Shown: piece by piece, positions 1 through 64,000 of the stretch
How the letters are laid out: every line of letters starts with the position of its first letter
How positions within the stretch are numbered: position 1 is the stretch's first letter
From: Escherichia phage vB_EcoM-Pr103Blw
Direction: 5' to 3' (one strand)
Sequence record: MW481326.1
Length of the DNA stretch: 64,000 bases
The notes under the pieces: generated by a model
Told to the model about the DNA's origin: nothing
The model's database searches: none
What the model saw: the letters and a program-made list of their open reading frames with translations, nothing else
Translations under genes and position numbers: made by a program

Positions 1-1
1 T

Positions 2-133
2 TCTGCTATCCTCCCTCCTAACGCACCTTCCACAGTCAAGAAAAAAGGCTTTAACGCACCTCTTGTTGAGACAGGTGACTTAAGGGATAACCTTGCTTAT
101 AAAATTTCTACTAAGAAGGGTATTAAGAAATGA
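2..133 (+). CDS. 3' end of an upstream structural-module gene (5' end outside window)
   Basis: Open frame from window edge to TGA at 131-133; stop overlaps ATG of next gene (ATGA coupling). Confidence 0.3.
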   Translation, partial: SAILPPNAPSTVKKKGFNAPLVETGDLRDNLAYKISTKKGIKK

Positions 134-531
134 GACTCTTAAACAGACACAGCTTTGTAGTAAAGCGTAAAGTCTCTGAAGACGGTTATTACAATGATGA
201 TGGTGATTGGGTAGCTTCACAAGATATTGTAGAGGTTAACTGCAAAGGCAATATCCAGCCATATATCAAAGGTTCTGTAAAGAACGGTACACAGATTGCT
301 TTACCGGAAGGTATCAGACTTACCGATACAAGAATCCTGTATACCACATATAAGCTTAGAACTTCAGATGATGTAGAGTGGAATGAGTCTGATATTGTTA
401 TGATTGATGGTCATGAGTATGAAGTATTTATGACTATGGATTGGTCACAACAATTAGCCCATACATCCCATTATGAATATATCATTATTAGAAGGGATAA
501 AATGAATGCAGTTAGAAACAGCAGAACTTGA
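130..531 (+). CDS. hypothetical virion protein (tail-proximal module)
   Basis: 133-aa ORF, coupled to neighbours, immediately upstream of sheath/tube genes. Confidence 0.5.
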   Translation: MRLLNRHSFVVKRKVSEDGYYNDDGDWVASQDIVEVNCKGNIQPYIKGSVKNGTQIALPEGIRLTDTRILYTTYKLRTSDDVEWNESDIVMIDGHEYEVFMTMDWSQQLAHTSHYEYIIIRRDKMNAVRNSRT

Positions 532-1105
532 AAAAGGTCTAGTTAGAACCTTAGTGGATGTTATTGGTCACAGACTAGCTCGTGATAAAAATAATAGACC
601 AAACGTAATTAGAGCTTACCCTTCTGATAACTCAAATGACAAAGGTTTAAAACCTGACCAGCCATTTATCACCGTATATTGTCAAGATGCTGCAACACCT
701 TATGGTTGGGTTCTTGATAAGTTTGTTGAGGATGATGTAGTTTGCTACAGAATTGCTTTTCAGATTCCTGTACTAATTACGGTGAATGGTAAAGGTGCTC
801 ACAGCATCATGCTTGAGCTTAAACAACGATTAGAGATGAGTTCAGTCAGAGATTTAATTCTTGAAGAGACAGGAGCTACAGTTCTAGACACTGGAGCTAT
901 TCCAAATGACTACACTTATCTTAATACAGATTTCGAAAATTCTGCACCTCTTGTTGTAACTCTTGTAAAAAATTCGGTCCTGAAAGATGAACGTGGAAGT
1001 ATTATCGAACGTGTTATTGTGGATGGTGAATTAGTTTACGAAGAAGGACAAGAGCCACCAGAATATACTATCCATCTAGATGTAGACTCCAAAGGGGTAA
1101 AATAA
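506..1105 (+). CDS. hypothetical structural protein (possible tail completion/neck)
   Basis: 199-aa ORF, ATG with AAGGGA SD; position before sheath gene. Confidence 0.5.
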   Translation: MQLETAELEKGLVRTLVDVIGHRLARDKNNRPNVIRAYPSDNSNDKGLKPDQPFITVYCQDAATPYGWVLDKFVEDDVVCYRIAFQIPVLITVNGKGAHSIMLELKQRLEMSSVRDLILEETGATVLDTGAIPNDYTYLNTDFENSAPLVVTLVKNSVLKDERGSIIERVIVDGELVYEEGQEPPEYTIHLDVDSKGVK

Positions 1106-2458
1106 ATGTGGAATCCAATTGTTAATGTAGATATTACATTGAACACCGCAGGAACTACAAGAGAAGGTTTTGGGCTGCCACTATTTTTAGCTTCAACAGA
1201 TAATTTTGAAGAAAGAGTGCGTGGTTACACTTCCTTAACTGAAGTTGCTGAAGATTTCGATGAGAACTCTGCTGCATATAAAGCTGCTAAACAACTTTGG
1301 AGTCAGACTCCTAAAGTAACTCAGCTTTATATTGGTAGACGTGCTATGCAGTATACTGTATCAATTCCTGATGAAGTTTCTGAAAGCACAGATTATTCTC
1401 TAACTGTAGCTGTTAGTGGTGGAGTTTCTCAGCCATTCCAGTACACTGCACAGTCAGAAGATACTGCTGAGAAAGTACTACAGCAGTTTAAAACACAGAT
1501 TGAAGCAGAGCCTTCTGTTAAAGACCTTGTTACAGTTAATGTAACTGGTTCTGGCGGTTCAGCAACAATGGTAATTACCAAAGCTGGTGATAATGACTTC
1601 GTGAAGGTGACTTCTACAGCACAAACAGTATCAATTGCAAGTACTACTGCTGACACAGCATCGACTGCTCTGGCAGCTATTGAAGCTTATTCAACTGACT
1701 GGTATTTCATTGCAGCAGAAGACAGAACTCAACAGTTTGTCTTAGCAATGGCTTCTGAGATTCAAGCTCGCAAGAAGATTTTCTTTACAGCTAACTCCGA
1801 TGTAACAGCCCTACAAGGTACAGAATTAGCTAGTGCAAATGATGTTCCAGCACAACTTGCTAAGAATAAGTACACTCGTACAGTTTGCTTGTGGCATCAC
1901 ACAGCAGCAGAAGATTATCCAGAAATGGCATACATTGCTTATGGTGCTCCTTATGATGCAGGTTCAATTGCTTGGGGTAACGCACAGTTAACTGGTGTAG
2001 CTGCTTCTCTACAGCCATCTAACCAGAGACCTCTGACAAGTATTCAGAAGTCAGCTTTAGATGCACGTCACTGTAACTTTATTGACCTTGATGGTGGTGT
2101 TCCAGTGGTTCGTAGAGGGATTACTTCTGGTGGGGAATGGATTGATATCATCCGTGGTGTTGACTGGTTAGAATCAGACCTGAAAACTTCTCTGAGAGAC
2201 TTGCTAATTAATCAGAAGGGTGGTAAGATTACTTATGATGATACTGGTATTACCCGTATTCGTCAAGTCATTGAAACCTCTCTGCAAAGAGCAGTCAACA
2301 GAAACTTCCTGTCATCTTACACAGTTAATGTTCCTAAAGCCTCTCAAGTTGCTTTGGCAGACAAGAAAGCTCGTATCCTGAAAGATGTTACCTTCGCAGG
2401 TATCTTAGCAGGGGCTATCTTGGATGTTGACTTGAAAGGTACAGTGGCTTACGAATAA
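1106..2458 (+). CDS. putative tail sheath protein
   Basis: 450 aa; canonical order sheath-tube-chaperones-tape measure; size like P2 FI / Mu L; assignment positional. Confidence 0.5.
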   Translation: MWNPIVNVDITLNTAGTTREGFGLPLFLASTDNFEERVRGYTSLTEVAEDFDENSAAYKAAKQLWSQTPKVTQLYIGRRAMQYTVSIPDEVSESTDYSLTVAVSGGVSQPFQYTAQSEDTAEKVLQQFKTQIEAEPSVKDLVTVNVTGSGGSATMVITKAGDNDFVKVTSTAQTVSIASTTADTASTALAAIEAYSTDWYFIAAEDRTQQFVLAMASEIQARKKIFFTANSDVTALQGTELASANDVPAQLAKNKYTRTVCLWHHTAAEDYPEMAYIAYGAPYDAGSIAWGNAQLTGVAASLQPSNQRPLTSIQKSALDARHCNFIDLDGGVPVVRRGITSGGEWIDIIRGVDWLESDLKTSLRDLLINQKGGKITYDDTGITRIRQVIETSLQRAVNRNFLSSYTVNVPKASQVALADKKARILKDVTFAGILAGAILDVDLKGTVAYE

Positions 2459-2473
2459 TAGAGGTAAATTGGA

Positions 2474-2920
2474 ATGGCTATGTATCAGCAATATTCCCCT
2501 AAAGACGTTGTGTGTAGCTGGAATGGTATTGCCATTGAAGGCTTTGCCCCAGACTCATTCTTACGTCTACAGAGAACATCACCACTTGTAACACCAGTTG
2601 TAGGTGCAGGTGGTCAAGTTGCTCTGACAAGAAATGCAGACAAGACAGGTACTATTGAGATTGAGCTAATGCAGACTTCTCTCTCTAACCAGATGCTTTC
2701 TGCAATTCAAGCTAAACAAGACAATATGGAACTTGAAGAAGATATCTCTTCTAACTTCGTAATCTACGACCCATCAGGCTCTGTTCTGGCAACTGGTATT
2801 AATGCTTGGTTGCAGGAATTACCACAGATTGAACTTGGTCGTGACCAGAACTCTAAGACTTGGATTTTTGGTTGTGAGAAGCTAGACTACACTTCTACAA
2901 TTCCAGCGTCAAGTGTTTAA
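2474..2920 (+). CDS. putative tail tube protein
   Basis: 148 aa directly after putative sheath, followed by strong terminator as expected for abundant tube gene. Confidence 0.5.
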   Translation: MAMYQQYSPKDVVCSWNGIAIEGFAPDSFLRLQRTSPLVTPVVGAGGQVALTRNADKTGTIEIELMQTSLSNQMLSAIQAKQDNMELEEDISSNFVIYDPSGSVLATGINAWLQELPQIELGRDQNSKTWIFGCEKLDYTSTIPASSV

Positions 2921-2932
2921 TAAATCCTATAA

Positions 2933-2965
2933 GGGGGAGACTTTAAAAGGTCTTCCCCTTTTTTG
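2933..2965 (+). terminator. rho-independent terminator
   Basis: GGGGAGAC-tttaaaag-GTCTTCCCC stem-loop followed by TTTTTTG. Confidence 0.6.
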
Positions 2966-2992
2966 TTTCTTTTAAAGTATTAAGGAATCACA

Positions 2993-3391
2993 ATGAAAAC
3001 AGAATTTAGAGTAATTAATGGTAAGAAAGTAAATATCGTTCTGCTTGGGGCAAGAGATGGTATTAAGATGTCTATGAAGTTGGGTAAAATTGTTGTTCCA
3101 ACTTTTGCACAGATGCTGTCAAGTCTGACTGATAAAGATAAGAAAGAAGCTCCAATGGTTCCATTTAAAGAACTTGTTGAAGCTTGTTTTGACAGAATTG
3201 AAGAAATTAACCTTGAAGAAATGGCTACCTTACTATTTCAAGGGGCAACTGTTGATGACTTCCCACTAAATATTGATACCTATTTCCAAGCAAACTACGG
3301 TGAATTTATTGACTACTTAGCATTTGCGCTGGAGGCAAACTTCGGAAGTTTTTTCGAAGCAAGCATTTTCAAAAGCCTAACTTCTCAGTAA
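2993..3391 (+). CDS. putative tail assembly chaperone
   Basis: 132-aa acidic protein between tube and tape measure genes. Confidence 0.4.
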   Translation: MKTEFRVINGKKVNIVLLGARDGIKMSMKLGKIVVPTFAQMLSSLTDKDKKEAPMVPFKELVEACFDRIEEINLEEMATLLFQGATVDDFPLNIDTYFQANYGEFIDYLAFALEANFGSFFEASIFKSLTSQ

Positions 3392-3393
3392 AC

Positions 3394-3632
3394 ATGGGTA
3401 ACACTCTACAGACACCACTAACTGATGCTGCTGTAGAGGCAACCTATGAAGAAGCAGACGAGATGAAATTTGTGCTTGCTATTTATGGTATGGAAGGGTG
3501 TAAAGAAACACTTGACCAACTCTTTGCTATGACATTCTCTGATTTATTATCATTGAGACAATTTCTTGAGATTCAGAGGTCGTATAAAGAGGAAATTGCT
3601 TACAACGAACTTAGAAGAGCAGGAAAAATGTA

Positions 3633-3633
<1 letters not shown>
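3394..3633 (+). CDS. putative tail assembly protein
   Basis: 79-aa ORF immediately upstream of tape measure; ATGA-type coupling to next gene. Confidence 0.35.
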
Positions 3634-9017
<5,384 letters not shown>

Positions 9018-9018
<1 letters not shown>

Positions 9019-10487
9019 TGGCAGGATTAACTACAACAGGATTACAAACTCTAAGATATCAGGAAATTTTTGATAATATCAAATCAAGACTTCTTAGAGA
9101 TATTTCACCAAACCTTGACGTTTCTGAAGATAGCCAATTAGGTCTCTTCCTAGCTTCAATTGCAAGGTCTTTAGCAGATACACATGAGATTCTATCAGAA
9201 ATCTATGACGGCGGGACAATTGACAAGGCTGAAGGATTTAACCTTGATGATATTACAGCTTTGAATGCTGTATACAGATATGTTGCTCAGGCAACAAGAG
9301 GTCAAGTTGAGTTTACTGGAACTACTGGTGCTACCATTCCTTCAACAACAAGATTAAGAAGTACTGCCGGAAACATCTTTTATCCAGTTAATAACATTAC
9401 CCTTACTCCATCATATTGTGTTGAAGCTACACTTGAAGTTAACTCTTTACGAACTGATGCAGATTATGTTATTATTATTGATAACGTCATTTTCTCATAT
9501 AAACCAACCTCATTAGACACAATCACTACGCTGCTAACAAAATTAGCAGAAGCTATTAATGGTGGTATTGTAGCAAAAGCAGAAGTCATTAATGATGGAG
9601 CCGCATTAAGAGTCTATAAAGACGAAGGTGATATCATTGCAAGAACAAACCCTATGGTTGTCACTGCAACAACGTTTCTGACCTTTACAAAGATTACAAC
9701 TATTTCAGATGTAGTAGCTGAAGAGGTTGGTGCTACCCCTGCTTTGGCTGGTACGCTTATTGAGATTGAGACAACTGTTGATGGTCTTGACAGTATTTAT
9801 AACAGGTATGACTTAACAACTGGTAGAAACGAAGAAACTGACACAGAACTTAGACAGAGATATTTAGAATCCTTAGCAGTTACTGGTGTAGGGACTTTGG
9901 ATGCAATTGTGGCTGCTGTTAAAAGAGTTCAAGGGGTCTCAGATGCTTCAGGTGTTGAAAATGATACTGAAGAGACGAACTCAGAAGGTCTTCCACCAAA
10001 ATCTTTTAAGATTGTCGTAGTTGGTGGTCAAAACGATAATGTTGCTCAAGCAATCTGGGATACAAAACCTGCTGGTATTAGGGCTTATGGCTCGATTTTT
10101 GGCACAGCCTATGATTTAGGTGGTTTAGCACATAATATTTATTTTAGCAGACCAACACCAAAATACGCATTTGTTAAGGTGTCTTACTCATTATATGACG
10201 AAGAAAGTTTGACAATCCCTGAAGAAGATATCAGAGATAGTATTGTGCAAGGTATTAACGCCTACGGAAGAACTCTTAAGGTTGGTAATGATGTTATCCC
10301 TAACAGAATTTATGGGTACATCTATGACGTAATCAAAGGTATTGAGATTAATGAGGTGAAAGTAGCATTATCAAACAGCCAATCAGTTCCACCTAGTGAC
10401 GGACAATATACTACAGCAAGAATTACTGTTGACGGTGACCAATATACTGTTTGGGAAAGTAGCCAGTATACCATCACTAAGGAGTAA
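9018..10487 (+). CDS. putative baseplate J-like protein
   Basis: 489 aa; order after gp25-like ORF. Confidence 0.4.
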
Positions 10488-10489
10488 TA

Positions 10490-11344
10490 ATGTTTGAAAA
10501 GATTGATAGTGTTTACTATAAAACACTTGATGAAAGGACTGTAACACAGTTTAAAGATAAATTTATCTATACAAGTATCTTGAAAGCAATCACTGATGAA
10601 TTACAAACTCTAGAGGATGTTTGCTGGCAGATGCACACAGAGAGAAATATCAGGACGTCAGTAGGCCAACAACTTGATAACATTGGCTCACTGATTAAAG
10701 TTCCTAGACCTTTAGGTGCAGATGATGAAACATATAGGGCTATGCTTTATATCCAAATCTTCCTAAGACGCTCTGACACCACCCCAACATTCTTGCAAAA
10801 AGCAATTATGACGCTATATGGTGCAACTTTCTCTCAGATTTTTGAGCATATTACTCCTAAGACTGGTGGTATCGTTATCCGTATCAACACTAGAAAAAGC
10901 GTTCTAGATGCTGCATATACATTGTCAAAGATTTCTGCAACAACTACTGGCTCCGCTGTCATCTTAAGAGATGTTACTTTAAATGGAACTGCTTGGACTC
11001 CTGTAGAGGTTGCTGATTCATCACTTGCTATTGTTGATGATAAAGAGAACTGGTTTGTAACTGATGCTAACAGAGGTCTTGTCACAAATAACACTGGCGG
11101 CTCTCTGGAGTCCAACTTAGTAGGTAGTCTTGCAGATGCTGGTGTTATTGATGGTTACTTTAAGGTTGACAGAACAGCAAACCCACAGAGCGATGATTAT
11201 ATGACTGTAGATAGGTCTAATAATAGTGGCTATTTCATTGCTGGTAAAGAAGCTATTGCAGGTGGTGCATATGGAATCATGGCTGAGGTTGCACAAATTG
11301 TCAAAGGCAGAAAAGATAAATCACAACAAGAAGGAAATTCTTAA
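10490..11344 (+). CDS. putative baseplate/tail-fiber attachment protein
   Basis: 284 aa between J-like gene and tail fibers. Confidence 0.35.
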
Positions 11345-11646
11345 TGGCAGTTCTAAATTGGTCTACAAACGAAGTAGATACTGATGGTAATCAGTTAAAA
11401 GTTTTACCACCACCGGAAGTTCAAGAGACAGGTCTTTTAAAGGGTGAGCCTATGGGTAGACAGTGGTTCAACTATATTATCAACTACCTGCTGAATAAAG
11501 TAAATGGCACTGTTGGTGAAGTTCGTTCATATGCAACTGAGCAACCAGATTTAGTGGCTAATGGCTGGAATCTCATTAAGTCTGAGACAGGGACTGCATC
11601 AACAAGTACAAGAAACCTTTACACATATGAATACGTAGGAGCTTAA
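11344..11646 (+). CDS. hypothetical tail protein
   Basis: 100 aa, ATGA-coupled, precedes fiber genes. Confidence 0.35.
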
Positions 11647-11648
11647 TA

Positions 11649-12824
11649 ATGGCAGTAGGTGAAATTCAAATTAGTGCCTTGCCACAAGCGGCCTTACCAG
11701 TTGATTTGAGTGATATCTTCCACCTTAAGCAAGGTGTTGAGGATAAAAGATGTACGCTTGAGCAGTTGTTAGCACCTCACGCATCTTTGAGGAATAACCC
11801 TCATGGTGTAACTAAATCACAAGTAGGTCTTGATAATGTTATTAACTCTCTTCAATTAGTTGCAGCTAATAACTTGTCAGATATTGTAAGTGTTGCTGAG
11901 GCAAGAGCAAATCTACAAATTATGTCGTCAGAGGAAGTGAATAACTTAATTCAGCAACATATTGACGACAAAAGTAACCCACACAATACAACGAAAGCGC
12001 AGGTCGGTTTAAGTAATGTTCAGAACTGGACAACATCTAATCTGTACAATGAAGATGCTGATAAGTATGCTACCGCGAGAGCAGTGAATAATTTATACAA
12101 AGCTATCCAAGCATCATATCCAGTAGGGACTATTCATCTATCTGTTAACTCTGCTAACCCATCCACTTACTTGCTTTGTGGAGGTACTTGGGAGTTAGTT
12201 TCCAAAGGTAGAGCACTAGTTGGTTATGATACAGATTCTAGACCTGTTGGTTCAATGTTTGGTTCTCAGACTGTAGCATTAACAAATAATAATTTACCAG
12301 CGCATACTCACTCTATCTATCTAACAGGTGGTGGTCATACACACTCTGCAAGCGTATCTATCTCTAGCTTTGATTATGGTTCAAAAAGTACATCGACTTT
12401 TGATTATGGTACGAAGACAACTAACAGTGCTGGTGCTCACACGCACACGTTTAGTGGCACAACAAGCAATGCTGGTAACCACAACCATAGAGTACCTATG
12501 AGGGGTAATGATAGAGGTGGTACAAATGCTATTACTGCATCTGCTGATGCTGGTGTTGGTAATGCTATGTATACTGATTTAGCTGGTGCTCACACCCATA
12601 GCTTCTCAGGCACAACTGCATCATCTGGTGCTCATAGTCATACTGTTGCAATTGGTGCTCATAGTCACACTGTTAATATTGGTTCACACAGTCATACAGG
12701 TACTGTTACTGTTTCTAGCTCCGAGCATACACACTCAGGAACATCTGGTTCTGTTGGTGGTGGTCAAGCTTTCAGTATTGAGCAACCATCTTTTGTAGTA
12801 TATGTGTGGCAGAGAACAGTTTAA
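11649..12824 (+). CDS. tail fiber protein with His-x-His repeat tip
   Basis: 391 aa; repeated AGAHTHTFSGTT / GAHSHTV / GSHSHTG motifs as in the metal-binding needle of T4 gp37-type fibers. Confidence 0.7.
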   Translation: MAVGEIQISALPQAALPVDLSDIFHLKQGVEDKRCTLEQLLAPHASLRNNPHGVTKSQVGLDNVINSLQLVAANNLSDIVSVAEARANLQIMSSEEVNNLIQQHIDDKSNPHNTTKAQVGLSNVQNWTTSNLYNEDADKYATARAVNNLYKAIQASYPVGTIHLSVNSANPSTYLLCGGTWELVSKGRALVGYDTDSRPVGSMFGSQTVALTNNNLPAHTHSIYLTGGGHTHSASVSISSFDYGSKSTSTFDYGTKTTNSAGAHTHTFSGTTSNAGNHNHRVPMRGNDRGGTNAITASADAGVGNAMYTDLAGAHTHSFSGTTASSGAHSHTVAIGAHSHTVNIGSHSHTGTVTVSSSEHTHSGTSGSVGGGQAFSIEQPSFVVYVWQRTV

Positions 12825-12833
12825 TTTCTTTAC

Positions 12834-12856
12834 AGGGGCTTTATAGCCCCTTTTAA
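12834..12856 (+). terminator. terminator-like hairpin
   Basis: AGGGGCT-ttat-AGCCCCT followed by TTTTAAG. Confidence 0.45.
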
Positions 12857-12870
12857 GAGGAAAATTCATA

Positions 12871-15243
12871 ATGGCAGATTACAAATTGAGTCAATTAAAC
12901 TCAATCGACACAATTCGTTCAGAAGACCTATTGCACATCAGAGTTAAGAAAAGACCTGAAATGTTGGGTGACGAAGACCGTAGAATGACCTATCAAGACT
13001 TCTTAGCTTCCTTCAAACTAGAAAGGTTTGTTCAGATTGCTGGTAGCACTATGACGGGTGATTTAGGTATTGTCAAGTTACTTTACGGTGGCAAGGCTGT
13101 ATTTGACCCTACAGGCTCTTCTGAGATTACTATTGGGGATATTTTAAAGACTTTTAAAATTAACTCAAATGGTCTTAAACTCACTATTGCAGATGCTTCA
13201 AGGTCAGCAACTGTTTATCATACTTTGAATAAACCAAGCCCTAATGAACTTGGTATGAGAACTAATGAAGAGAATGATGCGAGATATGCAAGACTTGCTG
13301 TCACAAACACATTCTCTGGAACTCAGAACATTCAAGGTGATGCTAACTTACTTCGCCTTAGAAACCAAAATGCAAACAATGCACAATACATTGAAGGTGT
13401 AAACCTAGATGGTTCAGCTAGATGGTGGGTTGGTATTGGTAGTAATGGTTCTGATGAAGTGAAGCTGTATAATAACAAATATAATTCAGCCTTGACTGTT
13501 GCAAGCAATATCTCTGTTAATAAATCTTTAGCAATCACTGGTCAAGTTCAACCTTCAGATTTCTCTAACTTAGATGCTAGATACTTCACTCAGACAGTTG
13601 CTAATCAGAGATTTGCACAGTTAGCTGCTAATAACAATTTTACTGGAACAAACACATTCAGCAGAAACCTCACCATCATCAGTGATAGTGCTGCTTTAAG
13701 GTTGAAAAATGCAACAGCTAGCTCACTATTCATTCAGGGTGTTGACTCTCAGAACACTAACAGGTGGTATGTAGGGAACGGGGATAACACAGCCTCTGTG
13801 CTGTTACACAACTATGTACACGGTTCAAATATTAGGCTTGATAATGGCTATATCTCAGTCAACCAGAACTTCAGAATCACTGGTCAAGTTCAACCTTCAG
13901 ATTGGGCTAACATTGACTCTAGATATATTCCGGCAGCAACATTAAGTACTATTGCAAGAACTAATGCACAAAACACTTTTAACGGTGTACAGAAAGTTGT
14001 TACGGATAATGAAGCTCTAATTTTGAAAAACTCTACTCAGAACAGACCATTGTATATCCGTGGTGTGGACACTGCTAATGTGTCAAGGTGGTGGGTAGGT
14101 GTTGGTGGGGCAGATACTAATGATGTTACCCTAAATAACAGTTTTTCTGGCACTCAGTTAGTTTTAGGTAACTCATCTGCAAGCATCAATAAGACACTAT
14201 CTCTGACTGGACAGATTCAACCTTCAGATTTCTCTAACTTAGATGCCAGATATTATACGCAATCTGTCGCAAACTCTAGGTACATGCTTGCTGTATCTAC
14301 TGGTTCTGGTACAGAGGTTGGTGATGGAGATGGTATTGCTTGGAATGCTAGAACTGGTTTGTATAATGTTACAGGGAAAACTGGCGGTTCAACACAACTG
14401 GTTTATCAGATGTTTATCGGTGGTGGTTCAACACCAACTGCACAGTTGAAGTTTAGCTACGGGAATGGTGGTATTTTGTACAGGACAGCACGAGATGGGT
14501 ATGGTTTTGAGAAGGCATGGGCTAAAATCTATACAGACCAAGATAAACCAACCCCTTCAGATATTGGTGCATACACTAAAGCAGAAACTGACCAGAGAAT
14601 CGCAGAAGCAATTAGTGACTCTACAGACCTGAATAAAATCTATCCAGTAGGTATTGTGACGTGGTTTAACAGTAATGTCAACCCCAACACAGCACTTCCT
14701 GGGTTAACTTGGACGTACCTGAACAATGGTGTTGGTAGAACTATTAGAATTGCAGCAGCAAACGGTTCAGATGTTGCTACAACTGGTGGTTCAGACTCTG
14801 TAACGTTATCTGTTGGTAACTTACCTTCACATACACACAGCTTCTCTGCTACCACTTCATCATTTGATTATGGTACTAAGACTTCTAGCACAACTGGTAA
14901 CCATAACCACAACAGAGGTACTATGGAGATTACTGGTACAGTGGGTTACTTTAGAAGTGACTCTAGCAGCTTCTACACAGCAAGTGGTGCATTCACACTT
15001 GGTAGCTCAACTGCTTCTAAAGGCTTCACTGGTTCTAACTTTACTTATGGTATCCCTGCTAACTTTAATGCGTCAAGAACTTGGTCTGGCGTTACTAACA
15101 CAACTGGTAACCATAACCATACTGTAGGTATTGGTGCTCACAACCACACAGTTAGCGGTAACACAGGTGGTACTGGTTCTGGTTCAGCATTTAGTGTTAC
15201 TAACCAGTTCTATAAGTTAATGGCTTGGGTAAGAACTGCTTAA
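12871..15243 (+). CDS. long tail fiber protein with internal triplicated repeat and His-x-His tip
   Basis: 790 aa; three ~110-aa repeats (ITGQVQPSDFSNLDARY...); C-terminal HTHSFSATT/GNHNHTVGIGAHNHTV like the upstream fiber. Confidence 0.7.
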   Translation: MADYKLSQLNSIDTIRSEDLLHIRVKKRPEMLGDEDRRMTYQDFLASFKLERFVQIAGSTMTGDLGIVKLLYGGKAVFDPTGSSEITIGDILKTFKINSNGLKLTIADASRSATVYHTLNKPSPNELGMRTNEENDARYARLAVTNTFSGTQNIQGDANLLRLRNQNANNAQYIEGVNLDGSARWWVGIGSNGSDEVKLYNNKYNSALTVASNISVNKSLAITGQVQPSDFSNLDARYFTQTVANQRFAQLAANNNFTGTNTFSRNLTIISDSAALRLKNATASSLFIQGVDSQNTNRWYVGNGDNTASVLLHNYVHGSNIRLDNGYISVNQNFRITGQVQPSDWANIDSRYIPAATLSTIARTNAQNTFNGVQKVVTDNEALILKNSTQNRPLYIRGVDTANVSRWWVGVGGADTNDVTLNNSFSGTQLVLGNSSASINKTLSLTGQIQPSDFSNLDARYYTQSVANSRYMLAVSTGSGTEVGDGDGIAWNARTGLYNVTGKTGGSTQLVYQMFIGGGSTPTAQLKFSYGNGGILYRTARDGYGFEKAWAKIYTDQDKPTPSDIGAYTKAETDQRIAEAISDSTDLNKIYPVGIVTWFNSNVNPNTALPGLTWTYLNNGVGRTIRIAAANGSDVATTGGSDSVTLSVGNLPSHTHSFSATTSSFDYGTKTSSTTGNHNHNRGTMEITGTVGYFRSDSSSFYTASGAFTLGSSTASKGFTGSNFTYGIPANFNASRTWSGVTNTTGNHNHTVGIGAHNHTVSGNTGGTGSGSAFSVTNQFYKLMAWVRTA
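13537..14262 (+). repeat. in-frame intragenic direct repeats (3 copies, period ~330-340 bp) in long fiber gene
   Basis: actggtcaagttcaaccttcagat...ctagat recurs at about 13540, 13880 and 14210. Confidence 0.7.
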
Positions 15244-15322
15244 TCCCTTGTTGACTGATTGTTAAGATGGTGTTAATATTCTTTATGGGTATTCTCACCA
15301 TCTTGGCTGATGAGGTGATTAA

Positions 15323-15520
15323 ATGCCTACAATCCTAGCAATTCTTCTAAAAAATCTAGGTAGCTTCTTCTGGAAACTCATTTTATCCCTTCTAAGTGAA
15401 TACATGATTGAGAAAGTGTTCTTTAAGCTTGCAAGATATCTTGCGAGTAAGACAGACACACCTATTGATGATGAGTTCGTAGATAACTTAGAAAAAGCTT
15501 TTAAGGGGGAGAATAAATGA
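15323..15520 (+). CDS. small membrane protein (possibly holin-like)
   Basis: 65 aa, hydrophobic N-terminal half (ILAILLKNLGSFFWKLILSLL), downstream of fibers. Confidence 0.35.
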   Translation: MPTILAILLKNLGSFFWKLILSLLSEYMIEKVFFKLARYLASKTDTPIDDEFVDNLEKAFKGENK

Positions 15521-15888
15521 AGTGGCTAGAGGATGCTTTTAAAAATAATATTGGTGCAATTGTAGTTGGTATTTTTAGTGTTATTGGGATGTATACCACG
15601 ATGCAAGTTTCAAGTGGTAAGCAAGAAGTGTCTGTCACAACGAAGTTACAGCAGCTAGATAATTATTCCAAAAGTAACTATTCAGCTATTCGTGATTTAC
15701 AGTCTGACATGAGACTTATTCAGTTAGGGATGGAGAATCAGAAAGTTCAGTTAGAGAATGTTAAGGGTGAGAATGCAAAACTTACCAAAACTCTTGATAA
15801 GTTCTCTGACAGTGTAAATAATCTGGCTCAATCAGTATCAGCCCTCCAAGCTATTACTGAGAAGAACACAAAAAGTACTGAAAAATAA
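15517..15888 (+). CDS. membrane-anchored coiled-coil protein
   Basis: 123 aa; N-terminal TM (IGAIVVGIFSVIGMY) then heptad-rich region; ATGA overlap with previous ORF. Confidence 0.4.
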   Translation: MKWLEDAFKNNIGAIVVGIFSVIGMYTTMQVSSGKQEVSVTTKLQQLDNYSKSNYSAIRDLQSDMRLIQLGMENQKVQLENVKGENAKLTKTLDKFSDSVNNLAQSVSALQAITEKNTKSTEK

Positions 15889-15895
15889 AGTTTAA

Positions 15896-15921
15896 GGCTC
15901 CCGTAAAAAGGAGCCTTTTTT
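15896..15921 (+). terminator. rho-independent terminator between convergent blocks
   Basis: GGCTCC-cgtaaaaa-GGAGCC followed by TTTTTTG; sits between + strand late genes and - strand thyA. Confidence 0.6.
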
Positions 15922-15925
15922 GTTT

Positions 15926-16825
15926 CTACTTACCTACTGACAAAGGTGCTTCAATCTTTCCTGCATGTTGGTAGTTGTAAATGCCACCAATAAAATCACT
16001 TGCAGTAAGGTGTTTTAGGTCACTTAGTGTGCTAAGTGGCACACCAATCTCAAAAGTAGGTGCATGGAAATCTTCATTGTTCATCAGTTCATAAACCTGC
16101 TTCATATGGTTCTGATAAATCTGGGTATCCCCAAAGACACCTATCAAGTACCGTGGAGTGTATCCAGTCATCTTGCAAAGAACTTCTAAGATGAAGCCAT
16201 AAGACGCAATGTTAAATGGAAGCCCTAAAAAGGTGTCTACAGAACGTTGATACCATTGCAAGTCAACTTCACCTTCGTTAGTGATATAAATCTGAAACAG
16301 AACATGACAAGGTGCTAAAGCCATTGAGTTTGCTGCGATATCTGCTGCATTCCAAGCATTAACAAGCATGTATCGGTCTGTGATATCACCCTTCATCTTC
16401 GTTACTAAGGTCTCTAGCTGGTCTACAACACAACCGTTATGACCTTCAAAGTTTCTCCACTGAACTCCATAGATTCTCCCACCTGCATCCTCTAACCAAT
16501 CTTGTTCAGAAGAATAATTAGAGCTTAACCAACGTTTAAAATCATCTGACCAGATAGTCCAGCGTTCTCCGTCATTTTCATCCCAAGTACGGTAACGAAG
16601 TTCACCCAGCTTATTCTCACCATTCAGGAACCATAAAGCCTCCCCAATAACTTGCCGTGTAAACACCTGTTTAGATGTTAAGAGCGGGAAACCAGTTCGC
16701 ATATCAAAACGAAACTGAGGTGGAGCAAATGCAGAGATAACATCTCCAGTTCGTGTAGTACGCAGTTCACCAACGGATAAAACATGGTTCAGGATATTTT
16801 TGTAACTCAAATCAGCTTGTGACAT
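15926..16825 (-). CDS. thyA: thymidylate synthase
   Basis: 299 aa; active-site region ...LAPCHVLFQ... and ...GLPFNIASY... characteristic of ThyA. Confidence 0.9.
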   Translation of the reverse strand: MSQADLSYKNILNHVLSVGELRTTRTGDVISAFAPPQFRFDMRTGFPLLTSKQVFTRQVIGEALWFLNGENKLGELRYRTWDENDGERWTIWSDDFKRWLSSNYSSEQDWLEDAGGRIYGVQWRNFEGHNGCVVDQLETLVTKMKGDITDRYMLVNAWNAADIAANSMALAPCHVLFQIYITNEGEVDLQWYQRSVDTFLGLPFNIASYGFILEVLCKMTGYTPRYLIGVFGDTQIYQNHMKQVYELMNNEDFHAPTFEIGVPLSTLSDLKHLTASDFIGGIYNYQHAGKIEAPLSVGK

Positions 16826-16826
16826 A

Positions 16827-17372
16827 TTAAAAGTGTCCTTTTACTTGTGGAACATAAATTTCAAAGGTTGCTTTACCGTCTTCTGAAAGTCTTGACTGAA
16901 CCTTTGCAAATACACGGTTATCATACAGCTTATCGAAGAAGTTTTCAAAAGGTAAATGTACAGTGGCCTCTTCAGTCACTTTATGGAAGACTGTGTGGAA
17001 CACTACATCAGCATACGGTAAAGCACTGACAAGAATACCTGCACCACCAATTACAAAGACATCTTCATCAATAGAGCTGTCAAGATACTTCAAAAATGCT
17101 CCAAAGGATTCTTTACTGGCCTTAGCATACATTACATCATCTTTGTCAAAATCTATACCTAAATATGGTACAGAATTTGTTAAGATAAGGTTTTCACGGT
17201 CAGGTAAAGGCTTACTACCCAGAGTCTTAAAAGTCTCATTACCCATTACCACTAAGTTGTTTTTAGTGAGTCTCTTAAATTCTTGCATGTCCTGTTTATG
17301 TCTAGGCCACGGCATACCAGTCGGTGTACCAAATTCACCATTTTCGCCACTTGCAAAGATTAGTTTAATCAT
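16827..17372 (-). CDS. folA: dihydrofolate reductase
   Basis: 181 aa; N-terminal IFA..GENGEFG..G.PWP and VVMG..TF DHFR motifs; adjacent to thyA. Confidence 0.85.
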   Translation of the reverse strand: MIKLIFASGENGEFGTPTGMPWPRHKQDMQEFKRLTKNNLVVMGNETFKTLGSKPLPDRENLILTNSVPYLGIDFDKDDVMYAKASKESFGAFLKYLDSSIDEDVFVIGGAGILVSALPYADVVFHTVFHKVTEEATVHLPFENFFDKLYDNRVFAKVQSRLSEDGKATFEIYVPQVKGHF

Positions 17373-17629
17373 TTTGTAAATCCTTTCTTAATGAACCAGT
17401 TAATAACATTCTTCACAGCTTTATTGCTGTGATAGATTAAGTGTGGTGTAGGTTGGTATGAACCATAGGCCCAGAATGATAGATGCTCACCACAACAAAC
17501 ACATGTCGTACTCTCTTCAGCTATATGACCATTAACAATCACATGAACTTCACCTTGCAAGTCTGTACATCCACAATGTGGGCATCGGATAGGGGTTCCA
17601 TCAGACTCATAGCAGTGTTCAATTTTCAT
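17369..17629 (-). CDS. zinc-ribbon protein
   Basis: 86 aa with CPHCGC ... CVCCGEH cysteine pairs; ATGA overlap with folA. Confidence 0.5.
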   Translation of the reverse strand: MKIEHCYESDGTPIRCPHCGCTDLQGEVHVIVNGHIAEESTTCVCCGEHLSFWAYGSYQPTPHLIYHSNKAVKNVINWFIKKGFTK

Positions 17630-18151
17630 TTATTTAACCTCAAAAACTGGTTCAAGAACCAATATAAAATCTACACAGTCATCTTCTTCATCCAGAATAC
17701 CATCAAAGTTCTTAGGAACGAAGTCGAAGAGGCTCATAGAGTAGCGGTCAGAAGTAATCCTGATAGTTCCTCCGATATTCTCTACAGTTAATATTGTACG
17801 GCTTTCTGTTACCTCACTAAGAAGATTACTTACAAAGTCATCTAAGAAGTGCTTCATCAGTGACTTGAAACCTTTAGGATAATCTGTACCAGAGTATGTT
17901 TCAATCTGAGGTACAAGCTTAACATTTATACTAGTCTTTGTTAAGAACGTGCTAGAGAACATACTATCAGGTAACTTACAAACAATCTTTCCAGTGCCTT
18001 CATGCTCAATCTCAACAAAACCAGCTTCGTCGCCACATGTAACTATTTTAAAAGATGCTTCATTCTCATACTGTGAAGCCATAAACTTTTTAAGCATCTC
18101 TTTAAGGAAATCTGCATGAGCATCTTGTAAGTAGATATCAATCATAATCAA
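17630..18151 (-). CDS. hypothetical protein
   Basis: 173-aa ORF in tightly packed - strand operon. Confidence 0.5.
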   Translation of the reverse strand: MIMIDIYLQDAHADFLKEMLKKFMASQYENEASFKIVTCGDEAGFVEIEHEGTGKIVCKLPDSMFSSTFLTKTSINVKLVPQIETYSGTDYPKGFKSLMKHFLDDFVSNLLSEVTESRTILTVENIGGTIRITSDRYSMSLFDFVPKNFDGILDEEDDCVDFILVLEPVFEVK

Positions 18152-18158
18152 TCACCTA

Positions 18159-18518
18159 TTATGGGAACAAGCACTTAATGTCATCGTTTTTAAAAACGAA
18201 ACTTGTGTAGTTGTGACCTTCAACATCCAGCCAAACAGCCTGAACATCTACACCATCAAGGTTGTGGTAAAGTTCTTTGATGAAGTGGTCTTTCACAATC
18301 TGGCTGCTAGTTGTTTCCAGCTTAATATTTGAGATTGCTGAACCTACAGCCATATAACCCATGACACGTTTCTTCTCAGTATGCTTAATCTTACCATCTT
18401 TGTAAGCCATAATGAGATTGGAAAGAATTTTTACACCGTAGTACTTTTCAAGGTGAGTAGGTGCACCATAAAAGCCTAATGCGAAGTTTTCAAAGTGGAT
18501 AATGTTTTCACGTTTCAT
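18159..18518 (-). CDS. hypothetical protein
   Basis: 119-aa ORF. Confidence 0.5.
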   Translation of the reverse strand: MKRENIIHFENFALGFYGAPTHLEKYYGVKILSNLIMAYKDGKIKHTEKKRVMGYMAVGSAISNIKLETTSSQIVKDHFIKELYHNLDGVDVQAVWLDVEGHNYTSFVFKNDDIKCLFP

Positions 18519-18519
18519 A

Positions 18520-18849
18520 TTAATCTGCCAACCTTAAATTGAAATTAACACCAAATTTTTCACACACTTCCAACATATACTCAAGAGAGACATTCCCAGT
18601 GAGGTGGATTATGTTGGATACACGAGCTTGAGAGATACCACAAATTTTAGCGACTTGCTCTTGAGAAAGACCTCTGGATTTAATCTCTCTCTTAAAACGA
18701 TGTGCAACGAAGTCTCTCATTTCGTCTACATCCATTGGACAAATATAACTCTCCATTTCAGCCTCTCTATCAGCCTCCCAATCATCTTGTGGAGCATAAG
18801 GGTCAAAAACCTCATTCATCTTTCTTCTTCCGTTTACGTGAAGTATCAA
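18520..18849 (-). CDS. helix-turn-helix (XRE-like) DNA-binding protein
   Basis: C-terminal LSQEQVAKICGISQARVSNI resembles HTH_XRE motif. Confidence 0.5.
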   Translation of the reverse strand: MILHVNGRRKMNEVFDPYAPQDDWEADREAEMESYICPMDVDEMRDFVAHRFKREIKSRGLSQEQVAKICGISQARVSNIIHLTGNVSLEYMLEVCEKFGVNFNLRLAD

Positions 18850-19024
18850 TTAATGAGTCTATGTTTGTAGCTCTGACCTTTTCACGTTCATCATTAAGAT
18901 AATCATCAAGAGCCTTTTCAATCTGTGAATCATCTTGACAGATGACTGTAAAGACTGTAAAGCCGTCTGTATCGTCAATTATCTTACCATAACCGCTTCT
19001 GGGATGTAACTTTTTAAGAGCCAT
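18812..19024 (-). CDS. hypothetical protein
   Basis: 70 aa, basic C-terminus (RKRKKKDE). Confidence 0.4.
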   Translation of the reverse strand: MALKKLHPRSGYGKIIDDTDGFTVFTVICQDDSQIEKALDDYLNDEREKVRATNIDSLIDTSRKRKKKDE

Positions 19025-19025
19025 A

Positions 19026-19409
19026 TTAAATACCTGTGCAGCTTCTGTTTTCTAAGAAATACTCAACACCATACATAGCTTTTTGCATCAAATCTTCTTT
19101 AAACTGAATACGATGGTTAATCATGGCCTGTACATCAATATCATCATGGTGTTTCTCTTTAATGTTTGCAGATTGCAGGAAATACTCTGCAAGGACACGA
19201 TACTGATAGTCAGTTACCTTATCAGTCATCTCTGTCAAAGATTCTTCAGAGATTGGTTTAAGTAGTTCACCATTAGCTAGAGCAACACCTTTAACAATCT
19301 GGCAAGTGTCTTCTGGAACACCTGATAAGTCCACATTGGGAAGTTCTGTTGCATTGACTGGTAAATTTATTGCCATAACCATTGCAGCAGCTAATAAAAT
19401 CTTTTTCAT
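19026..19409 (-). CDS. secreted/periplasmic protein with signal peptide
   Basis: N-terminus MKKILLAAAMVMAINLPVNA typical cleavable signal peptide; AGG SD before ATG. Confidence 0.55.
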   Translation of the reverse strand: MKKILLAAAMVMAINLPVNATELPNVDLSGVPEDTCQIVKGVALANGELLKPISEESLTEMTDKVTDYQYRVLAEYFLQSANIKEKHHDDIDVQAMINHRIQFKEDLMQKAMYGVEYFLENRSCTGI

Positions 19410-19447
19410 AATGACCTCAAAGTTATATTAAATTTTGTATTACATTG

Positions 19448-19482
19448 AGTATAAAAATAAGCTATAACACCTAACTTGTCAA
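19448..19482 (-). promoter_or_regulatory. sigma70-like promoter (- strand)
   Basis: On - strand TTGACA-17 nt-TATTTT(TATACT) about 40 nt upstream of the 19409 start. Confidence 0.35.
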
Positions 19483-19630
19483 CAGATTTTATAGCTTATT
19501 TGGCAGATTTTTTTATAAGGCTACTGCCATCCTTCCATACCAGACTACACCATGCAAGACCAGACTTCACATCACCTTACTGTGCAATATATTACTTAAA
19601 AACCCTCTTAGAAGACTCTTAAGTGATGCT

Positions 19631-19670
19631 GGTGAGTATACGTTGGCTTATGCTGCTCAGTATACTCACC
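19631..19670. promoter_or_regulatory. perfect 11-bp inverted repeat (operator-like)
   Basis: GGTGAGTATAC-18 nt-GTATACTCACC; right arm overlaps -10 of the - strand promoter. Confidence 0.6.
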
Positions 19671-19686
19671 AAATTTTCTATGTCAA
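19659..19686 (-). promoter_or_regulatory. near-consensus sigma70 promoter (- strand)
   Basis: On - strand TTGACA-16 nt-TATACT. Confidence 0.5.
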
Positions 19687-19691
19687 CAACT

Positions 19692-19838
19692 TTATATAAA
19701 AGTCCTGATAACTATATGTGTTACAAAACAGAAGATTGTGAACAAGACACCCATTGCAAAGGATGTGTTCAAAAGTTTACTTGCTATGTAAGACAACACA
19801 AAGACAACTAATGCAAACAGAATGATTGTGCTTAACAT
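19692..19838 (-). CDS. small hydrophobic membrane peptide (48 aa, below ORF-track cutoff)
   Basis: ATG 3 nt after ligase stop; MLSTIILFALVVFVLSYIASKLL... two hydrophobic stretches. Confidence 0.35.
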   Translation of the reverse strand: MLSTIILFALVVFVLSYIASKLLNTSFAMGVLFTIFCFVTHIVIRTFI

Positions 19839-19841
19839 AGT

Positions 19842-20945
19842 TTACTCATAATCCCTAATAACTAGCCCAACAGGAAACTGTAAAGAACCCTTACGAGTCA
19901 TCTTCTGGAACTGAACCGTTAAAGGTTTCCCGATAAACTCTTCAGGATGCTCAGCAAGATACTGTTTCTTCTCATGAGTAGTCTTCCATGAGACATCTAC
20001 AAAGACGTTAGGAAGAGTCTCTACAACGAACTTACCGTGACCACGTTTATCAGTCTTGACACCAGTCACTTTAAACTCTTCAGTGTGCATCTTCTTGTGC
20101 TTAATCAAGAAGTATGAACGGTGACAACACTCATAGAAAGATTCTTCAGAGATTGAACGGTACATTGCACCTTCAAACTGAGCTTCAACCCACTTATCAT
20201 GGGCTTCATCAAACTCTTCCCAAGAATTTACACGACGAGACTTAACAGGAACAACTTTACAGCCGTCTCTGAAGTCATTCAATGGTGAAGTCTCAATAAT
20301 ATCTCTACGCTCAGGCCACGTCTTAGTACTGTCACAGATATCATACCAGTAAAACTTGAGTAGATGTCGGTCAGGATTGTCTTCATTTTTAATCATGGAG
20401 ACAATATCTTCTAAGTCCAACCCATGAGCATAGATTTCACCATCAAATTCATCAACATCTTTATGGAGCCTCAACATTGCCATAATGTCAGGTATTAGCT
20501 CAGTAGGAATTTTATAAATAGTGTTCTCACGAGAATATGCTGTAAATACACTACCAATACTTAAGTGTCTTGAAATTCTACAACGTACACCATCCAGTTT
20601 CGGTTGAGCATCAGCAGGGAACTTCAGATACTTTGCATGACTAACCTTTGCAGCATCATGAGCAAGCTGTACACCTACCTTCTCAGTATTCTGTGCAGAC
20701 TCTTTTGTGTAAGCATAACCTTTGCGGTCTACTTGTTTCTTGTACTTAGCAGAAACTTCAAAGAGAGCTTGCTGTTCAGCGTTACGCTCATTCTTTTTAC
20801 CAATGTTTTTAGGTTCTGCTGTATACTCTTCAAACATCATCTTGCCATTTTCTTTACCGTAGGTTGTAATAACTTTGTCACCTACAGCAACGCATGACCA
20901 GACGTTAAAAGAGCCGTCTTTATTTTGTTTGTACAGTATTGTCAT
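19842..20945 (-). CDS. ATP-dependent DNA ligase
   Basis: 367 aa; adenylation motif KLDGVR (lysine nucleotidyltransferase motif I). Confidence 0.85.
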   Translation of the reverse strand: MTILYKQNKDGSFNVWSCVAVGDKVITTYGKENGKMMFEEYTAEPKNIGKKNERNAEQQALFEVSAKYKKQVDRKGYAYTKESAQNTEKVGVQLAHDAAKVSHAKYLKFPADAQPKLDGVRCRISRHLSIGSVFTAYSRENTIYKIPTELIPDIMAMLRLHKDVDEFDGEIYAHGLDLEDIVSMIKNEDNPDRHLLKFYWYDICDSTKTWPERRDIIETSPLNDFRDGCKVVPVKSRRVNSWEEFDEAHDKWVEAQFEGAMYRSISEESFYECCHRSYFLIKHKKMHTEEFKVTGVKTDKRGHGKFVVETLPNVFVDVSWKTTHEKKQYLAEHPEEFIGKPLTVQFQKMTRKGSLQFPVGLVIRDYE

Positions 20946-21480
20946 TTAACTCACCTTGAAGCGTATGCTTCCTTACAGGAATGATAATGCCAGTCTCTGA
21001 AAGTGCCTCTCCATATGGTTCGAAGCACTGTTCAGGTAAATTGATAATACCTCTCCCATAGAGGTCTATGAAGTCACCATCTTTTGTTTTGTAAGCAATC
21101 TTACCTCTAATGCCAAGTTTATACAACTTTAAAGAGCCATCACAATATTTTACACAATCTCTAAACTGCACTTTAAAAGCATATTTAGAAAACCTTTCAT
21201 ACAAGTCGCTTAAAAGTGCTCCAATGTTATCAAATTGTGGTGTGCATAGATTCTCGCAAATATTCTCAAACTCTTCATAGAAGTCTTCATAATTTAATGG
21301 CGTAGCATTTGTCTCATACCAAAACTGAAGTATAGCTCTCTTTTTGGGTGCTTTGTCTGAATAATCAGCCTTCTTTATTTTATACCAAGACCTACGAAGA
21401 CTATAATCATTAAGTCTTAAGTGTATGCACCTTAAGTTATGTTCAAATTCTTTATGGTTAAAGTGTTTAGTGTATATCAT
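20920..21480 (-). CDS. hypothetical protein
   Basis: Track ORF 20920..21513 starts at TTG; ATG at 21480 has GAGG SD and sits 2 nt after upstream stop. Confidence 0.45.
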   Translation of the reverse strand: MIYTKHFNHKEFEHNLRCIHLRLNDYSLRRSWYKIKKADYSDKAPKKRAILQFWYETNATPLNYEDFYEEFENICENLCTPQFDNIGALLSDLYERFSKYAFKVQFRDCVKYCDGSLKLYKLGIRGKIAYKTKDGDFIDLYGRGIINLPEQCFEPYGEALSETGIIIPVRKHTLQGELNDNTVQTK

Positions 21481-21482
21481 AA

Positions 21483-21674
21483 TCAGGCCTCTGAGTGATA
21501 CCAAGTATTGCAAGCATTACATGCGTAAAGCTCTAAGTCATTTTTATCTGGTTTATGAAAACAGTTTGCTCCGCAGTGGCAACGAAATGGTTTTCCACCA
21601 ACTGTCAGGATGAAGGATTGAACCTTTCCATCAGGAGTTCGTACAGCATTTTTATGCTTATCTTCTTTACTCAT
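21483..21674 (-). CDS. zinc-ribbon protein
   Basis: 63 aa with CHCGANCFH ... CNACNTWYH cysteine/histidine clusters. Confidence 0.45.
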   Translation of the reverse strand: MSKEDKHKNAVRTPDGKVQSFILTVGGKPFRCHCGANCFHKPDKNDLELYACNACNTWYHSEA

Positions 21675-21834
21675 TTGTGCTCTTACCTTTGTCAGATTTC
21701 ATATAGGACATGTTACTATTCCTTTTAATAAAATGTACAACGCATTTTGGTGTATCTTTTGCATCTTTGATGTGCAACCTTTCGAAGCTGTGTACTGTGA
21801 AGATTGCATCTGTCATTGTTTGCTTAGTTTTCAT
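21667..21834 (-). CDS. small protein (55 aa, below cutoff)
   Basis: ATG overlaps stop of upstream gene (ATGA); fills otherwise empty 160-bp gap. Confidence 0.25.
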   Translation of the reverse strand: MKTKQTMTDAIFTVHSFERLHIKDAKDTPKCVVHFIKRNSNMSYMKSDKGKSTNE

Positions 21835-22037
21835 TTTCTCTTACCACCAATCTCTACGTCAATAACTTGAACATCACCAGCAACATCAAACTTATGAATG
21901 ATGCTTTCCACAGTGTAAGTCCAACCCTCGATGCGAACCAACTCACCTTCTCGTGGGACGATTGGATTACGTTGAGCTACGGTTGTAGTGGAGTGAACAA
22001 CATCATAACAATAGATGTAGTTTACTAAGACTTCCAT
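21831..22037 (-). CDS. hypothetical protein
   Basis: Track ORF 21831..22136 would overlap lipoprotein gene by 89 nt; internal ATG at 22037 has GAGG SD and follows lipoprotein stop. Confidence 0.45.
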   Translation of the reverse strand: MEVLVNYIYCYDVVHSTTTVAQRNPIVPREGELVRIEGWTYTVESIIHKFDVAGDVQVIDVEIGGKRK

Positions 22038-22047
22038 CGTGAAAACC

Positions 22048-22305
22048 TCACTCAATAACCGTAGTATGTGATTGACCATTTTTGCCATAGCTATAAGATG
22101 TTGTTGTTTGAGAGTTTGGGCATCTGACAACAACAATATCTCTGCTTATAGCATCACCATTGAGTTTGTAGATTTTGCAGTCTTGCATCTCTGGAGGAAG
22201 GCTGTAAGAAGCATCTTTGTTTTCATAAGATGGGTTGCAGCCAGCCAGAAAAATTACTCCAAGTGCAACCATTGCTTTCACACAACTCTTAACCTTATTG
22301 TTCAC
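22048..22305 (-). CDS. lipoprotein
   Basis: GTG start with AGAGAGG SD; signal peptide with lipobox (MNNKVKSCVKAMVALGVIFLAGC). Confidence 0.5.
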   Translation of the reverse strand: MNNKVKSCVKAMVALGVIFLAGCNPSYENKDASYSLPPEMQDCKIYKLNGDAISRDIVVVRCPNSQTTTSYSYGKNGQSHTTVIE

Positions 22306-22441
22306 GATAGTCTACCTCTCTGTATGTTTTTAAATAGTGAGTGATGAGTTCTGGTAATTCACTACGTTTAACGTTTGAACGAAGAAGTGTCCAGTCAAAA
22401 CCTTTACCAACCCTTCCCCAGAGACTGTACATTTTCTTCAT
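22295..22441 (-). CDS. small protein (48 aa, below cutoff)
   Basis: ATGA overlap with upstream stop, GGAG SD; overlaps lipoprotein start by 11 nt. Confidence 0.25.
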   Translation of the reverse strand: MKKMYSLWGRVGKGFDWTLLRSNVKRSELPELITHYLKTYREVDYREQ

Positions 22442-22656
22442 AGCAACTCCAGAATATCAATACGTTCACCTTTGAGTACTCCAGTACGGTCTTTTGCAAT
22501 CTTACCGTCAACGATAAGGATGTGTGTAGACCTTAAAGCGTCGTTGTTAAAGGTTTTTACGAACTTGCTAGGCATGACTACAATGGACATCTCCTGAATT
22601 AACTCTGGAGTATAGCAGTTATCATGAAGTTGCTGAATAACGTCTGCAAGTGTCAT
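22438..22656 (-). CDS. small conserved protein, paralog 1 of a pair
   Basis: ATG at 22656 (track start 22671 is TTG); MTL... N-terminus and C-terminal DGKIAKDRTGVLKGERIDILELL shared with paralog 2. Confidence 0.55.
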   Translation of the reverse strand: MTLADVIQQLHDNCYTPELIQEMSIVVMPSKFVKTFNNDALRSTHILIVDGKIAKDRTGVLKGERIDILELL

Positions 22657-22681
22657 TTTTGATGTCTCCAATATTCAATAT

Positions 22682-22861
22682 CTACAAGTTCTTGTGCAAT
22701 ACTTTTAAGGTTACTTTAAGGAAAACTTTCTCACCACCAGACAGGGAAGTGTTATCAACGAGTCTATTCATTCTCTCAAACAACTTCTGCTTACGGTTCT
22801 TGATAGTTTCCTTTGAAGCACCTTTCATCATTGCTGCATGGGTTCTTCCACGGTGGCTCAT
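22682..22861 (-). CDS. small basic protein (59 aa, below cutoff)
   Basis: ATGA overlap with paralog 2 stop; MSHRGRTHAAMMKGASKETIKNRKQK...; lies between the two paralogs. Confidence 0.35.
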   Translation of the reverse strand: MSHRGRTHAAMMKGASKETIKNRKQKLFERMNRLVDNTSLSGGEKVFLKVTLKVLHKNL

Positions 22862-23067
22862 AGCAAATTCTCGATGTCTACACGCTCACCTTTCAAGTAT
22901 CCTGTCTTATCTTTTGCGATTTTCCCTCCAGCAATAAAGATATCTACTGTACGCAGAACTTCAGGGTTTACTCTATAACCACTGCAAATAACAATAAGCA
23001 TGTCTTCAATCTCTTTTTGAGAATAACCTGCACATTGCAACTGAACTTCAATCTCTGAAAGCGTCAT
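22858..23067 (-). CDS. small conserved protein, paralog 2 of a pair
   Basis: 69 aa; strong AGGAGG SD; C-terminus GGKIAKDKTGYLKGERVDIENLL. Confidence 0.55.
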   Translation of the reverse strand: MTLSEIEVQLQCAGYSQKEIEDMLIVICSGYRVNPEVLRTVDIFIAGGKIAKDKTGYLKGERVDIENLL

Positions 23068-23128
23068 ATGACCTCCTATACAAGATACAGTATAAGGTAC
23101 TCTTCCGTGAGCACCTTGTCAATACTAA

Positions 23129-25828
23129 TTAGTGAACCTCAAGCCAGCTTTTACCAACCTTACCAGTACCTGTAACAAGTGTTTCTTTCTTAAGACCTAA
23201 GTTTTTAGAAGCTTGTCCATAATACCAGTCAGTAACTGCTTTCACTTCTGCCGTCATACTTTCTGGACATTCCCAACTTGTTTCATCGTGATATGCGCAG
23301 AGCAAACGAGCACCAATAGCTGGTTGACGACCATTCAACTTCATCAAACCTTCGTCAATCATACGACGACAAGCAAGGTTGATTGCCTCATTTTGAATCT
23401 GAGCCTCTGAACCCATCAAAAGGTAGTTCAACAGTTTGTGTGGAGATTTACACCACAACCAAGCTCCAGCAACCTTTACGAAGCCCCCTTTAGAGATTGC
23501 AGCGGTCTTACCAAACACCTCTTCAAGTGCCTTCTTAGTTGCTTTGTAGTCAGCTTCCAAGTTATCTAATAGTTTCTTAATCTTTGGTAAACGCACAAAG
23601 TAAGTCTGTTTAGTTAATGCACCTTCCTGAGTAGTGGCTGCCTTAATAGTTTTAGCAAACTTTTCATCACCTGCACCGAACAGTAGTGCATAGATACCAT
23701 TCTTAGCTTTCTTACGACCTTTGCTAATCTCATGAAGAAGATTCTCATCCTGAGTAGCTCGACAATTCAAGATATCCTGCTCATCATTCAAGCTAAAGTA
23801 AATACTGTTCAGTGTATGTGCATCAGTCCCTGAATAAACAACGTACAGGTCATTCTCAGGGTCATAACGTAGGTACTTATCAATCTCTGGGTTGAGGTAC
23901 TCATCAAAGTGTTTGCAGTAATAGCGTCCATCTTCTTGACGAATAAACTCAATCTCTTCTTTACCTTGCGTCACCGCTTTGGTGAAGTCTTTGTCACCCA
24001 TAAAGTTGCAAAGAAGAACTAGCTGGGCTGAGTTCATGTCTACAGAGACAACGTTAGTACCTTCTTCACAAATCCACACTGCCCTCATTGGTTCACCATA
24101 GACAGCAGCACCAGACGGTACGTTTACAATACCATACTGTGTCATACGTCCAGTTGAAGTACCAAATACCATTGCACCAGCACTAAGGCGACCATCTGGA
24201 CGAATCTGGTTTAGCCAACCTTTCTCATCATCCTTTGAGTTCTCAATAGTTCTGCGTCTGTGCATCAAAGTATAGTACTTAGCAATCTTCTGTCCAAGCT
24301 CACCTTCAATCGTATCATAAGATGATTCCGTAAGTTTTGGTGAAGTACGGATTAAGCAAGGTTCAAGCAAATCTGTGTACTTCTTCACAGACCAGTTATG
24401 TTCAATGTACTGGACACCTTCATGTTCGACATAACTCAAACCACACCGTTCAACCATCTCCTGCCACTTAGGATGTTTTGTAATCATCTTTTTGTTGTCT
24501 TTGAAACGACAAACTTTGACAGGGCGACCATCTGAGTCTTTCTTGTAGTTCCAGTCATCTGGAATCCAACCAACTGATTTCAAGTAGTCTTTAACAACTG
24601 CTACCTGAGTCATACGAGAAACTTCAAACTCAATTGGTGTATATGGTGCATCAATCAATCCTGTGTAGCGACTTGACTCCAGTTCAAAGTGGTTAACAAC
24701 ATGGCTGTTATAGTACTTCACAGTCTTAACTGTCTTCACTGGCTTCCAGTCTTTGCATTTCTTACCAATCTTTGCATTCAACTCGTTGCAAATTGCACGA
24801 GCATCCTTCATTGCTACAAAACCTTCCTTGTACTCTTCACCAGTTACAGAGTTGGTTGGTGTATAGCAATTTCTCTTTTCAATGTTAAAAATCTTTGTAG
24901 TTGGCTTACCAAATGGTTTGATTTCGTATGTCTGCATCTCACCGTTACGTACCTGCTGACGGTACTTCGTCTTAGGGTACTTGGTAATTCTCTTCAGTCC
25001 ATCTGCATGACCGAATGCTTCCACATACTCATTCCAAGCTTTTGCAAACTCTTCTCCAGTAACTTTACCTTTAGTTTTAATAGTTGGAGGAAGATGTGGT
25101 TCAACTTCTGAAGCAAGCTCATTAGTCAACTTGTCAAGTTCCTTTACATGGAACTCCATAAGCTCTTTATCAGCCTTCCAACCATTAATAGCCTGTTGAC
25201 TCATCCAGAAAGATGTTTCTTTAGCTCGCATGTAGGTTTCATAGGTGTCTATGCCACACTTCTTTAGCTTCAGGTATTCATTATCCAGTGCACGTTTAGT
25301 TTTGGCGTTAATACGGATATCTTCTACAACACGAGTGAAGATTTCTGCATTCCACACACCCCAATGTTCAATCTCTGGTTTACGTACACCAACACGAGCA
25401 CCCCATGCTGCCAAACCATGAGCACCTTTATAGCCTTTTGGAGTTGGTCTATCCATCCACTGAACACGAGATTGGATAAGAGAATCCTGAAAGAAATTAC
25501 TCCACGGCTTACACTTTGGATTATCAAAGTTCCATAAATCAGGTGCAATGTGATTGAAAACCCACCAGTCATATCCAAGACCGTTATGGATGCAAAGCCG
25601 TTTTGCCTTTAACGCAAACTCAATACCTTCACGTAAGCCACCCTTAATGTACTTGGTATACTTGTGACCGAGGATAGGCTCATCTGTAAAGACCCATACA
25701 GGTGGCTCTTCATCGTCAGATTTATAGTCTGCGAAAGCCATTACGTGCACTTTAGTGAACTCAAGGAGTAAACCATCAGTTTCTGTATCACCAACTAAAT
25801 GTAAGTTTTTAAAATCTACGTTTTCCAT
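23129..25828 (-). CDS. DNA polymerase, family A (T7 gp5-like) with 3'-5' exonuclease domain
   Basis: About 899 aa from ATG at 25828 (GAGGGAG SD); exo motif VGDTETDGL near N-terminus; Pol I-type palm/fingers downstream. Confidence 0.9.
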   Translation of the reverse strand: MENVDFKNLHLVGDTETDGLLLEFTKVHVMAFADYKSDDEEPPVWVFTDEPILGHKYTKYIKGGLREGIEFALKAKRLCIHNGLGYDWWVFNHIAPDLWNFDNPKCKPWSNFFQDSLIQSRVQWMDRPTPKGYKGAHGLAAWGARVGVRKPEIEHWGVWNAEIFTRVVEDIRINAKTKRALDNEYLKLKKCGIDTYETYMRAKETSFWMSQQAINGWKADKELMEFHVKELDKLTNELASEVEPHLPPTIKTKGKVTGEEFAKAWNEYVEAFGHADGLKRITKYPKTKYRQQVRNGEMQTYEIKPFGKPTTKIFNIEKRNCYTPTNSVTGEEYKEGFVAMKDARAICNELNAKIGKKCKDWKPVKTVKTVKYYNSHVVNHFELESSRYTGLIDAPYTPIEFEVSRMTQVAVVKDYLKSVGWIPDDWNYKKDSDGRPVKVCRFKDNKKMITKHPKWQEMVERCGLSYVEHEGVQYIEHNWSVKKYTDLLEPCLIRTSPKLTESSYDTIEGELGQKIAKYYTLMHRRRTIENSKDDEKGWLNQIRPDGRLSAGAMVFGTSTGRMTQYGIVNVPSGAAVYGEPMRAVWICEEGTNVVSVDMNSAQLVLLCNFMGDKDFTKAVTQGKEEIEFIRQEDGRYYCKHFDEYLNPEIDKYLRYDPENDLYVVYSGTDAHTLNSIYFSLNDEQDILNCRATQDENLLHEISKGRKKAKNGIYALLFGAGDEKFAKTIKAATTQEGALTKQTYFVRLPKIKKLLDNLEADYKATKKALEEVFGKTAAISKGGFVKVAGAWLWCKSPHKLLNYLLMGSEAQIQNEAINLACRRMIDEGLMKLNGRQPAIGARLLCAYHDETSWECPESMTAEVKAVTDWYYGQASKNLGLKKETLVTGTGKVGKSWLEVH

Positions 25829-26085
25829 TTTTACTCCCTCTAAAATCATTAACCTCATACATTACTGCAAAAAATTATAAAAAGCAAGTTGACAATGTAC
25901 TTGACAAGGTGTTAATCTTTGCGAAGTGGGTTTTTACTTAAAAGGTTACTTAACAGTTTAACTATACAGATACTTTAAAACTCTTAAAAGATTATTTAAT
26001 AGCTTTTAAAAAGCTTTAAAGTATAACGTATAGAATACGTTAAGATAAAAGATTAAAACTTAATAGTTACTTAAAAGAGGCTTAC

Positions 26086-26508
26086 ATGCAGAAAATGTTT
26101 GTTCACCCAGACATAGCTGACTTTGTTAGAGCTTTGCAGAAGTTGGAAGAACTTGACATTGCTGCTCAACGGGAATATGCTCACCATCACAGGAGAATGG
26201 TTGATATACAACATGAAATAGAGTTGTCTGAAAACTATGAAGATGACTTAAAATGCTCTGTATTTGAGCATATGAAAGATGTTGCTACAGCGAGACGTAA
26301 AGCTAAAGACACAGTTGCTTTACTAGATTCTCTTAAAAAGAGGTTGCAAAGTGGTACAGACCTGTGTAATCTAGCGTCACTGATTAATGATGTTGAAACT
26401 TCTTGGGATAGACATTACTATCCACGTTCTGAAAAGACACTTGACTTTTCTTCATCCGAAAACTTAAAATGTTCTAGAAAGAAACTTAACCAACTGAGAG
26501 AGAAATAA
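26086..26508 (+). CDS. hypothetical protein
   Basis: 140 aa, first gene of + strand block. Confidence 0.5.
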   Translation: MQKMFVHPDIADFVRALQKLEELDIAAQREYAHHHRRMVDIQHEIELSENYEDDLKCSVFEHMKDVATARRKAKDTVALLDSLKKRLQSGTDLCNLASLINDVETSWDRHYYPRSEKTLDFSSSENLKCSRKKLNQLREK

Positions 26509-26509
26509 T

Positions 26510-27322
26510 ATGAATACTACTGTAGACCAGATGCTTGAAGAAAAAGGTATTGACGAAGCTTTCTTAATCAATGCCGTAGAAAGCATGGCTATGATTCTTC
26601 GTGGAAACAACTACACAGAACAGTTTATGCCTGCAAGCTATAACCTGCCTAAAGACAAGTCTGATAACGGTGCTTTTGCAGAACAGGTTAATATGATGCT
26701 GTGTGACAAAACACTTGCTTTAGCATCTATTGTTGTAGGTGTTGATGCTCTTGCAGAGTTCATTTTTTATGAGATGCAGAAAAATGACTATATTGCCATG
26801 ACCTCTGAAGAAAAAGACTCGCTATTGCTCTTAGATAATAATGAGCTAGTTGACCTGTTAATTTCGTCAACGAGTGCTGTTATGGCTGCTCTTGAGAAGC
26901 GCATGGAAGAGAAGCTGTCACGATATGAAAAACTTGATTGGGGTGTAGAAGAGTTAAACCCACGAATCAAAGAGATTATCCAGCAAACTAAAGATTCTTT
27001 AGAAGAAGCTGTGAAAGATGATTCTGTAGCTGATGTAGAACCACTACAGGTGAAGGTTGCTCTGATGATTCCAGCTATTTCTACAATGATGAATATCGTT
27101 GCACTAATCCAACTTTCTCAGATGTTGGGAGTAACCATTGAGTTCGTTGAGGAAATGACTGGCGGTGTGAGTATGCAAGCAATCAATGATGTTTTGGTAA
27201 GCATCGGTGCTTCAATCATTGAAGAGAAGCTTCGCATTAACTTCGGTGATGATTTTGTTAAGCAAATCTCAGCTATGGCTGAAAAAGAACACTCACAGAT
27301 TAATACTAACCAACTGCACTGA
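26510..27322 (+). CDS. hypothetical protein
   Basis: 270 aa, acidic, coupled to previous ORF. Confidence 0.5.
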   Translation: MNTTVDQMLEEKGIDEAFLINAVESMAMILRGNNYTEQFMPASYNLPKDKSDNGAFAEQVNMMLCDKTLALASIVVGVDALAEFIFYEMQKNDYIAMTSEEKDSLLLLDNNELVDLLISSTSAVMAALEKRMEEKLSRYEKLDWGVEELNPRIKEIIQQTKDSLEEAVKDDSVADVEPLQVKVALMIPAISTMMNIVALIQLSQMLGVTIEFVEEMTGGVSMQAINDVLVSIGASIIEEKLRINFGDDFVKQISAMAEKEHSQINTNQLH

Positions 27323-27340
27323 GTTTTTATAAATCTTACA

Positions 27341-27365
27341 AGCCTCCTTAGTTGGGGGCTTTTTA
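27341..27365 (+). terminator. terminator-like hairpin
   Basis: AGCCTCC-ttagtt-GGGGGCT followed by TTTTT. Confidence 0.4.
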
Positions 27366-27383
27366 GTAATTAATGGAGATAAA

Positions 27384-28127
27384 ATGAGTAATATTATCGC
27401 ATTTACTGGAAAGGCACGTTCTGGAAAAGACACCTCATGTTCTATTGTGAAGAACATCTTAGAGGATGAGTATGGCTACAATGTTGCTGTAATGGCCTTT
27501 GCAGACAACCTTAAACTATCTGCATCAAAGATATTTGACTTGACTTGGAATGACCTGTACGGTGAAACTAAAGAGACTCCACAGGTTTTTGACTTATCAT
27601 ATCCTGAACTGATGTTTAAAGTTACGGAAGCTATGGAGTTCACCTTCAGAGATGAACGTTACCATATGGACTTCAAGCTTATGTCAGAGTTAACCGGACG
27701 ATTAATCATGGAGCTTAAGAAGGTTGCTAAACCGACTCTATTGACACGTCTGGGGTTTAGCAAAAAGTATAAATTCTCATCAAGACAAATTCAACAGATT
27801 TGGGGTACTGAAGTTGTCCGTAAGGTAATGGGCGACAAGTTCTGGTCTAAAGACCTTGAAAAAAGAATGGTTAGATTCCATGAAATGTGCTCACTTAGAA
27901 ATCAATATGGTTTTGTCTTAATCAGTGATTTAAGATTTGACTCTGAAGCTGAATGGCTGAGTAGATTTGCACACCAAACTATTGAAGTAAAAAGAGACAA
28001 TGTGGACAAAGTTTCATCACATGTTTCAGAAAATGGGATTTCTACAAAATATGAGCGTGACATTATTCATAATAATGGTACTCTTGCAGACCTTGAGAAC
28101 AAGCTAAGAGCCATCATTAAAGTTTAA
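27384..28127 (+). CDS. deoxynucleoside monophosphate kinase (P-loop)
   Basis: N-terminal IIAFTGKARSGKDT matches Walker A of T4 gp1-type dNMP kinase (MKLIFLSGVKRSGKDT). Confidence 0.6.
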   Translation: MSNIIAFTGKARSGKDTSCSIVKNILEDEYGYNVAVMAFADNLKLSASKIFDLTWNDLYGETKETPQVFDLSYPELMFKVTEAMEFTFRDERYHMDFKLMSELTGRLIMELKKVAKPTLLTRLGFSKKYKFSSRQIQQIWGTEVVRKVMGDKFWSKDLEKRMVRFHEMCSLRNQYGFVLISDLRFDSEAEWLSRFAHQTIEVKRDNVDKVSSHVSENGISTKYERDIIHNNGTLADLENKLRAIIKV

Positions 28128-28135
28128 AAGAGAGA

Positions 28136-28336
28136 ATGAAGATGAGAGTAAAAGACAATTTTAAAGTTATTGACCACCGTTTAGTGGAACTCTCATCTCT
28201 TTCCAATGAGGTAATGATTGAACGTCTTAAGAGAGTTGAATCACGAAGGAAAGAGATTGCAGATGAAATTCATGAACTGGACAAGATTGAAAATGGATTG
28301 AAGGCAGAACTACAACGAAGAGGTGCTAATGTCTAA
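28136..28336 (+). CDS. small coiled-coil protein
   Basis: 66 aa, charged, overlaps primase-helicase start. Confidence 0.4.
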   Translation: MKMRVKDNFKVIDHRLVELSSLSNEVMIERLKRVESRRKEIADEIHELDKIENGLKAELQRRGANV

Positions 28337-30314
28337 AGGTCGTAAATTGAAAGAGGCTGGTCAGTTTATTGGTCATTGTGCATGTCCACGTTGTGGTTCA
28401 TCAGATGCTGGTTCAATCTATCATCATGACGATGATTCTTATTCAATGACTTGCTTTAGTTGTAACAAAGGTTTCCCAGAGTGGGATTTTGATAAAGGAC
28501 AAATCGTGAGCACTTATTCTACTGGTTCAGACAATAAAAACCGTACTTTCCGTGGAATGGATTTAGACGATGTGAAAGAAAACCTTGAAGCAATGGACTT
28601 AAAGGATAGGAAGATTCCTGCAAAAGTCCTTGAACGCTTAGGTATCAAGGTTGACATTGACAGTGATGGTGAAATTGATGCGCACTTCTATCCAACTTAC
28701 AAACGTAATGAAGATGGTAAGCTAGAACATGTTGGTTACCGTGTTCGTCACCGTTACCCAGAAGACCATCCAAAAGAGCACCTACGTGGTAAGCTAAAAG
28801 ACTTTTCTGGTGGTGTTGGAGACATTAAAGGTGAACTGGCAATGTTCGGTTCATGGATTGCTCCAGAAGGTGGTAACCGTCTATTCATCTGGGAAGGTGA
28901 GATGGAATGTGCGACAGCAATCTATATGACCTCTCTTGCGATTAAAGACAAGTCTCGTCGTAAGAATTACTGTCATGTATCTGTTCCGTCAGGTGCAAAC
29001 ATCAAGTCTATCAAAGATAACTATCAGTACATCACATCATTTGATGAGATTTACTTGTGCTTTGATAATGATGAAGCAGGTGCTAAAGCTACCAAAGAGG
29101 CTGCTGGTATCTTACCTATTGAGAAGGTTCGTTTATTCCAGTATCCAGAAGGTGTAAAAGACCTTAATGAATGGTGGACAAAGTTCTATAAAGAAAAAGA
29201 CACAGTTCTTGAAGGGTTTAAGCAGCGTATCTACAACGCACCTCGTTATTGCCCTGCTGGTATCAAGAACTTTGCAGATGGTTTTGAGGCAATGAAGAAT
29301 CGTGGTCAGATTCCTTTGATTCCTTTCCCAGAATCTTTCGGGGATTTGAACAGACTAACTTACGGTGGTTATGGTTTAGGAGAGATTACAACTCTGGCAG
29401 CACCATCTTCAGTAGGTAAATCAGCTTACACTCGTGAGATGATTTATTCAGCTTGGAAGGAAACCGATTACAATATTGGTGTAATTCCGGTAGAAGATAC
29501 CTATGAAGAGTTGATGGAGATGCTCTGTGCAATTCACCTGAGCAAACAGATTTCTGAGATTCCTTATGACGAACGTGATTGGGATGAATTAAAGGAAGCA
29601 CACGCAGAACTATCTAAAGGTCGTCGTATCCACATCGTAGACCATCAAGGGGCGATTGACCAAGACAACCTGCTGGAATTTGTTGACTATCTTGTTAACA
29701 GTTTAGACTGTAAGATTATTATTCTTGACCCTATTACGTTGGCTCTGTCACGTTCAGATACGGATGAAGAGGAAGTTTTGTCTGAGCTATTGCGTCGTTG
29801 CAAACGCTACCAGTATGCACAGGTTAACGTCTGTCACGTTCGTAAGAGTGCAGGTGGTCAGAAAGCTAACTCTGAAGGTGGAGATATCTCTGAAGAGGAT
29901 ATTAAGGGTTCTGGTGCGTATTTCCAGATTTCCATGAACAACATTCTGTTAATGCGTAACAAGGTTGACCCAGACCCTGTTAAGAAAAACTTGACAAAAA
30001 TCAAGTTAACTAAGTGTCGTCGTCATGGTAAGTCAACAGGTATTGCTGGTCATACTTGGTACAATCCAGACACAGGACGTCTTATCAAAGCTTCTGGGTG
30101 TGGTGTTGACATTGATGGCGCAGCAGAAAATATTCGACAACAGTTTGGCATTGGTGAAGCTGAAGACCATTATGATGACTCTTTACCTCATTATGAGGAT
30201 GAAGTGTTTGACCGTGAGACTGGTGAAGTCTATACTGAAGAACAGCGTCAAAGCTCAACGATTCCACCTGTATTAAGTGAGGATGCAGATGACTGCCCGT
30301 TCGAAACTGAGTGA
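28323..30314 (+). CDS. primase-helicase (T7 gp4-like)
   Basis: N-terminal zinc ribbon (CACPRCGSSD...CFSCNKG), central TOPRIM-like region, C-terminal DnaB-type Walker A (APSSVGKSAYT). Confidence 0.85.
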   Translation: MLMSKGRKLKEAGQFIGHCACPRCGSSDAGSIYHHDDDSYSMTCFSCNKGFPEWDFDKGQIVSTYSTGSDNKNRTFRGMDLDDVKENLEAMDLKDRKIPAKVLERLGIKVDIDSDGEIDAHFYPTYKRNEDGKLEHVGYRVRHRYPEDHPKEHLRGKLKDFSGGVGDIKGELAMFGSWIAPEGGNRLFIWEGEMECATAIYMTSLAIKDKSRRKNYCHVSVPSGANIKSIKDNYQYITSFDEIYLCFDNDEAGAKATKEAAGILPIEKVRLFQYPEGVKDLNEWWTKFYKEKDTVLEGFKQRIYNAPRYCPAGIKNFADGFEAMKNRGQIPLIPFPESFGDLNRLTYGGYGLGEITTLAAPSSVGKSAYTREMIYSAWKETDYNIGVIPVEDTYEELMEMLCAIHLSKQISEIPYDERDWDELKEAHAELSKGRRIHIVDHQGAIDQDNLLEFVDYLVNSLDCKIIILDPITLALSRSDTDEEEVLSELLRRCKRYQYAQVNVCHVRKSAGGQKANSEGGDISEEDIKGSGAYFQISMNNILLMRNKVDPDPVKKNLTKIKLTKCRRHGKSTGIAGHTWYNPDTGRLIKASGCGVDIDGAAENIRQQFGIGEAEDHYDDSLPHYEDEVFDRETGEVYTEEQRQSSTIPPVLSEDADDCPFETE

Positions 30315-30570
30315 TAGTTACAAAAGAGAGGGGTTCATACCCTTCTTTGAAGAAAAAAGTTTAAATAAATTTCAGGAAGAGTGTTTGACAAAGGTTGATA
30401 GGTTCTATAGAATGCTCCTCATGAAATGCAATGGGGAAGTTGATATAAAAGAAGATTTCTACCAAAGCACGATTACAGTCATCATTACACTGCCTCAGCA
30501 TAATATTAGTTGGCTGTTTATCATTAAAGAAAATGTGTTTGAATATCAAGTATATCGGAGAATATCATGA
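30289..30570 (+). CDS. hypothetical protein
   Basis: Track ORF starts at GTG 30277; ATG 30289 is 6 nt after GAGGA SD. Confidence 0.35.
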   Translation: MTARSKLSDSYKREGFIPFFEEKSLNKFQEECLTKVDRFYRMLLMKCNGEVDIKEDFYQSTITVIITLPQHNISWLFIIKENVFEYQVYRRIS

Positions 30571-30716
30571 AACACTCTAAAGCATTTGAAAAAGTTTTTG
30601 GGGATTCCTTAAAAGCCACTGCTGGTAAACCAGCAAAATACTATGAAGAGAAGCGTGTAAGAACTGGAAAAACTGCACGTAAAGCAGCTTCTAAAGATAA
30701 GCACAACTTCCAGTAA
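30567..30716 (+). CDS. small basic protein (49 aa, below cutoff)
   Basis: ATGA overlap with upstream stop, GGAG SD; lysine-rich (KAASKDKHNFQ). Confidence 0.35.
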   Translation: MKHSKAFEKVFGDSLKATAGKPAKYYEEKRVRTGKTARKAASKDKHNFQ

Positions 30717-30723
30717 TTAATGT

Positions 30724-30752
30724 TTGACAATAGAGTATCAACAAATTAGAAT
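30724..30752 (+). promoter_or_regulatory. sigma70-like promoter
   Basis: TTGACA-17 nt-TAGAAT about 40 nt upstream of SSB gene start. Confidence 0.55.
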
Positions 30753-30788
30753 TGGTACTTTTCATAAATTGAGATAGAGGTTTAAATA

Positions 30789-31646
30789 ATGTCTAAAGTT
30801 GTTAAAATGAAAGCTCCGGTAGAGAAGTACAATGGTACTGAACGTCAAACTCTGCGTTACCTTCTGAAAGATGTTTGGTTTTATTACCTGAACACTTCAC
30901 CACGTCCGGGAAAAGGCAAATCCATTGATAAGAAATTCCCAGGCAAAGACTGTAACTACAGTGTTTCAATTCTGGCAGAAGATGGTAACAAACTGTTTAA
31001 AGAGTTTACTAAGTCTAAGAAAAACCCAGAAGGTTGGGATAAAGTTACTACTGAAGCAGTTGATGCAGATGACTTCGAAGAGAAGTTTGGTTGCAAACCA
31101 CCATTTGAAGCAGACACTTACTACATCTTGAAAGTAAGTCGTGCAGCAGCTTATAAAGATGGTGCTGTGTGGACAGCTAAACAGTCATTCCCTGTAATGC
31201 TGATTGAAGAAGTAAATGGTAAGCGTGTAGCTGTTAAACAGCCGATGAAGAAAATCAAAGCTCAAGCATCTGACAAACATGAAGATGACAAGAACTATGA
31301 TGTAATTCATCCAGATATTGCAGTCGGTAATGGTTCTTTTGGTAGTGTGATTCTTTCTACTCACTTCTACACTTTTGAGAACAATGTCCTGACAAAACCT
31401 ATTCAGGAACAGTTTATCATTGACACCCTTGTACCCTACACTGGTGGTAACGGTGCTAACGGTGAACCTGAACTGGATGAAGACGAACTGGCTATGCTTG
31501 GTCTTGATGGTGTTGAAGACAACGGTGAAATCACTGAAGAAGACGCAAAAGACCACAAGCCTTCTAATGATTCTGATGATGGTGACGATGAAGACTTGCC
31601 AGACCCAGATGACGAAGAAGATGAAGACTTCGATACAGAAGACTAA
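30789..31646 (+). CDS. putative single-stranded DNA-binding protein (T7 gp2.5-like)
   Basis: 285 aa with acidic C-terminal tail ending DDEEDEDFDTED, like gp2.5; sits in T7-like replisome cluster. Confidence 0.5.
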   Translation: MSKVVKMKAPVEKYNGTERQTLRYLLKDVWFYYLNTSPRPGKGKSIDKKFPGKDCNYSVSILAEDGNKLFKEFTKSKKNPEGWDKVTTEAVDADDFEEKFGCKPPFEADTYYILKVSRAAAYKDGAVWTAKQSFPVMLIEEVNGKRVAVKQPMKKIKAQASDKHEDDKNYDVIHPDIAVGNGSFGSVILSTHFYTFENNVLTKPIQEQFIIDTLVPYTGGNGANGEPELDEDELAMLGLDGVEDNGEITEEDAKDHKPSNDSDDGDDEDLPDPDDEEDEDFDTED

Positions 31647-31664
31647 TCTTTAAAAGTTACTTTA

Positions 31665-31692
31665 AAGCCCTGTACTTAGTATGGGGCTTTTT
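31665..31692 (+). terminator. terminator-like hairpin
   Basis: AAGCCC ... GGGCTT stem followed by TTTTT. Confidence 0.35.
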
Positions 31693-31708
31693 CATATGGA
31701 GAGTCACA

Positions 31709-32749
31709 ATGGAGAAGTACACGCTAACAAAACTTCCCGATTCAGTTACACATGTCTTTATTGACTCTGACAGTATTGCCTATAAAGGTGCTTGTGTAGT
31801 TGAGAAAGCAAAATATAAGTATGTCAATAAACTAACAGCAGAAGAATCTGAACCATTTGATAATGCAAAAGATGCGGCAAGATGGTTAGCAGACCAGAGA
31901 ATCCTTGTGGAAGAACTTGGCCTGACATTTGATGAAGATGAATGGGAAAGACAGACTTGGAAAGAAGCTAAGAGTGAAAAAGAAGCTATCATGGCTACTC
32001 AGCAGGTTCTTCAGGAATGGCTTAAGGTTGTTGGTAAAGAGAGAACTTGGGTAGGTTACTTAACAGAGAAGGGTGTACATAAACATAAAGACATTAAAGG
32101 TCTTGAGCACCAATATCAAGGTAACCGTAAAGAGGCTGTCACACCAACACACTTGGTTGCTTGTCGTGAATATCTTCTGTCAAGACCAGAGTTTAAACTC
32201 TTAAAGGGTGGCTTCGAAGCCGATTCCATCGTAATTGCTAAAGCTGAAAAGATGGGTAAGAAGGCTGCTCTTATGAGTATTGACAAAGACCTTCGACAAG
32301 CTGAAGGTACTTATTGTATTGATATGACTTATGAAAAGTCACCACTAATTTTTATTGCTGACAATAATGTTGGTGATATCTGGGATTGTCCTATCAAATC
32401 AAAACCAAAAGCTGCAAAAACAGTTGGTGTAGGTTTTAAATTTTTGTGTTATCAGGCTGTTGCTGGAGATAATGCAGACAACTACTTCGGCCTTAAAGGT
32501 GCTGGAAAAGTAGCTGTGATGAATGCTTTAGATGGTAAAGAGACTTATAAAGAGTGCCTTGACGCTATCTATGAACTCTATGCTAAAAAAGAGTCTTACA
32601 CCTATGTGTCATGGGATGGACAGACTGTTACCAAAACACCATTAGAGTTAATGGAACAACATTTCTGGATAGCATATCAAGAGAGAAATCCAAAAGATAA
32701 TTTCTCTTTTAAGAAATATAATTGGGAGCCGTGTATGAATGAAGATTAA
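31709..32749 (+). CDS. 5'-3' exonuclease (T7 gp6-like)
   Basis: VFIDSDSIAYKGA, MSIDKDL and AGDNADNYFG segments parallel gp6 motifs (ILVMDGDWLVFQA, ISCDKDF, KGDITDGYSG). Confidence 0.6.
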   Translation: MEKYTLTKLPDSVTHVFIDSDSIAYKGACVVEKAKYKYVNKLTAEESEPFDNAKDAARWLADQRILVEELGLTFDEDEWERQTWKEAKSEKEAIMATQQVLQEWLKVVGKERTWVGYLTEKGVHKHKDIKGLEHQYQGNRKEAVTPTHLVACREYLLSRPEFKLLKGGFEADSIVIAKAEKMGKKAALMSIDKDLRQAEGTYCIDMTYEKSPLIFIADNNVGDIWDCPIKSKPKAAKTVGVGFKFLCYQAVAGDNADNYFGLKGAGKVAVMNALDGKETYKECLDAIYELYAKKESYTYVSWDGQTVTKTPLELMEQHFWIAYQERNPKDNFSFKKYNWEPCMNED

Positions 32750-33236
32750 AGGATTTGGCAATTGTCCTACCTATGGTCATTGGGTATCTTTATGTGGGGA
32801 AGTTGACCCCACTAAACATTTTGGTTTTGTCTATTTAGTATACTGTAAGAAAACCGGACAATATTATATCGGAAAGAAACAGCTTAATAGTGTGACCAAA
32901 AGAAAAGTTGCTGGCAAGACTCGGAAGAAGGTAGTCACTAAGGAAAGTGATTGGATGACTTATGAGACTTCCTCTGAGTATATTAAAAAGGATATTGAGA
33001 GCTTTGGAAAAGAATTTTTTGACTTTTACATTATTCAAACCTACTACACAAAAGGTGGTCTAGTTTATGGTGAAGCAAACCTTCAACATAAATTCGATGT
33101 AATGACAAAAAGGATTGACTCTAAGCTCAGACTCTTCTACAATGCCAATATTGCAGCAATTAAGTTTATTACTAAAGAAACTTATGAAGATGCTGAAAAA
33201 AGAATCCATAAGGTAATGAAAGCAAATTGTGCTTGA
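32739..33236 (+). CDS. GIY-YIG domain protein (possible endonuclease)
   Basis: FGFVYLVYCKKTGQYYIGKK matches GIY...YIG spacing. Confidence 0.4.
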   Translation: MKIKGFGNCPTYGHWVSLCGEVDPTKHFGFVYLVYCKKTGQYYIGKKQLNSVTKRKVAGKTRKKVVTKESDWMTYETSSEYIKKDIESFGKEFFDFYIIQTYYTKGGLVYGEANLQHKFDVMTKRIDSKLRLFYNANIAAIKFITKETYEDAEKRIHKVMKANCA

Positions 33237-33242
33237 TAACTA

Positions 33243-33506
33243 TTGAGAGAGAATAAAATGTTTAACAAAAGTAAAGCTGTGAGTCATGTAGCAAAAGTTG
33301 ACAGCAAGATTGAAGAACTTGAGCGCATTCTTGCAAATGCCAGAGAGTCAATAATTAAAGAGGTTGAAGCTGTTGAATCTCAAATGCAGCACCTAATGCT
33401 TAAACGTCAAGAGCTACGTGAGCATCTGGAATATATTGAAACACGAGAGCTAAAGGTTAACAGATATTTTAAGGAGTCCAAATGTTTAACTCAAGAGAAT
33501 CAGTAA
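33243..33506 (+). CDS. small coiled-coil protein
   Basis: 87 aa, heptad-rich. Confidence 0.4.
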   Translation: MRENKMFNKSKAVSHVAKVDSKIEELERILANARESIIKEVEAVESQMQHLMLKRQELREHLEYIETRELKVNRYFKESKCLTQENQ

Positions 33507-34237
33507 AAAACTGGAATCTTCGTTGTGGAAAAACTCAAAAGCAACCTTACAGTGATGAGTATTGGGAATCTTTGAAATCTCAATCTCTATGTATGCTTGA
33601 AGAAGCAAAAGAGCTTGTAAAAGCAATTGAAGAGAAAGACCCCATTGAGACACTTGATGCTCAGGCAGATTTGCAATATGTTCTTGACGGTTTGATTTAT
33701 CTGTCACAACATGACCATAATGGTGCTATGGAAGCTGTTTGCCATAATAATGACCTGAAGTACACAGATGACTATGAAGAAGCTTTGAAACGTCTTGCAG
33801 ATATTGAGAAGCGTACTGGTCAAGAATGTATCATCAGAATGTCAGTAGTTGATGGTAAAGAGTGGTATGCAATTGTTCGTGCAGCAGATGGGAAGATTAT
33901 GAAGCAGTCTAATCTCCCTAAAGTGCAGCTTGGTGAATACATTGTAGAACTTGAAAGCCAAGAACTTTTTGTGGTAGTATCTGAGACATGCGTTATCTGC
34001 AAAGGTATTGTAGGTAGCTTAAAGGATTTGGGTGTAGATGGTTTTGTAGAAGTTAATCCAATTACCTCTAAAGCAGATAAAGATTTCTGTAAAGAGAATG
34101 GACTATGGATTGCAGATATTGTCTACTATGATGGTGAGGAGTTCCATGTAACCTCATACCCGAAACTGAATTATGATGCTAATAACCTGAAGTGCTGGTT
34201 AAAAGGGGTTGGTTATAATGGATTCACAGAACATTAA
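33482..34237 (+). CDS. hypothetical protein (weak MazG-like EExxE segment)
   Basis: 251 aa; LEEAKELVKAIEEKDPIETLDAQADL resembles all-alpha NTP pyrophosphohydrolase motif; weak. Confidence 0.4.
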   Translation: MFNSRESVKNWNLRCGKTQKQPYSDEYWESLKSQSLCMLEEAKELVKAIEEKDPIETLDAQADLQYVLDGLIYLSQHDHNGAMEAVCHNNDLKYTDDYEEALKRLADIEKRTGQECIIRMSVVDGKEWYAIVRAADGKIMKQSNLPKVQLGEYIVELESQELFVVVSETCVICKGIVGSLKDLGVDGFVEVNPITSKADKDFCKENGLWIADIVYYDGEEFHVTSYPKLNYDANNLKCWLKGVGYNGFTEH

Positions 34238-34541
34238 TAAAGAAGGTGTGGCTCAGAAGAGCCACTTCTCAAACTACAATATCTCTATGACGGTGTTTAT
34301 GAATGACCCGTTACTTGAGAAGTATGGTGAGACTCCAGATACACTTCTGGATAATGAACAAGTTTTAAAAGCAGTTCTGTACAAATACGGGATTGATATT
34401 GAGAAAGAGTATTCTTTTGAAATCTGTCAACACAGGAATACTTTTGGTAAAGTTGTAATGGCTCCACTCTTCATGGGTGTAGAAAGAACTGACTATGGTT
34501 GGCTATATCTAAAAAGAAACTTGGAGAAATACCGTGTCTAA
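34209..34541 (+). CDS. hypothetical protein
   Basis: 110 aa. Confidence 0.4.
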   Translation: MVIMDSQNINKEGVAQKSHFSNYNISMTVFMNDPLLEKYGETPDTLLDNEQVLKAVLYKYGIDIEKEYSFEICQHRNTFGKVVMAPLFMGVERTDYGWLYLKRNLEKYRV

Positions 34542-34866
34542 AGCAAAAAAGTTATCTTATGATGACATTATCTCAGGTGCTAAATTAGGTGTTGATAGTA
34601 TCGGACAAGATGTTAAGCACGGAGACACAGTTATGTACTGTGACGACCGAAGAGGCAGAAGTGCAATCTTGTTTGGAAGAGTTGTTTGCAAGATGCGAGG
34701 TAATTACGTTGTTGAAGACATGAATGTGGATGTCACAAAACAGCTTGAAATAATTATGAATAGTAATATATCATGGTTCGTCAATTGTATGCACACTTCG
34801 TCAGTCACAAAGGTAAGTGATAAGTTTTACGATATGTGGCAGAATGAGCAAATTTTCAAGATTTAA
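34534..34866 (+). CDS. hypothetical protein
   Basis: 110 aa, coupled. Confidence 0.45.
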   Translation: MSKAKKLSYDDIISGAKLGVDSIGQDVKHGDTVMYCDDRRGRSAILFGRVVCKMRGNYVVEDMNVDVTKQLEIIMNSNISWFVNCMHTSSVTKVSDKFYDMWQNEQIFKI

Positions 34867-34872
34867 ACTAGG

Positions 34873-34895
34873 GAGCCTCTTCGGAGGCTCTTCTC
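34873..34895 (+). terminator. terminator-like hairpin with UUCG loop
   Basis: GAGCCTC-ttcg-GAGGCTC then T-rich. Confidence 0.4.
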
Positions 34896-34912
34896 ATCTG
34901 TAGGATTCAAAA

Positions 34913-37147
34913 ATGATTAAGACAATTAAAAAATCAAACGGTACAGTAGTAAGCTTTGACCCAGAAAGACTGAATAAGTGGGCATCATGGGCAGATAAGC
35001 GTGGAATTATCTGGTCAGAAGTCACTATGGAAGCTATGAAGCGTGTCTATGAAGGTTGCACTACAAAAGAGATGCACCAAGCTATGATTGATGTTTGTGT
35101 TGATAAACAAACTCAAGAGTACTCAGACATGGCTGGACGGCTACTTCTGGGTATTATCTACAAAGAAGCCTTTGGAGGCTTTACTAAGGTTCCTACGCTG
35201 GTTACCTTCGTTAAAAATATGGAGAGAGCAGGGCTTTGGGAGAAGATGGACTATTCTCAGGAAGAGCTTGAATATCTGCAAGGGTACATTGTGCACTCAA
35301 AAGATATCTCTTACGGTTATGCAGTCCTGAAACAGTTCAGAGACAAGTATGGTATCCGTGATATTAAAACGGGAAGACTTTTTGAGTCACCACAATTTAT
35401 GTTTATGGGTATGGCTATGAAAGCCTTCGAGAAGCAACCAAAGCACCGCAGACTGCAAGATGTGATTAAGCTGTACACTTACCTGTCTGACCTGAAGATT
35501 AATGCTCCTACGCCTTATCTGAATGGTTTACGTGCTACTAAGTCAGGTTATGCGTCATGCTGTTTGATTAAGGCAAATGATACTGCTGAGTCACTTGGTA
35601 TTGCTGCAAAGGTTGCTTATGATATGACTACGAAGCAAGCTGGTATTGGTATGCTGATGGAGACTCGCACTATTGGTGATGGTATCCGTCAAAATACTAT
35701 TGAGCACATGGGTAAACTGCCTTATTACAAGCTTGTACGTTCATCTGTAGAGGCAAATAAACAGAAGAGTCGTGGTGGTTCAGCTAACAACTTCTACACC
35801 GCTCTAGACCCGCAGATTGAAGATTTACTACGTTTGAAGCACCCTACAACGGTTCCTTCTAAACGTATTAATGAGATGGACTACTCATTTGGTACAAATG
35901 ATTATTTCTGGCAGTGTGTTCAATATGATACAGATTGGTTGCTATTCTCTTACAAGGATGCGCCAAAACTTTATGATATGTTCTACACCGCATCTGCTGA
36001 TGAGTTCGCTATGGCAGTTGGTCACGCAGTACACTCTGGTGTTAAGCACAGACGAGTAAAGGCTCGTGAAATTGCTAAACTGTTTATCCAGCAGCGTTAC
36101 GCAACAGGTCGTGTGTATCCATTCTTCACAAATAATGCAAATACACATACACCATTTAAAGAACCTTTGAAGATGTCAAATCTTTGTATGGAAATTGTGT
36201 TGCCAGTGTACGGCTTTGAGAAAGAGACAGACCTTTACAGAGACGATGCTGTGAAGGAGGATGGTGAGGTAGCTCTTTGCTTCCTAGCTAGTTTGGTTGC
36301 AGGGAGAATTTCAGAAGATGAATACGCTGACGTTGCTTATTATGCTCTTGCAATGGTTGACTCCGTTATTGACCTTATGGATTATCCGTATCCGTCGATG
36401 CGTAACCATGTTCAGAAGCGTCGTTCTGTTGGGATTGGCCTTACAAATGTGGCTCATTACCTTGCGAAGAACTACGTGAACTACTCTTCAAGGGCTGGTA
36501 AGACAAAGCTTCACGAACTTGCAGAGATGCACTCTTACTATCTGCATGAAGCTTCTCTAAGACTTGCTAAAGAGCGTGGTGTACCTGAATACATGAAGTT
36601 CACTAAGTACCCTGAAGGATGGGTTCCTCCGAAGACAGCTAACAAGAAGATTGATGAGAAGCATGATGCAAAACTAAGATATGATTGGGATGACTTAGCA
36701 CAACGTATCAAAGAAAATGGTGGCATCCGAAACTCTGTACTTGAGGCTTATATGCCTAATGAGAGTTCTTCACTGGCAACTAATACGACAAATGGCTTGT
36801 ACCCAATTCGTGACTTTATTTTAACTAAAAAGTCTGCAACTGGTAACGTACTGTTTATTGTTCCAGATTATGAAGAGTTGAAGTATGTCTATGAAATTGC
36901 TTGGGATATTGACACCTTTGACCTGATTGATTGTTATGCAATTGTCCAAAAGTTCACTGGTCAAGCTATCTCTTCAGATTTCTATGTTGACTACGCAAAA
37001 GCTAAGAAGGTATCATTGGCTCAAGCTTTGAAGTATATGATTTATGCCAACTCGGTAGGTATGAAAACCATGTACTACCTTAACAGTCGCATCGGTGTAG
37101 GTAAGTCTGCACTGCAAGATGCTTATTGCGAGGGCTGTGGTGTTTAG
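34913..37147 (+). CDS. nrdA: ribonucleotide reductase class Ia large subunit
   Basis: 744 aa; N-terminal ATP-cone, active-site NLCMEIVLP region, C-terminal Cys pair (CEGCGV). Confidence 0.9.
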   Translation: MIKTIKKSNGTVVSFDPERLNKWASWADKRGIIWSEVTMEAMKRVYEGCTTKEMHQAMIDVCVDKQTQEYSDMAGRLLLGIIYKEAFGGFTKVPTLVTFVKNMERAGLWEKMDYSQEELEYLQGYIVHSKDISYGYAVLKQFRDKYGIRDIKTGRLFESPQFMFMGMAMKAFEKQPKHRRLQDVIKLYTYLSDLKINAPTPYLNGLRATKSGYASCCLIKANDTAESLGIAAKVAYDMTTKQAGIGMLMETRTIGDGIRQNTIEHMGKLPYYKLVRSSVEANKQKSRGGSANNFYTALDPQIEDLLRLKHPTTVPSKRINEMDYSFGTNDYFWQCVQYDTDWLLFSYKDAPKLYDMFYTASADEFAMAVGHAVHSGVKHRRVKAREIAKLFIQQRYATGRVYPFFTNNANTHTPFKEPLKMSNLCMEIVLPVYGFEKETDLYRDDAVKEDGEVALCFLASLVAGRISEDEYADVAYYALAMVDSVIDLMDYPYPSMRNHVQKRRSVGIGLTNVAHYLAKNYVNYSSRAGKTKLHELAEMHSYYLHEASLRLAKERGVPEYMKFTKYPEGWVPPKTANKKIDEKHDAKLRYDWDDLAQRIKENGGIRNSVLEAYMPNESSSLATNTTNGLYPIRDFILTKKSATGNVLFIVPDYEELKYVYEIAWDIDTFDLIDCYAIVQKFTGQAISSDFYVDYAKAKKVSLAQALKYMIYANSVGMKTMYYLNSRIGVGKSALQDAYCEGCGV

Positions 37148-37202
37148 TTTTAATAACTATGAGGGTCGTAAAAGACCCTCTAAAAATAACTTTGGAGAAA
37201 CT

Positions 37203-37460
37203 ATGAAAGATTTGATAGCAAACCATGAATGGCCTATATACTTGCTCCACAAACCTCGAAAAACGCTGTACTATGTGAGTAGCACAGACATGATGATAAA
37301 ACAAAATGATGACTCATGGGTCGATGGCGTCTCTTACATCTCTACAGCAGATGGTAAAATCTATGCAAGACCTTATGACATGTTTAATAAAGAAAATTGG
37401 GAAGTTTTAGGCAGAAAACAAGCCTTAGAGATGATAAAGAAAGGAGAAATCACATTATGA
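37203..37460 (+). CDS. hypothetical small protein between nrdA and nrdB
   Basis: Track ORF 37119..37460 begins inside nrdA; ATG 37203 with GGAGAAA SD follows hairpin GAGGGTC-gtaaaa-GACCCTC (37161-37180). Confidence 0.4.
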   Translation: MKDLIANHEWPIYLLHKPRKTLYYVSSTDMMIKQNDDSWVDGVSYISTADGKIYARPYDMFNKENWEVLGRKQALEMIKKGEITL

Positions 37461-38530
37461 TTAACCAACACCCAATCTTTTTAGGTGGTGAGAGAAAGAC
37501 ATTTGACTCACTTAACAAGCACTACCCAAAAATCTTTGAGCTATATAAACAACAAAAAGCGCAAGACTGGTCAGAAGATGAGTTCCCTTTTGAACAATCA
37601 CGTCTTGATTTTGAGAGTGTGCCAGCATCAATGTCAGGTGTAATGCTTGAGATTCTTAAGTGGCAGTGGGAAGCAGATACCCAAGTTGCTAAGAGTTTAG
37701 CGTTTGCTTTTGCACCATTCATCTCTGATGACATTTATGCAACTGCAATTATGAAGCAGTCTGAGATTGAAAACTTACATGCTCTGACTTACTCAGAGAT
37801 TGTAAGGCAATGTATTAAAAACCCTGAAACAATCTTAGATGAGATTAACCAGAACATTGCTGTACAAGACCGATTAAAAACTGTGAACCGTGTTCTTGAA
37901 GAATTGCTGGGTGAAGGTATAAACTATCGACTGAGTTATGTCCGTGACTCACTTCTGGACAAAGACCCTTTACACTTTCATAAAGTGATTCTGAAAGGTC
38001 TATTTGCAGTGACTGCACTGGAAGGTATATCTTTTATGGCATCCTTTGCATGTACTTTTGCACTTGATGCTCAAGATAAATTTCAGGGTATTGCTCAAGC
38101 TGTCCAGAAAATTATGCTTGATGAAATCCTTCACACTAAAATTGATATTGAAGTTTTAAAAGAAACTTTAAGAGATGATGAGTGGCAAAAAGCTTTCCAA
38201 CAAATTCTTCCAGAGATTAAAGTAATCTTAGATGAAGTAGTTGAAAGTGAAGAAAAATGGTCGTATTATATCTTCTCCGAAGGACGTGCTGTAGTTGGTT
38301 TAAATACAAAGCTTCTTCATGAGTGGGTTTACTATAATGCTGCCCCACTGTATGATATGTTTGGCATTCCCAGAGATTTTGTAGCTCCTAAAGAACCACC
38401 TTTGAAGTATATGATTAAGAAGATGGAAATTGATAAAGAGCAGAATGCTAATCAGGAGCAACAGAACGGTGCGTATTTATTGAATACTGTTGTAGATGAT
38501 TTGAATAGTGGATTTTTAGAGGTTCCTTAA
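37457..38530 (+). CDS. nrdB: ribonucleotide reductase class Ia small subunit
   Basis: ATG 37457 (AAGGAGAAA SD, ATGA overlap); ferritin-like diiron protein size/position. Confidence 0.85.
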   Translation: MINQHPIFLGGERKTFDSLNKHYPKIFELYKQQKAQDWSEDEFPFEQSRLDFESVPASMSGVMLEILKWQWEADTQVAKSLAFAFAPFISDDIYATAIMKQSEIENLHALTYSEIVRQCIKNPETILDEINQNIAVQDRLKTVNRVLEELLGEGINYRLSYVRDSLLDKDPLHFHKVILKGLFAVTALEGISFMASFACTFALDAQDKFQGIAQAVQKIMLDEILHTKIDIEVLKETLRDDEWQKAFQQILPEIKVILDEVVESEEKWSYYIFSEGRAVVGLNTKLLHEWVYYNAAPLYDMFGIPRDFVAPKEPPLKYMIKKMEIDKEQNANQEQQNGAYLLNTVVDDLNSGFLEVP

Positions 38531-38772
38531 TGACTTATGTAATTTACTCCAAAACTGGATGCCCTCAGTGTGAGACTGCAAAGAATTTTGCGAAAGCTCG
38601 TGGTATTGACCATGTTGTGAGAATGTTAGGGCAGGATTATGAACTGTCAGACCTGATGGATATTGCACAGATGCCAGTTCGTCAGATGCCATTCATCATG
38701 AAAACTGACGGTCAAAACTTAAAACCTGTTGGAACGCTACAGAATTTTATGGCAGAGGTGAATAATGCTTAA
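38530..38772 (+). CDS. nrdH: glutaredoxin-like protein (NrdH-type)
   Basis: 80 aa with CPQC redox motif at N-terminus, directly after nrdB. Confidence 0.7.
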   Translation: MTYVIYSKTGCPQCETAKNFAKARGIDHVVRMLGQDYELSDLMDIAQMPVRQMPFIMKTDGQNLKPVGTLQNFMAEVNNA

Positions 38773-38971
38773 ACGCCTTTTGGAAGGTTTGGTTGTTGAT
38801 GCACCAGCCATTGTGATTGGTATGCTTGTTGTTAACCTATTTACTGATTTTGAACAAGGTTCATTGTTTGGAGCCATGCTATTATGGGTTATCTTTGAAA
38901 TATTAGAGATACAGCTAGGCATCACTGAAAAACTAAGAAAACTCGTTTCAAAGTTTTCTAAAAAGATTTAA
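38765..38971 (+). CDS. small membrane protein
   Basis: 68 aa, two hydrophobic stretches. Confidence 0.4.
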   Translation: MLKRLLEGLVVDAPAIVIGMLVVNLFTDFEQGSLFGAMLLWVIFEILEIQLGITEKLRKLVSKFSKKI

Positions 38972-38976
38972 AATGA

Positions 38977-39000
38977 AAGGGTCTCTTCGGAGACCTTTTT
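38977..39000 (+). terminator. rho-independent terminator
   Basis: GGTCTC-ttcg-GAGACC followed by TTTTT. Confidence 0.6.
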
Positions 39001-39019
39001 AGCATGTAAAGGGGCAATA

Positions 39020-41164
39020 ATGAACAAAGTACAGATTATTAAAAAGAATGGCTCACTTGAAGAACCGGATATCAAAAAAGTTTTAGCAGCAGTAACTAAG
39101 TCAGCTAACAGGGTTGGGTATAAAGAACTCCCACCAGATGTTACCCAAGCTCTTGAGTCAGCATTTATGAGGCTTCTGGTGAAGTCCACTAAGCAGAATA
39201 ATTTGCTCATCTCGGTAAATGACATTCACAGTATTGTTGAGGGTGCTTTGGCAGAAGTCAATCACGAGATTTACGAGTCTTACTCAACATATAGAAATTA
39301 CCGTAAAGAGGTTGCTCAAAATTGGGATGAGCTTTACCAAAAGACTAGAGACACACTCTTCTTAGGTGACCGTGAAAATGCCAACTTTGACAGCAGTTTA
39401 ATTTCTACAAAAGGTTCAATTATTCGTGGTTATCTGACTAAAGAAATCTTTAAACAATACCATTTAACACCAGAGGAACTCGAAGCCATTGAAAAAGGGT
39501 TTATCTACATCCATGACTTAAGAGACCTAATCTTTGGTGGTATTAACTGTTGCCTGTTTGACATTGGTAAAGTACTGAAAGGTGGCTTTGAGATGTCTGG
39601 CATCGAATACTGTGAACCGAAGTCTGTACTGTCAGCCTTACAAGTTATCGGTGATGTAGTTCTTTCAGCAACTGCACAGCAATTTGGTGGATTTACTTTA
39701 GCAGAGATTGATAAGGTACTTGTACCGTATGCTAAGAAGTCTCTACGCTATCATGCTGAGAAAGCAGCATCTTATGGTATTCCTAAAGAACATTACCATA
39801 ATTATGTCATGGAGCAGTTACAGATTGAATTAACTCAAGGTTTTCAGTCACTTGAAATGAAACTGAACACTGTACCTTGCAGCCGTGGTGATTTCGCATT
39901 CACAACTTTGACATTCGGACTACTTGACTCAGATATGTCTAATGAAGACAACCGACTACAATACATGATTGCAAGCACTCTCCTAGATGTTCGTATGAAT
40001 GGACAAGGTAAGAGCAAGAAGCCTGTTGTATTCCCTAAACTTGTTTATATCTACGACCAGAAGAGACATGATGAAAATATCTGTCAAGGTCACCTGTACA
40101 GTAAAGCTATCGAGTGTTGCTCTAAAGCAATGTATCCAGATTTCTTAAGTGTATCTGGTCACGGTGCTGTAGCAGAGGCTTTTGAGCGTTCTGGTAAGGT
40201 AATTTCACCGATGGGTTGCAGAGCTTTCTTGTCTCCATATCTTAACGATGATGGGGGAGAGTTCTACGTTGGTCGTGCTAACATTGGTGCTGTGTCTTTG
40301 AACTTGCCAATGATTTACCAGTATTCTAAAGAGAATGGTTTAGATTTCTGGAAAGAGCTTGATAAGTACCTAGAGATGATTCGCAGCTTCCACAAGAAAC
40401 GCTACGAAATGATTGCTAATATGCCAGCAAGTTCTAACCCTCTTGCATTCACACAAGGTGGTCTGTACAAAGGTACTAAGAAATCTACTGACAAGGTTGG
40501 CTGGGATATCGTGAAGTCCTTCACAGCTTCTTTTGGGGTTACCGCACTGGATGAGTTATCTGTTCTTGCTGAAGGTAAACGACTTCATGAAGTTGGAAGC
40601 TATAGTTTTGCATACGATGTTCTGGCATACATCAACATGAAAACTGAAGAGTTTAAAAATGAAGATGGATTCTTATATGCTGTCTATGGTACTCCAGCAG
40701 AATCACTTTGTGGAACTCAGCTAAAACAGTTCAGAGATATGTTTGGCGTTATTAAAGGCGTTTCTGACAAGGAATACTTTACAAACAGTTTCCATATGAA
40801 TGTTGCAGCAGACATCTCACCATTTGAGAAGCAGGACTTAGAAGAGCCATTCTTCCATATCTGTAGAGGTGGCAGAATCCAGTATGTCAGAGTAGCTAAC
40901 CCAGAAAACTTAACAGCACTTAAAAGCTGTATTACAAGAGGCATGTTGAAAGGTTTTTATCAGGGACTTAACTTTGACTTAGCAATCTGTGAGCATTGTG
41001 GTAACAGACCAAAGGCTGATGTTGAAGAGTGTGAGGTTTGCCATTCACATGATATTTCTGTGATTAACAGGGTGTGTGGGTATCTTGGATGGACTAAGAT
41101 TAAAGGTGAATCCCGAATGAACGATGCAAAAATCGCTGAGATTCGTGATAGAGTCTCTATGTAA
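39020..41164 (+). CDS. nrdD: anaerobic ribonucleoside-triphosphate reductase
   Basis: 714 aa; C-terminal Cys cluster (CEHCGN...CEVCHS) and glycyl-radical motif RVCGYLG. Confidence 0.9.
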   Translation: MNKVQIIKKNGSLEEPDIKKVLAAVTKSANRVGYKELPPDVTQALESAFMRLLVKSTKQNNLLISVNDIHSIVEGALAEVNHEIYESYSTYRNYRKEVAQNWDELYQKTRDTLFLGDRENANFDSSLISTKGSIIRGYLTKEIFKQYHLTPEELEAIEKGFIYIHDLRDLIFGGINCCLFDIGKVLKGGFEMSGIEYCEPKSVLSALQVIGDVVLSATAQQFGGFTLAEIDKVLVPYAKKSLRYHAEKAASYGIPKEHYHNYVMEQLQIELTQGFQSLEMKLNTVPCSRGDFAFTTLTFGLLDSDMSNEDNRLQYMIASTLLDVRMNGQGKSKKPVVFPKLVYIYDQKRHDENICQGHLYSKAIECCSKAMYPDFLSVSGHGAVAEAFERSGKVISPMGCRAFLSPYLNDDGGEFYVGRANIGAVSLNLPMIYQYSKENGLDFWKELDKYLEMIRSFHKKRYEMIANMPASSNPLAFTQGGLYKGTKKSTDKVGWDIVKSFTASFGVTALDELSVLAEGKRLHEVGSYSFAYDVLAYINMKTEEFKNEDGFLYAVYGTPAESLCGTQLKQFRDMFGVIKGVSDKEYFTNSFHMNVAADISPFEKQDLEEPFFHICRGGRIQYVRVANPENLTALKSCITRGMLKGFYQGLNFDLAICEHCGNRPKADVEECEVCHSHDISVINRVCGYLGWTKIKGESRMNDAKIAEIRDRVSM

Positions 41165-41173
41165 AACTTGACA

Positions 41174-41213
41174 AGGTGATGTGGGTCTTGATAGGCTTAC
41201 ATCACCTTTTTTA
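41174..41213 (+). terminator. rho-independent terminator
   Basis: AGGTGATGT ... ACATCACCT stem followed by TTTTTT. Confidence 0.55.
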
Positions 41214-41318
41214 TTGGATGTTAGATATGGCAGAGAGTATTATTGGGTTGTTCATAGGTTCTGTCTTACTAGGGTTCTTTTTAGGACTCTCTTATTGTGA
41301 GTTGAGAGGTAAGTTAAA

Positions 41319-41519
41319 ATGTTTAAAATATCAAAAGCGATGATATACATACTCCACATCCTAATCTTCTTCTTTGGGGTTAGCGTTATGGTATGGGGCT
41401 TTTCAGACCCACAATGGAGTTTCTCATATCATGGTCAGATGGATTTATGGTCATGCTTCAAACCATTTTTAGGGTTAGCTATAGCATTCAGCGCATTGCC
41501 AACTAAGGTGAAATTATGA
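41319..41519 (+). CDS. small membrane protein
   Basis: 66 aa, GAGAGG SD; hydrophobic; an overlapping 38-aa ORF at 41227..41343 is an alternative. Confidence 0.35.
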   Translation: MFKISKAMIYILHILIFFFGVSVMVWGFSDPQWSFSYHGQMDLWSCFKPFLGLAIAFSALPTKVKL

Positions 41520-41911
41520 TTAAGTTGAACCAAAAACAGTTAGAGTGGATTAAAGATTACGCTTCAGAGTGTGGCTCTTGTGAAAAGAATCACGTAAGAT
41601 ACTCAACATTCCGCACGACCTTTACATTGTACATCAGTGACAACGTTCTAAGTGATTCCGTAGAAGATGGTGCAGCGTTGCCTAATGAGTTGCTTGACAA
41701 ATTAGTTGTAGTCACTGGAACTTGGTCTGAAGAAGACGGTCACGAATTATCTAACGATGTTGTCTTCTACAGTATTGAAAACATTATGAATCCAGAGTAC
41801 ATTATGTTAATAACTTGTGCACAAGACTGTGTGCCATTGCAAAACTTCATTAAAGAGCACTGTGAAGAGTTTATTACTAAACTGGTTCCTTATCAGGTGG
41901 TGTTTGAATGA
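41516..41911 (+). CDS. hypothetical protein
   Basis: 131 aa, ATGA-coupled. Confidence 0.45.
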   Translation: MIKLNQKQLEWIKDYASECGSCEKNHVRYSTFRTTFTLYISDNVLSDSVEDGAALPNELLDKLVVVTGTWSEEDGHELSNDVVFYSIENIMNPEYIMLITCAQDCVPLQNFIKEHCEEFITKLVPYQVVFE

Positions 41912-42207
41912 GTAAAACAATTCGAAGAAAAGGTTTAAAGAACGTTCATGGACTCTATGAGTGGAGAAATGAGGTACGTAACAGAGAAAATGCTTCAGAT
42001 GTCTACTTCCATTCTGATATGATGTCCAGAAAAGGTGGCTCTTATGACTTTACAAGTCAGCCGTGTAGAGAGATTAAGAAGGCTACTAAACGTCTTACAA
42101 GAACACAAATAAGGCAGCTTTCTAAGACATCCTTCTTAGATGAAGACTTTGACATTGACAGTAAGTCTCCAAAGAAAGCTGCTCAGAACACTTATATGTA
42201 TTGGTGA
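41908..42207 (+). CDS. hypothetical protein
   Basis: 99 aa, basic. Confidence 0.45.
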   Translation: MSKTIRRKGLKNVHGLYEWRNEVRNRENASDVYFHSDMMSRKGGSYDFTSQPCREIKKATKRLTRTQIRQLSKTSFLDEDFDIDSKSPKKAAQNTYMYW

Positions 42208-42216
42208 GGTAACTAG

Positions 42217-42702
42217 ATGAATTACATGGAGATTCGACCATTTGACACAGCTAATGGTGAAGGGGTTCGTGTAAGCCTCTTCGTAGCTGGTTGTAAGCAT
42301 CACTGTGAAGGCTGCTTTAACAGGGAGTCTTGGAAGTTTAATGCTGGTAAAGAGTTTACTTATGCAAACCTCTACGGCATCATCAAGCTAATGGATGATA
42401 AGGCCATCAGTGGGCTGTCAATACTTGGTGGGGAGCCTCTGGATGACAGAAATATTCAAGAGGTCACCAACATATGCAAACGTGTTAAAACTGTTTACCC
42501 AGAAAAGTCTATATGGCTTTGGACAGGTTTTCAGTTACACGAAAAAATTCACCTAGATGTGATGAAATATATTGACGTGGTGATTGATGGTAAGTATGAT
42601 GCTTCTAAACCAACAGTTAAACCATATCGTGGTTCTGATAACCAAAACCTCTGGAGAAAAGAGTATGGGTGGCAAGGTGATTGTCAATGGCGAGCAGAGT
42701 AA
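42217..42702 (+). CDS. nrdG: anaerobic RNR activating protein (radical SAM)
   Basis: 161 aa with CKHHCEGCFN (CxxxCxxC radical-SAM cluster). Confidence 0.8.
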   Translation: MNYMEIRPFDTANGEGVRVSLFVAGCKHHCEGCFNRESWKFNAGKEFTYANLYGIIKLMDDKAISGLSILGGEPLDDRNIQEVTNICKRVKTVYPEKSIWLWTGFQLHEKIHLDVMKYIDVVIDGKYDASKPTVKPYRGSDNQNLWRKEYGWQGDCQWRAE

Positions 42703-42739
42703 ATCTCGTCGTAAAATTGGCTACGGAAAAGGTGAGATA

Positions 42740-43042
42740 ATGATTATCTCTTTTAATAGTGCTTTATTAGGCACTTATAAGGTTAAGACTGAACTCCTTG
42801 ATGAGTGGAAAAAGTATACAAACTCACTTTTTGGTAATGTTGGAATGGAAGCCTTAGCAGAGATTGAGAAGGCTGGAATATTCGAAGTTGTTGGTAAAGG
42901 CCACTTTACAATGTTCTACAGAACAAACCTAAACGTTGGTGACAGTATTGTTGGTGTCACTGAAGAAGAACTTAAAACATTTTGTGAAAAGATTGAGAGA
43001 GATACGAAATGGGAATCTGGAACAGTTTTAAATCAAAAATAA
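42740..43042 (+). CDS. hypothetical protein
   Basis: Track ORF 42584.. overlaps nrdG; ATG 42740 with GGTGAG SD is first start after nrdG stop. Confidence 0.35.
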   Translation: MIISFNSALLGTYKVKTELLDEWKKYTNSLFGNVGMEALAEIEKAGIFEVVGKGHFTMFYRTNLNVGDSIVGVTEEELKTFCEKIERDTKWESGTVLNQK

Positions 43043-43266
43043 AAGCAGCACTGGCATCACTAGGTATGCTCACTGGTGTTGACGTTACTCATCTCATGCA
43101 GAACTTCAAGATGGATGAGAAACTAGCTAATGAGATTATGGAAAGCATCTATGTAGGTCGTGGTAAAGGTGGTAAAAAACAAGCACATCGACCAACTGGT
43201 GCAGCAGCAATTAAACGTGCAGCTAAGAAAGCTCGTAACCGTAAACGTAACAAGAAGGCTAAATAA
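43009..43266 (+). CDS. small basic protein
   Basis: 85 aa, C-terminal KRAAKKARNRKRNKKAK. Confidence 0.4.
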   Translation: MGIWNSFKSKIKAALASLGMLTGVDVTHLMQNFKMDEKLANEIMESIYVGRGKGGKKQAHRPTGAAAIKRAAKKARNRKRNKKAK

Positions 43267-43268
43267 TC

Positions 43269-43589
43269 ATGAGCAAAGTTTATAACACTCGTAAATTACA
43301 GATTTTCGTACTGTGCCAGTTTATGGCTAAAGAGTATAACTACTACTACTGTGGCACAGGATTCATTAGTGATGATGACGGCTCATATCTACCATTCAAA
43401 GAGGCTGTAAAACTCTTCAATGAAGAGAAAAGCTCTAAGAAAGATATTGAAAAGGTTAAGCTAACCTACAGCAAGAAAGATAAGAAGATTATCTGCCTAG
43501 ATAACTTTGTAAAAGTTACTGGAGAAGCAAAAGAGTTTATGGATGAGAGTGAAATCTCGTTCACAAGTATCTTGAAAGTAGCTCAGTAA
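43269..43589 (+). CDS. hypothetical protein
   Basis: 106 aa. Confidence 0.45.
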   Translation: MSKVYNTRKLQIFVLCQFMAKEYNYYYCGTGFISDDDGSYLPFKEAVKLFNEEKSSKKDIEKVKLTYSKKDKKIICLDNFVKVTGEAKEFMDESEISFTSILKVAQ

Positions 43590-43601
43590 ACAGATACTAT
43601 A

Positions 43602-43630
43602 AGGGAACTGCAAAGGTTCCCTTTTTATTT
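43602..43630 (+). terminator. rho-independent terminator
   Basis: GGGAAC-tgcaaag-GTTCCC followed by TTTTTATTTT. Confidence 0.6.
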
Positions 43631-43640
43631 TGGAGACAAT

Positions 43641-44156
43641 ATGTATCTGTCAAATCTAAAACGTTCTGCTGCAATGTCAGTTCTAAGACTCAGCTTTGAG
43701 GAACGTCAAGAGTTCATCGACTCCCACCAATACGACCCTTCTAACTCAAACCACATGATTCTCTGGAATCGTGAGAGTACTCGTGAACGAGCACTATTCC
43801 GCTATTACCCACACTACACTATAGATAACCTGTATGAATGTTTTGTTGTGAAGAACACCATTACAGTGCTCAATAAGCTTTGTAGATACACAGGTAACCA
43901 GTCCTTCACATTAGGCCACCACAAGCCTGTTACAAAAGGTGGCGAACATCACTGTGCGAACTGGTTTATCCAAACTAAATCTGATAACCAGAAGCAAGGA
44001 GATAATCTTTTAAGCACCTCTAAGATGACCTATGAAGAGCAAGAGAGATATATCAAAAATAATATGCCAGATGTGCTTGACAACAACTATACAGATTTGG
44101 CAATATCTCTCCTGTTGAAGTTCGAGACAGTTTATAGGGCAACTTACAATGGCTAA
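43641..44156 (+). CDS. HNH endonuclease-like protein
   Basis: LGHHKPVTKGGEHHCANWFIQTKSDNQKQGDN resembles HNH core (HH..P..GG...N). Confidence 0.5.
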   Translation: MYLSNLKRSAAMSVLRLSFEERQEFIDSHQYDPSNSNHMILWNRESTRERALFRYYPHYTIDNLYECFVVKNTITVLNKLCRYTGNQSFTLGHHKPVTKGGEHHCANWFIQTKSDNQKQGDNLLSTSKMTYEEQERYIKNNMPDVLDNNYTDLAISLLLKFETVYRATYNG

Positions 44157-44427
44157 AGAGAAGTGGGAAATTTTACCATTAGTGAGTGAAGGTGGTAACG
44201 GTTGTGAGATGTACATGATACGAGGTCATGTTCCAGAACCAATTGCACTTGAGATGGTAAACAATTTTACAGATGGCTCTTACAAAGATTTAGGAGAGCC
44301 AACTATAAAGCATCAATGGGTCAAACCTGTACCAGACAGCACAGGTAACTGTAGTGTACTTTATCACGTTGTAGACCCTGCAAAATGCAAATCTGCAATG
44401 GCAGTAACAAACATAACTTTTGATTGA
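44149..44427 (+). CDS. hypothetical protein
   Basis: 92 aa. Confidence 0.4.
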   Translation: MAKEKWEILPLVSEGGNGCEMYMIRGHVPEPIALEMVNNFTDGSYKDLGEPTIKHQWVKPVPDSTGNCSVLYHVVDPAKCKSAMAVTNITFD

Positions 44428-44440
44428 GAGAGAGAAAACT

Positions 44441-44905
44441 ATGATTTTTTGCAATTCCCAGAAGCATGTAATAGAGATTCTATATAAGGAGTTTGGTACA
44501 GAGAACACCTTTGACTCAAATGAAGCAATTGATGTACTAAGAGAAAAAAGCCTCTTTATAAGAGGTCAATCAATTAACAATGCTCGTGGCTACCTAACAG
44601 TGCTAAGGCAATCCGGTGTACTGATAACTGTAGGCCAAATAAAAAGTAAGGGGAGACTAAGCATCAACCAGATTAACCGAGCTTTTATGGAGAAACACCC
44701 ACAACTATCACGAATGTTAGATGATGGACATGGGGAGGTAAAGAGCCTTCAAAAAACAACCTCGACCGATGTTAATTCAGTTGACATACAACCAGATGTT
44801 AGGTATTTTATTGAGGATGTGATGTTTAAAACAATGGATGAAGCAGTTGAACACTGTAAAAAACATCTGATTAAAGTTAAACGTGCAAAGATTGTTTGGG
44901 AATAA
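44441..44905 (+). CDS. tandem paralog A (unknown function)
   Basis: ATG 44441 after GAGAGAGAG SD; shares EILYKEFGT..FDSNEAI...PQLSR...KYFI.. and C-terminal K.K..IWE with paralog B. Confidence 0.5.
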   Translation: MIFCNSQKHVIEILYKEFGTENTFDSNEAIDVLREKSLFIRGQSINNARGYLTVLRQSGVLITVGQIKSKGRLSINQINRAFMEKHPQLSRMLDDGHGEVKSLQKTTSTDVNSVDIQPDVRYFIEDVMFKTMDEAVEHCKKHLIKVKRAKIVWE

Positions 44906-44938
44906 TACTTCAAAAACTTCTATTGAGAGAAAAAGAAC

Positions 44939-45391
44939 ATGTTAAGTTCATTTTACATAGCACTGACTGAGATTCTATATAAAGAATTTGGTACAGATAC
45001 CATCTTTGACTCTAATGAGGCTATAAAAGCTCTCAGAAGTGGAAGTGACTACCTAAGTAAAAGCCCTATAGCAAACATTCGGTATTACTTGACCACAATG
45101 CGTAAAATGGGGCTACTGATGGCTGTAAGTCAGGGAACAAAAGACTGTGCTTCTCTATACCTAAACCAACTAAATAAAATGATGATAGAGAGCGACCCAC
45201 AACTATCAAGACTACTTGATAGTGTTGACACAACTAATAGGAATACAAGAACATCAAAACCAAAAGGTGAGTTCCTCCCTGATGCAAAATACTTTATTGA
45301 TGAACTAATGTTTGATACCATAGAAGATGCAGTTGAGTATTGCAAAAAGAATATTATTAAGTTGAAAAGAAAGAAAATTATTTGGGAATAA
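44939..45391 (+). CDS. tandem paralog B (unknown function)
   Basis: 150 aa; same motifs and equivalent SD context as paralog A. Confidence 0.5.
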   Translation: MLSSFYIALTEILYKEFGTDTIFDSNEAIKALRSGSDYLSKSPIANIRYYLTTMRKMGLLMAVSQGTKDCASLYLNQLNKMMIESDPQLSRLLDSVDTTNRNTRTSKPKGEFLPDAKYFIDELMFDTIEDAVEYCKKNIIKLKRKKIIWE

Positions 45392-45426
45392 AACCAAGAA
45401 AACTACCATTATCGAGAGAGAGAACT

Positions 45427-46308
45427 ATGAAAACGTCTATCCGTGTTACAGTTCATTCACCAACTAAAGGAACTCATGAAGAAGAGTTTAACATCATCCA
45501 ATTCCCTTCTGGTGAGATTGGTGGACACTTTTCGCCAGAGTTTGTTGATTTTACTGCTTATGCAGCATCATCCATCAACAATGTGATTATGATTGTAAAA
45601 GGTTATGATAAAGACACATTGTTTGCTGTGGCACTTGCTAAAGAAGCAATTGATGATTTAGTACCTCATAAGTTTGCTATGAAGACCATTATCTTTTACT
45701 ATTTGCCAAATGCACGTTATGACCGTCACATGTTTAAAGGTGATGCAGCAGCTTTGAAAGTGTTTGCACAACAGGTTAATGCAATGGGTTTTGATGCAGT
45801 CTGTGCAGTTGACCCTCACAGCTATGTACCAGATAACCTGTTTAACTGCTTCCAGAGTATCCCCCAAAAGGAGATTGCAGTCCACTATGCGAATGACCCA
45901 CTGGTTGATTACTTAGTAGCCCCAGATGCAGGTGCTGCTAAGAAGATTGCAGAAACTGCTAAAGAGGTGGATAAACCATATATCACAATGTCTAAAGTAC
46001 GTAACCTTAAGACTGGTGAAATTACTGGTATGCGAATCCTTGATGATGTTGATTTGGCAGATAAAACCGTCATGATTCTGGATGATATTTGTGATGGGGG
46101 ACGAACCTTCATAGAAGCAGCTAAACATCTTCGTGAAGCAGGTGCAAAACGTGTGGAACTCTATGTAACACATGGTATCTTCTCTAAAGATGTTGAAAAC
46201 CTTCTTGACAATGGCATTGACCACATCTACACTACAAACTCTTTAGGGGAAGCTAAAGACCGTGGCTTAACACATTATGGCCAAGTTACTGTAGCAAACC
46301 TTGATTAA
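45427..46308 (+). CDS. PRPP-synthetase-family pyrophosphokinase (Prs-like; candidate ADP-ribose pyrophosphokinase of a two-gene NAD+ reconstitution cassette)
   Basis: ATG 45427 (GAGAGAGAG SD); Prs-like VDPH, APDAGAAKK and PRPP-loop ILDDICDGGRT motifs; directly upstream of NAMPT-like gene. Confidence 0.8.
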   Translation: MKTSIRVTVHSPTKGTHEEEFNIIQFPSGEIGGHFSPEFVDFTAYAASSINNVIMIVKGYDKDTLFAVALAKEAIDDLVPHKFAMKTIIFYYLPNARYDRHMFKGDAAALKVFAQQVNAMGFDAVCAVDPHSYVPDNLFNCFQSIPQKEIAVHYANDPLVDYLVAPDAGAAKKIAETAKEVDKPYITMSKVRNLKTGEITGMRILDDVDLADKTVMILDDICDGGRTFIEAAKHLREAGAKRVELYVTHGIFSKDVENLLDNGIDHIYTTNSLGEAKDRGLTHYGQVTVANLD

Positions 46309-46317
46309 AACTTTATA

Positions 46318-46338
46318 GGGGCTTAAAAGCCCCATTTT
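46318..46338 (+). terminator. short intercistronic hairpin (weak terminator or processing site)
   Basis: GGGGCTT-aa-AAGCCCC then ATTTT; weak T-run. Confidence 0.35.
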
Positions 46339-46353
46339 GAGAGAGATTAAAAG

Positions 46354-48135
46354 ATGACTAAATCACTTTATGCAGTACCAGCAGGTTTAAACGCAGATGC
46401 TTACAAATCTGGTCACATCTACCAGTATCCTAGTGCAACAGAGTACTTGATGTTCAACCTGACACCACGTAGCGACAAATGGTTTAACAGCCCCTTAGCA
46501 ATTGATGGTGTAGTTGCTTTTGGTATTCAGCGTTTTGTTAAAGATTACCTGATAGACCACTGGAACGCCACCTTCTTCGAACGTGACAAAAAAGAAGCAA
46601 TTGACGAAATCTTAGAAGTCATGAACGGTGTTCTGGGTAAAGATGCTATTGGTCGAGAGCATTGGGAAGCACTTCACGACTTAGGTTATCTGCCAGTTGA
46701 AGTATACGCTGTAGAAGAAGGCACAGTTGTCCCTATGCGTGTTCCGATGATTGTTTTCCAGAACACTGTTTCAGGTTTCCATTGGGTAGCGGGGTATCTG
46801 GAAGATGCTTTCTCTGCTGAGATTTGGAAGGCTTGTACCATTGCAACTATTGCATTGCACTACAAACGTATCTGTAAGAAGTGGGCTGACCTTACTTGTG
46901 ACAACGACTTACATTTACCTTATCAGTGCCATGACTTCGCTATGCGTGGTATGTCTGGCTTTACTGATGACGCATTTAACGCTGTAGGTCACTTAACCAG
47001 CTTTAAAGGAACTGATAGCTTCCCTGCTGTGTATACAGCTAAACGTATCTATGGACAGTCCTACCCAATATCTGATATTGGTAGCTCTGTACCAGCCACT
47101 GAACACTCTGTAATGTGTGCAAACATTGCTTGGGAAGGTGGTAATGAGTTGATTGAAGAAGAAAGACGCTTTAAAGGTGAGTTACAAACCTTCCGTCGTT
47201 TCTTAACAGAAACTTACCCAACTGGTATTGCAAGTGTTGTTTCAGACACTTATAATTTCTGGAGAACTGTGTCAGAAATCTTACCAGCACTTCGTAAAGA
47301 GATTATGGAACGTGACGGCAAACTGGTAATTCGTCCTGACTCTGGAGACCCTGTACATATTGTCACAGGATACAAAGCAATCCATTTAGAGTGTGCTAAA
47401 AAGGCTTATTACGAACACCTAAGTAAGCTGGAAGCCAGCGACACAATGTTGAATGCTGTTCTGAACATGAAGCTTGAAAACATCAATTATGGTATTGCTG
47501 GATGGCTACTGTCAGAAGGCTACGAAATGGTTGTTGACAGAGAAGACTTTGAAGTTGCTGATACAGTGCTGTTGAAAAACGCTTATATGGTTGGTTCTGC
47601 AAATGTTGTAACACGTCCTGTAGCAGAGATTGATGGGGCTATTAAGACCTTGTATAACATCTTTGGAGGAACTATCAACTCTAAAGGGTTTAAGGTACTG
47701 GATGAGCACATTGGCCTTATCTATGGTGACTCTATCACGTTGGAACGCGCAAACGAAATCCTTAAGCGTTTGTATGAAATGGGTTTTGCAAGCTCTAACG
47801 TAGTGTTTGGTGTAGGTTCTTACACTTACCAGTACATGACTCGTGACACCTTTGCATTTGCTGTCAAAGCAACTCTTGCAAGCATTGGTGGTAAAGAGAT
47901 TATGCTTGCAAAAGACCCTAAAACAGATAGTGGTGTTAAGAAGTCTGCTTTTGGTGGTGTAGCCCCTATGTGGGATGGTGAGAATCTGAAAGCTGTAGAT
48001 GGCTATGGATTCCAGAGCTTTGCAGATGCACTTGAACATCCAGCTTGTGCTTTACATTTAGTCTTTAGCGACTCTGAGCAGTTCGGCTACACAACTCTTG
48101 GTGATATTCGAAATAATATTGACAAGCATCTTTAA
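46354..48135 (+). CDS. nadV: nicotinamide phosphoribosyltransferase-family protein (NAMPT/NadV-like; candidate nicotinamide ADP-ribose transferase)
   Basis: 593 aa; DAYKSGH near N-terminus, HDFAMRG, SFKGTD, SVPATEHS, VVSDTYNFW and RPDSGDP match conserved NAMPT segments. Confidence 0.9.
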   Translation: MTKSLYAVPAGLNADAYKSGHIYQYPSATEYLMFNLTPRSDKWFNSPLAIDGVVAFGIQRFVKDYLIDHWNATFFERDKKEAIDEILEVMNGVLGKDAIGREHWEALHDLGYLPVEVYAVEEGTVVPMRVPMIVFQNTVSGFHWVAGYLEDAFSAEIWKACTIATIALHYKRICKKWADLTCDNDLHLPYQCHDFAMRGMSGFTDDAFNAVGHLTSFKGTDSFPAVYTAKRIYGQSYPISDIGSSVPATEHSVMCANIAWEGGNELIEEERRFKGELQTFRRFLTETYPTGIASVVSDTYNFWRTVSEILPALRKEIMERDGKLVIRPDSGDPVHIVTGYKAIHLECAKKAYYEHLSKLEASDTMLNAVLNMKLENINYGIAGWLLSEGYEMVVDREDFEVADTVLLKNAYMVGSANVVTRPVAEIDGAIKTLYNIFGGTINSKGFKVLDEHIGLIYGDSITLERANEILKRLYEMGFASSNVVFGVGSYTYQYMTRDTFAFAVKATLASIGGKEIMLAKDPKTDSGVKKSAFGGVAPMWDGENLKAVDGYGFQSFADALEHPACALHLVFSDSEQFGYTTLGDIRNNIDKHL

Positions 48136-48149
48136 AAGTATATGATAAG

Positions 48150-48172
48150 AGGCTCCTACGGGAGCCTTTTTA
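48150..48172 (+). terminator. rho-independent terminator
   Basis: AGGCTCC-tacg-GGAGCCT followed by TTTTTAATTT. Confidence 0.6.
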
Positions 48173-48188
48173 ATTTCTGGAGAATGCT

Positions 48189-48533
48189 ATGGACAACCTT
48201 TCCATATGGTTTAACAAGAAACCTGTACAACCGAAATACTTACAAGTTGCCTATACAGACATCCTTGAAGTTCTCGGTAAAGAAAAGTTTGAAAAGTTTT
48301 GTGAAGGTATCTACAATCACCACTGCCAATTTGCTACAAAAGAGGGTATGTTTGTCATAGAACAGTTCTTTGGCAGAGACCCAGATGACTATGAAGAGAT
48401 TAGCTTTGTAATAAAATACATGATAGAGTATATTGAAAATCGTGGATTCGAAGTTAATCCTGAATTTTATGAACATGAGGGTGTACCTTTAGCAAAAGGT
48501 TTCGATGGCATACTCGTTAACTGGACTTGGTGA
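48189..48533 (+). CDS. hypothetical protein
   Basis: 114 aa. Confidence 0.45.
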   Translation: MDNLSIWFNKKPVQPKYLQVAYTDILEVLGKEKFEKFCEGIYNHHCQFATKEGMFVIEQFFGRDPDDYEEISFVIKYMIEYIENRGFEVNPEFYEHEGVPLAKGFDGILVNWTW

Positions 48534-48874
48534 AAATTATGAAAATCAAAGAGATGAACATCAACATTGTCTTAGAAGAACGTTGGGAGAACATTAAGAG
48601 AACTGAGGACGGTCATAAGTTCCTTAACAAAATTTTAGTAGCAGCTAAAGAAGAACTGACTGGGAAGATTTCAACAGCAATCACAATAAAAGTTTGTGTA
48701 AAAGGTCTTCCAGACAATCACCAATTTGCACTTGACGAGTTTAAAGAAAACTTCTACAATCCAAACAAACAGATGCTTGAAAGTAACTTTGCAGTGTCTA
48801 CAAGTATCGTCCATGACAGAAGCTTTATCCTTTACAAAAATATGAGAGGTGAGTCATGCAAGCATATTGGGTAG
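48527..48874 (+). CDS. hypothetical protein
   Basis: 115 aa. Confidence 0.45.
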   Translation: MVKIMKIKEMNINIVLEERWENIKRTEDGHKFLNKILVAAKEELTGKISTAITIKVCVKGLPDNHQFALDEFKENFYNPNKQMLESNFAVSTSIVHDRSFILYKNMRGESCKHIG

Positions 48875-49032
48875 AAATTTTACTATCACTTGGTAGCGTA
48901 GCAGTATTTGTTTATCTTCTTTGTAAGTACTATGCAGAGCACAAAAAATGTGACTACTGTAATGGAGAAGGTTATACAAGAGCAGGTTGCTGCCCTATAT
49001 GTGGTGGTTCTGGTAAAATGTTTAATAAGTGA
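48856..49032 (+). CDS. small membrane-anchored zinc-finger protein (58 aa, below cutoff)
   Basis: GAGGTGAG SD; N-terminal TM (WVEILLSLGSVAVFVYLL) then CDYCNGEG...CCPICGGSGK (DnaJ-type CxxCxGxG finger). Confidence 0.35.
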   Translation: MQAYWVEILLSLGSVAVFVYLLCKYYAEHKKCDYCNGEGYTRAGCCPICGGSGKMFNK

Positions 49033-49060
49033 TTTAACAGTAAACTAAGAGGAAAGTATT

Positions 49061-51427
49061 ATGCGCATGGTAAACGACCACGCAGAAGTGATTAAGAGTT
49101 CAACTTCTCTAGAGACGTCTCAAGCACAGATTACAATGACACCTGAAATGTTCAGCCTTTTGAGTTCTGGTGTATACACCTTTAAAGAAAGGGCAGTGAT
49201 TCGTGAACTGTCATGTAACGCAGTAGATGCTCAGAAAGAAGCTGGAAAAGAGAACATCCCGTTCCATGTGCATTTACCTACTCGTTTTGAGCCTTACTTT
49301 GAAGTTCGTGATTTTGGAACCGGATTGACTCATGATAAAGTTATGAGTTTGTACCTAAACTATGGAGCTTCTACGAAGAATGACTCTAATGACTACATTG
49401 GTGCAATGGGTATCGGCTCAAAATCACCATTTGCAATTGCTCAGTCATTCACAGTGTCTAGCTATGTTGATGGTGTTGTTAATAAGTACTCTGTTTACCT
49501 TGAGAATGGTATCCCTCAAGTAACTAAGCTAACTACCAACCCAACGAATGAACCTAATGGTTTAGCTGTACGTGTAGCAGTTGCTGACCATCGTATTTCA
49601 AAGTTCTTTGAAGAGGCTGGTAATGTATACTCATACTTTGCTGTAAAACCAGAAAGTAATATCGAGTATGACGATGTATTAGCAGATATGAACGTCATTG
49701 CCCGTGAAGAAGGTGTTTATGATGCCATGATTCATAAGCAAAGCTGGCGTTCTAGTGGTAACAGGACAGAGTTTAATGTGGTGATGGGTAACATTGCCTA
49801 CCCTGTTAATATGGAAGCATTACTTGGTGATGATTTCTTCAAAGTATTGCCAGAATTTTTCCGTAGGAGCGTAGACCTTGTAAACATCTACATGCCTATT
49901 GGTTCAGTTGCTATTGCAGCTTCTCGTGAAGCATTGCAGATGAATGACACGACAAAAAACGTTATCATTGAGGCTACTAAAAAGATAACTGAAGCAATTA
50001 CAAAGGATGTTATCAAGAAAGTTAATAGCCAACCTACACTCATGGATGCTGCACAGGCTTATGCTGAGTTACGTTTGAACTCACGAGAGATGTTTAATGC
50101 TGTGTGTCCAAAGCTAGAGTGGGGCGGTGTTAAGCTTGATTCTCTGGAAGAAGAATTACTAAACATTCGTCGTGGAATTATCTACGCAGAAGACGGCTCA
50201 GTCATTTACGAACGTGACGGTAAAGGCAATATCAAGGTTGATAGGAACGGGAACAATATCCCTAAAGTAGATTATCTTTATGACCCAGTTGCTTATGTCA
50301 AGTTCAACTCTTTAGAGAGTAAGATTCGTGCAACATCGCTTTCCTACACTCAAGAGGCAAGTATGTTCAATATCTTTGGCGCAATGCGTAAAAGTCAAAT
50401 TGAACAGTTTTTGTTTGTTATAAATGACCGTCGAAATAAAAATGGTACTGAGAAGACTGTAGGACGCAACCAAATCTTGCGTGGTGCATGTCGAGACTAT
50501 GCCAGTGAGTCAAGTCTGTTTCACAGATACAATGGTATTGTCTTTGTATTCTCTACAGAGAAAGAGCTAGACGACTTAATCAATCTGCACAAACTTGATA
50601 AAAGCTTGTTAAAGATTGTGAAGATGTCTGACAAGGAACATCATTATCAGCGTAAAGAAGCTGTAAGAGGTGTTGTAAAACTCTGGAAAGCTGTTCCAGC
50701 AGAAGGTGTAGCTTCATACAAAGAGGTGTCAGAAGACTTAGATACGATTGAAGAACCTCAGCTTTACATTAAGGCAGTCGGTGACACAGTTGATGGTGAA
50801 TGTTTTTGCTCATCTCCAGAAGATGTAGCTAAGTCAGTTGCTAATGTTACAGGTAAGACAGTCTATGTTTTCCGAAAAGCAAATTGGAAAAAGATACCAG
50901 AAGACTGGATTGAAGTAGATGAGAAGCTCTTGAATGACAGCTTAACTGATGTTCACTGGATTAACCATAACAGGTATATGACACGTATCTATATGAATGG
51001 TGTCCTCGACCTTACAAGTAGTTGGATTATTGCCAGAAACTTTACGTTCAATAACAGGAAGATTTCTCGTGGCTATTGTTATTCACGGGATACAAACAAA
51101 ACTATCTTCTTAGAAGGTAATGAAGATGCTGTAGAGGCAATGTTTGGTAAAATCCAATACGTTGCTGCACCGTTTGCATATACTTACACTATTAGTAGGT
51201 TGCAAACTTTGAAAGACTGCCTTGACAATGATACAAAGCTTTACAAGAAAATTAAGAAAGCTGGTGACCGCATGGTCATTAAGGTGACAAACTACCTTTC
51301 AAAAAGAAAACAAGAAAACTTCTTGCTTTCTCATTTAGATTGGAATAAAGTGTCACCCATCGAAGTGAGTAAGTTCTTAGGCTTTGATGTGAAGTGTGTT
51401 CCAGAAGGGACTACAATTTACGATTAA
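49061..51427 (+). CDS. rIIA: rIIA protein (GHKL ATPase-like N-terminus)
   Basis: 788 aa; RAVIRELSCNAVDA, VRDFGTGLT and YIGAMGIGSKSPF parallel T4 rIIA N-terminal segments. Confidence 0.85.
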   Translation: MRMVNDHAEVIKSSTSLETSQAQITMTPEMFSLLSSGVYTFKERAVIRELSCNAVDAQKEAGKENIPFHVHLPTRFEPYFEVRDFGTGLTHDKVMSLYLNYGASTKNDSNDYIGAMGIGSKSPFAIAQSFTVSSYVDGVVNKYSVYLENGIPQVTKLTTNPTNEPNGLAVRVAVADHRISKFFEEAGNVYSYFAVKPESNIEYDDVLADMNVIAREEGVYDAMIHKQSWRSSGNRTEFNVVMGNIAYPVNMEALLGDDFFKVLPEFFRRSVDLVNIYMPIGSVAIAASREALQMNDTTKNVIIEATKKITEAITKDVIKKVNSQPTLMDAAQAYAELRLNSREMFNAVCPKLEWGGVKLDSLEEELLNIRRGIIYAEDGSVIYERDGKGNIKVDRNGNNIPKVDYLYDPVAYVKFNSLESKIRATSLSYTQEASMFNIFGAMRKSQIEQFLFVINDRRNKNGTEKTVGRNQILRGACRDYASESSLFHRYNGIVFVFSTEKELDDLINLHKLDKSLLKIVKMSDKEHHYQRKEAVRGVVKLWKAVPAEGVASYKEVSEDLDTIEEPQLYIKAVGDTVDGECFCSSPEDVAKSVANVTGKTVYVFRKANWKKIPEDWIEVDEKLLNDSLTDVHWINHNRYMTRIYMNGVLDLTSSWIIARNFTFNNRKISRGYCYSRDTNKTIFLEGNEDAVEAMFGKIQYVAAPFAYTYTISRLQTLKDCLDNDTKLYKKIKKAGDRMVIKVTNYLSKRKQENFLLSHLDWNKVSPIEVSKFLGFDVKCVPEGTTIYD

Positions 51428-51432
51428 AGTGT

Positions 51433-51462
51433 TTGACAAGGGGCTTCAAAGCCCCTTAGAAT
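51433..51462 (+). promoter_or_regulatory. sigma70-like promoter with hairpin in spacer
   Basis: TTGACA-18 nt-TAGAAT; spacer holds AAGGGGC-ttcaaa-GCCCCTT stem-loop; upstream of rIIB. Confidence 0.4.
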
Positions 51463-51506
51463 AGCCTTACAAAATGATTTATTAACTAACAAGAGAGAGT
51501 AATAAG

Positions 51507-52616
51507 ATGACTACTAAAACTAAAGCACAGATTGACGCAGAAATTTACGAACTGGTTAAAGAAGGTAAGCTGACTAAAACAGCTATTGCACAGAAGTTCA
51601 ATACTTCAACCCGTTCAGTTGGTCGTGCTGTAGAGCGTCATGAAGCAACCTTAAAAGGTAAGAAGAAGGCGACTTCTACACCAGCTAAGAAGACCCTAAA
51701 GCAAGTTGCTAAGTCAGTTAAAAAGAAAGCTGGCAAACCAGTTGAAAAGGTCGTTAAAGACGCTGTACAGAAAGCTCCAGTAAATAAACTGCATGAAGCT
51801 ATGCAGAAAGATGACAAGATTGAGTACATGATTACTGGTGACTCTGTAATTATGACTTACGGTTCAGAATCTGAAATTGTTGAGTCTACTCATCCGAACT
51901 ATCAAGAGATTGTAGTTCATGTTGTGAAAGGTGAGTTCAAGAAAGCATTTGAACTGATGAACATTCGTAAGTCTATCGAAAACTTCACTCAGGGTGCTAT
52001 CACAATCAAAGGTGACAAGCTCTTCTACGGTGCTGTTGAGATGCGTTCTACTCTGGTTGACCGTATTCTTCACATGATGAAAACTGGTGATAAAGGTTTT
52101 GAACGACTTGTAATGTTCTTCGAAAAACTGATGGAAAACCCATCTAAAGATTCTGTAGAACAACTTTGGGGATTTGTATCTCACCTTGATGTTGAAATTG
52201 ATGAAGAAGGTTACATCATTGGTTGGAAGAAAGTCTCTACTCGTGAAGGCAAGCTGGTTGACTCTCACACCTACAAAGTGCCTAATGATTTGGGTAACAT
52301 TGTAGAGATGCCACGTTGGATGGTTGATAACAACCGTAACGTAACTTGCTCTCAAGGTCTTCATGTTGGCGCTTGGGATTATGTTCGTTGCTTCTCAGGT
52401 GATACCATCCTGAAGGTTCGTGTCCATCCACGAGATGTTGTATCTGTTCCGACTGATTACAACGATATGAAGATGCGTTCCTCTCGTTATGAAGTTGCAG
52501 CAATCGTTGATAATCAACGTAAAGTGCTGAAAGCATGGGATGGTAAGACTGAAGCTTTGCATGTCATCGTTGGCACTGCTGGTGAACTCATCTCTCAACG
52601 TAAACGTGAAATCTAA
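51507..52616 (+). CDS. rIIB: rIIB protein
   Basis: 369 aa; LFYGAVEMRSTLVDRIL, CSQGLHVG and VRVHPRDVVSVPTDYNDMKMR closely parallel T4 rIIB segments. Confidence 0.8.
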   Translation: MTTKTKAQIDAEIYELVKEGKLTKTAIAQKFNTSTRSVGRAVERHEATLKGKKKATSTPAKKTLKQVAKSVKKKAGKPVEKVVKDAVQKAPVNKLHEAMQKDDKIEYMITGDSVIMTYGSESEIVESTHPNYQEIVVHVVKGEFKKAFELMNIRKSIENFTQGAITIKGDKLFYGAVEMRSTLVDRILHMMKTGDKGFERLVMFFEKLMENPSKDSVEQLWGFVSHLDVEIDEEGYIIGWKKVSTREGKLVDSHTYKVPNDLGNIVEMPRWMVDNNRNVTCSQGLHVGAWDYVRCFSGDTILKVRVHPRDVVSVPTDYNDMKMRSSRYEVAAIVDNQRKVLKAWDGKTEALHVIVGTAGELISQRKREI

Positions 52617-52632
52617 TAAGTAATTTCTTAAA

Positions 52633-52656
52633 AGGCTGCTTCGGCGGCCTTTTTTA
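52633..52656 (+). terminator. rho-independent terminator
   Basis: GGCTGC-ttcg-GCGGCC followed by TTTTTTATTT. Confidence 0.55.
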
Positions 52657-52685
52657 TTTGTATTTTGTGCAGAGTGCTGTATAAT
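52657..52685 (+). promoter_or_regulatory. promoter-like element with TGTGCAG motif
   Basis: TTTGTA-17 nt-TATAAT with adjacent TG; contains TTGTGCAGAG resembling the 57.1-57.3 kb repeat unit. Confidence 0.35.
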
Positions 52686-52716
52686 TGTTGTCACGATAAA
52701 CTAAACAGGAGAACCA

Positions 52717-53265
52717 ATGAAGAAATTGATTCTAGGCTTGTGCTTAATGTTTACAGCACACTTATCTTATGCAGTTGACTGCCCAGAGCTAACAATTAGC
52801 CAAAAAGTAAACATGTTAAAAGCTTACCAGTATGGTGAGAATAATATGGGTAAAGGTTGGGGTATTACTCTAGCAGCTATAGCCTTACAAGAGTCAGAGT
52901 TAGGTCTGAAGGTAGAGAATAAAAAGACCCACGACTATGGTATTTTCCAGAATCACTTGAAGACTGTTGTAAAGCGTAACAAAATTAGTCCTAATGTGGC
53001 TAAAAAGAAACTCTTAAAAGATTTTGACTATGCAGCAAAAGAGACGCATAAAGAGCTTGAGTTTTGGACTAAGGTACATGGTCACCCGAAGTCAAAGAAG
53101 ACTTTACAAAAAGTTTTAGCATCATATAATGCTGGGTATTCGTACAAAATCCCTAAAGCTAAGAAATACTCTCAAGATGTCTATAACAATATGAAAGTTA
53201 TTGCTCAATGTGAATTTGCAACAAACATTTCTAAGGTAAATCATGAAAAAATTAAGAAAGTCTGA
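52717..53265 (+). CDS. secreted lytic transglycosylase-like protein (SLT/GH23-like)
   Basis: Signal peptide MKKLILGLCLMFTAHLSYA; AIALQESELG...DYGIFQ resembles SLT catalytic Glu-Ser region. Confidence 0.5.
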   Translation: MKKLILGLCLMFTAHLSYAVDCPELTISQKVNMLKAYQYGENNMGKGWGITLAAIALQESELGLKVENKKTHDYGIFQNHLKTVVKRNKISPNVAKKKLLKDFDYAAKETHKELEFWTKVHGHPKSKKTLQKVLASYNAGYSYKIPKAKKYSQDVYNNMKVIAQCEFATNISKVNHEKIKKV

Positions 53266-53938
53266 TGAAGTCCTGTGCCACGCTTATGACTTGCATCCTC
53301 ATGAGTTAGGTCTTGATTCCTGTGTATGGACTCCAGAACAGTGCAGGGATTTTGAAGACACTGCAAGAGAAGTTGTATGTTCACTTGAAGAGTTCCACAC
53401 ATCAGAACCAATTGTGAACGTTGTGGATAAAGAAACTGGACAAGCTATAGGTGTAAGTCGTGATAGTTTAGTCATAGTCAATAAAGACCTTGTAGAAAAA
53501 GGTAACCTCATCTTAGCAGATATTGATGGTGTTCTTACAAATTTTAATCACGAAGACTGCTCAACGGAATTGACTGATGGGTCATTCTCACAGTACACTA
53601 ATCTTCTTGACTCTGTAAGAGCAAAACCAACATATGTTTTTAGTATTATTGATGCAATTGCTAATCATGCTGCCATTGGACTCTTGACAGCGAGAGGTGA
53701 ATCTCAGAGAATACCTACTGAGATGTTTTTAAGGCATAACATAGAACATGATTACATGCTTTTTATGCGTGGTTTTGGAACTAACTCTATAAGTGCAGAA
53801 AGTTTAAAAGTGAGGATGATTCAGTCTTGCATTCTTCCTTATTTTAATATAGTATGCTTTATAGAAGATACAGAGAAGAATGTTCAGAAGGTTAACAGAA
53901 TCCTTCCACACATTAAAACCATGTTAGTTAAACATTGA
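53243..53938 (+). CDS. HAD-family phosphatase-like protein
   Basis: 231 aa; ILADIDGVLTNF matches HAD motif I (DxDGVL). Confidence 0.35.
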   Translation: MKKLRKSDEVLCHAYDLHPHELGLDSCVWTPEQCRDFEDTAREVVCSLEEFHTSEPIVNVVDKETGQAIGVSRDSLVIVNKDLVEKGNLILADIDGVLTNFNHEDCSTELTDGSFSQYTNLLDSVRAKPTYVFSIIDAIANHAAIGLLTARGESQRIPTEMFLRHNIEHDYMLFMRGFGTNSISAESLKVRMIQSCILPYFNIVCFIEDTEKNVQKVNRILPHIKTMLVKH

Positions 53939-53949
53939 GAGAAAAACTT

Positions 53950-54414
53950 ATGAACAATATCATTACGGTAGCACTGGACGATACGGCAAACAAATCTGAA
54001 GTAGTTCGTAAAATGATTCAAGGTAACTTTGAAGGTAAAATTTTCCGTGCTGTTAATGTAAAAGCTGATGGCAGCATTCGTGAATACCGTGCATTGTTGA
54101 ATGTTAAAAAGCACGTAAAAGGTGCTGGTTCAACGACTGCACACAAAGAAAACCTGATGACTATCTACGATATGGGTAAGGCTTCAGAGTTAGGTGCTGA
54201 AGGTATCGTTAAAGAAGGTGCTCCGTATCGCTCTTTCAATCTGGAAACTACTCTTATGCTTTCCTTTACAAGTGGTTCTAAAACAATCACTTATCTCTTT
54301 ACTGATGCTGCAACGGTATCTGCTATTAAGGATAGCACTGTCAAAGCTGGCGTAGTTGCTGCTGCAAAAGCTTCTTCGATGGCTGCAAATATCCTTGCTA
54401 AAGTCCTCGGTTAA
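53950..54414 (+). CDS. hypothetical protein
   Basis: ATG 53950 (track start 53935 is TTG); about 154 aa, Ala-rich C-terminus. Confidence 0.45.
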   Translation: MNNIITVALDDTANKSEVVRKMIQGNFEGKIFRAVNVKADGSIREYRALLNVKKHVKGAGSTTAHKENLMTIYDMGKASELGAEGIVKEGAPYRSFNLETTLMLSFTSGSKTITYLFTDAATVSAIKDSTVKAGVVAAAKASSMAANILAKVLG

Positions 54415-54426
54415 GGTTAAGATACA

Positions 54427-54447
54427 GGCTCCTTCGGGAGCCTTTTT
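54427..54447 (+). terminator. rho-independent terminator
   Basis: GGCTCC-ttcg-GGAGCC followed by TTTTTCATTT. Confidence 0.6.
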
Positions 54448-54466
54448 CATTTCAGGAGATTGCTAA

Positions 54467-54814
54467 ATGACATTTAAAGAGTTCTGTCAAGCTACTTTCA
54501 TAATTGTTTTCTTAGTTGGGGCAGGTGTCTGGGGAGGATACTCTTACAGAGACTACCAAGTTGCTGAAGCTGAGTTAAGCAATGAGAAACTAATAAGTGT
54601 TGCTAAAGATGCTTATCAGGAAGGTTTAGCCACACTCAGCACCAATTACAAAAATGATTTGAAAGATGTGCTTGCTAAGAATAAGCACACAAAAGAGGTA
54701 CTAACATATGAAAAAACTAAGCCAGAGTTTTATAATGTTTGTGTTACTGATAATTATGTCAGGGTGTTCAACGAACAAAGTGAACAGTACATTCAAAAAC
54801 TACCAAGTAAGTGA
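54467..54814 (+). CDS. putative i-spanin (Rz-like)
   Basis: 115 aa; N-terminal TM (ATFIIVFLVGAGVWGGY) then coiled-coil periplasmic domain; o-spanin-like gene embedded at its 3' end. Confidence 0.5.
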   Translation: MTFKEFCQATFIIVFLVGAGVWGGYSYRDYQVAEAELSNEKLISVAKDAYQEGLATLSTNYKNDLKDVLAKNKHTKEVLTYEKTKPEFYNVCVTDNYVRVFNEQSEQYIQKLPSK

Positions 54815-54977
54815 GAGTGACAAGTACACTCAAGAAGAGTCAAGATTCACTGTCAAAGGTAATACTGGTAGTGATGTGGCAGCAGCCCTTGAGTTTTATC
54901 GTGATGGTTTTTACCAGTGCACAATCAAAGCTAATAACCTTATTGATATGATTTTATTAGGAAATAAACAGCAATGA
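54708..54977 (+). CDS. putative o-spanin (Rz1-like lipoprotein)
   Basis: 89 aa; lipoprotein signal with lipobox (LLIIMSGC); starts inside i-spanin gene in another frame. Confidence 0.5.
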   Translation: MKKLSQSFIMFVLLIIMSGCSTNKVNSTFKNYQVSESDKYTQEESRFTVKGNTGSDVAAALEFYRDGFYQCTIKANNLIDMILLGNKQQ

Positions 54978-55243
54978 CAGAGAATGAAGATACTTTTTAC
55001 GTAGAAGGGTACTTACTGTTACCGCGACCAAAAGAAACTTATATGCGAATTGACTTCATACCAACCATTATGGATAATGTGATGTGTCATATCTTTATGC
55101 AAGGTGTCACAGCACAGCTTAAGCATGTTGGTAAGGAGTGCAAAATAAAGGTTGACACTCATCCAGAAATCAAAGAGAATCACTACACATGGTTCTTACC
55201 AGATTCTAAAGAAATCTTAGCAGTTCTTAAAACGAGGAAATGA
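54974..55243 (+). CDS. hypothetical protein
   Basis: 89 aa, ATGA-coupled. Confidence 0.45.
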   Translation: MTENEDTFYVEGYLLLPRPKETYMRIDFIPTIMDNVMCHIFMQGVTAQLKHVGKECKIKVDTHPEIKENHYTWFLPDSKEILAVLKTRK

Positions 55244-55554
55244 TTATGCAATTCCAGCCAACAAATCGTGGATTTTCTTATGCAGAATTTAAAGATGCTA
55301 AAGGGGAAATTTGTACTTTACAAGAGAGTTCATCATACGAACCATGTATCTGGTTAGGTGCTAAAGAGGTCTCTGTTCAGTACCTAGATAATGGCTGGAA
55401 AGCACTTGATATCCCAGCATTAGTAGGTAAAGACTTTGTAGGTAATCAAAGAATGAAGCTCAATCAAGAACAGGTAAAAGAATTGTTGCCGTACCTTCAA
55501 TACTTTGCTGAAAATGGTGAATTACCAACAGAGGAACTTACAAATGCAGATTAA
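55240..55554 (+). CDS. hypothetical protein
   Basis: 104 aa, ATGA-coupled. Confidence 0.45.
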   Translation: MIMQFQPTNRGFSYAEFKDAKGEICTLQESSSYEPCIWLGAKEVSVQYLDNGWKALDIPALVGKDFVGNQRMKLNQEQVKELLPYLQYFAENGELPTEELTNAD

Positions 55555-55870
55555 TGGAAGAGACTTTGTAGCCGTTTACTACGAGAAAGGTAAAGAAGTT
55601 GGCGTAGCGCAAGTATCTTATGGCAATGGTAAGTGGCTATATGGAACAATCGCAGTAGTCGGAACAAGAAGTGATACAAAAACTTTTAAAGATTGTGTTG
55701 ACCTTCTTGAAGAATCCATCCAGAATCATTGGTGTCTGATATGGATGACTGATAACGAAGTGATGGAGCGTTTCAAAAAGATTGGTATCAGCATTGACAG
55801 TATTGAGCATGTTGATTTATATGAGCTAACTGAGAAGGTAAACTATGAAAGTAATACTAGCCAGAGATAA
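55544..55870 (+). CDS. hypothetical protein
   Basis: ATG 55544 with GAGGA SD (track start 55505 overlaps previous gene by 50 nt). Confidence 0.4.
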   Translation: MQINGRDFVAVYYEKGKEVGVAQVSYGNGKWLYGTIAVVGTRSDTKTFKDCVDLLEESIQNHWCLIWMTDNEVMERFKKIGISIDSIEHVDLYELTEKVNYESNTSQR

Positions 55871-56078
55871 AAAGACCCGTAAGATTGTAAGTTCAGCAGT
55901 ATTCATAGGAAGAGATGAAGTCGTTCCGTTTGCAGGGGAAGATGTGTTAACTTATAAGAAGGGATTAAAACGTAAATTCAGTGACCGTTTACGTGGCTTC
56001 ATCTCTGAACCATTAGAAGACTTTAAAAGTCGCTGTGGTAAAGGCATCATCACTCAAGAGGTAATTATTCATGGCTGA
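55845..56078 (+). CDS. hypothetical protein
   Basis: 77 aa. Confidence 0.4.
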   Translation: MKVILARDKKTRKIVSSAVFIGRDEVVPFAGEDVLTYKKGLKRKFSDRLRGFISEPLEDFKSRCGKGIITQEVIIHG

Positions 56079-56271
56079 TTTCTGCAAAGACTGTTCTATC
56101 GAAATGTTTGGACGTGATACAGGTGACTTAAAAGGTCTCATCACTGAAGATGATTTTAAAGCTGGCTACGCAATGCCAGTAATCTGTGAAGGCTGTGGGT
56201 GCATCTGGGTAGACCACGAAGGACAGCGTGTAAAACCTTCAGAAGATAAAGAATCTTGGGAGAGATGTTAA
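56071..56271 (+). CDS. small zinc-ribbon protein
   Basis: 66 aa with CKDC ... CEGCGC cysteine pairs. Confidence 0.4.
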   Translation: MADFCKDCSIEMFGRDTGDLKGLITEDDFKAGYAMPVICEGCGCIWVDHEGQRVKPSEDKESWERC

Positions 56272-57057
56272 ATGGGTATTGTAAAAATCATCAATGGTGA
56301 TATCTTTGCTGCATTTGATAAAGGTAAGTTTGACATCATTGGTCATGGTTGTAACTGCATGAACCTAATGGGTGCAGGTATCGCTGACAAGATTTCTAAA
56401 CTTTACCCAAAAGCATATGAGACCGATACAGAAGTTTATCTATATGCAGGTGGTATAGGACACAAACCCTGTGAAAATTTACTGGGTAATTTCTCTGTAG
56501 CACGTTTAAAACAAGGTCGTATAGCCAACCTTTACACTCAGCTTAAGACTGGTAAAGATGCCCGATACAGTGCTTTAGAGTTATCTTTGAAACAGCTTAA
56601 CAGATACTGTGAAGTTAATCAGTTGAAGAAAGTTGGTTTACCTATGATTGGCGCAGGTATCGGTGGGTTGGACCCTCAAGCCGTCACAGTTATCATCAAT
56701 CAGGTGATGAAGAGTGTAGATGTTTATCTATATGTCTATGAAGGAGAGATGTACCACAAGTTACGCTCAGGTTGGAAGAACTACTGTGAACCAGAATACT
56801 TTGCAGGTGTAGTTGTGTTCACGGATAATGCAGTTACCCTCTTCAGACGAAGAAAAGGTAAGATACATCAAAGTAACCCTCCGGTTGAGAAGATGTCTCT
56901 AAGTAACGCTCTAGTTACCCACCTGTCGAAGAGCAATCACAGGATAGCCGTAACATTTGGCAGTGATGCAGATACATATATTTATGCAAGAACTGATGAG
57001 GATATTGAGACGGTCTTCTCTTCACCGGAAGTTACCTTCTTAGACGCAAAGAACTAA
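56272..57057 (+). CDS. macro-domain protein (ADP-ribose binding/processing) with C-terminal extension
   Basis: N-terminus NGDIFAAFDKGKFDIIGHGCNCMNLMGAGIA and later LPMIGAGIGGL match macro-domain Gly-rich ADP-ribose-binding loops. Confidence 0.6.
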   Translation: MGIVKIINGDIFAAFDKGKFDIIGHGCNCMNLMGAGIADKISKLYPKAYETDTEVYLYAGGIGHKPCENLLGNFSVARLKQGRIANLYTQLKTGKDARYSALELSLKQLNRYCEVNQLKKVGLPMIGAGIGGLDPQAVTVIINQVMKSVDVYLYVYEGEMYHKLRSGWKNYCEPEYFAGVVVFTDNAVTLFRRRKGKIHQSNPPVEKMSLSNALVTHLSKSNHRIAVTFGSDADTYIYARTDEDIETVFSSPEVTFLDAKN

Positions 57058-57131
57058 GAAACTCTGTATAATATTCACAATAGACTAAGCCTTTCTTATC
57101 TGGTAAATTTTTCAGGTAAGGAGGGCTTTTT

Positions 57132-57320
57132 CATTTCAGGATTGTGCAGGTATATATCTATAGAGAAATCTGTAGAGAGAATTTTGAACTCCAAAGAGAA
57201 AATTCATTTTCAAACTGTGCAGGTAATCTCCAAAGAGCTTTTTCATTTTCAAAACGTGCAGACCCCGCTCAGGTCGGGCAAGAAAAATCATTTTAGAATT
57301 GTGCAGGTAGGTTTTTATAG
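57132..57320. repeat. array of four direct repeats (consensus TTCATTTTCAAAAcTGTGCAGGTA)
   Basis: Copies near 57132, 57205, 57243, 57288; non-coding (track ORFs on both strands here only translate the repeat). Confidence 0.6.
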
Positions 57321-57330
57321 AGAGCCAGAC

Positions 57331-57365
57331 CAACCCCTCTCCCCCTCTTACTCCCCCTCTCCCCA
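57331..57365 (-). other. G-quadruplex-capable tract on - strand (C-rich on + strand)
   Basis: + strand CCCCTCTCCCCCTCTTACTCCCCCTCTCCCC gives four G-runs of >=4 with short loops on - strand; unusual in AT-rich genome. Confidence 0.45.
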
Positions 57366-57484
57366 AAAGTCAAGAGAAAAATTTGTAGCGGATTGAAAAA
57401 TAATTCTTGATTTGTGTTCTGTTTTGTGGTAGTCGTGTGCGCACGTTTCATTACAGTTTTCCAAAAATATTTTTAAAATTTTTC

Positions 57485-57578
57485 TTGACTCTTTGAACGG
57501 GGTTATCTAGTATTTGCATCAACGGGGAGGGAATGACCTTTCCCACTAAGTAAAGTCCTTAAATTAGGAGATTCAAAA
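57485..57578 (+). promoter_or_regulatory. early promoter plus conserved leader cassette, copy 1
   Basis: TTGACT-17 nt-TAGTAT, then leader TCAACGGGGAGGGAATGACCTTTCCCACTAAGTAAAGTCCTTAAATTAGGAGATTCAAAA-ATG. Confidence 0.65.
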
Positions 57579-57959
57579 ATGGCATATCGTGCACCTAAAT
57601 TCATCAACAAAGACAACTTTCGCAACGCACTGGAGAAGTCACTTGATGAGAATTTTAAAGGTAACGTTATTGTTGTTCACTCGTTCAATTTTAAGTATGA
57701 TATCAACGGGAATAAAATCAACCATTACACGGCAACCATGTTAGATGGCACTCTTTCAAGTGAAAAAACAATTCTACATGCACTTGCTGGGCGTGGAAAA
57801 AACCTGATAAGGTGCGATAAGAGACGTTATCAGGGTGGCGCATATGGTTACGATGACGCTATTTATCATCTTGAAAATATGGGCTATCAAGTAGAAAAAG
57901 CTGGAGTATCACAAATCATCGGGAGCGATGGTTATGTAACAATCTTCAAAATTAACTGA
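57579..57959 (+). CDS. early protein, unknown function
   Basis: 126 aa; starts right after conserved leader/RBS. Confidence 0.6.
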   Translation: MAYRAPKFINKDNFRNALEKSLDENFKGNVIVVHSFNFKYDINGNKINHYTATMLDGTLSSEKTILHALAGRGKNLIRCDKRRYQGGAYGYDDAIYHLENMGYQVEKAGVSQIIGSDGYVTIFKIN

Positions 57960-58048
57960 TAAAGTACTTTACAAGGGGCTTATAGTTCGATAAAGTAAGC
58001 CCCAGATAAAGAGCTTTACCACTCAATCCTAAATTGGAGAACTAAAAA
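57960..58048 (+). promoter_or_regulatory. intercistronic palindrome-hairpin element, copy 1
   Basis: Palindrome TAAAGTACTTTA, hairpin GGGGCTTA...TAAGCCCC, then AGATAAAGAGCTTTACCACTCAATCCTAAATTGGAGA...ATG. Confidence 0.55.
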
Positions 58049-58339
58049 ATGGCTATTATCAAAAACGTTGTAATTACTGCAAAGACTCGTGATGACGCTC
58101 GCGTTATGGCTAAAAAGTTAGGCGGGAAAGTGGTTGACAACGGAAAACAATCTGCTGTAAGGTGGGGCGTGAAGGCTGATAAGCAGTTGAGGTTAAAAAA
58201 TTCACCGATAAACCTTTTTACATGTGTAAACACTATCGGGAAGACAAATGTATACACGAAAAAGGCATACATTAGACGCGTAGCATTAACATCCCCCATT
58301 CGTACAATGAGAAGTTATGCAAAGCTGAAAATTAACTGA
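58049..58339 (+). CDS. early protein, unknown function (basic)
   Basis: 96 aa; follows element copy 1; ends ...KLKIN like preceding gene (...IFKIN). Confidence 0.6.
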   Translation: MAIIKNVVITAKTRDDARVMAKKLGGKVVDNGKQSAVRWGVKADKQLRLKNSPINLFTCVNTIGKTNVYTKKAYIRRVALTSPIRTMRSYAKLKIN

Positions 58340-58427
58340 TAAAGTACTTTACAGGGGGCTTAAAAGTTGATATCTTAAGCCCCAGATAAAGAGCTTTACC
58401 ACTAAATCCTAAACTGGAGATTCAAAA
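58340..58427 (+). promoter_or_regulatory. intercistronic palindrome-hairpin element, copy 2
   Basis: TAAAGTACTTTA + GGGGGCTTAA...TTAAGCCCC + conserved RBS leader. Confidence 0.55.
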
Positions 58428-58724
58428 ATGAAACTATCAAATAAAGTCCGTGAAAATCTAAGCAAGTTACTTAATAAAATTGATTTCATTGAAACATCAA
58501 GGAATAGTCATGATGTTATGGAATGGTTACACGGAAAAATCAAAGGCCGTCGTGTAGTGATTTGCTTATGGAATAGTTGCAGGGAATATAAAAAACCTGT
58601 ATTGCAAGTCAATATCTATGATGATACTTTTAAAAGCCCTGTAAAGTCTAAAAGCGATTTATTAGAATCCTATGAGATAACTGTAAATGGCAAAGTATCA
58701 CGTAAAGAGGAAACACCATGCTAA
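58428..58724 (+). CDS. early protein, unknown function
   Basis: 98 aa. Confidence 0.6.
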   Translation: MKLSNKVRENLSKLLNKIDFIETSRNSHDVMEWLHGKIKGRRVVICLWNSCREYKKPVLQVNIYDDTFKSPVKSKSDLLESYEITVNGKVSRKEETPC

Positions 58725-59050
58725 TGACTGGTATCACTGCAATCATTGCCATTTTCGCGCTATATAAGGCATATAAAGCCTATAATCTAGCAAATAAGGC
58801 AATCACACAGCAGGTTAGCAATAACCTTGTAGAGAGCTTTCTAGGGCGTTTAAGTGATGAGCAAATAAAGCGGCTAGAGATGAGCTTCAGATATAAAGCG
58901 AAAACCTATCAAATAAGTGACATCTTCAAAGATGATTTTCAGTTAGTTGATGATTATAATTCTCTGATAAATGCTTTAAATATCAGTGACTTAAAAGACT
59001 ACTACGCTGTAATTGTTCAAGAATTGAGCAAACGAAAACAAAACTGTTGA
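58718..59050 (+). CDS. early membrane-anchored protein, unknown function
   Basis: 110 aa; N-terminal hydrophobic segment (LMTGITAIIAIFALY). Confidence 0.5.
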   Translation: MLMTGITAIIAIFALYKAYKAYNLANKAITQQVSNNLVESFLGRLSDEQIKRLEMSFRYKAKTYQISDIFKDDFQLVDDYNSLINALNISDLKDYYAVIVQELSKRKQNC

Positions 59051-59138
59051 CACTGGTTTTTAGATAGATTAAATTACACATCAACGGGGAGGGAATGACC
59101 TTCCCCACTAAATAAAGTCCTAAACTGGAGATTCTAAA
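59047..59138 (+). promoter_or_regulatory. early promoter plus conserved leader cassette, copy 2
   Basis: TTGACA-17 nt-TAAATT then leader with GGGGAGGGAATGACCTTCCCC hairpin and AGGAGA... wait-free RBS GGAGATTCTAAA-ATG. Confidence 0.65.
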
Positions 59139-59411
59139 ATGTATACTACTAACAACGGTCGCACTTTAAATGTCACACTACGTCACTATGTAGATGGTGT
59201 CATGCACTTTGAAGACTTACAAGCTGAACAACATATCTTAGATTGGCAAGTCGCAGGACTCCAAAAAACTGCTACGGGATACGGTAAAAAAATTCCAACC
59301 AGTTGGAAAGTACACTACGAAGGACGTTTGCGCAGAATTTATCAGGATGTGCAAAGCAATAGTGCATCGAGTTACATTATAGTAAAAGGTAAAAAACTGC
59401 ATTTAGTGTAA
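59139..59411 (+). CDS. early protein, unknown function
   Basis: 90 aa. Confidence 0.6.
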   Translation: MYTTNNGRTLNVTLRHYVDGVMHFEDLQAEQHILDWQVAGLQKTATGYGKKIPTSWKVHYEGRLRRIYQDVQSNSASSYIIVKGKKLHLV

Positions 59412-59495
59412 AGTACTTTACAGGGGGTTATCAAGCTGATAAGATAACCCCAGATAAAGAGCTTTACCACTCAATCCTAAATTGGAGATTCTAAA
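59409..59495 (+). promoter_or_regulatory. intercistronic palindrome-hairpin element, copy 3
   Basis: TAAAGTACTTTA overlapping stop codon; hairpin GGGGTTATC...GATAACCCC (stem co-varies relative to other copies). Confidence 0.55.
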
Positions 59496-59900
59496 ATGGC
59501 TATTAATAACCGTGAATTATCAATCTTAAAAGCACGTTTGACCGTCAACCGGATTAATGTTCTGACATCATCAGCGCCTGATGAGACATTGCACAACATT
59601 ATCGGAAAGATTCAAAGTGTTATCTTAGACGTTGAAAACGTAAAAAACTCATTGGCTGACGTTGCAGCAGGTATCACGCTAGACGGTGCGCAATATGAAA
59701 TGATTGATATGTTAGGCAAATCAAAGGTTATGAATAAAGAGTTAGACCTAAAAATGTTTCGATTTGCCGTGAAAGTATGGCTATCTGTCGAGTATGATGC
59801 TAATTTTGCAATCGCTGATTTCTTCGCCACTTGGTTACAACGTAATTTGACAAATCACGATTTTCGTGGCATCTGCGATGCAATTTATGCAGAACTCTAA
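59496..59900 (+). CDS. early protein, unknown function
   Basis: 134 aa. Confidence 0.6.
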   Translation: MAINNRELSILKARLTVNRINVLTSSAPDETLHNIIGKIQSVILDVENVKNSLADVAAGITLDGAQYEMIDMLGKSKVMNKELDLKMFRFAVKVWLSVEYDANFAIADFFATWLQRNLTNHDFRGICDAIYAEL

Positions 59901-59909
59901 AAAATTTTG

Positions 59910-60003
59910 TTGACACTGGTTTTTAGATAGATTAAATTACACATCAACGGGGAGGGAATGACCTTCCCCACTAAATAAAGTCCTTAAACTAGGAGATTCA
60001 AAA
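59910..60003 (+). promoter_or_regulatory. early promoter plus conserved leader cassette, copy 3
   Basis: About 95 bp nearly identical to copy 2 (TTGACACTGGTTTTTAGATAGATTAAATTACACATCAACGGGG...). Confidence 0.65.
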
Positions 60004-60207
60004 ATGGCTATTATTAACGGTTTAACCATTGAAACTACACACATCAAAGATATCAAAGTTGGTGATATAGTCCTTTCCCACGGCGTAGAAAAAACTGTCA
60101 CTGCAAAGGATATCAAAGAGGATTCTTTCATGGGTAGGACTCTCTTCGGTGATTCTTATTGCTTAGGTTATCTTGCAGTTTTAAAAGTTGTCAAAATTAA
60201 CAAATAA
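60004..60207 (+). CDS. early protein, unknown function
   Basis: 67 aa. Confidence 0.55.
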   Translation: MAIINGLTIETTHIKDIKVGDIVLSHGVEKTVTAKDIKEDSFMGRTLFGDSYCLGYLAVLKVVKINK

Positions 60208-60291
60208 AGTACTTTACAAGGGGCTTATAAGTCTGTAAAGTAAGCCCCAGATAAAGAGCTTTACACAATCCTTAAACTAGGAGATTCAAAA
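60205..60291 (+). promoter_or_regulatory. intercistronic palindrome-hairpin element, copy 4
   Basis: TAAAGTACTTTA overlapping stop; hairpin GGGGCTTAT...TAAGCCCC; conserved RBS leader. Confidence 0.55.
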
Positions 60292-60834
60292 ATGAAATGC
60301 TATCACGGAACTACTCAAGAAAATTTCCTCAACCTGATTAATAACGGTGATAAACCATCAGGCGCATGGAATTGTTCGGATATGGACGGCAATTTTTACG
60401 TGTATCCAGAAAATAAAATCTATGGCGACGATGAGGAAGAAATAGCATCAGAAGGTATCCAACAAGCTCTAGGAAATGCCACTATCACCGCAGCTTTCCA
60501 GATGAAAACCCAAAATATTGTTATCTTAGAACTCGATATTCCAGAGGATGAGCTGAATGATGATTATTCTTGTGATAATATGTCGAGTGTGGCAAGTTTT
60601 ACAGAGTACTTTGATGTAAATTGGATTAAAAAGGTCTATACAACAGAGTTTAACGCTATGTATTCACCTTTTTGTCTTCCTTCATTGGATAACCCAAATT
60701 TAAACTATCTTGATGAGTCTCTGGAGCTTCTTGCTAAAAGTGTTCAACAGTCGGACAGTATTCAGGTTTTTTGTGACATCATGGATACACTGACAGGGAA
60801 CATTGCAGAAGAGGATTTAAAGAGCTTTTTCTAA
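60292..60834 (+). CDS. early protein, unknown function (acidic)
   Basis: 180 aa. Confidence 0.6.
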   Translation: MKCYHGTTQENFLNLINNGDKPSGAWNCSDMDGNFYVYPENKIYGDDEEEIASEGIQQALGNATITAAFQMKTQNIVILELDIPEDELNDDYSCDNMSSVASFTEYFDVNWIKKVYTTEFNAMYSPFCLPSLDNPNLNYLDESLELLAKSVQQSDSIQVFCDIMDTLTGNIAEEDLKSFF

Positions 60835-60866
60835 AAACCTATGCAATCACCTTATAAACACTAATC

Positions 60867-60887
60867 AGCCCCTTGTAGGGGCTTTTA
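60867..60887 (+). terminator. terminator-like hairpin
   Basis: AGCCCC-ttgta-GGGGCT followed by TTTTA. Confidence 0.45.
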
Positions 60888-60900
60888 GGGGGCTTAAATC

Positions 60901-61134
60901 ATGCTTACAACCATTTATCTCATCCTTTCCATTTGTAACGGCCATTCATGCGATTTTAAAGGGCTTGAGGAGTTCACAGGAAGTAAAGAAAATGCCATTC
61001 AAGTTTGTCAGATAGCAAGGCAAGACTATCCCGCCAGTGATGACATACAATGCTACTTTAAGACAGAAGATGAAGAAGGCATTTATTTTGATAGTGTTGA
61101 CGGTCAATATGAAATTATCATTGAAAAAGACTAG
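60901..61134 (+). CDS. early protein, unknown function
   Basis: 77 aa; GGGGGC SD. Confidence 0.5.
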   Translation: MLTTIYLILSICNGHSCDFKGLEEFTGSKENAIQVCQIARQDYPASDDIQCYFKTEDEEGIYFDSVDGQYEIIIEKD

Positions 61135-61225
61135 ACAAGCCTGATAAAAGCTTGTAGAGTGTCAATCAACGGGGAGGGAATAACCTTCCCCACTAAGTAA
61201 AGTCCTTAAACTAGGAGATTCTAAA
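61132..61225 (+). promoter_or_regulatory. early promoter plus conserved leader cassette, copy 4
   Basis: TAGACA-17 nt-TAGAGT overlapping upstream stop, then leader with GGGGAGGGAATAACCTTCCCC hairpin. Confidence 0.55.
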
Positions 61226-61567
61226 ATGGCTTATGTAACTGTAATTACCGATAAAGAGAATTCATCTTGGTCAACTCAGGTTAGTGATAAGATGTCACCT
61301 ATGCAGTGTCTAAAATACTTTGAGCAGTGGAACAAAGGCGAGGATGTAAGCCCCTTTCAGGTAATGCAAATCATCCATACAGATAACGAAGGGAATAAAA
61401 CGACACTGAATAGTGAGTACTATGCAAGCCGTTTTGAAACGAGAAGTAAAACAATGAAGCTTTTACGTGAATCCGGCTATTCTCACATTGCCGCGCTAAT
61501 ATGGGATGACCTGCTGAAAAGCCAGCGTATCAGCTATGTAAAACCTGAAAAAATATTCATCAGTTAA
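61226..61567 (+). CDS. early protein, unknown function
   Basis: 113 aa. Confidence 0.6.
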   Translation: MAYVTVITDKENSSWSTQVSDKMSPMQCLKYFEQWNKGEDVSPFQVMQIIHTDNEGNKTTLNSEYYASRFETRSKTMKLLRESGYSHIAALIWDDLLKSQRISYVKPEKIFIS

Positions 61568-61599
61568 TCAATAACTTATAAAAAACTTTAAAAAATTAC

Positions 61600-61628
61600 T
61601 TGACGATACCCCTTGACAATAGTACATT
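61600..61628 (+). promoter_or_regulatory. sigma70-like promoter
   Basis: TTGACG-17 nt-TACATT in 220-bp gap. Confidence 0.4.
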
Positions 61629-61696
61629 TGTTCGAGGGGGTTTATCTAAAAGGGATTCACTTAAAAGATTCTTTATAGATAAGCTTAAAAAATTGC

Positions 61697-61789
61697 TTGC
61701 AATCAACTATCAAAACAAGTAAATTACTAATCAACGGGGAGGCGATAACCTTCCCCACTAAATAAAGTCCTTAAACTAGGAGATTCAAA
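61697..61789 (+). promoter_or_regulatory. early promoter plus conserved leader cassette, copy 5
   Basis: TTGCAA-17 nt-TAAATT then leader (hairpin GGGGAGGCGATAACCTTCCCC). Confidence 0.6.
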
Positions 61790-62320
61790 ATGAACAAGTT
61801 CAAAGCTATCAACTATATTCGTTCAAATGCTGTAATGTCTAAGCCTGTTAAAGATACCTACGAATTTCGCTGCAACGGTGTACACTTCGCAACCATCACT
61901 AAATCAGAAAACGGGGCTTATTACGTTCATCGTCGTAATGTTTCGACCGTTGTAGTCTCTCACTTTATGCAAGCTGTAGCAGAATTATTACCGTTATTCT
62001 TAGAGATTTACTTAGATGAGTGTAAAAACGTTCGCAACCATGTTAAAAACCTTTTAAATGGTTATAAGATGGCTTATGAACGTTCTATCAAGAATCTTAA
62101 CAAGTTCTATAAAGCCCCTGAAAATACTGTATCAATAGCTTATGATGTAAGCGGTGAAATGGCCAACCTCTCTAATGTAGAACAAATTAGCCTTTATGAT
62201 TTACGTCCTAGTGGCTACTCTAAGACTCTCGGTGAAGGTTTATCCTTCAATATCAAGAACTTAGAAAAAACTTTAAAAGATATTGAAAAAGATATTGACG
62301 AGACAATCAAAAGTCTGTAA
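61790..62320 (+). CDS. early protein, unknown function
   Basis: 176 aa. Confidence 0.6.
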   Translation: MNKFKAINYIRSNAVMSKPVKDTYEFRCNGVHFATITKSENGAYYVHRRNVSTVVVSHFMQAVAELLPLFLEIYLDECKNVRNHVKNLLNGYKMAYERSIKNLNKFYKAPENTVSIAYDVSGEMANLSNVEQISLYDLRPSGYSKTLGEGLSFNIKNLEKTLKDIEKDIDETIKSL

Positions 62321-62382
62321 ATTGTCAATCAACGGGGGATAACCTCCCCCACTAAACAAAATCCTAAACTGGAGTTATCAAG
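62295..62382 (+). promoter_or_regulatory. early promoter plus conserved leader cassette, copy 6
   Basis: TTGACG-17 nt-TAAATT (-10 overlaps stop codon); shortened hairpin GGGGGATAACCTCCCCC. Confidence 0.6.
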
Positions 62383-62646
62383 ATGGAAAACGTAGAATTA
62401 ACCACACTTTTACAAATTGCAACCGACAAAGAAGATGTAGCATTATTCCACCGTATCGAAAGTGATTTGTTCAATGGTGAAATCATTAAAGAATCTTACG
62501 AAGTTGTCGGATTCAAAGATGGTAAAGCATTTGGCTTTTTTGACCTCGACAAAAGCAAAGCGGTTACAATGTACGATGTTCTATCTTGTGAAATTCTGAC
62601 AAAATACAACGAAAAAAGGCTTGCAACCTACGCCAATATGCAGTAA
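62383..62646 (+). CDS. early protein, unknown function
   Basis: 87 aa. Confidence 0.6.
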   Translation: MENVELTTLLQIATDKEDVALFHRIESDLFNGEIIKESYEVVGFKDGKAFGFFDLDKSKAVTMYDVLSCEILTKYNEKRLATYANMQ

Positions 62647-62713
62647 ATTACTAATCAACGGGGAGGGAATGACCTTCCCACTAAACAAAGTCCTAAACTG
62701 GAGAATCTAAATT
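62621..62713 (+). promoter_or_regulatory. early promoter plus conserved leader cassette, copy 7
   Basis: TTGCAA-17 nt-TAAATT then leader with GGGGAGGGAATGACCTTCCC hairpin. Confidence 0.6.
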
Positions 62714-62962
62714 ATGTCAACTATCCGCGTAACTGTTAATGCTTATGGCTGCCACAAACTTGATGCAAAATTCGATATCGGTGGAACAGATAACACCTTT
62801 GACCTTATCAAAATGCTGATTCAGCAGGTGATACCAGATTATAACCCTACTGATGACTTCTGGAAAGATGCCGTAAAAGAAGCCATAAACGAGGAATCTC
62901 ACTACCATTATTGGGGTGACTTGATTGTCTCTCTATACTACAGCAAACAAGGCTACAACTAA
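62714..62962 (+). CDS. early protein, unknown function
   Basis: 82 aa. Confidence 0.6.
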   Translation: MSTIRVTVNAYGCHKLDAKFDIGGTDNTFDLIKMLIQQVIPDYNPTDDFWKDAVKEAINEESHYHYWGDLIVSLYYSKQGYN

Positions 62963-63000
62963 TCGACGCAACGGGGCTAAATAGCCCCAGATACCTTTAC

Positions 63001-63024
63001 AGCCCCTTAAATGGGGCTTTTTTA
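63001..63024 (+). terminator. rho-independent terminator closing the early gene array
   Basis: AGCCCC-ttaaat-GGGGCT followed by TTTTTT; preceded by a second hairpin GGGGCT-aaat-AGCCCC at 62974-62988. Confidence 0.6.
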
Positions 63025-63039
63025 CGTCTATCGAATCCT

Positions 63040-64000
63040 TATACAATCCCTTTCCTTTCTAGAATCTTATCAGACCTTAAAAAGCAATAACTCTATAGTC
63101 TACTCTATAACCTCTTATCAAATCAACTTAAATATAAGCCCATAACCCGAAAGGGAAGGGCAACCACTAAAATGCTCTATAAAGCTCTATAACAGCCTTA
63201 TCAACCTAACTTAAGCAATCATATTAACCCACTCTAAAAAGCCCTTTATAGAGCTTCCTAGAGCCTTAAAAGAATCTTATAAGGGTACAAGCTTATAAGC
63301 TGGCTAGTATCTTGTGAATACCTAAACAACCCCTTGATAGTCACTAAAAAGTATGTTATAGGGGCTATAGAGTTACTTCAAAGTTACGTAAAAAGAGCTA
63401 TAAAGTTACGTAAATGCTAGCCCCCTTAACATTTTCTTAACAATTTCTTAACAAACCCTACATAGTTATGCTTGTTAGAGACTTGTTAGCCCCTTGTTAA
63501 ATCTCTGTTAAGACCACGTAAAAGCCTTGTAAGAGTCTTTGACATATCCTTAAAAGCCTCTGTAAAGCCCTATAAAGAGCTATCCATACAGTTGAGGGGT
63601 AAATACTAGGGAGAGCCTTAAAAGAGCTTACAAGGGGCTGTATAGGGCTTTTAAGAGGTATGTTTAAGAGTTCACTAAGAAAGGAAAGGGAACGATAAGA
63701 AAAGAGATAGTGACCATGTTAATAGCTTGTTAAAAAGATTAAACACTTGTTAGAAACTTGTTAATTATCTTAATAAAATAACTCTTTAAAATTAACTTGT
63801 TAGCTCTTATTAGTCATCTGTTAAGACTCTGTAAAGACTATTCAGCACTTGTTAGAAAACTGTTACATCCTTGTTAGTTCTGTTAAGAGACTGTTAAGAC
63901 CTTTGAAGAGTTGTTAAGAGCTTGTGAGAACTGTTAAGAGATTGTTAAGGATATTTTAAAATTTTGCAAAGTACTTGTAAGGGAGTTGTTAAGGGCTACC
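63040..64000. repeat. non-coding region dense in short degenerate repeats (CTATARAG and yTGTTARr families)
   Basis: No ORF of 60 aa or more; more than 20 copies of TGTTAAG/TGTTAGA-like heptamers, from about 63840 spaced every 10-12 bp; also TTACGTAA x2 and CTATAAAG/CTATAGAG copies. Confidence 0.6.

What the first reader, a model, noticed from the sequence alone, without database searches (positions are those of the whole stretch)
45427..48135. Adjacent Prs-like and NAMPT-like genes: candidate two-enzyme NAD+ reconstitution (anti-NAD+-depletion) cassette
A PRPP-synthetase-family gene (PRPP-binding loop ILDDICDGGRT) sits directly upstream of a NAMPT-family gene on the same strand, preceded by a tandem pair of unknown paralogs. 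I see no NMN adenylyltransferase (NadD/NadM/NadR-like) in the 64 kb, so a classical Nam to NMN to NAD+ salvage route is not completed by phage genes here. The architecture instead matches the phage pathway reported in the literature, as I recall it, in which a Prs homolog pyrophosphorylates ADP-ribose and a Nampt homolog condenses the product with nicotinamide to regenerate NAD+ from the products of NAD+-cleaving immune effectors (TIR, SIR2, SEFIR-type systems such as Thoeris or DSR). Older annotation would call these housekeeping prs and nadV. Whether this Prs homolog uses ADP-ribose or ribose-5-phosphate cannot be decided by eye.
Basis: partly seen in the sequence, partly recalled or inferred. 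Interest (0 to 1): 0.9.

Follow-up and report, generated by a model that had tools for sequence, protein, structure and literature searches.

The report
Phage NAD+ rebuilding operon (NARP1)

Summary
Window 45427-46308 (+) encodes a 293-aa Prs-family protein. Window 46354-48135 (+) encodes a 593-aa NAMPT-family protein. Two tandem paralogs lie upstream, and no ORF of 100 aa or more gave a reported NMNAT-family Pfam hit.

The window is a Felixounavirus-type phage. The two proteins are 80% and 98% identical to gp79 and gp80 of Escherichia phage JohannRWettstein (Bas63). NARP1 (Adps + Namat) was discovered in that phage (Osterman et al., bioRxiv 10.1101/2024.02.11.579819).

The Namat homolog keeps 18 of the 21 checked residues of the solved SPbetaL1 Namat structure, including the tested core residues; the other three are substituted as in Bas63 Namat. 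It also keeps the Namat-specific motif GSYTYQYMTRD. The Adps homolog keeps the lysine that was mutated in SPbetaL1 Adps. It fails every NCBIfam Prs equivalog cut-off.

There is no Macro (Adpp) or RyR (RyDEP) accessory gene in the locus, so this is the basic two-gene NARP1.

Minor open points:
- An orphan pair of winged-helix proteins appears to be co-transcribed upstream of adps.
- The 5' half of adps is divergent.
- A conserved hairpin sits between adps and namat.

The parts
45427..46308 (+). adps: ADP-ribose pyrophosphokinase (ADPR-PP synthetase), 293 aa, Prs-family fold
   Evidence: It is 80% identical over its full length to Bas63_0079. It scores 101 bits against the biochemically characterised SPbetaL1 Adps and 66 bits against E. 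coli Prs. K190 aligns with the mutated catalytic K162 of SPbetaL1 Adps. It falls below all NCBIfam Prs equivalog cut-offs.
46354..48135 (+). namat: nicotinamide ADP-ribose transferase, 593 aa, NAMPT-family fold
   Evidence: It is 98% identical to Bas63_0080. The best PDB matches are 9w5w and 9w5x, the SPbetaL1 Namat sequence (E 8e-128; identified). Of 21 catalytic and NAD+-contact residues, 18 are identical and 3 are substituted as in Bas63. The motif GSYTYQYMTRD lies at residues 488-498.
46318..46333 (+). Intercistronic GC-rich hairpin GGGGCTTAAAAGCCCC followed by ATTTTG, between adps and namat
   Evidence: Read directly from the sequence. The stem is invariant in Bas63, finno and the Mooglevirus Mordin, while the flanking bases vary. 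Its function (partial terminator, or RNA stability or processing site) is inferred, not shown.
48147..48170 (+). Terminator-like hairpin AAGAGGCTCC-TACG-GGAGCCTTTT plus T-run, 12 nt after the namat stop codon; likely end of the transcription unit
   Evidence: Found in the scan. It is invariant in Bas63 and Mordin, and a terminator is annotated at the same place in Mordin.
48119..48146 (+). Sigma-70-like promoter match TTGACA-16-TATGAT (11 of 12) overlapping the 3' end of namat and abutting the terminator; probably serves the downstream genes
   Evidence: Found and conserved in Bas63 and Mordin. This is a consensus match only.
44441..44905 (+). Paralog A (154 aa), an orphan winged-helix protein immediately upstream in the same orientation; role unknown
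   Evidence: It hits phrog_29478 at 7e-70 and is 47% identical to paralog B. It is absent from Bas63. It is present as a pair at the same position in Mordin and in metagenomic contigs.
44939..45391 (+). Paralog B (150 aa), an orphan winged-helix protein directly upstream of adps; role unknown
   Evidence: In the AlphaFold model, residues 1-95 have pLDDT of about 85-92 and form a helix-turn-helix plus beta-hairpin wing. Foldseek matches PadR, MarR and SarX winged-helix proteins with probability 0.9-1.0 but weak E-values of about 0.02. The family has only 4 clusters among 1.84 billion representatives.
43641..44427 (+). Two conserved small genes (171 aa, phrog_3500, weak HNH-like match; 92 aa, phrog_4726) that open the putative six-gene unit
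   Evidence: Identified. Orthologues are bas63_0077 and bas63_0078; the gp78 orthologue is 95% identical at the DNA level.
43572..43623 (+). Promoter-like match TTGAAA-17-TACTAT, followed directly by the hairpin AAGGGAAC...GTTCCCTT and a T-run; likely upstream boundary of the unit
   Evidence: Found. It has the same promoter-AAG-hairpin-T-run-GGAGA-ATG layout as the 48119-48170 module. A terminator is annotated at the equivalent place in Mordin.

Best explanation
The two genes are the NARP1 (NAD+ reconstitution pathway 1) operon of a Felixounavirus-type phage. NAD+-depleting host defences (SIR2-HerA/Nezha, DSR1, DSR2, type I Thoeris, SEFIR) cleave NAD+ into ADP-ribose and nicotinamide. Adps (45427-46308) then uses ATP to pyrophosphorylate the free ribose of ADP-ribose, giving ADPR-pyrophosphate. 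Namat (46354-48135) replaces that pyrophosphate with nicotinamide and regenerates NAD+ directly. No NMN intermediate or NMN adenylyltransferase is needed. This restores the NAD+ pool and lets the phage complete its cycle. What is shown here: orthology to Bas63 gp79/gp80, conservation of catalytic and specificity residues, gene order, and absence of an NMNAT, Macro or RyR gene in the locus. What is shown elsewhere: the anti-defence phenotype and the in vivo ADPR-PP intermediate for Bas63, and the enzymology and crystal structure for the SPbetaL1 homologs. What is inferred: that this phage's own proteins perform the same reactions, and that the genes are transcribed as one unit running from the hairpin at 43601-43623 to the terminator at 48147-48170.
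For: The window is a Felixounavirus: 258 phage records match, mostly Escherichia and Salmonella Felixounavirus, at up to 96% DNA identity across the locus. Synteny with Bas63 genes 77-85 is complete. Adps is 80% and Namat 98% identical to Bas63_0079 and Bas63_0080. Deleting those two Bas63 genes sensitises the phage to SIR2-HerA. Rescue is independent of host pncC and nadR. ADPR-PP appears only with wild-type phage plus the defence system (bioRxiv 10.1101/2024.02.11.579819). Of 21 Namat residues mapped from the SPbetaL1 Namat structures, 18 are identical. These include the catalytic-core residues tested by mutation, F195, D221 and R327, and the catalytic histidine H251. The remaining 3 are substituted exactly as in Bas63. 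[quoted passage not shown] Xanthomonas Nampt has GGALLQKVDRD at the same place. The selectivity loop carries K42-W43 exactly as in Bas63 Namat. Adps K190 aligns with SPbetaL1 K162, whose mutation impaired NAD+ production. Adps shares with SPbetaL1 and FADO Adps, but not with E. coli Prs, the motifs PDAGAAK, K-x-RN-x-x-TGEI and TT[DN]SL. It scores 92.8-106.2 bits on Prs models with cut-offs of 296-297, whereas E. coli Prs scores 532.6. No NMNAT family appears among the window ORFs.
Against: No protein from this phage or from Bas63 has been assayed in vitro; the Bas63 Adps did not purify, so the enzymology comes from SPbetaL1. SPbetaL1 Adps aligns at only about 28% (global) to 35% (local) identity with the window Adps. 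The window Adps differs from the Bas63 protein at 59 of 293 positions, mostly in the N-terminal 180 residues. No Adps structure turned up in the PDB search, so ADPR-versus-ribose-5-P specificity cannot be read from residues. SPbetaL1 Namat can make NMN from PRPP in vitro when ADPR-PP is absent. Standard family libraries do not separate Namat from Nampt. The roughly 23 kb of genome outside the window was not examined.
Confidence: 0.92

Rival explanations
1. Classical salvage, as the database annotation says. The Prs homolog makes PRPP from ribose-5-phosphate. The NAMPT homolog makes NMN from PRPP and nicotinamide. The host (NadR or PncC route) finishes NAD+ synthesis, simply boosting nucleotide and NAD+ supply for replication.
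For: Pfam, PHROGs, NCBIfam and nearly all GenBank records name the genes this way. SPbetaL1 Namat retains PRPP-dependent NMN synthesis in vitro. The core Prs motifs (RxDR, DPH, DDxxxxGxT) are kept.
Against: In the congeneric Bas63, the operon still rescued the phage in a host lacking pncC and nadR. ADPR-PP was detected in vivo. SPbetaL1 Adps yielded no measurable Prs product but did convert ADPR. The window Adps fails every Prs equivalog cut-off. The Namat carries the adenine-clamp signature that Nampt lacks.
Confidence: 0.04
2. A NARP2-type pathway. The NAMPT homolog makes NMN from PRPP, and a phage NMN adenylyltransferase encoded elsewhere in the genome completes NAD+ synthesis, as in Vibrio phage KVP40.
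For: Only 64 kb of a probable ~87-kb genome was seen, so an NMNAT outside the window cannot be formally excluded from the window alone.
Against: No NMNAT family was reported among 63 ORFs of 100 aa or more, or among the locus genes. The protein has the Namat signature rather than the Nampt one. It is paired with an Adps-clade gene; 97% of Adps genes sit next to a Namat. The authors found no phage carrying both NARP1 and NARP2.
Confidence: 0.01
3. An extended NARP1. The basic pair works together with further phage genes in this genome. Candidates are the co-transcribed winged-helix pair (as regulators or partners) and the distal TARG1/DarG-like Macro-domain protein at 56272-57057, which might feed ADP-ribose derivatives into the pathway in trans. 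This adds to the best explanation rather than replacing it.
For: Accessory genes in NARP1 operons have been described: the Macro-domain phosphatase Adpp in 15% of NARP1 phages and the RyR-domain glycosidase RyDEP. The winged-helix pair sits in the same terminator-bounded unit in this window, in Mooglevirus Mordin and in 24 or more metagenomic contigs. A Macro-domain gene lies on the same strand 8 kb downstream.
Against: The winged-helix pair has no enzymatic or ADPR-binding domain signature. It is absent from Bas63, whose NARP1 works without it. The Macro protein is about 13 genes away and is found in 2,784 phage records, including many T4-like phages. It did not match Poa1p (PDB 6LFQ), the closest known relative of Adpp, at E <= 0.01; its matches were TARG1/OARD1 and Appr-1-p-type macrodomains in the PDB and the DarG model in NCBIfam.
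Confidence: 0.1

Closest known systems
NARP1 of Escherichia phage JohannRWettstein (Bas63), genes bas63_0079 (Adps) and bas63_0080 (Namat); Osterman et al., bioRxiv 10.1101/2024.02.11.579819
   Same: Same genus and same gene order (gp77, gp78, adps, namat, three small genes, rIIA, rIIB). The proteins have identical lengths (293 and 593 aa). Namat is 98% and Adps 80% identical. The intercistronic hairpin and downstream terminator are the same.
   Different: The window has a ~1-kb insertion of two winged-helix paralog genes between the gp78 homolog and adps. The first ~500 nt of adps are only 58-83% identical at the DNA level, against about 90% for the rest of adps and 94% for namat. The window's Adps allele is the commoner one in the genus: about 155 records at 90% identity or more.
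NARP1 of Bacillus phage SPbetaL1 (Adps; Namat PDB 9w5w/9w5x; NAR 2026, PMC12774641)
   Same: Same two-gene order. The catalytic lysine of Adps is conserved. Of 21 Namat NAM/NAD+-contact residues checked, 18 are identical. The SCH motif has the same form (GSFTYQYNTRD versus GSYTYQYMTRD).
   Different: Adps aligns at only about 28% (global) to 35% (local) identity. The window Namat is 102 aa longer, with insertions at roughly residues 258-278 and 340-427. The selectivity loop is 4 residues longer and uses K42-W43 in place of R40. S190 becomes A196 and A362 becomes S460.
NARP1-AP (Adps-Adpp-Namat, Vibrio phage Gary) and RyDEP-containing NARP1 (mycobacteriophage DyoEdafos)
   Same: Same core Adps + Namat pair and the same logic of rebuilding NAD+ from ADP-ribose.
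   Different: No Macro-domain or RyR-domain gene lies within the locus. By the published result that Adps cannot use ADPR-1''-phosphate, this phage's NARP1 should not by itself overcome aRES-type depletion.
NARP2 / KVP40 NadV-NatV (Nampt + NMNAT) and cellular Prs + Nampt salvage
   Same: Same protein folds (Prs family, type II phosphoribosyltransferase), the same nicotinamide-transfer chemistry and the same catalytic histidine.
   Different: The substrate is ADPR-PP rather than PRPP. No NMNAT is needed. Nampt lacks the adenine clamp: GSYTYQYMTRD here versus GGALLQKVDRD in Xanthomonas Nampt.

Membership tests
NARP1 (Adps + Namat) | A Prs-family protein belonging to the phage Adps clade rather than to cellular Prs | tested here: met
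   It is 80% identical to Bas63 Adps, one of the clade's query sequences. It scores 101 bits against SPbetaL1 Adps and 66 bits against E. coli Prs. It shares the motifs PDAGAAK, KxRNxxTGEI and TT[DN]SL with SPbetaL1 and FADO Adps but not with Prs. No full phylogeny was built here.
NARP1 (Adps + Namat) | Catalytic lysine of Adps (K162 in SPbetaL1; K162A impaired NAD+ production) | tested here: met
   K190 aligns with K162 in a MAFFT alignment of four Adps proteins and E. coli Prs.
NARP1 (Adps + Namat) | A Namat homolog immediately next to adps (97% of Adps-clade genes) | tested here: met
   namat starts 45 nt after the adps stop codon on the same strand.
NARP1 (Adps + Namat) | Namat catalytic core (SPbetaL1 F189, D215, R306, catalytic His) intact | tested here: met
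   The equivalents F195, D221, R327 and H251 are present, along with D15, Y17, R198, A248, D329, G458 and D459 (residue roles).
NARP1 (Adps + Namat) | [quoted passage not shown] | tested here: met
   The motif is GSYTYQYMTRD at residues 488-498 (Y490, Y494). Phi3 is Met rather than the usual Asn or Val, exactly as in Bas63.
NARP1 (Adps + Namat) | Selectivity-clamp loop supplying an adenine-stacking residue (Arg at position 3, or Lys/Tyr followed by the stacking residue) | tested here: met
   The loop TPRSDKWFNSPLAID has K42 aligned to R40, followed by W43. It is identical to the Bas63 Namat loop described in the paper.
NARP1 (Adps + Namat) | Enzymatic activities: ADPR + ATP gives ADPR-PP; ADPR-PP + nicotinamide gives NAD+ | not testable with these tools
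   Shown for the SPbetaL1 proteins in vitro, and ADPR-PP was detected in Bas63-infected cells. Inferred here by orthology.
NARP1 (Adps + Namat) | Counter-defence phenotype against NAD+-depleting systems | not testable with these tools
   Shown for Bas63 lacking genes 79-80 on SIR2-HerA hosts. Not tested for this phage.
NARP2 (Nampt + NMNAT) | An NMN adenylyltransferase encoded by the same phage (94% of cases) | tested here: not met
   No NMNAT or cytidylyltransferase Pfam family was reported among 63 ORFs of 100 aa or more plus the locus genes. The genome outside the window was not seen.
NARP1-AP (with Adpp phosphatase) | A Macro-domain gene within two genes of the NARP1 pair | tested here: not met
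   The four genes upstream and three downstream have no Macro hit. The only Macro gene is at 56272-57057, about 8 kb away. It is TARG1/DarG-like and widespread across phage genomes, including T4-like phages.
RyDEP-associated NARP1 | A RyR-domain glycosidase gene inside the NARP1 locus | tested here: not met
   No Pfam hit of any kind on the neighbouring small genes. The inserted pair is predicted to be winged-helix.
Housekeeping ribose-phosphate diphosphokinase (Prs) | Score above the curated NCBIfam equivalog or PRK cut-offs | tested here: not met
   It scores 106.2 against a cut-off of 296 (NF002095) and 92.8 against 297 (NF002320). Only the broad TIGR01251 subfamily model is passed (124.9 against 113). 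E. coli Prs scores 532.6, and SPbetaL1 Adps behaves like the window protein.

The most novel reading that the evidence does not exclude
The orphan tandem pair of winged-helix proteins (44441-44905 and 44939-45391) lies in the same terminator-bounded unit as adps-namat. It recurs as a pair at exactly this position in two Ounavirinae genera and in 24 or more metagenomic contigs. It could be a new NARP1-linked accessory module: for example a heterodimeric regulator that tunes operon expression, or a separate anti-defence function riding in a variable slot. The linked divergent 5' half of adps may reflect co-adaptation or an arms race acting on Adps.
Probability: 0.08. Interest if true: 0.45.

Novelty: already known. 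Interest (0 to 1): 0.1.

Why it matters
NARP1 is an important recent discovery: viruses rebuild a metabolite that host immunity destroys, through two reactions not previously described. This window adds nothing to it, because the system was found in a phage of the same genus and these genes are its orthologs. The practical value is in annotation. The genes are still labelled prs and nadV (or 'nicotinate phosphoribosyltransferase') in nearly all database records and in Pfam, PHROGs and NCBIfam. They should be read as adps and namat. The phage would therefore be predicted to resist SIR2-, TIR- and SEFIR-type NAD+-depleting defences, but not aRES-type depletion, since it lacks Adpp. That prediction is relevant when choosing Felixounaviruses for therapy or biocontrol.

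Tried and rejected
1. Looked for an NMNAT by Pfam-scanning 63 window ORFs in two pooled batches. None was found, so NARP2 was rejected.

2. Asked whether the upstream paralogs are known NARP1 accessories (Macro/Adpp or RyR/RyDEP). Pfam, NCBIfam and PHROGs gave no such domain. The structure prediction gave a winged-helix N-terminal domain and a low-confidence C-terminus. Foldseek against the PDB gave only generic winged-helix regulators at weak E-values. A profile search of 1.84 billion representatives found only 4 clusters. No function could be assigned.

3. Asked whether the Macro-domain protein at 56272-57057 is an Adpp acting in trans. It is TARG1/DarG-like, did not match Poa1p at E <= 0.01, and occurs in 2,784 phage records, including T4-like phages. 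It was set aside as not specific to NARP1.

4. Looked for an Adps structure or paper that would allow a residue-level test of ADPR versus ribose-5-P. Neither the PDB nor the held library yielded one.

5. Tried to define promoters inside the unit. The sigma-70 consensus matches are no more frequent than in shuffled sequence (36 found against 28.7 +/- 5.6), so the operon structure remains an inference from terminators and gene spacing.

6. A search for further copies of the promoter-hairpin module found only the two copies it was derived from, so it carries no independent weight.

7. The pairwise BLAST script could not read the FADO and E. coli loci at the time it ran. The E. coli comparisons were redone with protein comparison.
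Full report
**1. Observation**

The ORF list shows a 293-aa ORF from the ATG at 45427 to the stop at 46308. A 593-aa ORF follows at 46354-48135 on the same strand.
- The first ORF carries the Pribosyltran and Pribosyl_synth domains, and the quoted loop ILDDICDGGRT is present.
- The second carries the NAPRTase and NAMPT_N domains.
- PHROGs places them in phrog_619 (8e-98) and phrog_448 (9e-202).
- The two upstream genes, 44441-44905 and 44939-45391, are true paralogs: 47% identical, E 3e-39.
- I pooled 63 window ORFs of 100 aa or more into two batches and scanned them against Pfam. No NMNAT or cytidylyltransferase family was reported. One of the two family lists was cut at 25 of 31 families, but the hidden ones all have E > 1.3e-4.

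The caveat is that a Felixounavirus genome is about 87 kb and only 64 kb is in the window.

**2. What the window is**

Megablast of 45000-48500 hits 258 phage records, almost all Escherichia, Salmonella or Shigella Felixounavirus, at up to 96% identity. One hit is Escherichia phage JohannRWettstein, also called Bas63. Its annotated region has the same order as the window: nrdD, nrdG, small genes, gp77, gp78, 'ribose-phosphate pyrophosphokinase' (bas63_0079), 'nicotinamide phosphoribosyltransferase' (bas63_0080), three small genes, rIIA, rIIB.

**3. Identity with the published system**

A full-text search found the primary paper (Osterman et al., bioRxiv 10.1101/2024.02.11.579819). It describes the following:
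- Genes 79-80 of Bas63 were deleted, and the mutant became sensitive to SIR2-HerA.
- Rescue did not need host pncC or nadR.
- ADPR-pyrophosphate appeared only with wild-type phage plus the defence system.
- The homologous SPbetaL1 enzymes were shown in vitro to convert ADPR + ATP to ADPR-PP (Adps) and ADPR-PP + nicotinamide to NAD+ (Namat).
- The pathway was named NARP1 and was found in 859 of 20,185 phage genomes.

The window proteins are 80% (Adps) and 98% (Namat) identical to the Bas63 proteins. They have the same lengths and align without gaps.

**4. Residue-level tests: Namat**

A 2026 structural paper (PMC12774641) gives the NAM and NAD+ contacts of SPbetaL1 Namat. It also defines a 'selectivity clamp' that separates Namat from Nampt. 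I retrieved SPbetaL1 from the phage collection and mapped every listed residue.
- These residues are conserved in the window Namat: D15, Y17, F195, R198, D221, A248, H251 (catalytic His), R327, D329, G458, D459, G488, S489, Y494, T496, R497, D498.
- F392 becomes Y490, which is still aromatic.
- Two contact residues are substituted (S190 to A196, A362 to S460), identically in Bas63.
- The clamp-helix signature GS-X-Phi-X-Phi-X-Phi-TRD reads GSYTYQYMTRD.
- At the same place, Xanthomonas Nampt has GGALLQKVDRD, and PDB 9ke8 has GAQTYQRNTRD.
- The clamp loop has K42-W43, the arrangement the paper describes for Bas63.

**5. Residue-level tests: Adps**

- K190 aligns with SPbetaL1 K162, the residue mutated in the paper.
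- The window Adps is nearer to SPbetaL1 Adps (101 bits) than to E. coli Prs (66 bits).
- With SPbetaL1 and FADO Adps it shares motifs that E. coli Prs lacks.
- It fails all NCBIfam Prs equivalog cut-offs, as does SPbetaL1 Adps, while E. coli Prs passes easily.
- No Adps structure turned up in the PDB search, and no structural paper was found. The substrate pocket therefore cannot be assessed directly.

**6. Which variant of NARP1**

Two extensions have been described. One adds a Macro-domain ADPR-1''-phosphatase, Adpp, inside the operon (NARP1-AP). The other adds a RyR-domain glycosidase, RyDEP. Neither domain is present within the locus, so this is the basic two-gene form.

A Macro-domain protein does exist at 56272-57057. 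Its matches are TARG1/OARD1 and Appr-1-p-type macrodomains in the PDB and the DarG model in NCBIfam. Poa1p did not appear at E <= 0.01. The protein occurs in 2,784 phage records, including many T4-like phages. I treat it as a separate matter.

**7. Anatomy of the locus**

- A terminator-like hairpin sits at 43601-23 and a strong one at 48147-70. Together they bracket six co-oriented, tightly spaced genes: gp77-like, gp78-like, paralog A, paralog B, adps and namat.
- Terminators are annotated at both equivalent positions in Citrobacter phage Mordin, which has the same six genes.
- Each hairpin is directly preceded by a promoter-like match. The downstream one (TTGACA-16-TATGAT) and its hairpin are invariant in Bas63 and Mordin.
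- A short GC hairpin at 46318-33 between adps and namat has an invariant stem in four phages from two genera.

Operon structure and the roles of these elements are inferred, not shown.

**8. What differs from Bas63**

- Bas63 goes straight from gp78 to adps. The window has about 1 kb carrying the two paralogs.
- The first ~500 nt of adps are only 58-83% identical to Bas63, against about 90% for the rest of adps and 94% for namat.
- Phage finno has four genes in the same slot.
- The paralogs' best relatives in 50,697 phage records are 57% identical or less. They occur in only 15 records and always as a pair.
- A 99%-identical copy of paralog B exists in at least 24 metagenomic or SRA contigs with the same architecture.
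- A profile search of 1.84 billion representatives finds only four clusters.
- The AlphaFold model gives a confident winged helix-turn-helix for residues 1-95 and nothing reliable for the conserved C-terminus. Foldseek finds PadR, MarR and SarX-type regulators at weak E-values.

The function of the pair is unknown. Bas63's NARP1 works without it.

**9. Verdict**

The finding is nevertheless a rediscovery. The window carries orthologs of the very genes in which NARP1 was discovered, and both the mechanism and a Namat structure are published. Novelty: already known. Interest: low. The residual open items are the winged-helix pair, the divergent Adps N-terminal half, and the conserved RNA hairpin. 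These are minor and speculative.

Noticed in passing
window 56272-57057 (+): A 261-aa Macro-domain protein (PF01661, E 7e-7). Its matches are TARG1/OARD1 and Appr-1-p-type macrodomains in the PDB and the DarG antitoxin model in NCBIfam; PHROGs calls it 'phosphatase'. It is found in 2,784 phage records, including T4-like phages. It could be a counter-measure to ADP-ribosylating defences such as DarTG, or a source of free ADPR, but it is not specific to NARP1.
   Followed up: partly
window 44428-45930, compared with L001 (Bas63) 3937-4450: A mosaic breakpoint. The slot upstream of adps is variable: empty in Bas63, four genes in finno, two in the window. The adjoining 5' half of adps is much more divergent (58-83% DNA identity; 53 non-synonymous and 56 synonymous codon differences in 180 codons) than its 3' part or namat (13 non-synonymous and 82 synonymous in 593 codons). 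Two Adps alleles circulate in the genus.
   Followed up: partly
window 44424-44443, 44923-44941, 45411-45429, 46337-46356: The two paralogs, adps and namat are each preceded by a similar purine-rich translation-initiation region (TTGAGAGAGA... or ATCGAGAGAGAGAAC, then ATG). In Bas63 the same motif joins gp78 directly to adps. These short repeats could be the sites at which gene cassettes are gained or lost.
   Followed up: partly
window 46318-46333: A conserved hairpin GGGGCT(T/G)(A/G)AAAGCCCC between adps and namat. The stem is invariant across Felixounavirus and Mooglevirus. Its role is unknown; it may set the Adps:Namat ratio or stabilise the mRNA.
   Followed up: partly
window 48119-48170 and 54426-54443: A promoter-like TTGACA-16-TATGAT abuts the terminator hairpin, so transcripts from it would start inside the hairpin. 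A nearly identical hairpin (AGGCTCC-TTCG-GGAGCCT plus T-run) recurs at 54426-54443.
   Followed up: partly
window 46354-48135, protein residues about 258-278 and 340-427: Felixounavirus and Mooglevirus Namat is about 100 aa longer than the crystallised SPbetaL1 Namat because of two insertions. The larger one (about 88 aa) follows the RPDSGDP strand. It is shared with Bas63 and was not analysed here.
   Followed up: no
relatives listed (e.g. Shigella phage Z31 MN655999, Escherichia phage vB_EcoM_D4 PP886228): Some Felixounaviruses have an extra ~470 bp in or next to the adps-namat locus, and an HNH endonuclease is annotated under the match. PHROGs also holds half-length Namat families (phrog_16547, phrog_15800), which suggests split genes in some genomes.
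   Followed up: no
PDB 9ke8/9keo: A solved 'nicotinamide phosphoribosyltransferase' that matches the window Namat closely (E 5e-104) has GAQTYQRNTRD at the clamp helix. It lacks the two aromatic residues, so it may be a phage Nampt-type (NARP2-like) enzyme rather than a Namat.
   Followed up: no
window 33482-34237, 53243-53938, 49061-52616, 34913-42702: Other nucleotide-metabolism and accessory genes are present in the window. These are a MazG-like pyrophosphatase, a polynucleotide kinase, rIIA and rIIB, aerobic and anaerobic ribonucleotide reductases with NrdG, thymidylate synthase, DHFR and a dNMP kinase. No tRNA genes were found in the window.
   Followed up: no

What the first reader, a model, noticed from the sequence alone, without database searches (positions are those of the whole stretch)
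52717..54977. Lysis-associated block: signal-peptide lytic transglycosylase and an overlapped i-spanin/o-spanin pair, but no obvious holin or classical endolysin
54467..54814 (TM plus coiled coil) with an embedded out-of-frame lipoprotein gene (54708..54977, lipobox MSGC) is the textbook overlapped Rz/Rz1 spanin arrangement. Upstream, 52717..53265 encodes a transglycosylase-like protein with a cleavable-looking signal peptide; a Sec-exported muralytic enzyme is unusual for an endolysin because export would be holin-independent. It may be a SAR-type endolysin, a periplasmic exclusion or entry factor, or need a dedicated inhibitor. I did not recognise a holin here; 15323..15888 are alternative holin candidates.
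Basis: partly seen in the sequence, partly recalled or inferred. Interest (0 to 1): 0.4.

Follow-up and report, generated by a model that had tools for sequence, protein, structure and literature searches.

The report
Felix O1-type spanins and exported transglycosylase
This stretch of a Felix O1-like phage holds an already catalogued outer-membrane-disrupting spanin gene pair and, in a separate operon, a secreted cell-wall-cutting enzyme related to the uncharacterised T4 protein Vs.1. The apparently missing endolysin simply lies just outside the window, so the finding is largely ordinary.

Summary
The window is a Felixounavirus (~97% identical to E. coli phages KEP1 and HY02).

- **Spanins:** 54467-54814 and 54708-54977 form a genuine overlapped two-component spanin. 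It is already annotated in many GenBank records and listed for Felix O1 in the 2018 spanin census.
- **Family:** ORF182 is the Felix O1 counterpart of T4 Vs.1 (PHROG 600). It was found in 2,127 phage records, and its role in infection is unknown.
- **Not a cassette:** it is not an endolysin-less lysis cassette. Conserved intrinsic terminators put the SLT gene and the spanins in separate units.
- **Other lysis genes:** the canonical soluble endolysin lies ~4.9 kb beyond the window's end.

ORF182 is most likely an accessory exported muramidase rather than the main endolysin. The finding is known biology, with one under-studied gene.

The parts
49061..51427 (+). rIIA homologue (context; upstream operon)
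   Evidence: Annotated RIIA lysis inhibitor in JN01, SME50, EcoM2 and HY02 at the syntenic position.
51507..52616 (+). rIIB homologue (context; upstream operon)
   Evidence: Annotated RIIB in relatives. The syntenic gene in distant locus L018 carries PF26926 Phage_T4_rIIB.
52630..52653 (+). Intrinsic terminator after rIIB (Felix O1 't2'): 10-bp stem, UUCG loop, T-run
   Evidence: Listed as t2 in the Felix O1 paper's Table 2. Conserved in Moogle, where a T.G pair is changed to T-A.
52658..52685 (+). Sigma-70-type promoter-like site TTGTAT-16 nt-TATAAT in front of the SLT gene (inferred)
   Evidence: Read from the sequence. Identical in Felix O1, and TTGAAA-16-TATAAT in Moogle. L018 has TTGACT-17-TAAAAT at the equivalent place. 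Not experimentally mapped.
52717..52773 (+). Signal peptide of ORF182 (19 codons: MKKLILGLCLMFTAHLSYA, predicted SPase I cut after SYA)
   Evidence: h-region 11 aa. The same n/h/c layout occurs in T4 Vs.1, RB43, Ackermannviridae and Kolesnikvirus homologues and in essentially all 169 family members examined.
52774..53265 (+). Mature ORF182: GH23/SLT-fold muramidase or lytic transglycosylase, Felix O1 gp3 / T4 Vs.1 homologue. Catalytic E59-S60, Q78, Y137-N138-x-G140, Y151; Cys22-Cys165 probable disulfide
53243..53938 (+). HAD/PNKP-phosphatase-like protein (annotated 'polynucleotide kinase'). Overlaps the SLT gene by 23 nt; same operon; not a lysis gene
   Evidence: phrog_3970. Weaker PNK PHROG hits cover only residues 85-219. 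Overlap measured. Conserved next to the SLT gene in Kolesnikvirus (36% id) and L018 (HAD_PNKP).
53950..54414 (+). ORF159/154, unknown function (phrog_2267). Last gene of the SLT operon (alternative TTG start at 53935)
   Evidence: 56% identical homologue at the same position in Kolesnikvirus.
54426..54443 (+). Intrinsic terminator (Felix O1 't5') between ORF159 and the i-spanin gene
   Evidence: Listed as t5 in the Felix O1 paper.
54467..54814 (+). i-spanin (115 aa; N-terminal TMD residues 9-27; one periplasmic Cys92 in the conserved F-x-N-x-C motif)
   Evidence: phrog_1152 Rz-like spanin, E 9e-42. Annotated i-spanin in many records. 'JH2 family' including Felix01 in Kongari 2018. Homologue in a holin-endolysin-spanin cassette of Yersinia phage YenM324. 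Features.
54708..54977 (+). o-spanin (89 aa; lipobox IMSG|C20, +2 Ser; mature 70 aa; Cys71; no proline). +1 frame, 107-nt overlap with the i-spanin gene
   Evidence: phrog_4180, with weak hits to phrog_456 Rz-like spanin and Pfam LysC. Annotated o-spanin in many records.
56272..57057 (+). Macro-domain protein, homologue of T4 Tk.4. Last gene of the spanin-containing unit (context)
   Evidence: PF01661, E 7e-7. 35% identity to T4 Tk.4, E 2e-22. Followed by terminator 57087-57128 = Felix O1 t13.
15517..15888 (+). Putative holin (Felix O1 gp79 equivalent; 123 aa, one N-terminal TMD at 12-29, long polar C-terminal part). Distant from the finding but part of the same lysis system
   Evidence: Annotated holin or putative holin in Mordin, phiSUSP1, Sf13/15/18, SME50 and others. 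Candidate in the Felix O1 paper. No PHROG function label. Untested experimentally.

Best explanation
The region belongs to a Felix O1-like myovirus whose lysis genes are scattered, as they are in T4. It contains two independent things.

(1) A two-component spanin. 54467-54814 encodes an inner-membrane i-spanin. [quoted passage not shown] By analogy with lambda Rz/Rz1 and P2 LysB/LysC, the two proteins bridge the periplasm as disulfide-linked dimers. They destroy the outer membrane once the cell wall has been degraded.

(2) ORF182, in a separate upstream operon that has its own host-type promoter and is bracketed by terminators. It is the counterpart of T4 Vs.1: a small GH23/SLT-fold muramidase, probably a lytic transglycosylase. 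It is made with a cleavable Sec signal peptide, released into the periplasm and stabilised by one disulfide.

ORF182 is not the phage's principal endolysin. That role belongs to a soluble T4-lysozyme-type enzyme encoded about 4.9 kb beyond the window. That enzyme is presumably released by the putative holin at 15517-15888.

The most likely role of ORF182 is accessory (inferred, not shown). It would be a holin-independent, pre-positioned periplasmic wall-cutting enzyme that remodels or weakens the sacculus at sub-lethal levels during infection and so assists final lysis, rather than causing it.

Shown here: identity, fold, motifs, export signal, gene architecture, synteny and the operon boundaries.
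Inferred: enzymatic activity, export, timing and the physiological role.
For: Taxonomy and synteny:
- 97% identity to Felixounavirus genomes.

Spanins:
- TMD, lipobox, +2 Ser and 107-nt +1-frame overlap.
- The same features, plus one conserved Cys per partner, in five diverged pairs.
- A homologous pair sits inside a holin-endolysin-spanin cassette in a P2-like phage.
- PHROG 'Rz-like spanin', existing annotations and the published census.

ORF182 identity and fold:
- PHROG 600. T4 vs.1 is the T4 homologue, and T4 Vs.1 scores 110 bits, E 5e-36, against a profile that did not contain it.
- Invariant E-S, Q, YNxG and Y motifs; E-[ST] in 169/169 and YNxG in 160/169 family members.
- All 15 relatives hit Pfam SLT. 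EtgA is the best solved relative.

Export:
- Short h-region plus SYA|V site, conserved across the family.
- Cys22/Cys165 covary perfectly, 14 both / 6 neither / 0 mixed.
- The Belin laboratory describes T4 vs.1 as 'an exported lysozyme' that is weakly toxic from P_BAD.

Not the main endolysin, and not a cassette:
- HY02 endolysin gp038 lies outside the window and has no TMD.
- Felix O1 lysin gp35 carries PF00959, and the paper states there is no holin-lysin cassette.
- Terminators bracket the SLT operon.
- gp3 is absent from the virion proteome list.

Tolerance of periplasmic transglycosylase activity:
- E. coli survives periplasmic overexpression of MltA and MltB after transient lysis.
Against: - ORF182 alone is below Pfam's SLT gathering score. 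It has no NCBIfam hit and no direct PDB sequence hit by phmmer.
- No published enzymology exists for any member. The 'exported lysozyme' statement rests on an unpublished thesis.
- The signal-peptide call is rule-based; no SignalP was available.
- The only expression data are coarse RT-PCR. Felix O1 ORF3 peaks at 25 min, together with the lysin ORF35 and the i-spanin ORF6. That also fits a true lysis-timed enzyme.
- A signal-peptide SLT enzyme is the bona fide endolysin in Campylobacter phage F352, so an endolysin-like, holin-gated role cannot be excluded.
- The accessory 'sacculus-conditioning' role is inference only.
- The holin assignment of 15517-15888 is annotation only. Its Felix O1 equivalent peaked at 5 min in RT-PCR, which is odd for a holin.
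Confidence: 0.6

Rival explanations
1. ORF182 is a genuine second endolysin of the 'signal-peptide endolysin' type. It would be exported early by Sec, held inactive in the energised periplasm, and switched on when the holin collapses the membrane potential, as shown for fOg44 Lys44 and Campylobacter phage F352 Lys.
For: - It has the same domain logic as F352 Lys: cleavable signal peptide plus SLT domain, 182 vs 188 aa. F352 Lys needs Sec for export and the holin for activation.
- Felix O1 ORF3 peaks at the same RT-PCR time point as the lysin and the i-spanin.
- T4 vs.1 is only weakly toxic when induced, which is compatible with a restrained enzyme.
Against: - F352 Lys is not a member of this family. 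It gives no hit to either family profile, and BLASTP similarity is confined to the signal peptide.
- The phage already has a canonical soluble endolysin.
- From my own knowledge, not tested here: T4 e mutants fail to lyse even though vs.1 is present. At least in T4, the homologue therefore cannot replace the endolysin.
Confidence: 0.22
2. ORF182 is a SAR (signal-arrest-release) endolysin, tethered to the inner membrane by an uncleaved, weakly hydrophobic N-terminal domain and released by a pinholin.
For: It has an N-terminal hydrophobic segment on a muralytic domain. A minority of family members have longer N-terminal hydrophobic runs of 17 residues or more (21 of 169). One metagenomic member has an 18-residue anchor.
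Against: - The h-region is only 11 residues and strongly hydrophobic (LILGLCLMFTA).
- It is followed by a canonical small-x-small cleavage site, SYA|V.
- The same short signal-peptide layout is seen in T4, RB43, Ackermannviridae and Kolesnikvirus homologues.
- No pinholin-like gene is adjacent.
Confidence: 0.03
3. ORF182 is a 'specialised' lytic transglycosylase like EtgA, IagB, IpgF, VirB1 or P19. It would open local gaps in the wall for an envelope-spanning assembly or process of the infected cell (for example spanin complexes), or serve superinfection exclusion or envelope repair, rather than bulk wall degradation.
For: - Size and layout are the same: about 160-180 aa with a signal peptide.
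- In Felixounavirus, D73 aligns with EtgA's extra catalytic Asp.
- The gene lies 1.2 kb upstream of the spanin genes across Ounavirinae.
Against: - No partner apparatus has been identified.
- In T4, RB43 and Ackermannviridae the homologue is not near spanin genes.
- D73 is not conserved outside the Felixounavirus-like subgroup.
- Spanins are not known to need wall gaps (own knowledge).
Confidence: 0.1
4. ORF182 is a catalytically inert or non-muralytic protein that merely resembles SLT, and the weak Pfam hit is misleading.
For: The Pfam score is below threshold. PHROG 600 is labelled 'unknown function'. Foldseek E-values against PDB are weak.
Against: - Catalytic E-[ST] is present in 169/169 members and YNxG in 160/169.
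- All relatives pass Pfam SLT.
- Toxicity of T4 vs.1 has been reported.
Confidence: 0.03

Closest known systems
Bacteriophage T4 Vs.1 (gene between regB and vs; PHROG 600)
   Same: - Homologous over the full length: 32% identity, tblastn E 2e-9.
- T4 Vs.1 scores 110 bits against the Felixounavirus-centred profile.
- Same size, the same N-terminal signal peptide, and the same E-S / Q / YNxG / Y motifs.
- Both lie near a Tk.4-type macro-domain gene.
- Both phages also have a separate canonical endolysin and dispersed lysis genes.
   Different: - T4 Vs.1 lacks the Cys22/Cys165 pair and the Asp73 found here.
- Its neighbours differ: regB and vs in T4, versus rIIB and a HAD/PNKP-like gene here.
- The function of Vs.1 is itself unpublished except as 'exported lysozyme, toxic when induced', from a thesis.
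Overlapped two-component spanins: the 'JH2 family' of Kongari et al. 2018 (Felix O1, wV8, Moogle, phiEco32); P2 LysB/LysC as the tested overlapped prototype
   Same: - i-spanin with an N-terminal TMD.
- o-spanin lipoprotein gene starting inside the i-spanin gene in the +1 frame and extending beyond it.
- Periplasmic cysteines in both partners.
- A homologous pair sits in a P2-like lysis cassette in Yersinia phage YenM324.
   Different: - Here the pair is not next to the holin or endolysin; it lies in the rII region, behind a terminator.
- The mature o-spanin is long (70 aa) and has no proline, whereas lambda Rz1 is 40 aa with 10 Pro.
- Direct similarity to Pfam LysC is only marginal (E 0.16).
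Lambda Rz/Rz1
   Same: Same functional class and topology. The o-spanin is read in the +1 frame of the i-spanin gene.
   Different: Lambda Rz1 is wholly embedded in Rz, whereas here the genes only overlap by 107 nt. No detectable sequence similarity was found.
Signal-peptide endolysins: Campylobacter Fletchervirus F352 Lys; Oenococcus phage fOg44 Lys44
   Same: A muralytic domain (SLT in F352) behind a cleavable Sec signal peptide. Export does not depend on the holin. Lysis genes are dispersed in the genome.
   Different: - Not the same sequence family.
- Those enzymes are the phage's endolysin, whereas this phage has a separate canonical endolysin.
- Holin or PMF gating is untested here.
Specialised lytic transglycosylases of secretion systems (EtgA, IagB, IpgF, VirB1, P19)
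   Different: ORF182 is phage-encoded with no secretion apparatus partner. The similarity is remote (about 20% identity). It forms its own well-delimited family of about 600 clusters at E <= 1e-10.
SAR endolysins (P1 Lyz, phage 21 R)
   Same: An N-terminal hydrophobic segment on a wall-degrading enzyme, with Sec-dependent membrane insertion.
   Different: The h-region is too short and too hydrophobic, and a cleavage site is present. It belongs to a different catalytic family.

Membership tests
Two-component spanin (i-spanin + o-spanin) | i-spanin: single N-terminal transmembrane domain, with the rest of the protein periplasmic | tested here: met
   Uncharged run at residues 9-27; KD19 maximum 1.75. 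Conserved in 5 diverged homologues.
Two-component spanin (i-spanin + o-spanin) | i-spanin periplasmic domain is alpha-helical / coiled coil | tested here: inconclusive
   The single-sequence AlphaFold model is all-helical, but pLDDT is only 48. No coiled-coil predictor was run.
Two-component spanin (i-spanin + o-spanin) | o-spanin: lipoprotein signal with a lipobox Cys and an outer-membrane sorting residue (+2 not Asp) | tested here: met
   IMSG|C20 with +2 Ser. Lipobox Cys and +2 Ser are present in all 5 pairs.
Two-component spanin (i-spanin + o-spanin) | o-spanin gene embedded in, overlapping or immediately following the i-spanin gene | tested here: met
   +1 frame, 107-nt overlap, extends 163 nt beyond the i-spanin gene. 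Overlapped class as defined.
Two-component spanin (i-spanin + o-spanin) | At least one periplasmic cysteine available for homotypic disulfide bonds | tested here: met
   i-spanin Cys92 and o-spanin Cys71, each conserved in the alignments. The rule is described.
Two-component spanin (i-spanin + o-spanin) | Association of the family with holin and endolysin genes somewhere in its distribution | tested here: met
   Yersinia phage YenM324 has holin-endolysin-i-spanin-o-spanin with homologous spanins.
Two-component spanin (i-spanin + o-spanin) | Required for outer-membrane disruption (mutants end as spherical cells) | not testable with these tools
   Needs genetics and microscopy.
GH23 / family-1 lytic transglycosylase (Pfam SLT, PF01464) | Passes the Pfam gathering threshold | tested here: inconclusive
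   The window protein scores 18.7 bits against a 21.3 cutoff. All 15 aligned relatives match at E <= 0.01, best 8e-12.
GH23 / family-1 lytic transglycosylase (Pfam SLT, PF01464) | Catalytic Glu in the E-S motif, plus the G-x-x-Q, A-Y-N-x-G and C-terminal Tyr motifs | tested here: met
   E59, S60, Q78, Y137-N138-x-G140 and Y151 are invariant or nearly so. E-[ST] is present in 169/169 members.
GH23 / family-1 lytic transglycosylase (Pfam SLT, PF01464) | Goose-lysozyme/SLT fold | tested here: met
GH23 / family-1 lytic transglycosylase (Pfam SLT, PF01464) | Non-hydrolytic cleavage giving 1,6-anhydroMurNAc products (as opposed to lysozyme-type hydrolysis) | not testable with these tools
   The fold is shared with g-type lysozymes and GH23 chitinases, so muropeptide analysis is needed.
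T4 Vs.1 family (PHROG 600) | Full-length profile match to PHROG 600 and reciprocal similarity to T4 Vs.1 | tested here: met
   phrog_600 E 1.9e-57, positions 1-176 of 178. The T4 gene at that locus is also phrog 600. T4 Vs.1 scores 110 bits against profile A1.
T4 Vs.1 family (PHROG 600) | N-terminal export signal | tested here: met
SAR endolysin | Uncleaved, weakly hydrophobic N-terminal TMD (about 17 residues or more, rich in Gly/Ala/Ser/Thr) without an SPase I site | tested here: not met
   The h-region is 11 residues (LILGLCLMFTA) and the SYA|VD site is present.
SAR endolysin | Acts as the phage's endolysin together with a pinholin | tested here: not met
   A canonical soluble endolysin lies elsewhere in the genome. 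There is no adjacent small membrane protein.
Signal-peptide endolysin (F352 Lys / Lys44 type) | Cleavable Sec signal peptide fused to a muralytic domain | tested here: met
   Prediction only.
Signal-peptide endolysin (F352 Lys / Lys44 type) | Sequence-family membership with the characterised SLT example, F352 Lys | tested here: not met
Signal-peptide endolysin (F352 Lys / Lys44 type) | Activity gated by the holin or by loss of membrane potential; serves as the endolysin | not testable with these tools
   Needs expression and lysis assays. The presence of a separate endolysin argues against a sole-endolysin role.
Specialised secretion-system transglycosylases (EtgA/IagB/IpgF/VirB1) | Genetic linkage to, and activation by, a secretion or pilus apparatus | tested here: not met
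   The phage context contains no such genes.

The most novel reading that the evidence does not exclude
Vs.1-family enzymes are conserved in Straboviridae, Ackermannviridae, Ounavirinae and many uncultured phages (2,127 phage records; about 600 clusters at 50% identity). They could constitute an unrecognised, holin-independent step of the infection cycle of large virulent myoviruses. In this reading, a Sec-exported periplasmic transglycosylase either pre-conditions the sacculus for rapid lysis or cell enlargement, or acts as a membrane-potential-gated second endolysin. That would make it a fourth class of lysis-related function alongside holin, endolysin and spanin.
Probability: 0.2. Interest if true: 0.5.

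Novelty: already known. Interest (0 to 1): 0.22.

Why it matters
The practical value is mostly corrective.
- A 64-kb window can make a phage look as if it lacks an endolysin when its lysis genes are simply dispersed.
- Spanin pairs of this family are already catalogued.

One point of real, though modest, interest remains. A Sec-exported SLT-type enzyme is conserved in more than two thousand genomes of T4-like, Vi1-like and Felix O1-like phages. It keeps its catalytic residues and export signal everywhere, yet it has no published function. It is labelled 'hypothetical', 'unknown function', or wrongly 'RegB endoribonuclease' in databases.

Felix O1-like and T4-like phages are used in diagnostics and therapy. 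Knowing whether this enzyme tunes lysis timing, burst size or envelope integrity would therefore be useful. The enzyme could also be a candidate periplasm-active antibacterial.

Tried and rejected
1. **T4 module synteny.** I tested whether the PNK-like gene plus the spanins form a module homologous to T4 pseT/pseT.2/pseT.3. tblastn with either spanin finds Ounavirinae, Gordonclarkvirinae (phiEco32-like) and a P2-like phage but no T4-like phage, so the resemblance is positional at most. The 'PNK' matches only the phosphatase/HAD part.
2. **F352 endolysin membership.** I tested whether the characterised Campylobacter F352 signal-peptide SLT endolysin belongs to the same family. It does not.
3. 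**P0021 as a phage endolysin.** I tested whether the Campylobacter coli family member P0021 is a known Campylobacter phage endolysin. It has no hit above 60% identity in the phage collection.
5. **Holin by family label.** None of ten small membrane proteins in the window has a PHROG holin label. Only depositor annotations name 15517-15888 as holin.
6. **Conserved inhibitor or immunity partner.** The downstream neighbour is conserved only within Ounavirinae (HAD/PNKP-like, cytoplasmic-looking). It differs in T4, RB43 and Ackermannviridae. One metagenomic homologue is followed by a lipoprotein gene; I did not pursue this.
7. **i-spanin structure.** The single-sequence AlphaFold model had too low confidence to judge a coiled coil.
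8. **Literature searches for 'vs.1'.** These mostly return noise because of the token. Only two relevant papers were found.
9. **Other muralytic domains.** A Pfam scan of tail and baseplate proteins found none in the window.

Full report
**What the window is.**
- The 4-kb stretch around the finding is 96-97% identical to Escherichia phages KEP1, DE17, E9 and HY02. It matches 274 phage records, almost all Felixounavirus.
- The window maps colinearly onto HY02. Window position 49036 corresponds to HY02 position 1, and window position 64000 to HY02 position 15202.
- The gene order around the finding is: rIIA (49061-51427), rIIB (51507-52616), ORF182 (52717-53265), a 'polynucleotide kinase'-labelled gene (53243-53938), an unknown ORF (53950-54414), i-spanin (54467-54814), o-spanin (54708-54977), several small ORFs, and a macro-domain protein (56272-57057).

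**Checking the observation.**
- ORF182 begins MKK/LILGLCLMFTA/HLSYA|VD. This is a basic n-region, an 11-residue hydrophobic core and a small-x-small site.
- The i-spanin has a single N-terminal TMD (residues 9-27).
- The o-spanin has the lipobox IMSG|C20, with Ser at +2 and no Asp.
- The o-spanin gene starts in the +1 frame inside the i-spanin gene, overlaps it by 107 nt and extends 163 nt past it. The correct term is therefore 'overlapped', not 'embedded'.
- The window contains no homologue of the Felixounavirus endolysin. I found no other muralytic Pfam domain in its tail and baseplate proteins.

**The spanin pair is real and already known.**
- The i-spanin hits PHROG 1152, 'Rz-like spanin' (E 9e-42). 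The o-spanin hits phrog_4180, with weaker hits to an Rz-like PHROG and to Pfam LysC.
- tblastn finds the i-spanin in 406 phage records and the o-spanin in 374. Many records annotate them as i-spanin and o-spanin.
- I compared five diverged pairs: this window, Mooglevirus, Kolesnikvirus, the podovirus EP335 and the P2-like Yersinia phage YenM324.
- All five keep the N-terminal TMD, the +1-frame overlapped lipoprotein gene, the lipobox Cys, Ser at +2, one conserved periplasmic Cys in the i-spanin (F-x-N-x-C motif) and one near the C-terminus of the o-spanin.
- In YenM324 the homologous pair closes a classical holin-endolysin-i-spanin-o-spanin cassette.
- The published spanin census lists Felix01, wV8, Moogle, JH2 and phiEco32 in one i-spanin family. 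It places Felix01 among the overlapped architectures, and it describes homotypic disulfides as a near-universal spanin feature.
A single-sequence model is helical throughout but has low confidence.

**ORF182 is an SLT/GH23-fold enzyme.**
- Alone it falls short of Pfam's SLT threshold (18.7 vs 21.3 bits). It belongs to PHROG 600, 'unknown function'. It has no NCBIfam hit and no direct PDB sequence hit.
- At family level the picture is clear. All 15 aligned relatives match Pfam SLT (best E 8e-12).
- A family profile finds the T3SS transglycosylase EtgA as its only significant solved relative (E 6e-5), with the catalytic Glu aligned.
- The signature motifs of family-1 lytic transglycosylases are invariant: E59-S60, G75/Q78, Y137-N138-x-G140 and Y151.
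- An AlphaFold model built on the alignment is confident (pLDDT 85.9).
- The fold is shared by true lysozymes, so whether the chemistry is lytic-transglycosylase or hydrolytic cannot be decided here.

**ORF182 is the Felix O1 version of T4 Vs.1.**
- tblastn finds homologues in 2,127 phage records: T4-like phages of Escherichia, Klebsiella, Shigella, Aeromonas, Acinetobacter and Vibrio, plus Ackermannviridae and Ounavirinae.
- The T4 match lies between regB and vs and is also PHROG 600. RB43 labels the gene vs.1.
- T4 Vs.1 was not used to build profile A1, yet it scores 110 bits (E 5e-36) against it.
- Nolan et al. 2006 reported the marginal SLT similarity of vs.1 and suggested 'some role in cell lysis'.
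- The only functional statement I found comes from the Belin laboratory. It uses pBAD18-vs.1 as a weakly toxic construct 'encoding an exported lysozyme' and cites an unpublished 2009 thesis.
- A search of 1.84 billion cluster representatives shows a well-delimited family: 1,270 hits at E <= 1e-3 and 600 at E <= 1e-10, all small single-domain proteins.
- Among 169 members examined, the catalytic E-[S/T] is present in all and YNxG in 160. Essentially every one begins with a hydrophobic export signal.

**Exported, cleaved, and not SAR.**
- The hydrophobic core is too short (11 residues) and too hydrophobic for a SAR domain. It is followed by a typical SPase I site.
- T4 Vs.1 (MRKALLAGLLAISMMAHS|SE), RB43, Se_EM1, phiA8-29 and Kolesnikvirus homologues have the same layout.
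- Cys22 and Cys165 are either both present (14 sequences) or both absent (6), and never singly. That is the pattern expected of a structural disulfide in an oxidising compartment.
- Felix O1 gp3 is not among the virion proteins listed from proteomics, so a role in entry is unlikely.

**Not a lysis cassette, and not missing an endolysin.**
- Three strong intrinsic terminators lie at 52630-52653, 54426-54443 and 57087-57128. They are the t2, t5 and t13 terminators of the Felix O1 paper.
- These terminators divide the region into three units: rIIA-rIIB; ORF182-HAD/PNKP-like-ORF159; and i-spanin ... macro-domain protein.
- Immediately after t2 there is a promoter-like TTGTAT-16-TATAAT (52658-52685). 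It is identical in Felix O1 and reads TTGAAA-16-TATAAT in Moogle, where the terminator stem also keeps pairing. A distant relative has TTGACT-17-TAAAAT at the equivalent place.
- The SLT-HAD/PNKP-like-ORF159 triad is conserved in Kolesnikvirus (36% and 56% identity for the two neighbours) and in metagenomic locus L018.
- The phage's endolysin (HY02 gp038, a 154-aa soluble lysozyme-type protein without a TMD) is encoded at HY02 20082-20546, about 4.9 kb beyond the window's end.
- The Felix O1 paper names the lysin gp35 (PF00959). It states that no holin-lysin cassette exists, 'as with coliphage T4', and lists gp79 among the holin candidates.
- The window's gp79 equivalent (15517-15888) has one N-terminal TMD. 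It is annotated holin or putative holin in many curated records, but has no PHROG function label and no experimental support that I could find.
- RT-PCR in the Felix O1 paper puts ORF3 (the SLT), ORF4, ORF6 (the i-spanin) and ORF35 (the lysin) in the class peaking at 25 min. ORF79 falls in the 5-min class. These data are coarse.

**How it most likely works.**
- Spanins (by analogy with tested systems). [quoted passage not shown] They fuse or disrupt the outer membrane once the endolysin has removed the wall.
- ORF182 (identity shown, role inferred). It is translated with a signal peptide, exported by Sec, cleaved after Ala19, oxidised by the Dsb system, and then acts on peptidoglycan in the periplasm without needing a holin.
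- The phage has a standard holin-dependent endolysin. In addition, from my own knowledge and not tested here, T4 e mutants do not lyse despite carrying vs.1. I therefore regard ORF182 as accessory.
- E. coli tolerates periplasmic overproduction of MltA and MltB after a transient lysis phase, with Rcs induction and rounder cells. A dedicated inhibitor is therefore not required to explain viability until lysis.
- The main rival is that ORF182 is a signal-peptide endolysin, pre-positioned and gated by membrane potential. This was shown for the SLT endolysin of Campylobacter phage F352. That enzyme, however, is not a member of this sequence family.

**Verdict.**
- The spanins are already catalogued. 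The SLT protein's homology to T4 Vs.1 has been on record since the first Felix O1 deposit. The 'missing' endolysin is a window-edge artefact.
- What remains open is the biological role of the widely conserved Vs.1 family. That question is real but modest, and it is not specific to this window.

Noticed in passing
window 57474-57562, 59036-59124, 59899-59987, 61121-61209, 61686-61774, 62335-62385 (partial), 62610-62698: Six to seven copies of an ~89-nt intergenic cassette, each in front of a small ORF. It consists of a sigma-70-like promoter (TTGACA-17-TAAATT), a conserved hairpin (GGGGAGGGAATGACCTTCCCC) and a conserved leader with RBS (ACTAAATAAAGTCCTTAAACTAGGAGATTC). A second 101-nt repeat family lies at 57948, 58328, 59396 and 60193. 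It looks like a reiterated early-gene promoter/leader module.
   Followed up: partly
window 63717-63958: A cluster of short iteron-like direct repeats (TGTTAAGA.../CTTGTTA; four overlapping 47-nt copies) at the end of the small-ORF region. It could be a regulatory or origin-like element.
   Followed up: no
window 53243-53938: This gene is widely annotated 'polynucleotide kinase'. It matches PNK PHROGs only over residues 85-219 (the HAD/3'-phosphatase part, with a DIDGV motif), and I saw no P-loop. The kinase label looks over-stated. It overlaps the SLT gene by 23 nt.
   Followed up: partly
window 56272-57057; L006 4883-5350; L011 3512-4231: A macro-domain protein (PF01661) is homologous to T4 Tk.4 (35% id, E 2e-22). 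vs.1-like and tk.4-like genes are neighbours in T4, RB43 and Aeromonas phage phiA8-29, and lie within 3 kb of each other here. This is possibly a remnant of ancient synteny between T4-like, Ackermannviridae and Felix O1-like early regions.
   Followed up: partly
L010 2902-3519 (Salmonella phage Se_EM1) and other Ackermannviridae records: Several Ackermannviridae records label their Vs.1-like gene 'endoribonuclease RegB'. The protein matches T4 Vs.1 (E 4e-20) and the family profile (128 bits) but not T4 RegB (E 2.9). This is a propagated mis-annotation, probably arising because regB is the neighbour of vs.1 in T4.
   Followed up: yes
window 22048-22305 (-), 19026-19409 (-), 19692-19838 (-): Other envelope-targeted small proteins sit in the minus-strand early block: a lipoprotein (lipobox FLAG|C, phrog_902), a signal-peptide protein with cysteines (phrog_4332) and a 48-aa two-TMD protein. 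All are of unknown function. They are candidates for superinfection exclusion or similar roles.
   Followed up: no
window 38765-38971 (+), 41176-41343 and 41319-41519 (+), 48856-49032 (+): Further small membrane proteins. The first is a 68-aa two-TMD protein with a charged C-terminus just after the glutaredoxin gene; it has class-II-holin-like topology but is annotated only 'membrane protein'. Two more membrane proteins follow nrdD. A TMD + CxxC...CxxC protein lies immediately upstream of rIIA. The holin identity in this phage group is not experimentally settled.
   Followed up: partly
L016 6001-6878 (metagenomic contig ERZ21849166:contig_2694): A distant family member (P0020) has an 18-residue N-terminal membrane anchor instead of a short signal peptide. 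It is followed, with a 4-nt overlap, by a 100-aa lipoprotein gene (lipobox LVSG|C). This may be an enzyme/partner pair worth a separate look.
   Followed up: no
window 52717-53265, residue D73: In the Felixounavirus-like subgroup an Asp (D73, in HDYGIFQ) aligns with EtgA's additional active-site Asp60. It is Ser, Ala or Asn in T4, RB43, Ackermannviridae and most other members. This may mean a subgroup-specific shift in catalytic mechanism.
   Followed up: partly

What the first reader, a model, noticed from the sequence alone, without database searches (positions are those of the whole stretch)
56272..57057. Macro-domain protein at the end of the late block
The N-terminal ~150 aa carry macro-domain hallmarks (GDI...DIIGHGCNCMNLMGAGIA...LPMIGAGIGG), fused to an uncharacterised ~110-aa C-terminal region. 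Macro domains bind or hydrolyse ADP-ribose derivatives: they remove ADP-ribosyl marks from protein or DNA and deacetylate O-acetyl-ADP-ribose. In a phage that also carries a candidate ADP-ribose-consuming NAD+ reconstitution cassette 8 kb upstream, it could reverse host ADP-ribosylation-based immunity (DarT-like DNA ADP-ribosylation or ART toxins) or process ADP-ribose derivatives from SIR2/TIR effectors.
Basis: partly seen in the sequence, partly recalled or inferred. Interest (0 to 1): 0.65.

Follow-up and report, generated by a model that had tools for sequence, protein, structure and literature searches.

The report
Phage ADP-ribose-removing enzyme with orphan tail
This Felix O1-like phage gene encodes a real macro-domain (ADP-ribose-processing) enzyme, related to two recently described phage counter-defence enzymes and fused to a fast-evolving extra domain of unknown fold, so it is an expected kind of anti-immunity gene in a new two-domain form.

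Summary
The ORF at 56272..57057 (+, 261 aa) is real. Residues 1-157 are a genuine macro domain: Pfam Macro scores above its threshold, and the predicted structure is closest to TARG1, DarG and Poa1p. The window is a Felixounavirus.

The gene is not in a late block. It closes an accessory operon downstream of rIIA/rIIB and polynucleotide kinase, and a strong terminator follows it.

The macro domain belongs to a phage Poa1p-like clade with the motifs HGCNC, MGAGIA, NLYTQ and GAGIGG. This clade contains two characterised counter-defence enzymes:
- T4 Tk.4 ("AdfM"), needed against DarTG2.
- Adpp, an ADPR-1''-phosphate phosphatase that feeds the NARP1 NAD+ pathway against aRES.

Overall similarity, an 8-residue active-site loop and a weakly supported tree put the window protein nearer Tk.4. 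I therefore favour removal of ADP-ribose from DarT2-modified DNA (about 0.45).

The Adpp role (about 0.28) stays open. The phage carries NARP1 8 kb upstream, and this is the only macro gene in the window.

The DarG/TARG1 catalytic lysine is replaced by an invariant glutamine, as it is in Tk.4.

Residues 158-261 form a small beta-rich domain found only in Ounavirinae-like phages. It matches no known structure and evolves much faster than the enzyme domain. No function was tested directly.

The parts
56272..57057 (+). Complete CDS (261 aa plus stop) of the two-domain macro protein
   Evidence: ORF list. The ATG abuts the upstream TAA and follows a GGGAGAG SD-like run. Orthologues at 90-99% identity are annotated as phosphatase, macro domain protein or O-acetyl-ADP-ribose deacetylase in Felixounavirus genomes.
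56272..56742 (+). Macro domain (aa 1-157), Poa1p-like / Tk.4-type
   Evidence: Pfam PF01661 at 29.6 bits, above the cut-off of 22. DarG is the only NCBIfam and PADLOC hit, covering the macro part only. Foldseek top hits are TARG1, DarG macro and Poa1p. 35% identity to T4 Tk.4.
56341..56385 (+). GHGCNC...MGAGIA (aa 24-38): His25 and Asn28 plus the first Gly-rich ADP-ribose-binding loop
   Evidence: H25, N28, M33, G34, A35, G36 and A38 are invariant in 19 two-domain homologues. N28 aligns with the DarG active-site Asn, named N22 in T. aquaticus DarG2 and N23 in PhiKZ AdfM by PMC13309987. H25 aligns with Adpp H24, for which an H24A mutant was built. The paper reports that mutations in Adpp abolish anti-aRES activity.
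56527..56541 (+). NLYTQ (aa 86-90): strand carrying Gln90 at the position of the DarG K80 / TARG1 K84 catalytic lysine, followed by an 8-residue loop
   Evidence: Alignments. Q is invariant in the family and present in T4 Tk.4. DarG, PhiKZ gp104 and TARG1 have K.
56641..56673 (+). PMIGAGIGGLD (aa 124-134): second Gly-rich (diphosphate-binding) loop
   Evidence: P124, G127, A128, G129, I130, G132, L133 and D134 are invariant. The segment aligns with PPLGAGNGG of DarG and PRIGCGLDR of TARG1.
56743..57054 (+). C-terminal domain (aa 158-261): linker helix, six beta strands and a terminal helix; lineage-restricted orphan domain
57087..57138 (+). Terminator-like hairpin (17-bp stem) plus T-run that ends the transcription unit
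   Evidence: sequence.
45382..48135 (+). Context: NARP1 pair (Adps-like, 308 aa; Namat-like, 593 aa), the possible consumer of ADP-ribose under the rival explanation
   Evidence: Pfam Pribosyltran/Pribosyl_synth and NAPRTase/NAMPT_N. The pair is conserved in 254 Felixounavirus records. NARP1 was defined in Bas63, a Felixounavirus.

Best explanation
The gene encodes a counter-defence enzyme of the phage Poa1p-like (T4 Tk.4-type) macro-domain clade.

Shown here: the N-terminal 157 residues form an ADP-ribose-binding macro fold with both Gly-rich loops intact. The candidate active-site residues His25, Asn28, Gln90 and Asp134 are invariant across the 19 aligned two-domain homologues.

Inferred: like its closest characterised relative, T4 Tk.4/AdfM, it most likely removes ADP-ribose that DarT2-type toxins attach to thymidines in single-stranded phage DNA. 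That would restore replication and packaging in hosts that carry DarTG2. The chemistry cannot be the DarG/TARG1 lysine mechanism, because that lysine is a glutamine here. His25 and Asn28 are the likely catalytic pair.

Inferred more weakly: the C-terminal roughly 105-residue beta-rich domain is a non-catalytic accessory module. It evolves fast and has no conserved charge or motif. It probably mediates an interaction with a host protein such as the toxin, or with the substrate. This would parallel the second, toxin-binding domain of DarG, but the two domains are not related.

The gene is the last of an accessory operon and is translationally coupled to the ORF before it.
For: Macro identity:
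- Pfam hit, PHROG 335 at E = 1e-112 and PDB sequence hits.
- AF2 model with pLDDT 85, with Foldseek top hits TARG1 and the Taq and Mtb DarG macro domains.
- DarG is the only hit in NCBIfam (E = 4.4e-12) and in PADLOC (E = 1.4e-12), stronger than for T4 Tk.4 itself.

Link to T4 Tk.4:
- It is the closest characterised protein, at 35% identity, E = 1e-23 and 81 bits.
- A tk.4 knockout makes T4 sensitive to DarTG2 (bioRxiv 10.1101/2025.11.20.689424).
- Features shared with Tk.4: HGCNC, LYTQ, an 8-residue loop after the Gln, and GAGIGG. All 17 distinct NARP1-adjacent Adpp proteins instead have a 12-15-residue loop.
- In NJ bootstraps the window+T4 clade excludes the core Adpp group in 97 of 200 replicates. 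A window+Gary clade excludes T4 in only 17 of 200.
- T4 has no NARP1 (my own knowledge, not checked here), so Tk.4-type enzymes act independently of that pathway.

Precedent: enzymatic removal of DarT2 marks by a phage macro domain is shown biochemically for PhiKZ gp104 (PMC13309987).

Conservation and context:
- The gene is conserved in all 254 Felixounavirus-like records. Synteny holds in relatives whose macro domains are about 40% identical and in Erwinia phage phiEa104.
- Operon end and translational coupling.
Against: - No experiment exists for any Ounavirinae protein.
- The evidence for T4 Tk.4 is genetic only. Its substrate has not been shown biochemically.
- The lysine at the position of the active-site residue K80 of T. 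aquaticus DarG2 and K78 of PhiKZ AdfM (named in PMC13309987) is an invariant Gln here. That this lysine is essential in DarG and TARG1 is my own knowledge. PhiKZ AdfM scores only 25 bits against this protein.
- The same clade contains Adpp, a proven ADPR-1''-phosphate phosphatase. A related Adpp-group protein from phage JG004 scores 74 bits, almost as high as Tk.4.
- The tree support is weak, at about 49%.
- The phage carries NARP1, which would benefit from an Adpp activity.
- Nothing shows that the C-terminal domain binds DarT. It has no similarity to the DarG C-terminal domain and no acidic DNA-mimic character.
Confidence: 0.45

Rival explanations
1. Adpp-like role. The macro domain is an ADP-ribose-1''-phosphate phosphatase. 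RES-domain defence proteins (aRES) split NAD+ into nicotinamide and ADPR-1''-phosphate, which NARP1 cannot use. The enzyme would remove the phosphate so that the phage's own NARP1 (Adps plus Namat, 8 kb upstream) can rebuild NAD+.
For: - It belongs to the same Poa1p-like clade as Adpp: 52 bits to the biochemically validated Vibrio phage Gary enzyme, and 63-74 bits to other NARP1-adjacent macro proteins.
- Adpp His24, for which an H24A mutant was built, is conserved as His25.
- The phage carries NARP1.
- This is the only macro domain in the 64-kb window.
- Both loci are found in the same 254 Felixounavirus-like records, and both are present in phiEa104.
- PHROG and RefSeq annotations call it a phosphatase.
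- The published screen looked only two genes either side of NARP1, so it would have missed this gene. No Escherichia or Salmonella phage appears in its table.
Against: - The gene is not in the NARP1 operon. About 8.1 kb, roughly 17 ORFs and terminator-like hairpins separate them.
- It lacks the 12-15-residue aromatic loop present in all 17 distinct NARP1-adjacent Adpp sequences examined. It has the Tk.4-type 8-residue loop and GAGIGG.
- It is closer to T4 Tk.4, whose phage has no NARP1.
- phiEa104 has Gln at the position of the His for which the H24A mutant was made, yet keeps NARP1.
Confidence: 0.28
2. It reverses ADP-ribosylation of another macromolecule. Candidates are mRNA or rRNA modified by ART toxins such as CmdT, phosphate-end ADP-ribosylated RNA or DNA, or host or phage proteins modified by ART toxins.
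For: - TARG1 is the best PDB match by both sequence and fold. It acts on phosphate-linked RNA and DNA ADP-ribosylation (PMC11833690), and on protein ADP-ribosylation (my own knowledge).
- An extra domain would suit recognition of a macromolecular substrate.
Against: - No characterised member of this specific phage clade has such an activity.
- The TARG1 catalytic residues Lys84 and Asp125 (residue numbers from my own knowledge) are not conserved; they align with Q90 and G131.
- No ART gene was noticed next to the gene.
Confidence: 0.1
3. Housekeeping clean-up of ADP-ribose-1''-phosphate or cyclic phosphate produced by RNA repair or 2'-phosphotransferase reactions, working with the nearby polynucleotide kinase.
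For: - Poa1p performs this step in yeast tRNA splicing, as cited.
- A polynucleotide kinase gene lies 2.3 kb upstream, at 53243-53938.
- One homologue (P0030) is fused to a cyclic-phosphate-processing receiver domain, PF20274.
Against: - The T4-type kinase/ligase repair pathway makes no 2'-phosphate junction (established knowledge).
- No Tpt1-like gene was identified here.
- The kinase and macro genes are separated by a terminator-like hairpin at 54426-54443.
Confidence: 0.05
4. A non-catalytic ADP-ribose binder. It would act as a sponge for ADPR-derived immune signals such as His-ADPR or gcADPR, or as a reader that docks the C-terminal domain onto ADP-ribosylated targets.
For: - The canonical catalytic lysine is absent.
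- Macro domains can bind His-ADPR, as the Thoeris II ThsA macro domain does.
Against: - Invariant His25, Asn28, Gln90 and Asp134 look like a catalytic set.
- Adpp, from the same clade, is an enzyme.
- A tk.4 knockout sensitises T4 to a DNA-modifying system that uses no signal molecule.
Confidence: 0.05

Closest known systems
T4 Tk.4 ('AdfM', anti-DarT factor macrodomain; bioRxiv 10.1101/2025.11.20.689424)
   Same: - Same Poa1p-like macro clade, at 35% identity (E = 1e-23) across the whole macro domain.
- Same motifs: HGCNC, MGxG[IV]A, NLYTQ and IGAGIG.
- Same 8-residue loop after the Gln.
- An orphan phage gene among accessory genes.
   Different: - Tk.4 is a single 155-aa domain. The window protein carries an extra roughly 105-aa C-terminal domain with no counterpart among the T4 neighbours tk.1-3, vs and vs.1.
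- The anti-DarTG2 phenotype is known only for T4.
Adpp of NARP1-AP (Vibrio phage Gary gp137; bioRxiv 10.64898/2026.01.28.702374)
   Same: - Poa1p-like macro domain with a conserved His (Adpp H24 aligns with H25 here).
- Gln in place of the DarG lysine.
- Encoded by a phage that also has NARP1.
   Different: - 27% identity and 52 bits.
- Adpp sits inside the Adps-Adpp-Namat operon, whereas this gene lies 8 kb away.
- Adpp proteins have a 12-15-residue loop after Y[GT]Q, and 12 of the 17 examined have G[AC]GL[AG]G.
- Adpp has no C-terminal domain.
DarG antitoxin macro domain (T. aquaticus / M. tuberculosis; PDB 5M31, 5M3E, 5M3I) and PhiKZ gp104 AdfM (PMC13309987)
   Same: - Macro fold. DarG is the only NCBIfam and PADLOC hit.
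- The active-site Asn is conserved.
- Both Gly-rich loops are conserved.
- Like this protein, DarG is a macro domain followed by a second domain.
   Different: - The catalytic Lys (FPTK motif) is replaced by Gln.
- Only 25-38 bits of pairwise similarity.
- The DarG C-terminal DarT-binding domain is not matched.
- No DarT partner gene.
Human TARG1/OARD1 and yeast Poa1p
   Same: - TARG1 is the best solved-structure match by sequence (E = 3.7e-11 with the family profile) and by fold (TM 0.8 on the target).
- The Poa1p N-terminal HxxN...GxGIA region matches.
   Different: - TARG1 Lys84 and Asp125 align with Q90 and G131.
- These are eukaryotic single-domain proteins with other physiological roles.

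Membership tests
Macro domain superfamily (Pfam PF01661) | Profile match above the curated threshold | tested here: met
   29.6 bits against a cut-off of 22, E = 7.3e-7, aa 25-141 covering profile positions 2-117 of 118.
Macro domain superfamily (Pfam PF01661) | Three-layer alpha/beta/alpha macro fold | tested here: met
   AF2 pLDDT 85. 236 Foldseek PDB hits at E <= 1e-3; the 50 listed are macro-domain structures or engineered macro-domain scaffolds, with target TM-scores of 0.67-0.84.
Macro domain superfamily (Pfam PF01661) | Two Gly-rich ADP-ribose/diphosphate-binding loops | tested here: met
   MGAGIA (aa 33-38) and IGAGIGG (aa 126-132) are invariant or nearly so, and align with the loops of DarG and TARG1.
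DarG / TARG1 (ALC1-like) ADP-ribosylglycohydrolases | Catalytic lysine after the conserved Thr (DarG K80, TARG1 K84) | tested here: not met
   Gln90 occupies this position in the window protein, in all Ounavirinae homologues examined, and in every Tk.4 relative tabulated.
DarG / TARG1 (ALC1-like) ADP-ribosylglycohydrolases | Active-site Asn (DarG N22) | tested here: met
   Asn28 aligns with it and is invariant in the 19-sequence family alignment.
DarG antitoxin (NCBIfam NF048014) | Full-length match including the C-terminal DarT-binding domain, and an adjacent darT gene | tested here: not met
   45.9 bits against a cut-off of 250. Only profile positions 4-153 of 338 are matched. PADLOC DarG matches positions 18-146 of 329. 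No toxin gene among the neighbours.
T4 Tk.4-type phage macro domain (T4 'AdfM') | Significant full-length similarity plus the HGCNC / LYTQ / 8-residue loop / GAGI[GA]G signature | tested here: met
   35% identity, E = 1e-23. Signature table.
T4 Tk.4-type phage macro domain (T4 'AdfM') | Required for phage growth on DarTG2 hosts; removes thymidine-linked ADP-ribose | not testable with these tools
   Only genetic evidence for T4 exists. Nothing is available for Felixounavirus.
Adpp (NARP1-AP phosphatase) | Poa1p-like macro domain with the conserved His (H24) | tested here: met
   His25 aligns with Adpp H24.
Adpp (NARP1-AP phosphatase) | Encoded within or next to the Adps-Namat operon (within two genes) | tested here: not met
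   Namat ends at 48135 and the macro gene starts at 56272. rIIA, rIIB, the kinase, spanins and terminator-like hairpins lie between them.
Adpp (NARP1-AP phosphatase) | Extended 12-15-residue loop after Y[GT]Q, seen in all NARP1-adjacent members examined (my empirical criterion, not a published one) | tested here: not met
   The loop is 8 residues (LKTGKDAR) here and in all 12 Ounavirinae sequences, against 12-15 residues in 17 distinct Adpp sequences.
Adpp (NARP1-AP phosphatase) | ADPR-1''-phosphate phosphatase activity | not testable with these tools
   Needs an enzyme assay.

The most novel reading that the evidence does not exclude
The protein is a convergent, phage-built analogue of a complete antitoxin. 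A Tk.4-type macro enzyme is fused to a fast-evolving orphan domain that directly binds and blocks a host NAD+-using toxin, either DarT2 or a RES or other ART effector. In this reading the macro domain is also bifunctional. It would erase DNA ADP-ribosylation and dephosphorylate ADPR-1''-phosphate for the phage's NARP1. One gene would then defeat both DarTG2 and aRES, using a lysine-independent catalytic mechanism (His/Asn/Gln) not yet described for DNA de-ADP-ribosylation.
Probability: 0.12. Interest if true: 0.7.

Novelty: new variant of a known kind. Interest (0 to 1): 0.42.

Why it matters
- NARP1 was discovered in a Felixounavirus, and these phages are widely used in biocontrol and therapy.
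- If this core gene is their anti-DarTG2 factor, it predicts host range on DarTG2-carrying E. coli, Salmonella and Shigella.
- If it is instead an unlinked Adpp, NARP1-AP is much commoner than the published 15%, because that screen looked only two genes away from NARP1.
- The comparison also shows that two proteins both named AdfM (T4 Tk.4 and PhiKZ gp104) belong to different macro clades. The T4-type clade lacks the lysine regarded as catalytic in DarG. This poses a clear mechanistic question that can be answered with a handful of point mutants.
- The orphan C-terminal domain is a candidate new host-interaction module.

Tried and rejected
C-terminal domain:
2. Pfam on the C-terminal domain alone: only sub-threshold noise (NAC, PH; E > 0.1).
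3. BFVD fold search: only its own family (SUSP2).
4. Profile search of 1.84 billion representatives: no relatives outside the phage family. The large multi-stretch hits look repetitive and were not pursued.
5. A counterpart encoded as a separate gene next to T4 tk.4 (tk.1-3, vs, vs.1, regB and others): no similarity.
6. Charge signature (acidic DNA mimic or basic DNA binder): none is consistent across homologues.
7. Test of the family's C-terminal profile against phiEa104 gp016: no match, so the tail is either replaced or has diverged beyond recognition.

Other checks:
8. A second macro gene nearer NARP1 in the window: none.
9. Rfam scan of the downstream gap and the repeated leaders: no family.
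10. Literature search for any study of the Felixounavirus or Bas63 macro gene: none found. The PhageMaP Bas63 screen does not mention it.
11. The NJ phylogeny separates the DarG-like clade from the Poa1p-like clade. Within the Poa1p-like clade, support is too weak to assign a substrate.
Full report
**Observation.** The window is a Felix O1-like phage (genus Felixounavirus). The 3.5 kb around the finding is 91-95.5% identical to Escherichia phage HY02 and many relatives.

- The ORF at 56272..57057 (+) encodes 261 aa and contains the quoted motifs.
- Its ATG directly follows the TAA of the preceding ORF and is preceded by GGGAGAG, so the gene is translationally coupled within an operon.
- A 17-bp terminator-like hairpin with a T-run follows at 57087-57128.
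- Orthologues in GenBank are annotated as phosphatase, macro domain protein or O-acetyl-ADP-ribose deacetylase.

**Genomic position.** The 'late block' label does not hold.

- By comparison with HY02, the structural genes occupy about 1-16 kb of the window.
- A minus-strand replication block follows, containing thymidylate synthase, ligase and DNA polymerase.
- The long plus-strand run from about 26 kb then carries primase/helicase, exonuclease, Nrd genes, a Prs-like/NAMPT-like pair, rIIA, rIIB, polynucleotide kinase, spanins and small ORFs, ending with the macro gene.
- Downstream lie small genes, six of which are preceded by a repeated sigma-70-like promoter and conserved leader.
- The expression class of the macro gene is unknown.

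**The N-terminal domain is a genuine macro domain.**

- Pfam Macro scores above its gathering threshold.
- PHROG 335 matches at E = 1e-112.
- PDB sequence searches find TARG1, coronavirus Mac1, the DarG macro domains and Poa1p. With a family profile, TARG1 reaches E = 3.7e-11 and M. tuberculosis DarG 3.5e-9.
- An AlphaFold2 model built on 19 homologues has pLDDT 85 and pTM 0.85.
- Its best Foldseek matches are TARG1, T. aquaticus and M. tuberculosis DarG, and Poa1p.
- DarG is the only NCBIfam hit and the only PADLOC hit. In both cases only the macro half of the profile is matched.
- Both Gly-rich loops are conserved.

**Which macro family it belongs to.** The literature held here describes three phage macro proteins with demonstrated counter-defence roles.

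1. [quoted passage not shown] It removes DarT2 marks from DNA in vitro (PMC13309987).
2. T4 Tk.4 is also named AdfM. Its knockout sensitises T4 to DarTG2 (bioRxiv 10.1101/2025.11.20.689424).
3. Adpp is a Poa1p-like macro protein encoded inside some NARP1 operons. It dephosphorylates ADPR-1''-phosphate made by aRES, so that NARP1 can rebuild NAD+ (bioRxiv 10.64898/2026.01.28.702374).

Pairwise scores for the window's macro domain:

| Protein | Bits |
|---|---|
| T4 Tk.4 | 81 |
| NARP1-adjacent macro, JG004 | 74 |
| NARP1-adjacent macro, phiPsa374 | 66 |
| NARP1-adjacent macro, phiAbaA1 | 63 |
| Gary Adpp (biochemically validated) | 52 |
| TARG1 | 47 |
| DarG (Taq, Mtb) | 35-38 |
| PhiKZ gp104 | 25 |

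T4 Tk.4 itself scores 74-83 bits against Adpp proteins but only 20 bits against PhiKZ gp104. So Tk.4, Adpp and the window protein form one Poa1p-like clade. The two proteins called AdfM are not close relatives.

**Active site.**

- The lysine at the position named as the active-site residue K80 of T. aquaticus DarG2 and K78 of PhiKZ AdfM is a glutamine (Q90, motif NLYTQ). This holds in the window protein, in all Ounavirinae homologues examined, in T4 Tk.4 and in all Adpp sequences. TARG1 K84 aligns at the same position, by my own residue numbering.
- The DarG Asn is kept as N28.
- His25 aligns with Adpp His24. An H24A mutant was built, and the paper reports that mutating Adpp abolishes its anti-aRES activity.
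- Membership of the DarG/TARG1 catalytic type therefore fails. Membership of the Poa1p-like phage clade is met.

**Tk.4-type or Adpp-type?**

- All 17 distinct NARP1-adjacent proteins examined have a 12-15-residue loop after Y[GT]Q that contains aromatic residues. Twelve of them have G[AC]GL[AG]G in the second loop.
- T4 Tk.4, its close relatives and all 12 Ounavirinae sequences have an 8-residue loop and GAGI[GA]G.
- In a neighbour-joining tree the Ounavirinae group nests in the Tk.4-type radiation, while most Adpp sequences branch outside it.
- Bootstrap support is weak. The window+T4 clade excludes the core Adpp group in 97 of 200 replicates. A window+Gary clade excludes T4 in 17 of 200.
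- This favours a Tk.4-like role but does not fix the substrate.

**The NARP1 link.**

- The pair at 45382-46308 and 46354-48135 has Prs-like and NAMPT-like domains.
- It is 90-97% identical across most of the genus.
- NARP1 was defined with genes 79-80 of Bas63, a Felixounavirus.
- The macro gene is the only macro domain in the window.
- The macro region and NARP1 each match 254 Felixounavirus-like records, and both are present in Erwinia phage phiEa104.
- However, they are 8.1 kb and about 17 ORFs apart, with terminator-like hairpins between them.
- The published Adpp screen looked only two genes either side of NARP1, and lists no Escherichia or Salmonella phage. An unlinked Adpp would therefore have been missed. 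This keeps the rival explanation alive.

**The C-terminal domain.**

- Residues 158-261 fold, with moderate confidence (pLDDT 78 alone, 77-89 in context), into a linker helix, six beta strands and a terminal helix.
- BFVD returns only a family member.
- Pfam returns only sub-threshold noise.
- A profile search of 1.84 billion representative proteins returns 11 hits, of which the five strongest non-repetitive ones belong to the same family.
- The two relatives whose contigs were inspected sit in the same rIIA-rIIB...kinase...macro synteny in Ounavirinae-like contigs.
- The domain evolves much faster than the enzyme domain. Macro versus C-terminal identity is 81% vs 52%, 53% vs 19% and 43% vs 13%.
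- In phiEa104 the equivalent roughly 100 residues are no longer recognisable.
- There is no conserved charge bias, and only P174, G179 and Y236 are conserved.
- It does not resemble the genes next to T4 tk.4.
- I read it as a non-catalytic interaction module under rapid change. Any partner, whether DarT2, another toxin or DNA, is speculation.

**Conclusion.**

- *Shown:* a real, conserved, two-domain phage protein. Its N-terminal half is a Poa1p-like/Tk.4-type macro domain with intact ADP-ribose-binding loops. Its C-terminal half is a lineage-restricted orphan domain.
- *Inferred:* it is a counter-defence enzyme acting on an ADP-ribose derivative (about 0.85). The most likely role is reversal of DarT2-type DNA ADP-ribosylation, as for T4 Tk.4 (about 0.45). 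ADPR-1''-phosphate dephosphorylation for NARP1 is the main rival (about 0.28).
- The kind of system is already known from 2025-2026 work. What is new here:
  - the fused architecture;
  - the placement of Felixounavirus in this picture;
  - the observation that the T4-type clade lacks the DarG lysine.

Noticed in passing
window 57128-57365: The 520-bp gap after the macro gene holds four copies of an approximately 23-nt motif (TTTCATTTYARRAYTGTGCAGGT), starting near 57128, 57204, 57243 and 57288. A 35-nt polypyrimidine tract follows at 57331-57365 (CCAACCCCTCTCCCCCTCTTACTCCCCCTCTCCCC). There is no Rfam match. It could be a set of regulator-binding sites or a small RNA locus.
   Followed up: partly
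window 57474-57562, 59036-59124, 59899-59987, 61121-61209, 61686-61774, 62610-62698: Six copies of an approximately 89-nt cassette. Each has a sigma-70-like promoter (TTGACx, 17 nt, TAnnnT), then a conserved leader hairpin (CAACGGGGAGGGAATGACCTTCCCCACTAAATAAAGTCCTTAA) and a Shine-Dalgarno sequence. Each copy sits in front of a small ORF, giving a series of near-identical monocistronic units downstream of the macro gene.
   Followed up: partly
window 63717-63958: Four imperfect direct repeats rich in TGTTAA/TTGTTA (47-nt units) near the window end. Their function is unknown.
   Followed up: no
window 45382-48135: The Prs-like and NAMPT-like pair is the NARP1 (Adps plus Namat) NAD+ reconstitution operon first described in the Felixounavirus Bas63. 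It matches 254 Felixounavirus-like records at 90-97% identity in most.
   Followed up: yes
L002 4923-5390 (T4 tk.4) and L003 12518-13006 (PhiKZ gp104): Two proteins independently named AdfM are not close relatives, scoring only 20 bits pairwise. PhiKZ gp104 is DarG-like and has the lysine. T4 Tk.4 is Poa1p/Adpp-like and has Gln at that position. The naming hides a mechanistic difference.
   Followed up: yes
L007 8483-9265 (Erwinia phage phiEa104 gp016): This Ounavirinae orthologue has Gln instead of His25 (IAQGCNC). Its C-terminal roughly 100 residues do not match the C-terminal profile of the Felixounavirus family, although overall length and synteny are kept.
   Followed up: partly
protein P0030 (metagenomic, 339 aa): A Tk.4-type macro domain fused to a cREC_REC cyclic-phosphate-processing receiver domain (PF20274). 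This hints that some clade members act in RNA-end or ADPR cyclic phosphate processing.
   Followed up: no
window 54467-54977: An Rz-like i-spanin ORF (54467-54814) overlaps an out-of-frame ORF (54708-54977) whose product starts with a lipoprotein-like signal (…IIMSGCSTNK). This looks like an overlapping Rz/Rz1-type spanin pair, and it lies in the same transcription unit as the macro gene.
   Followed up: no
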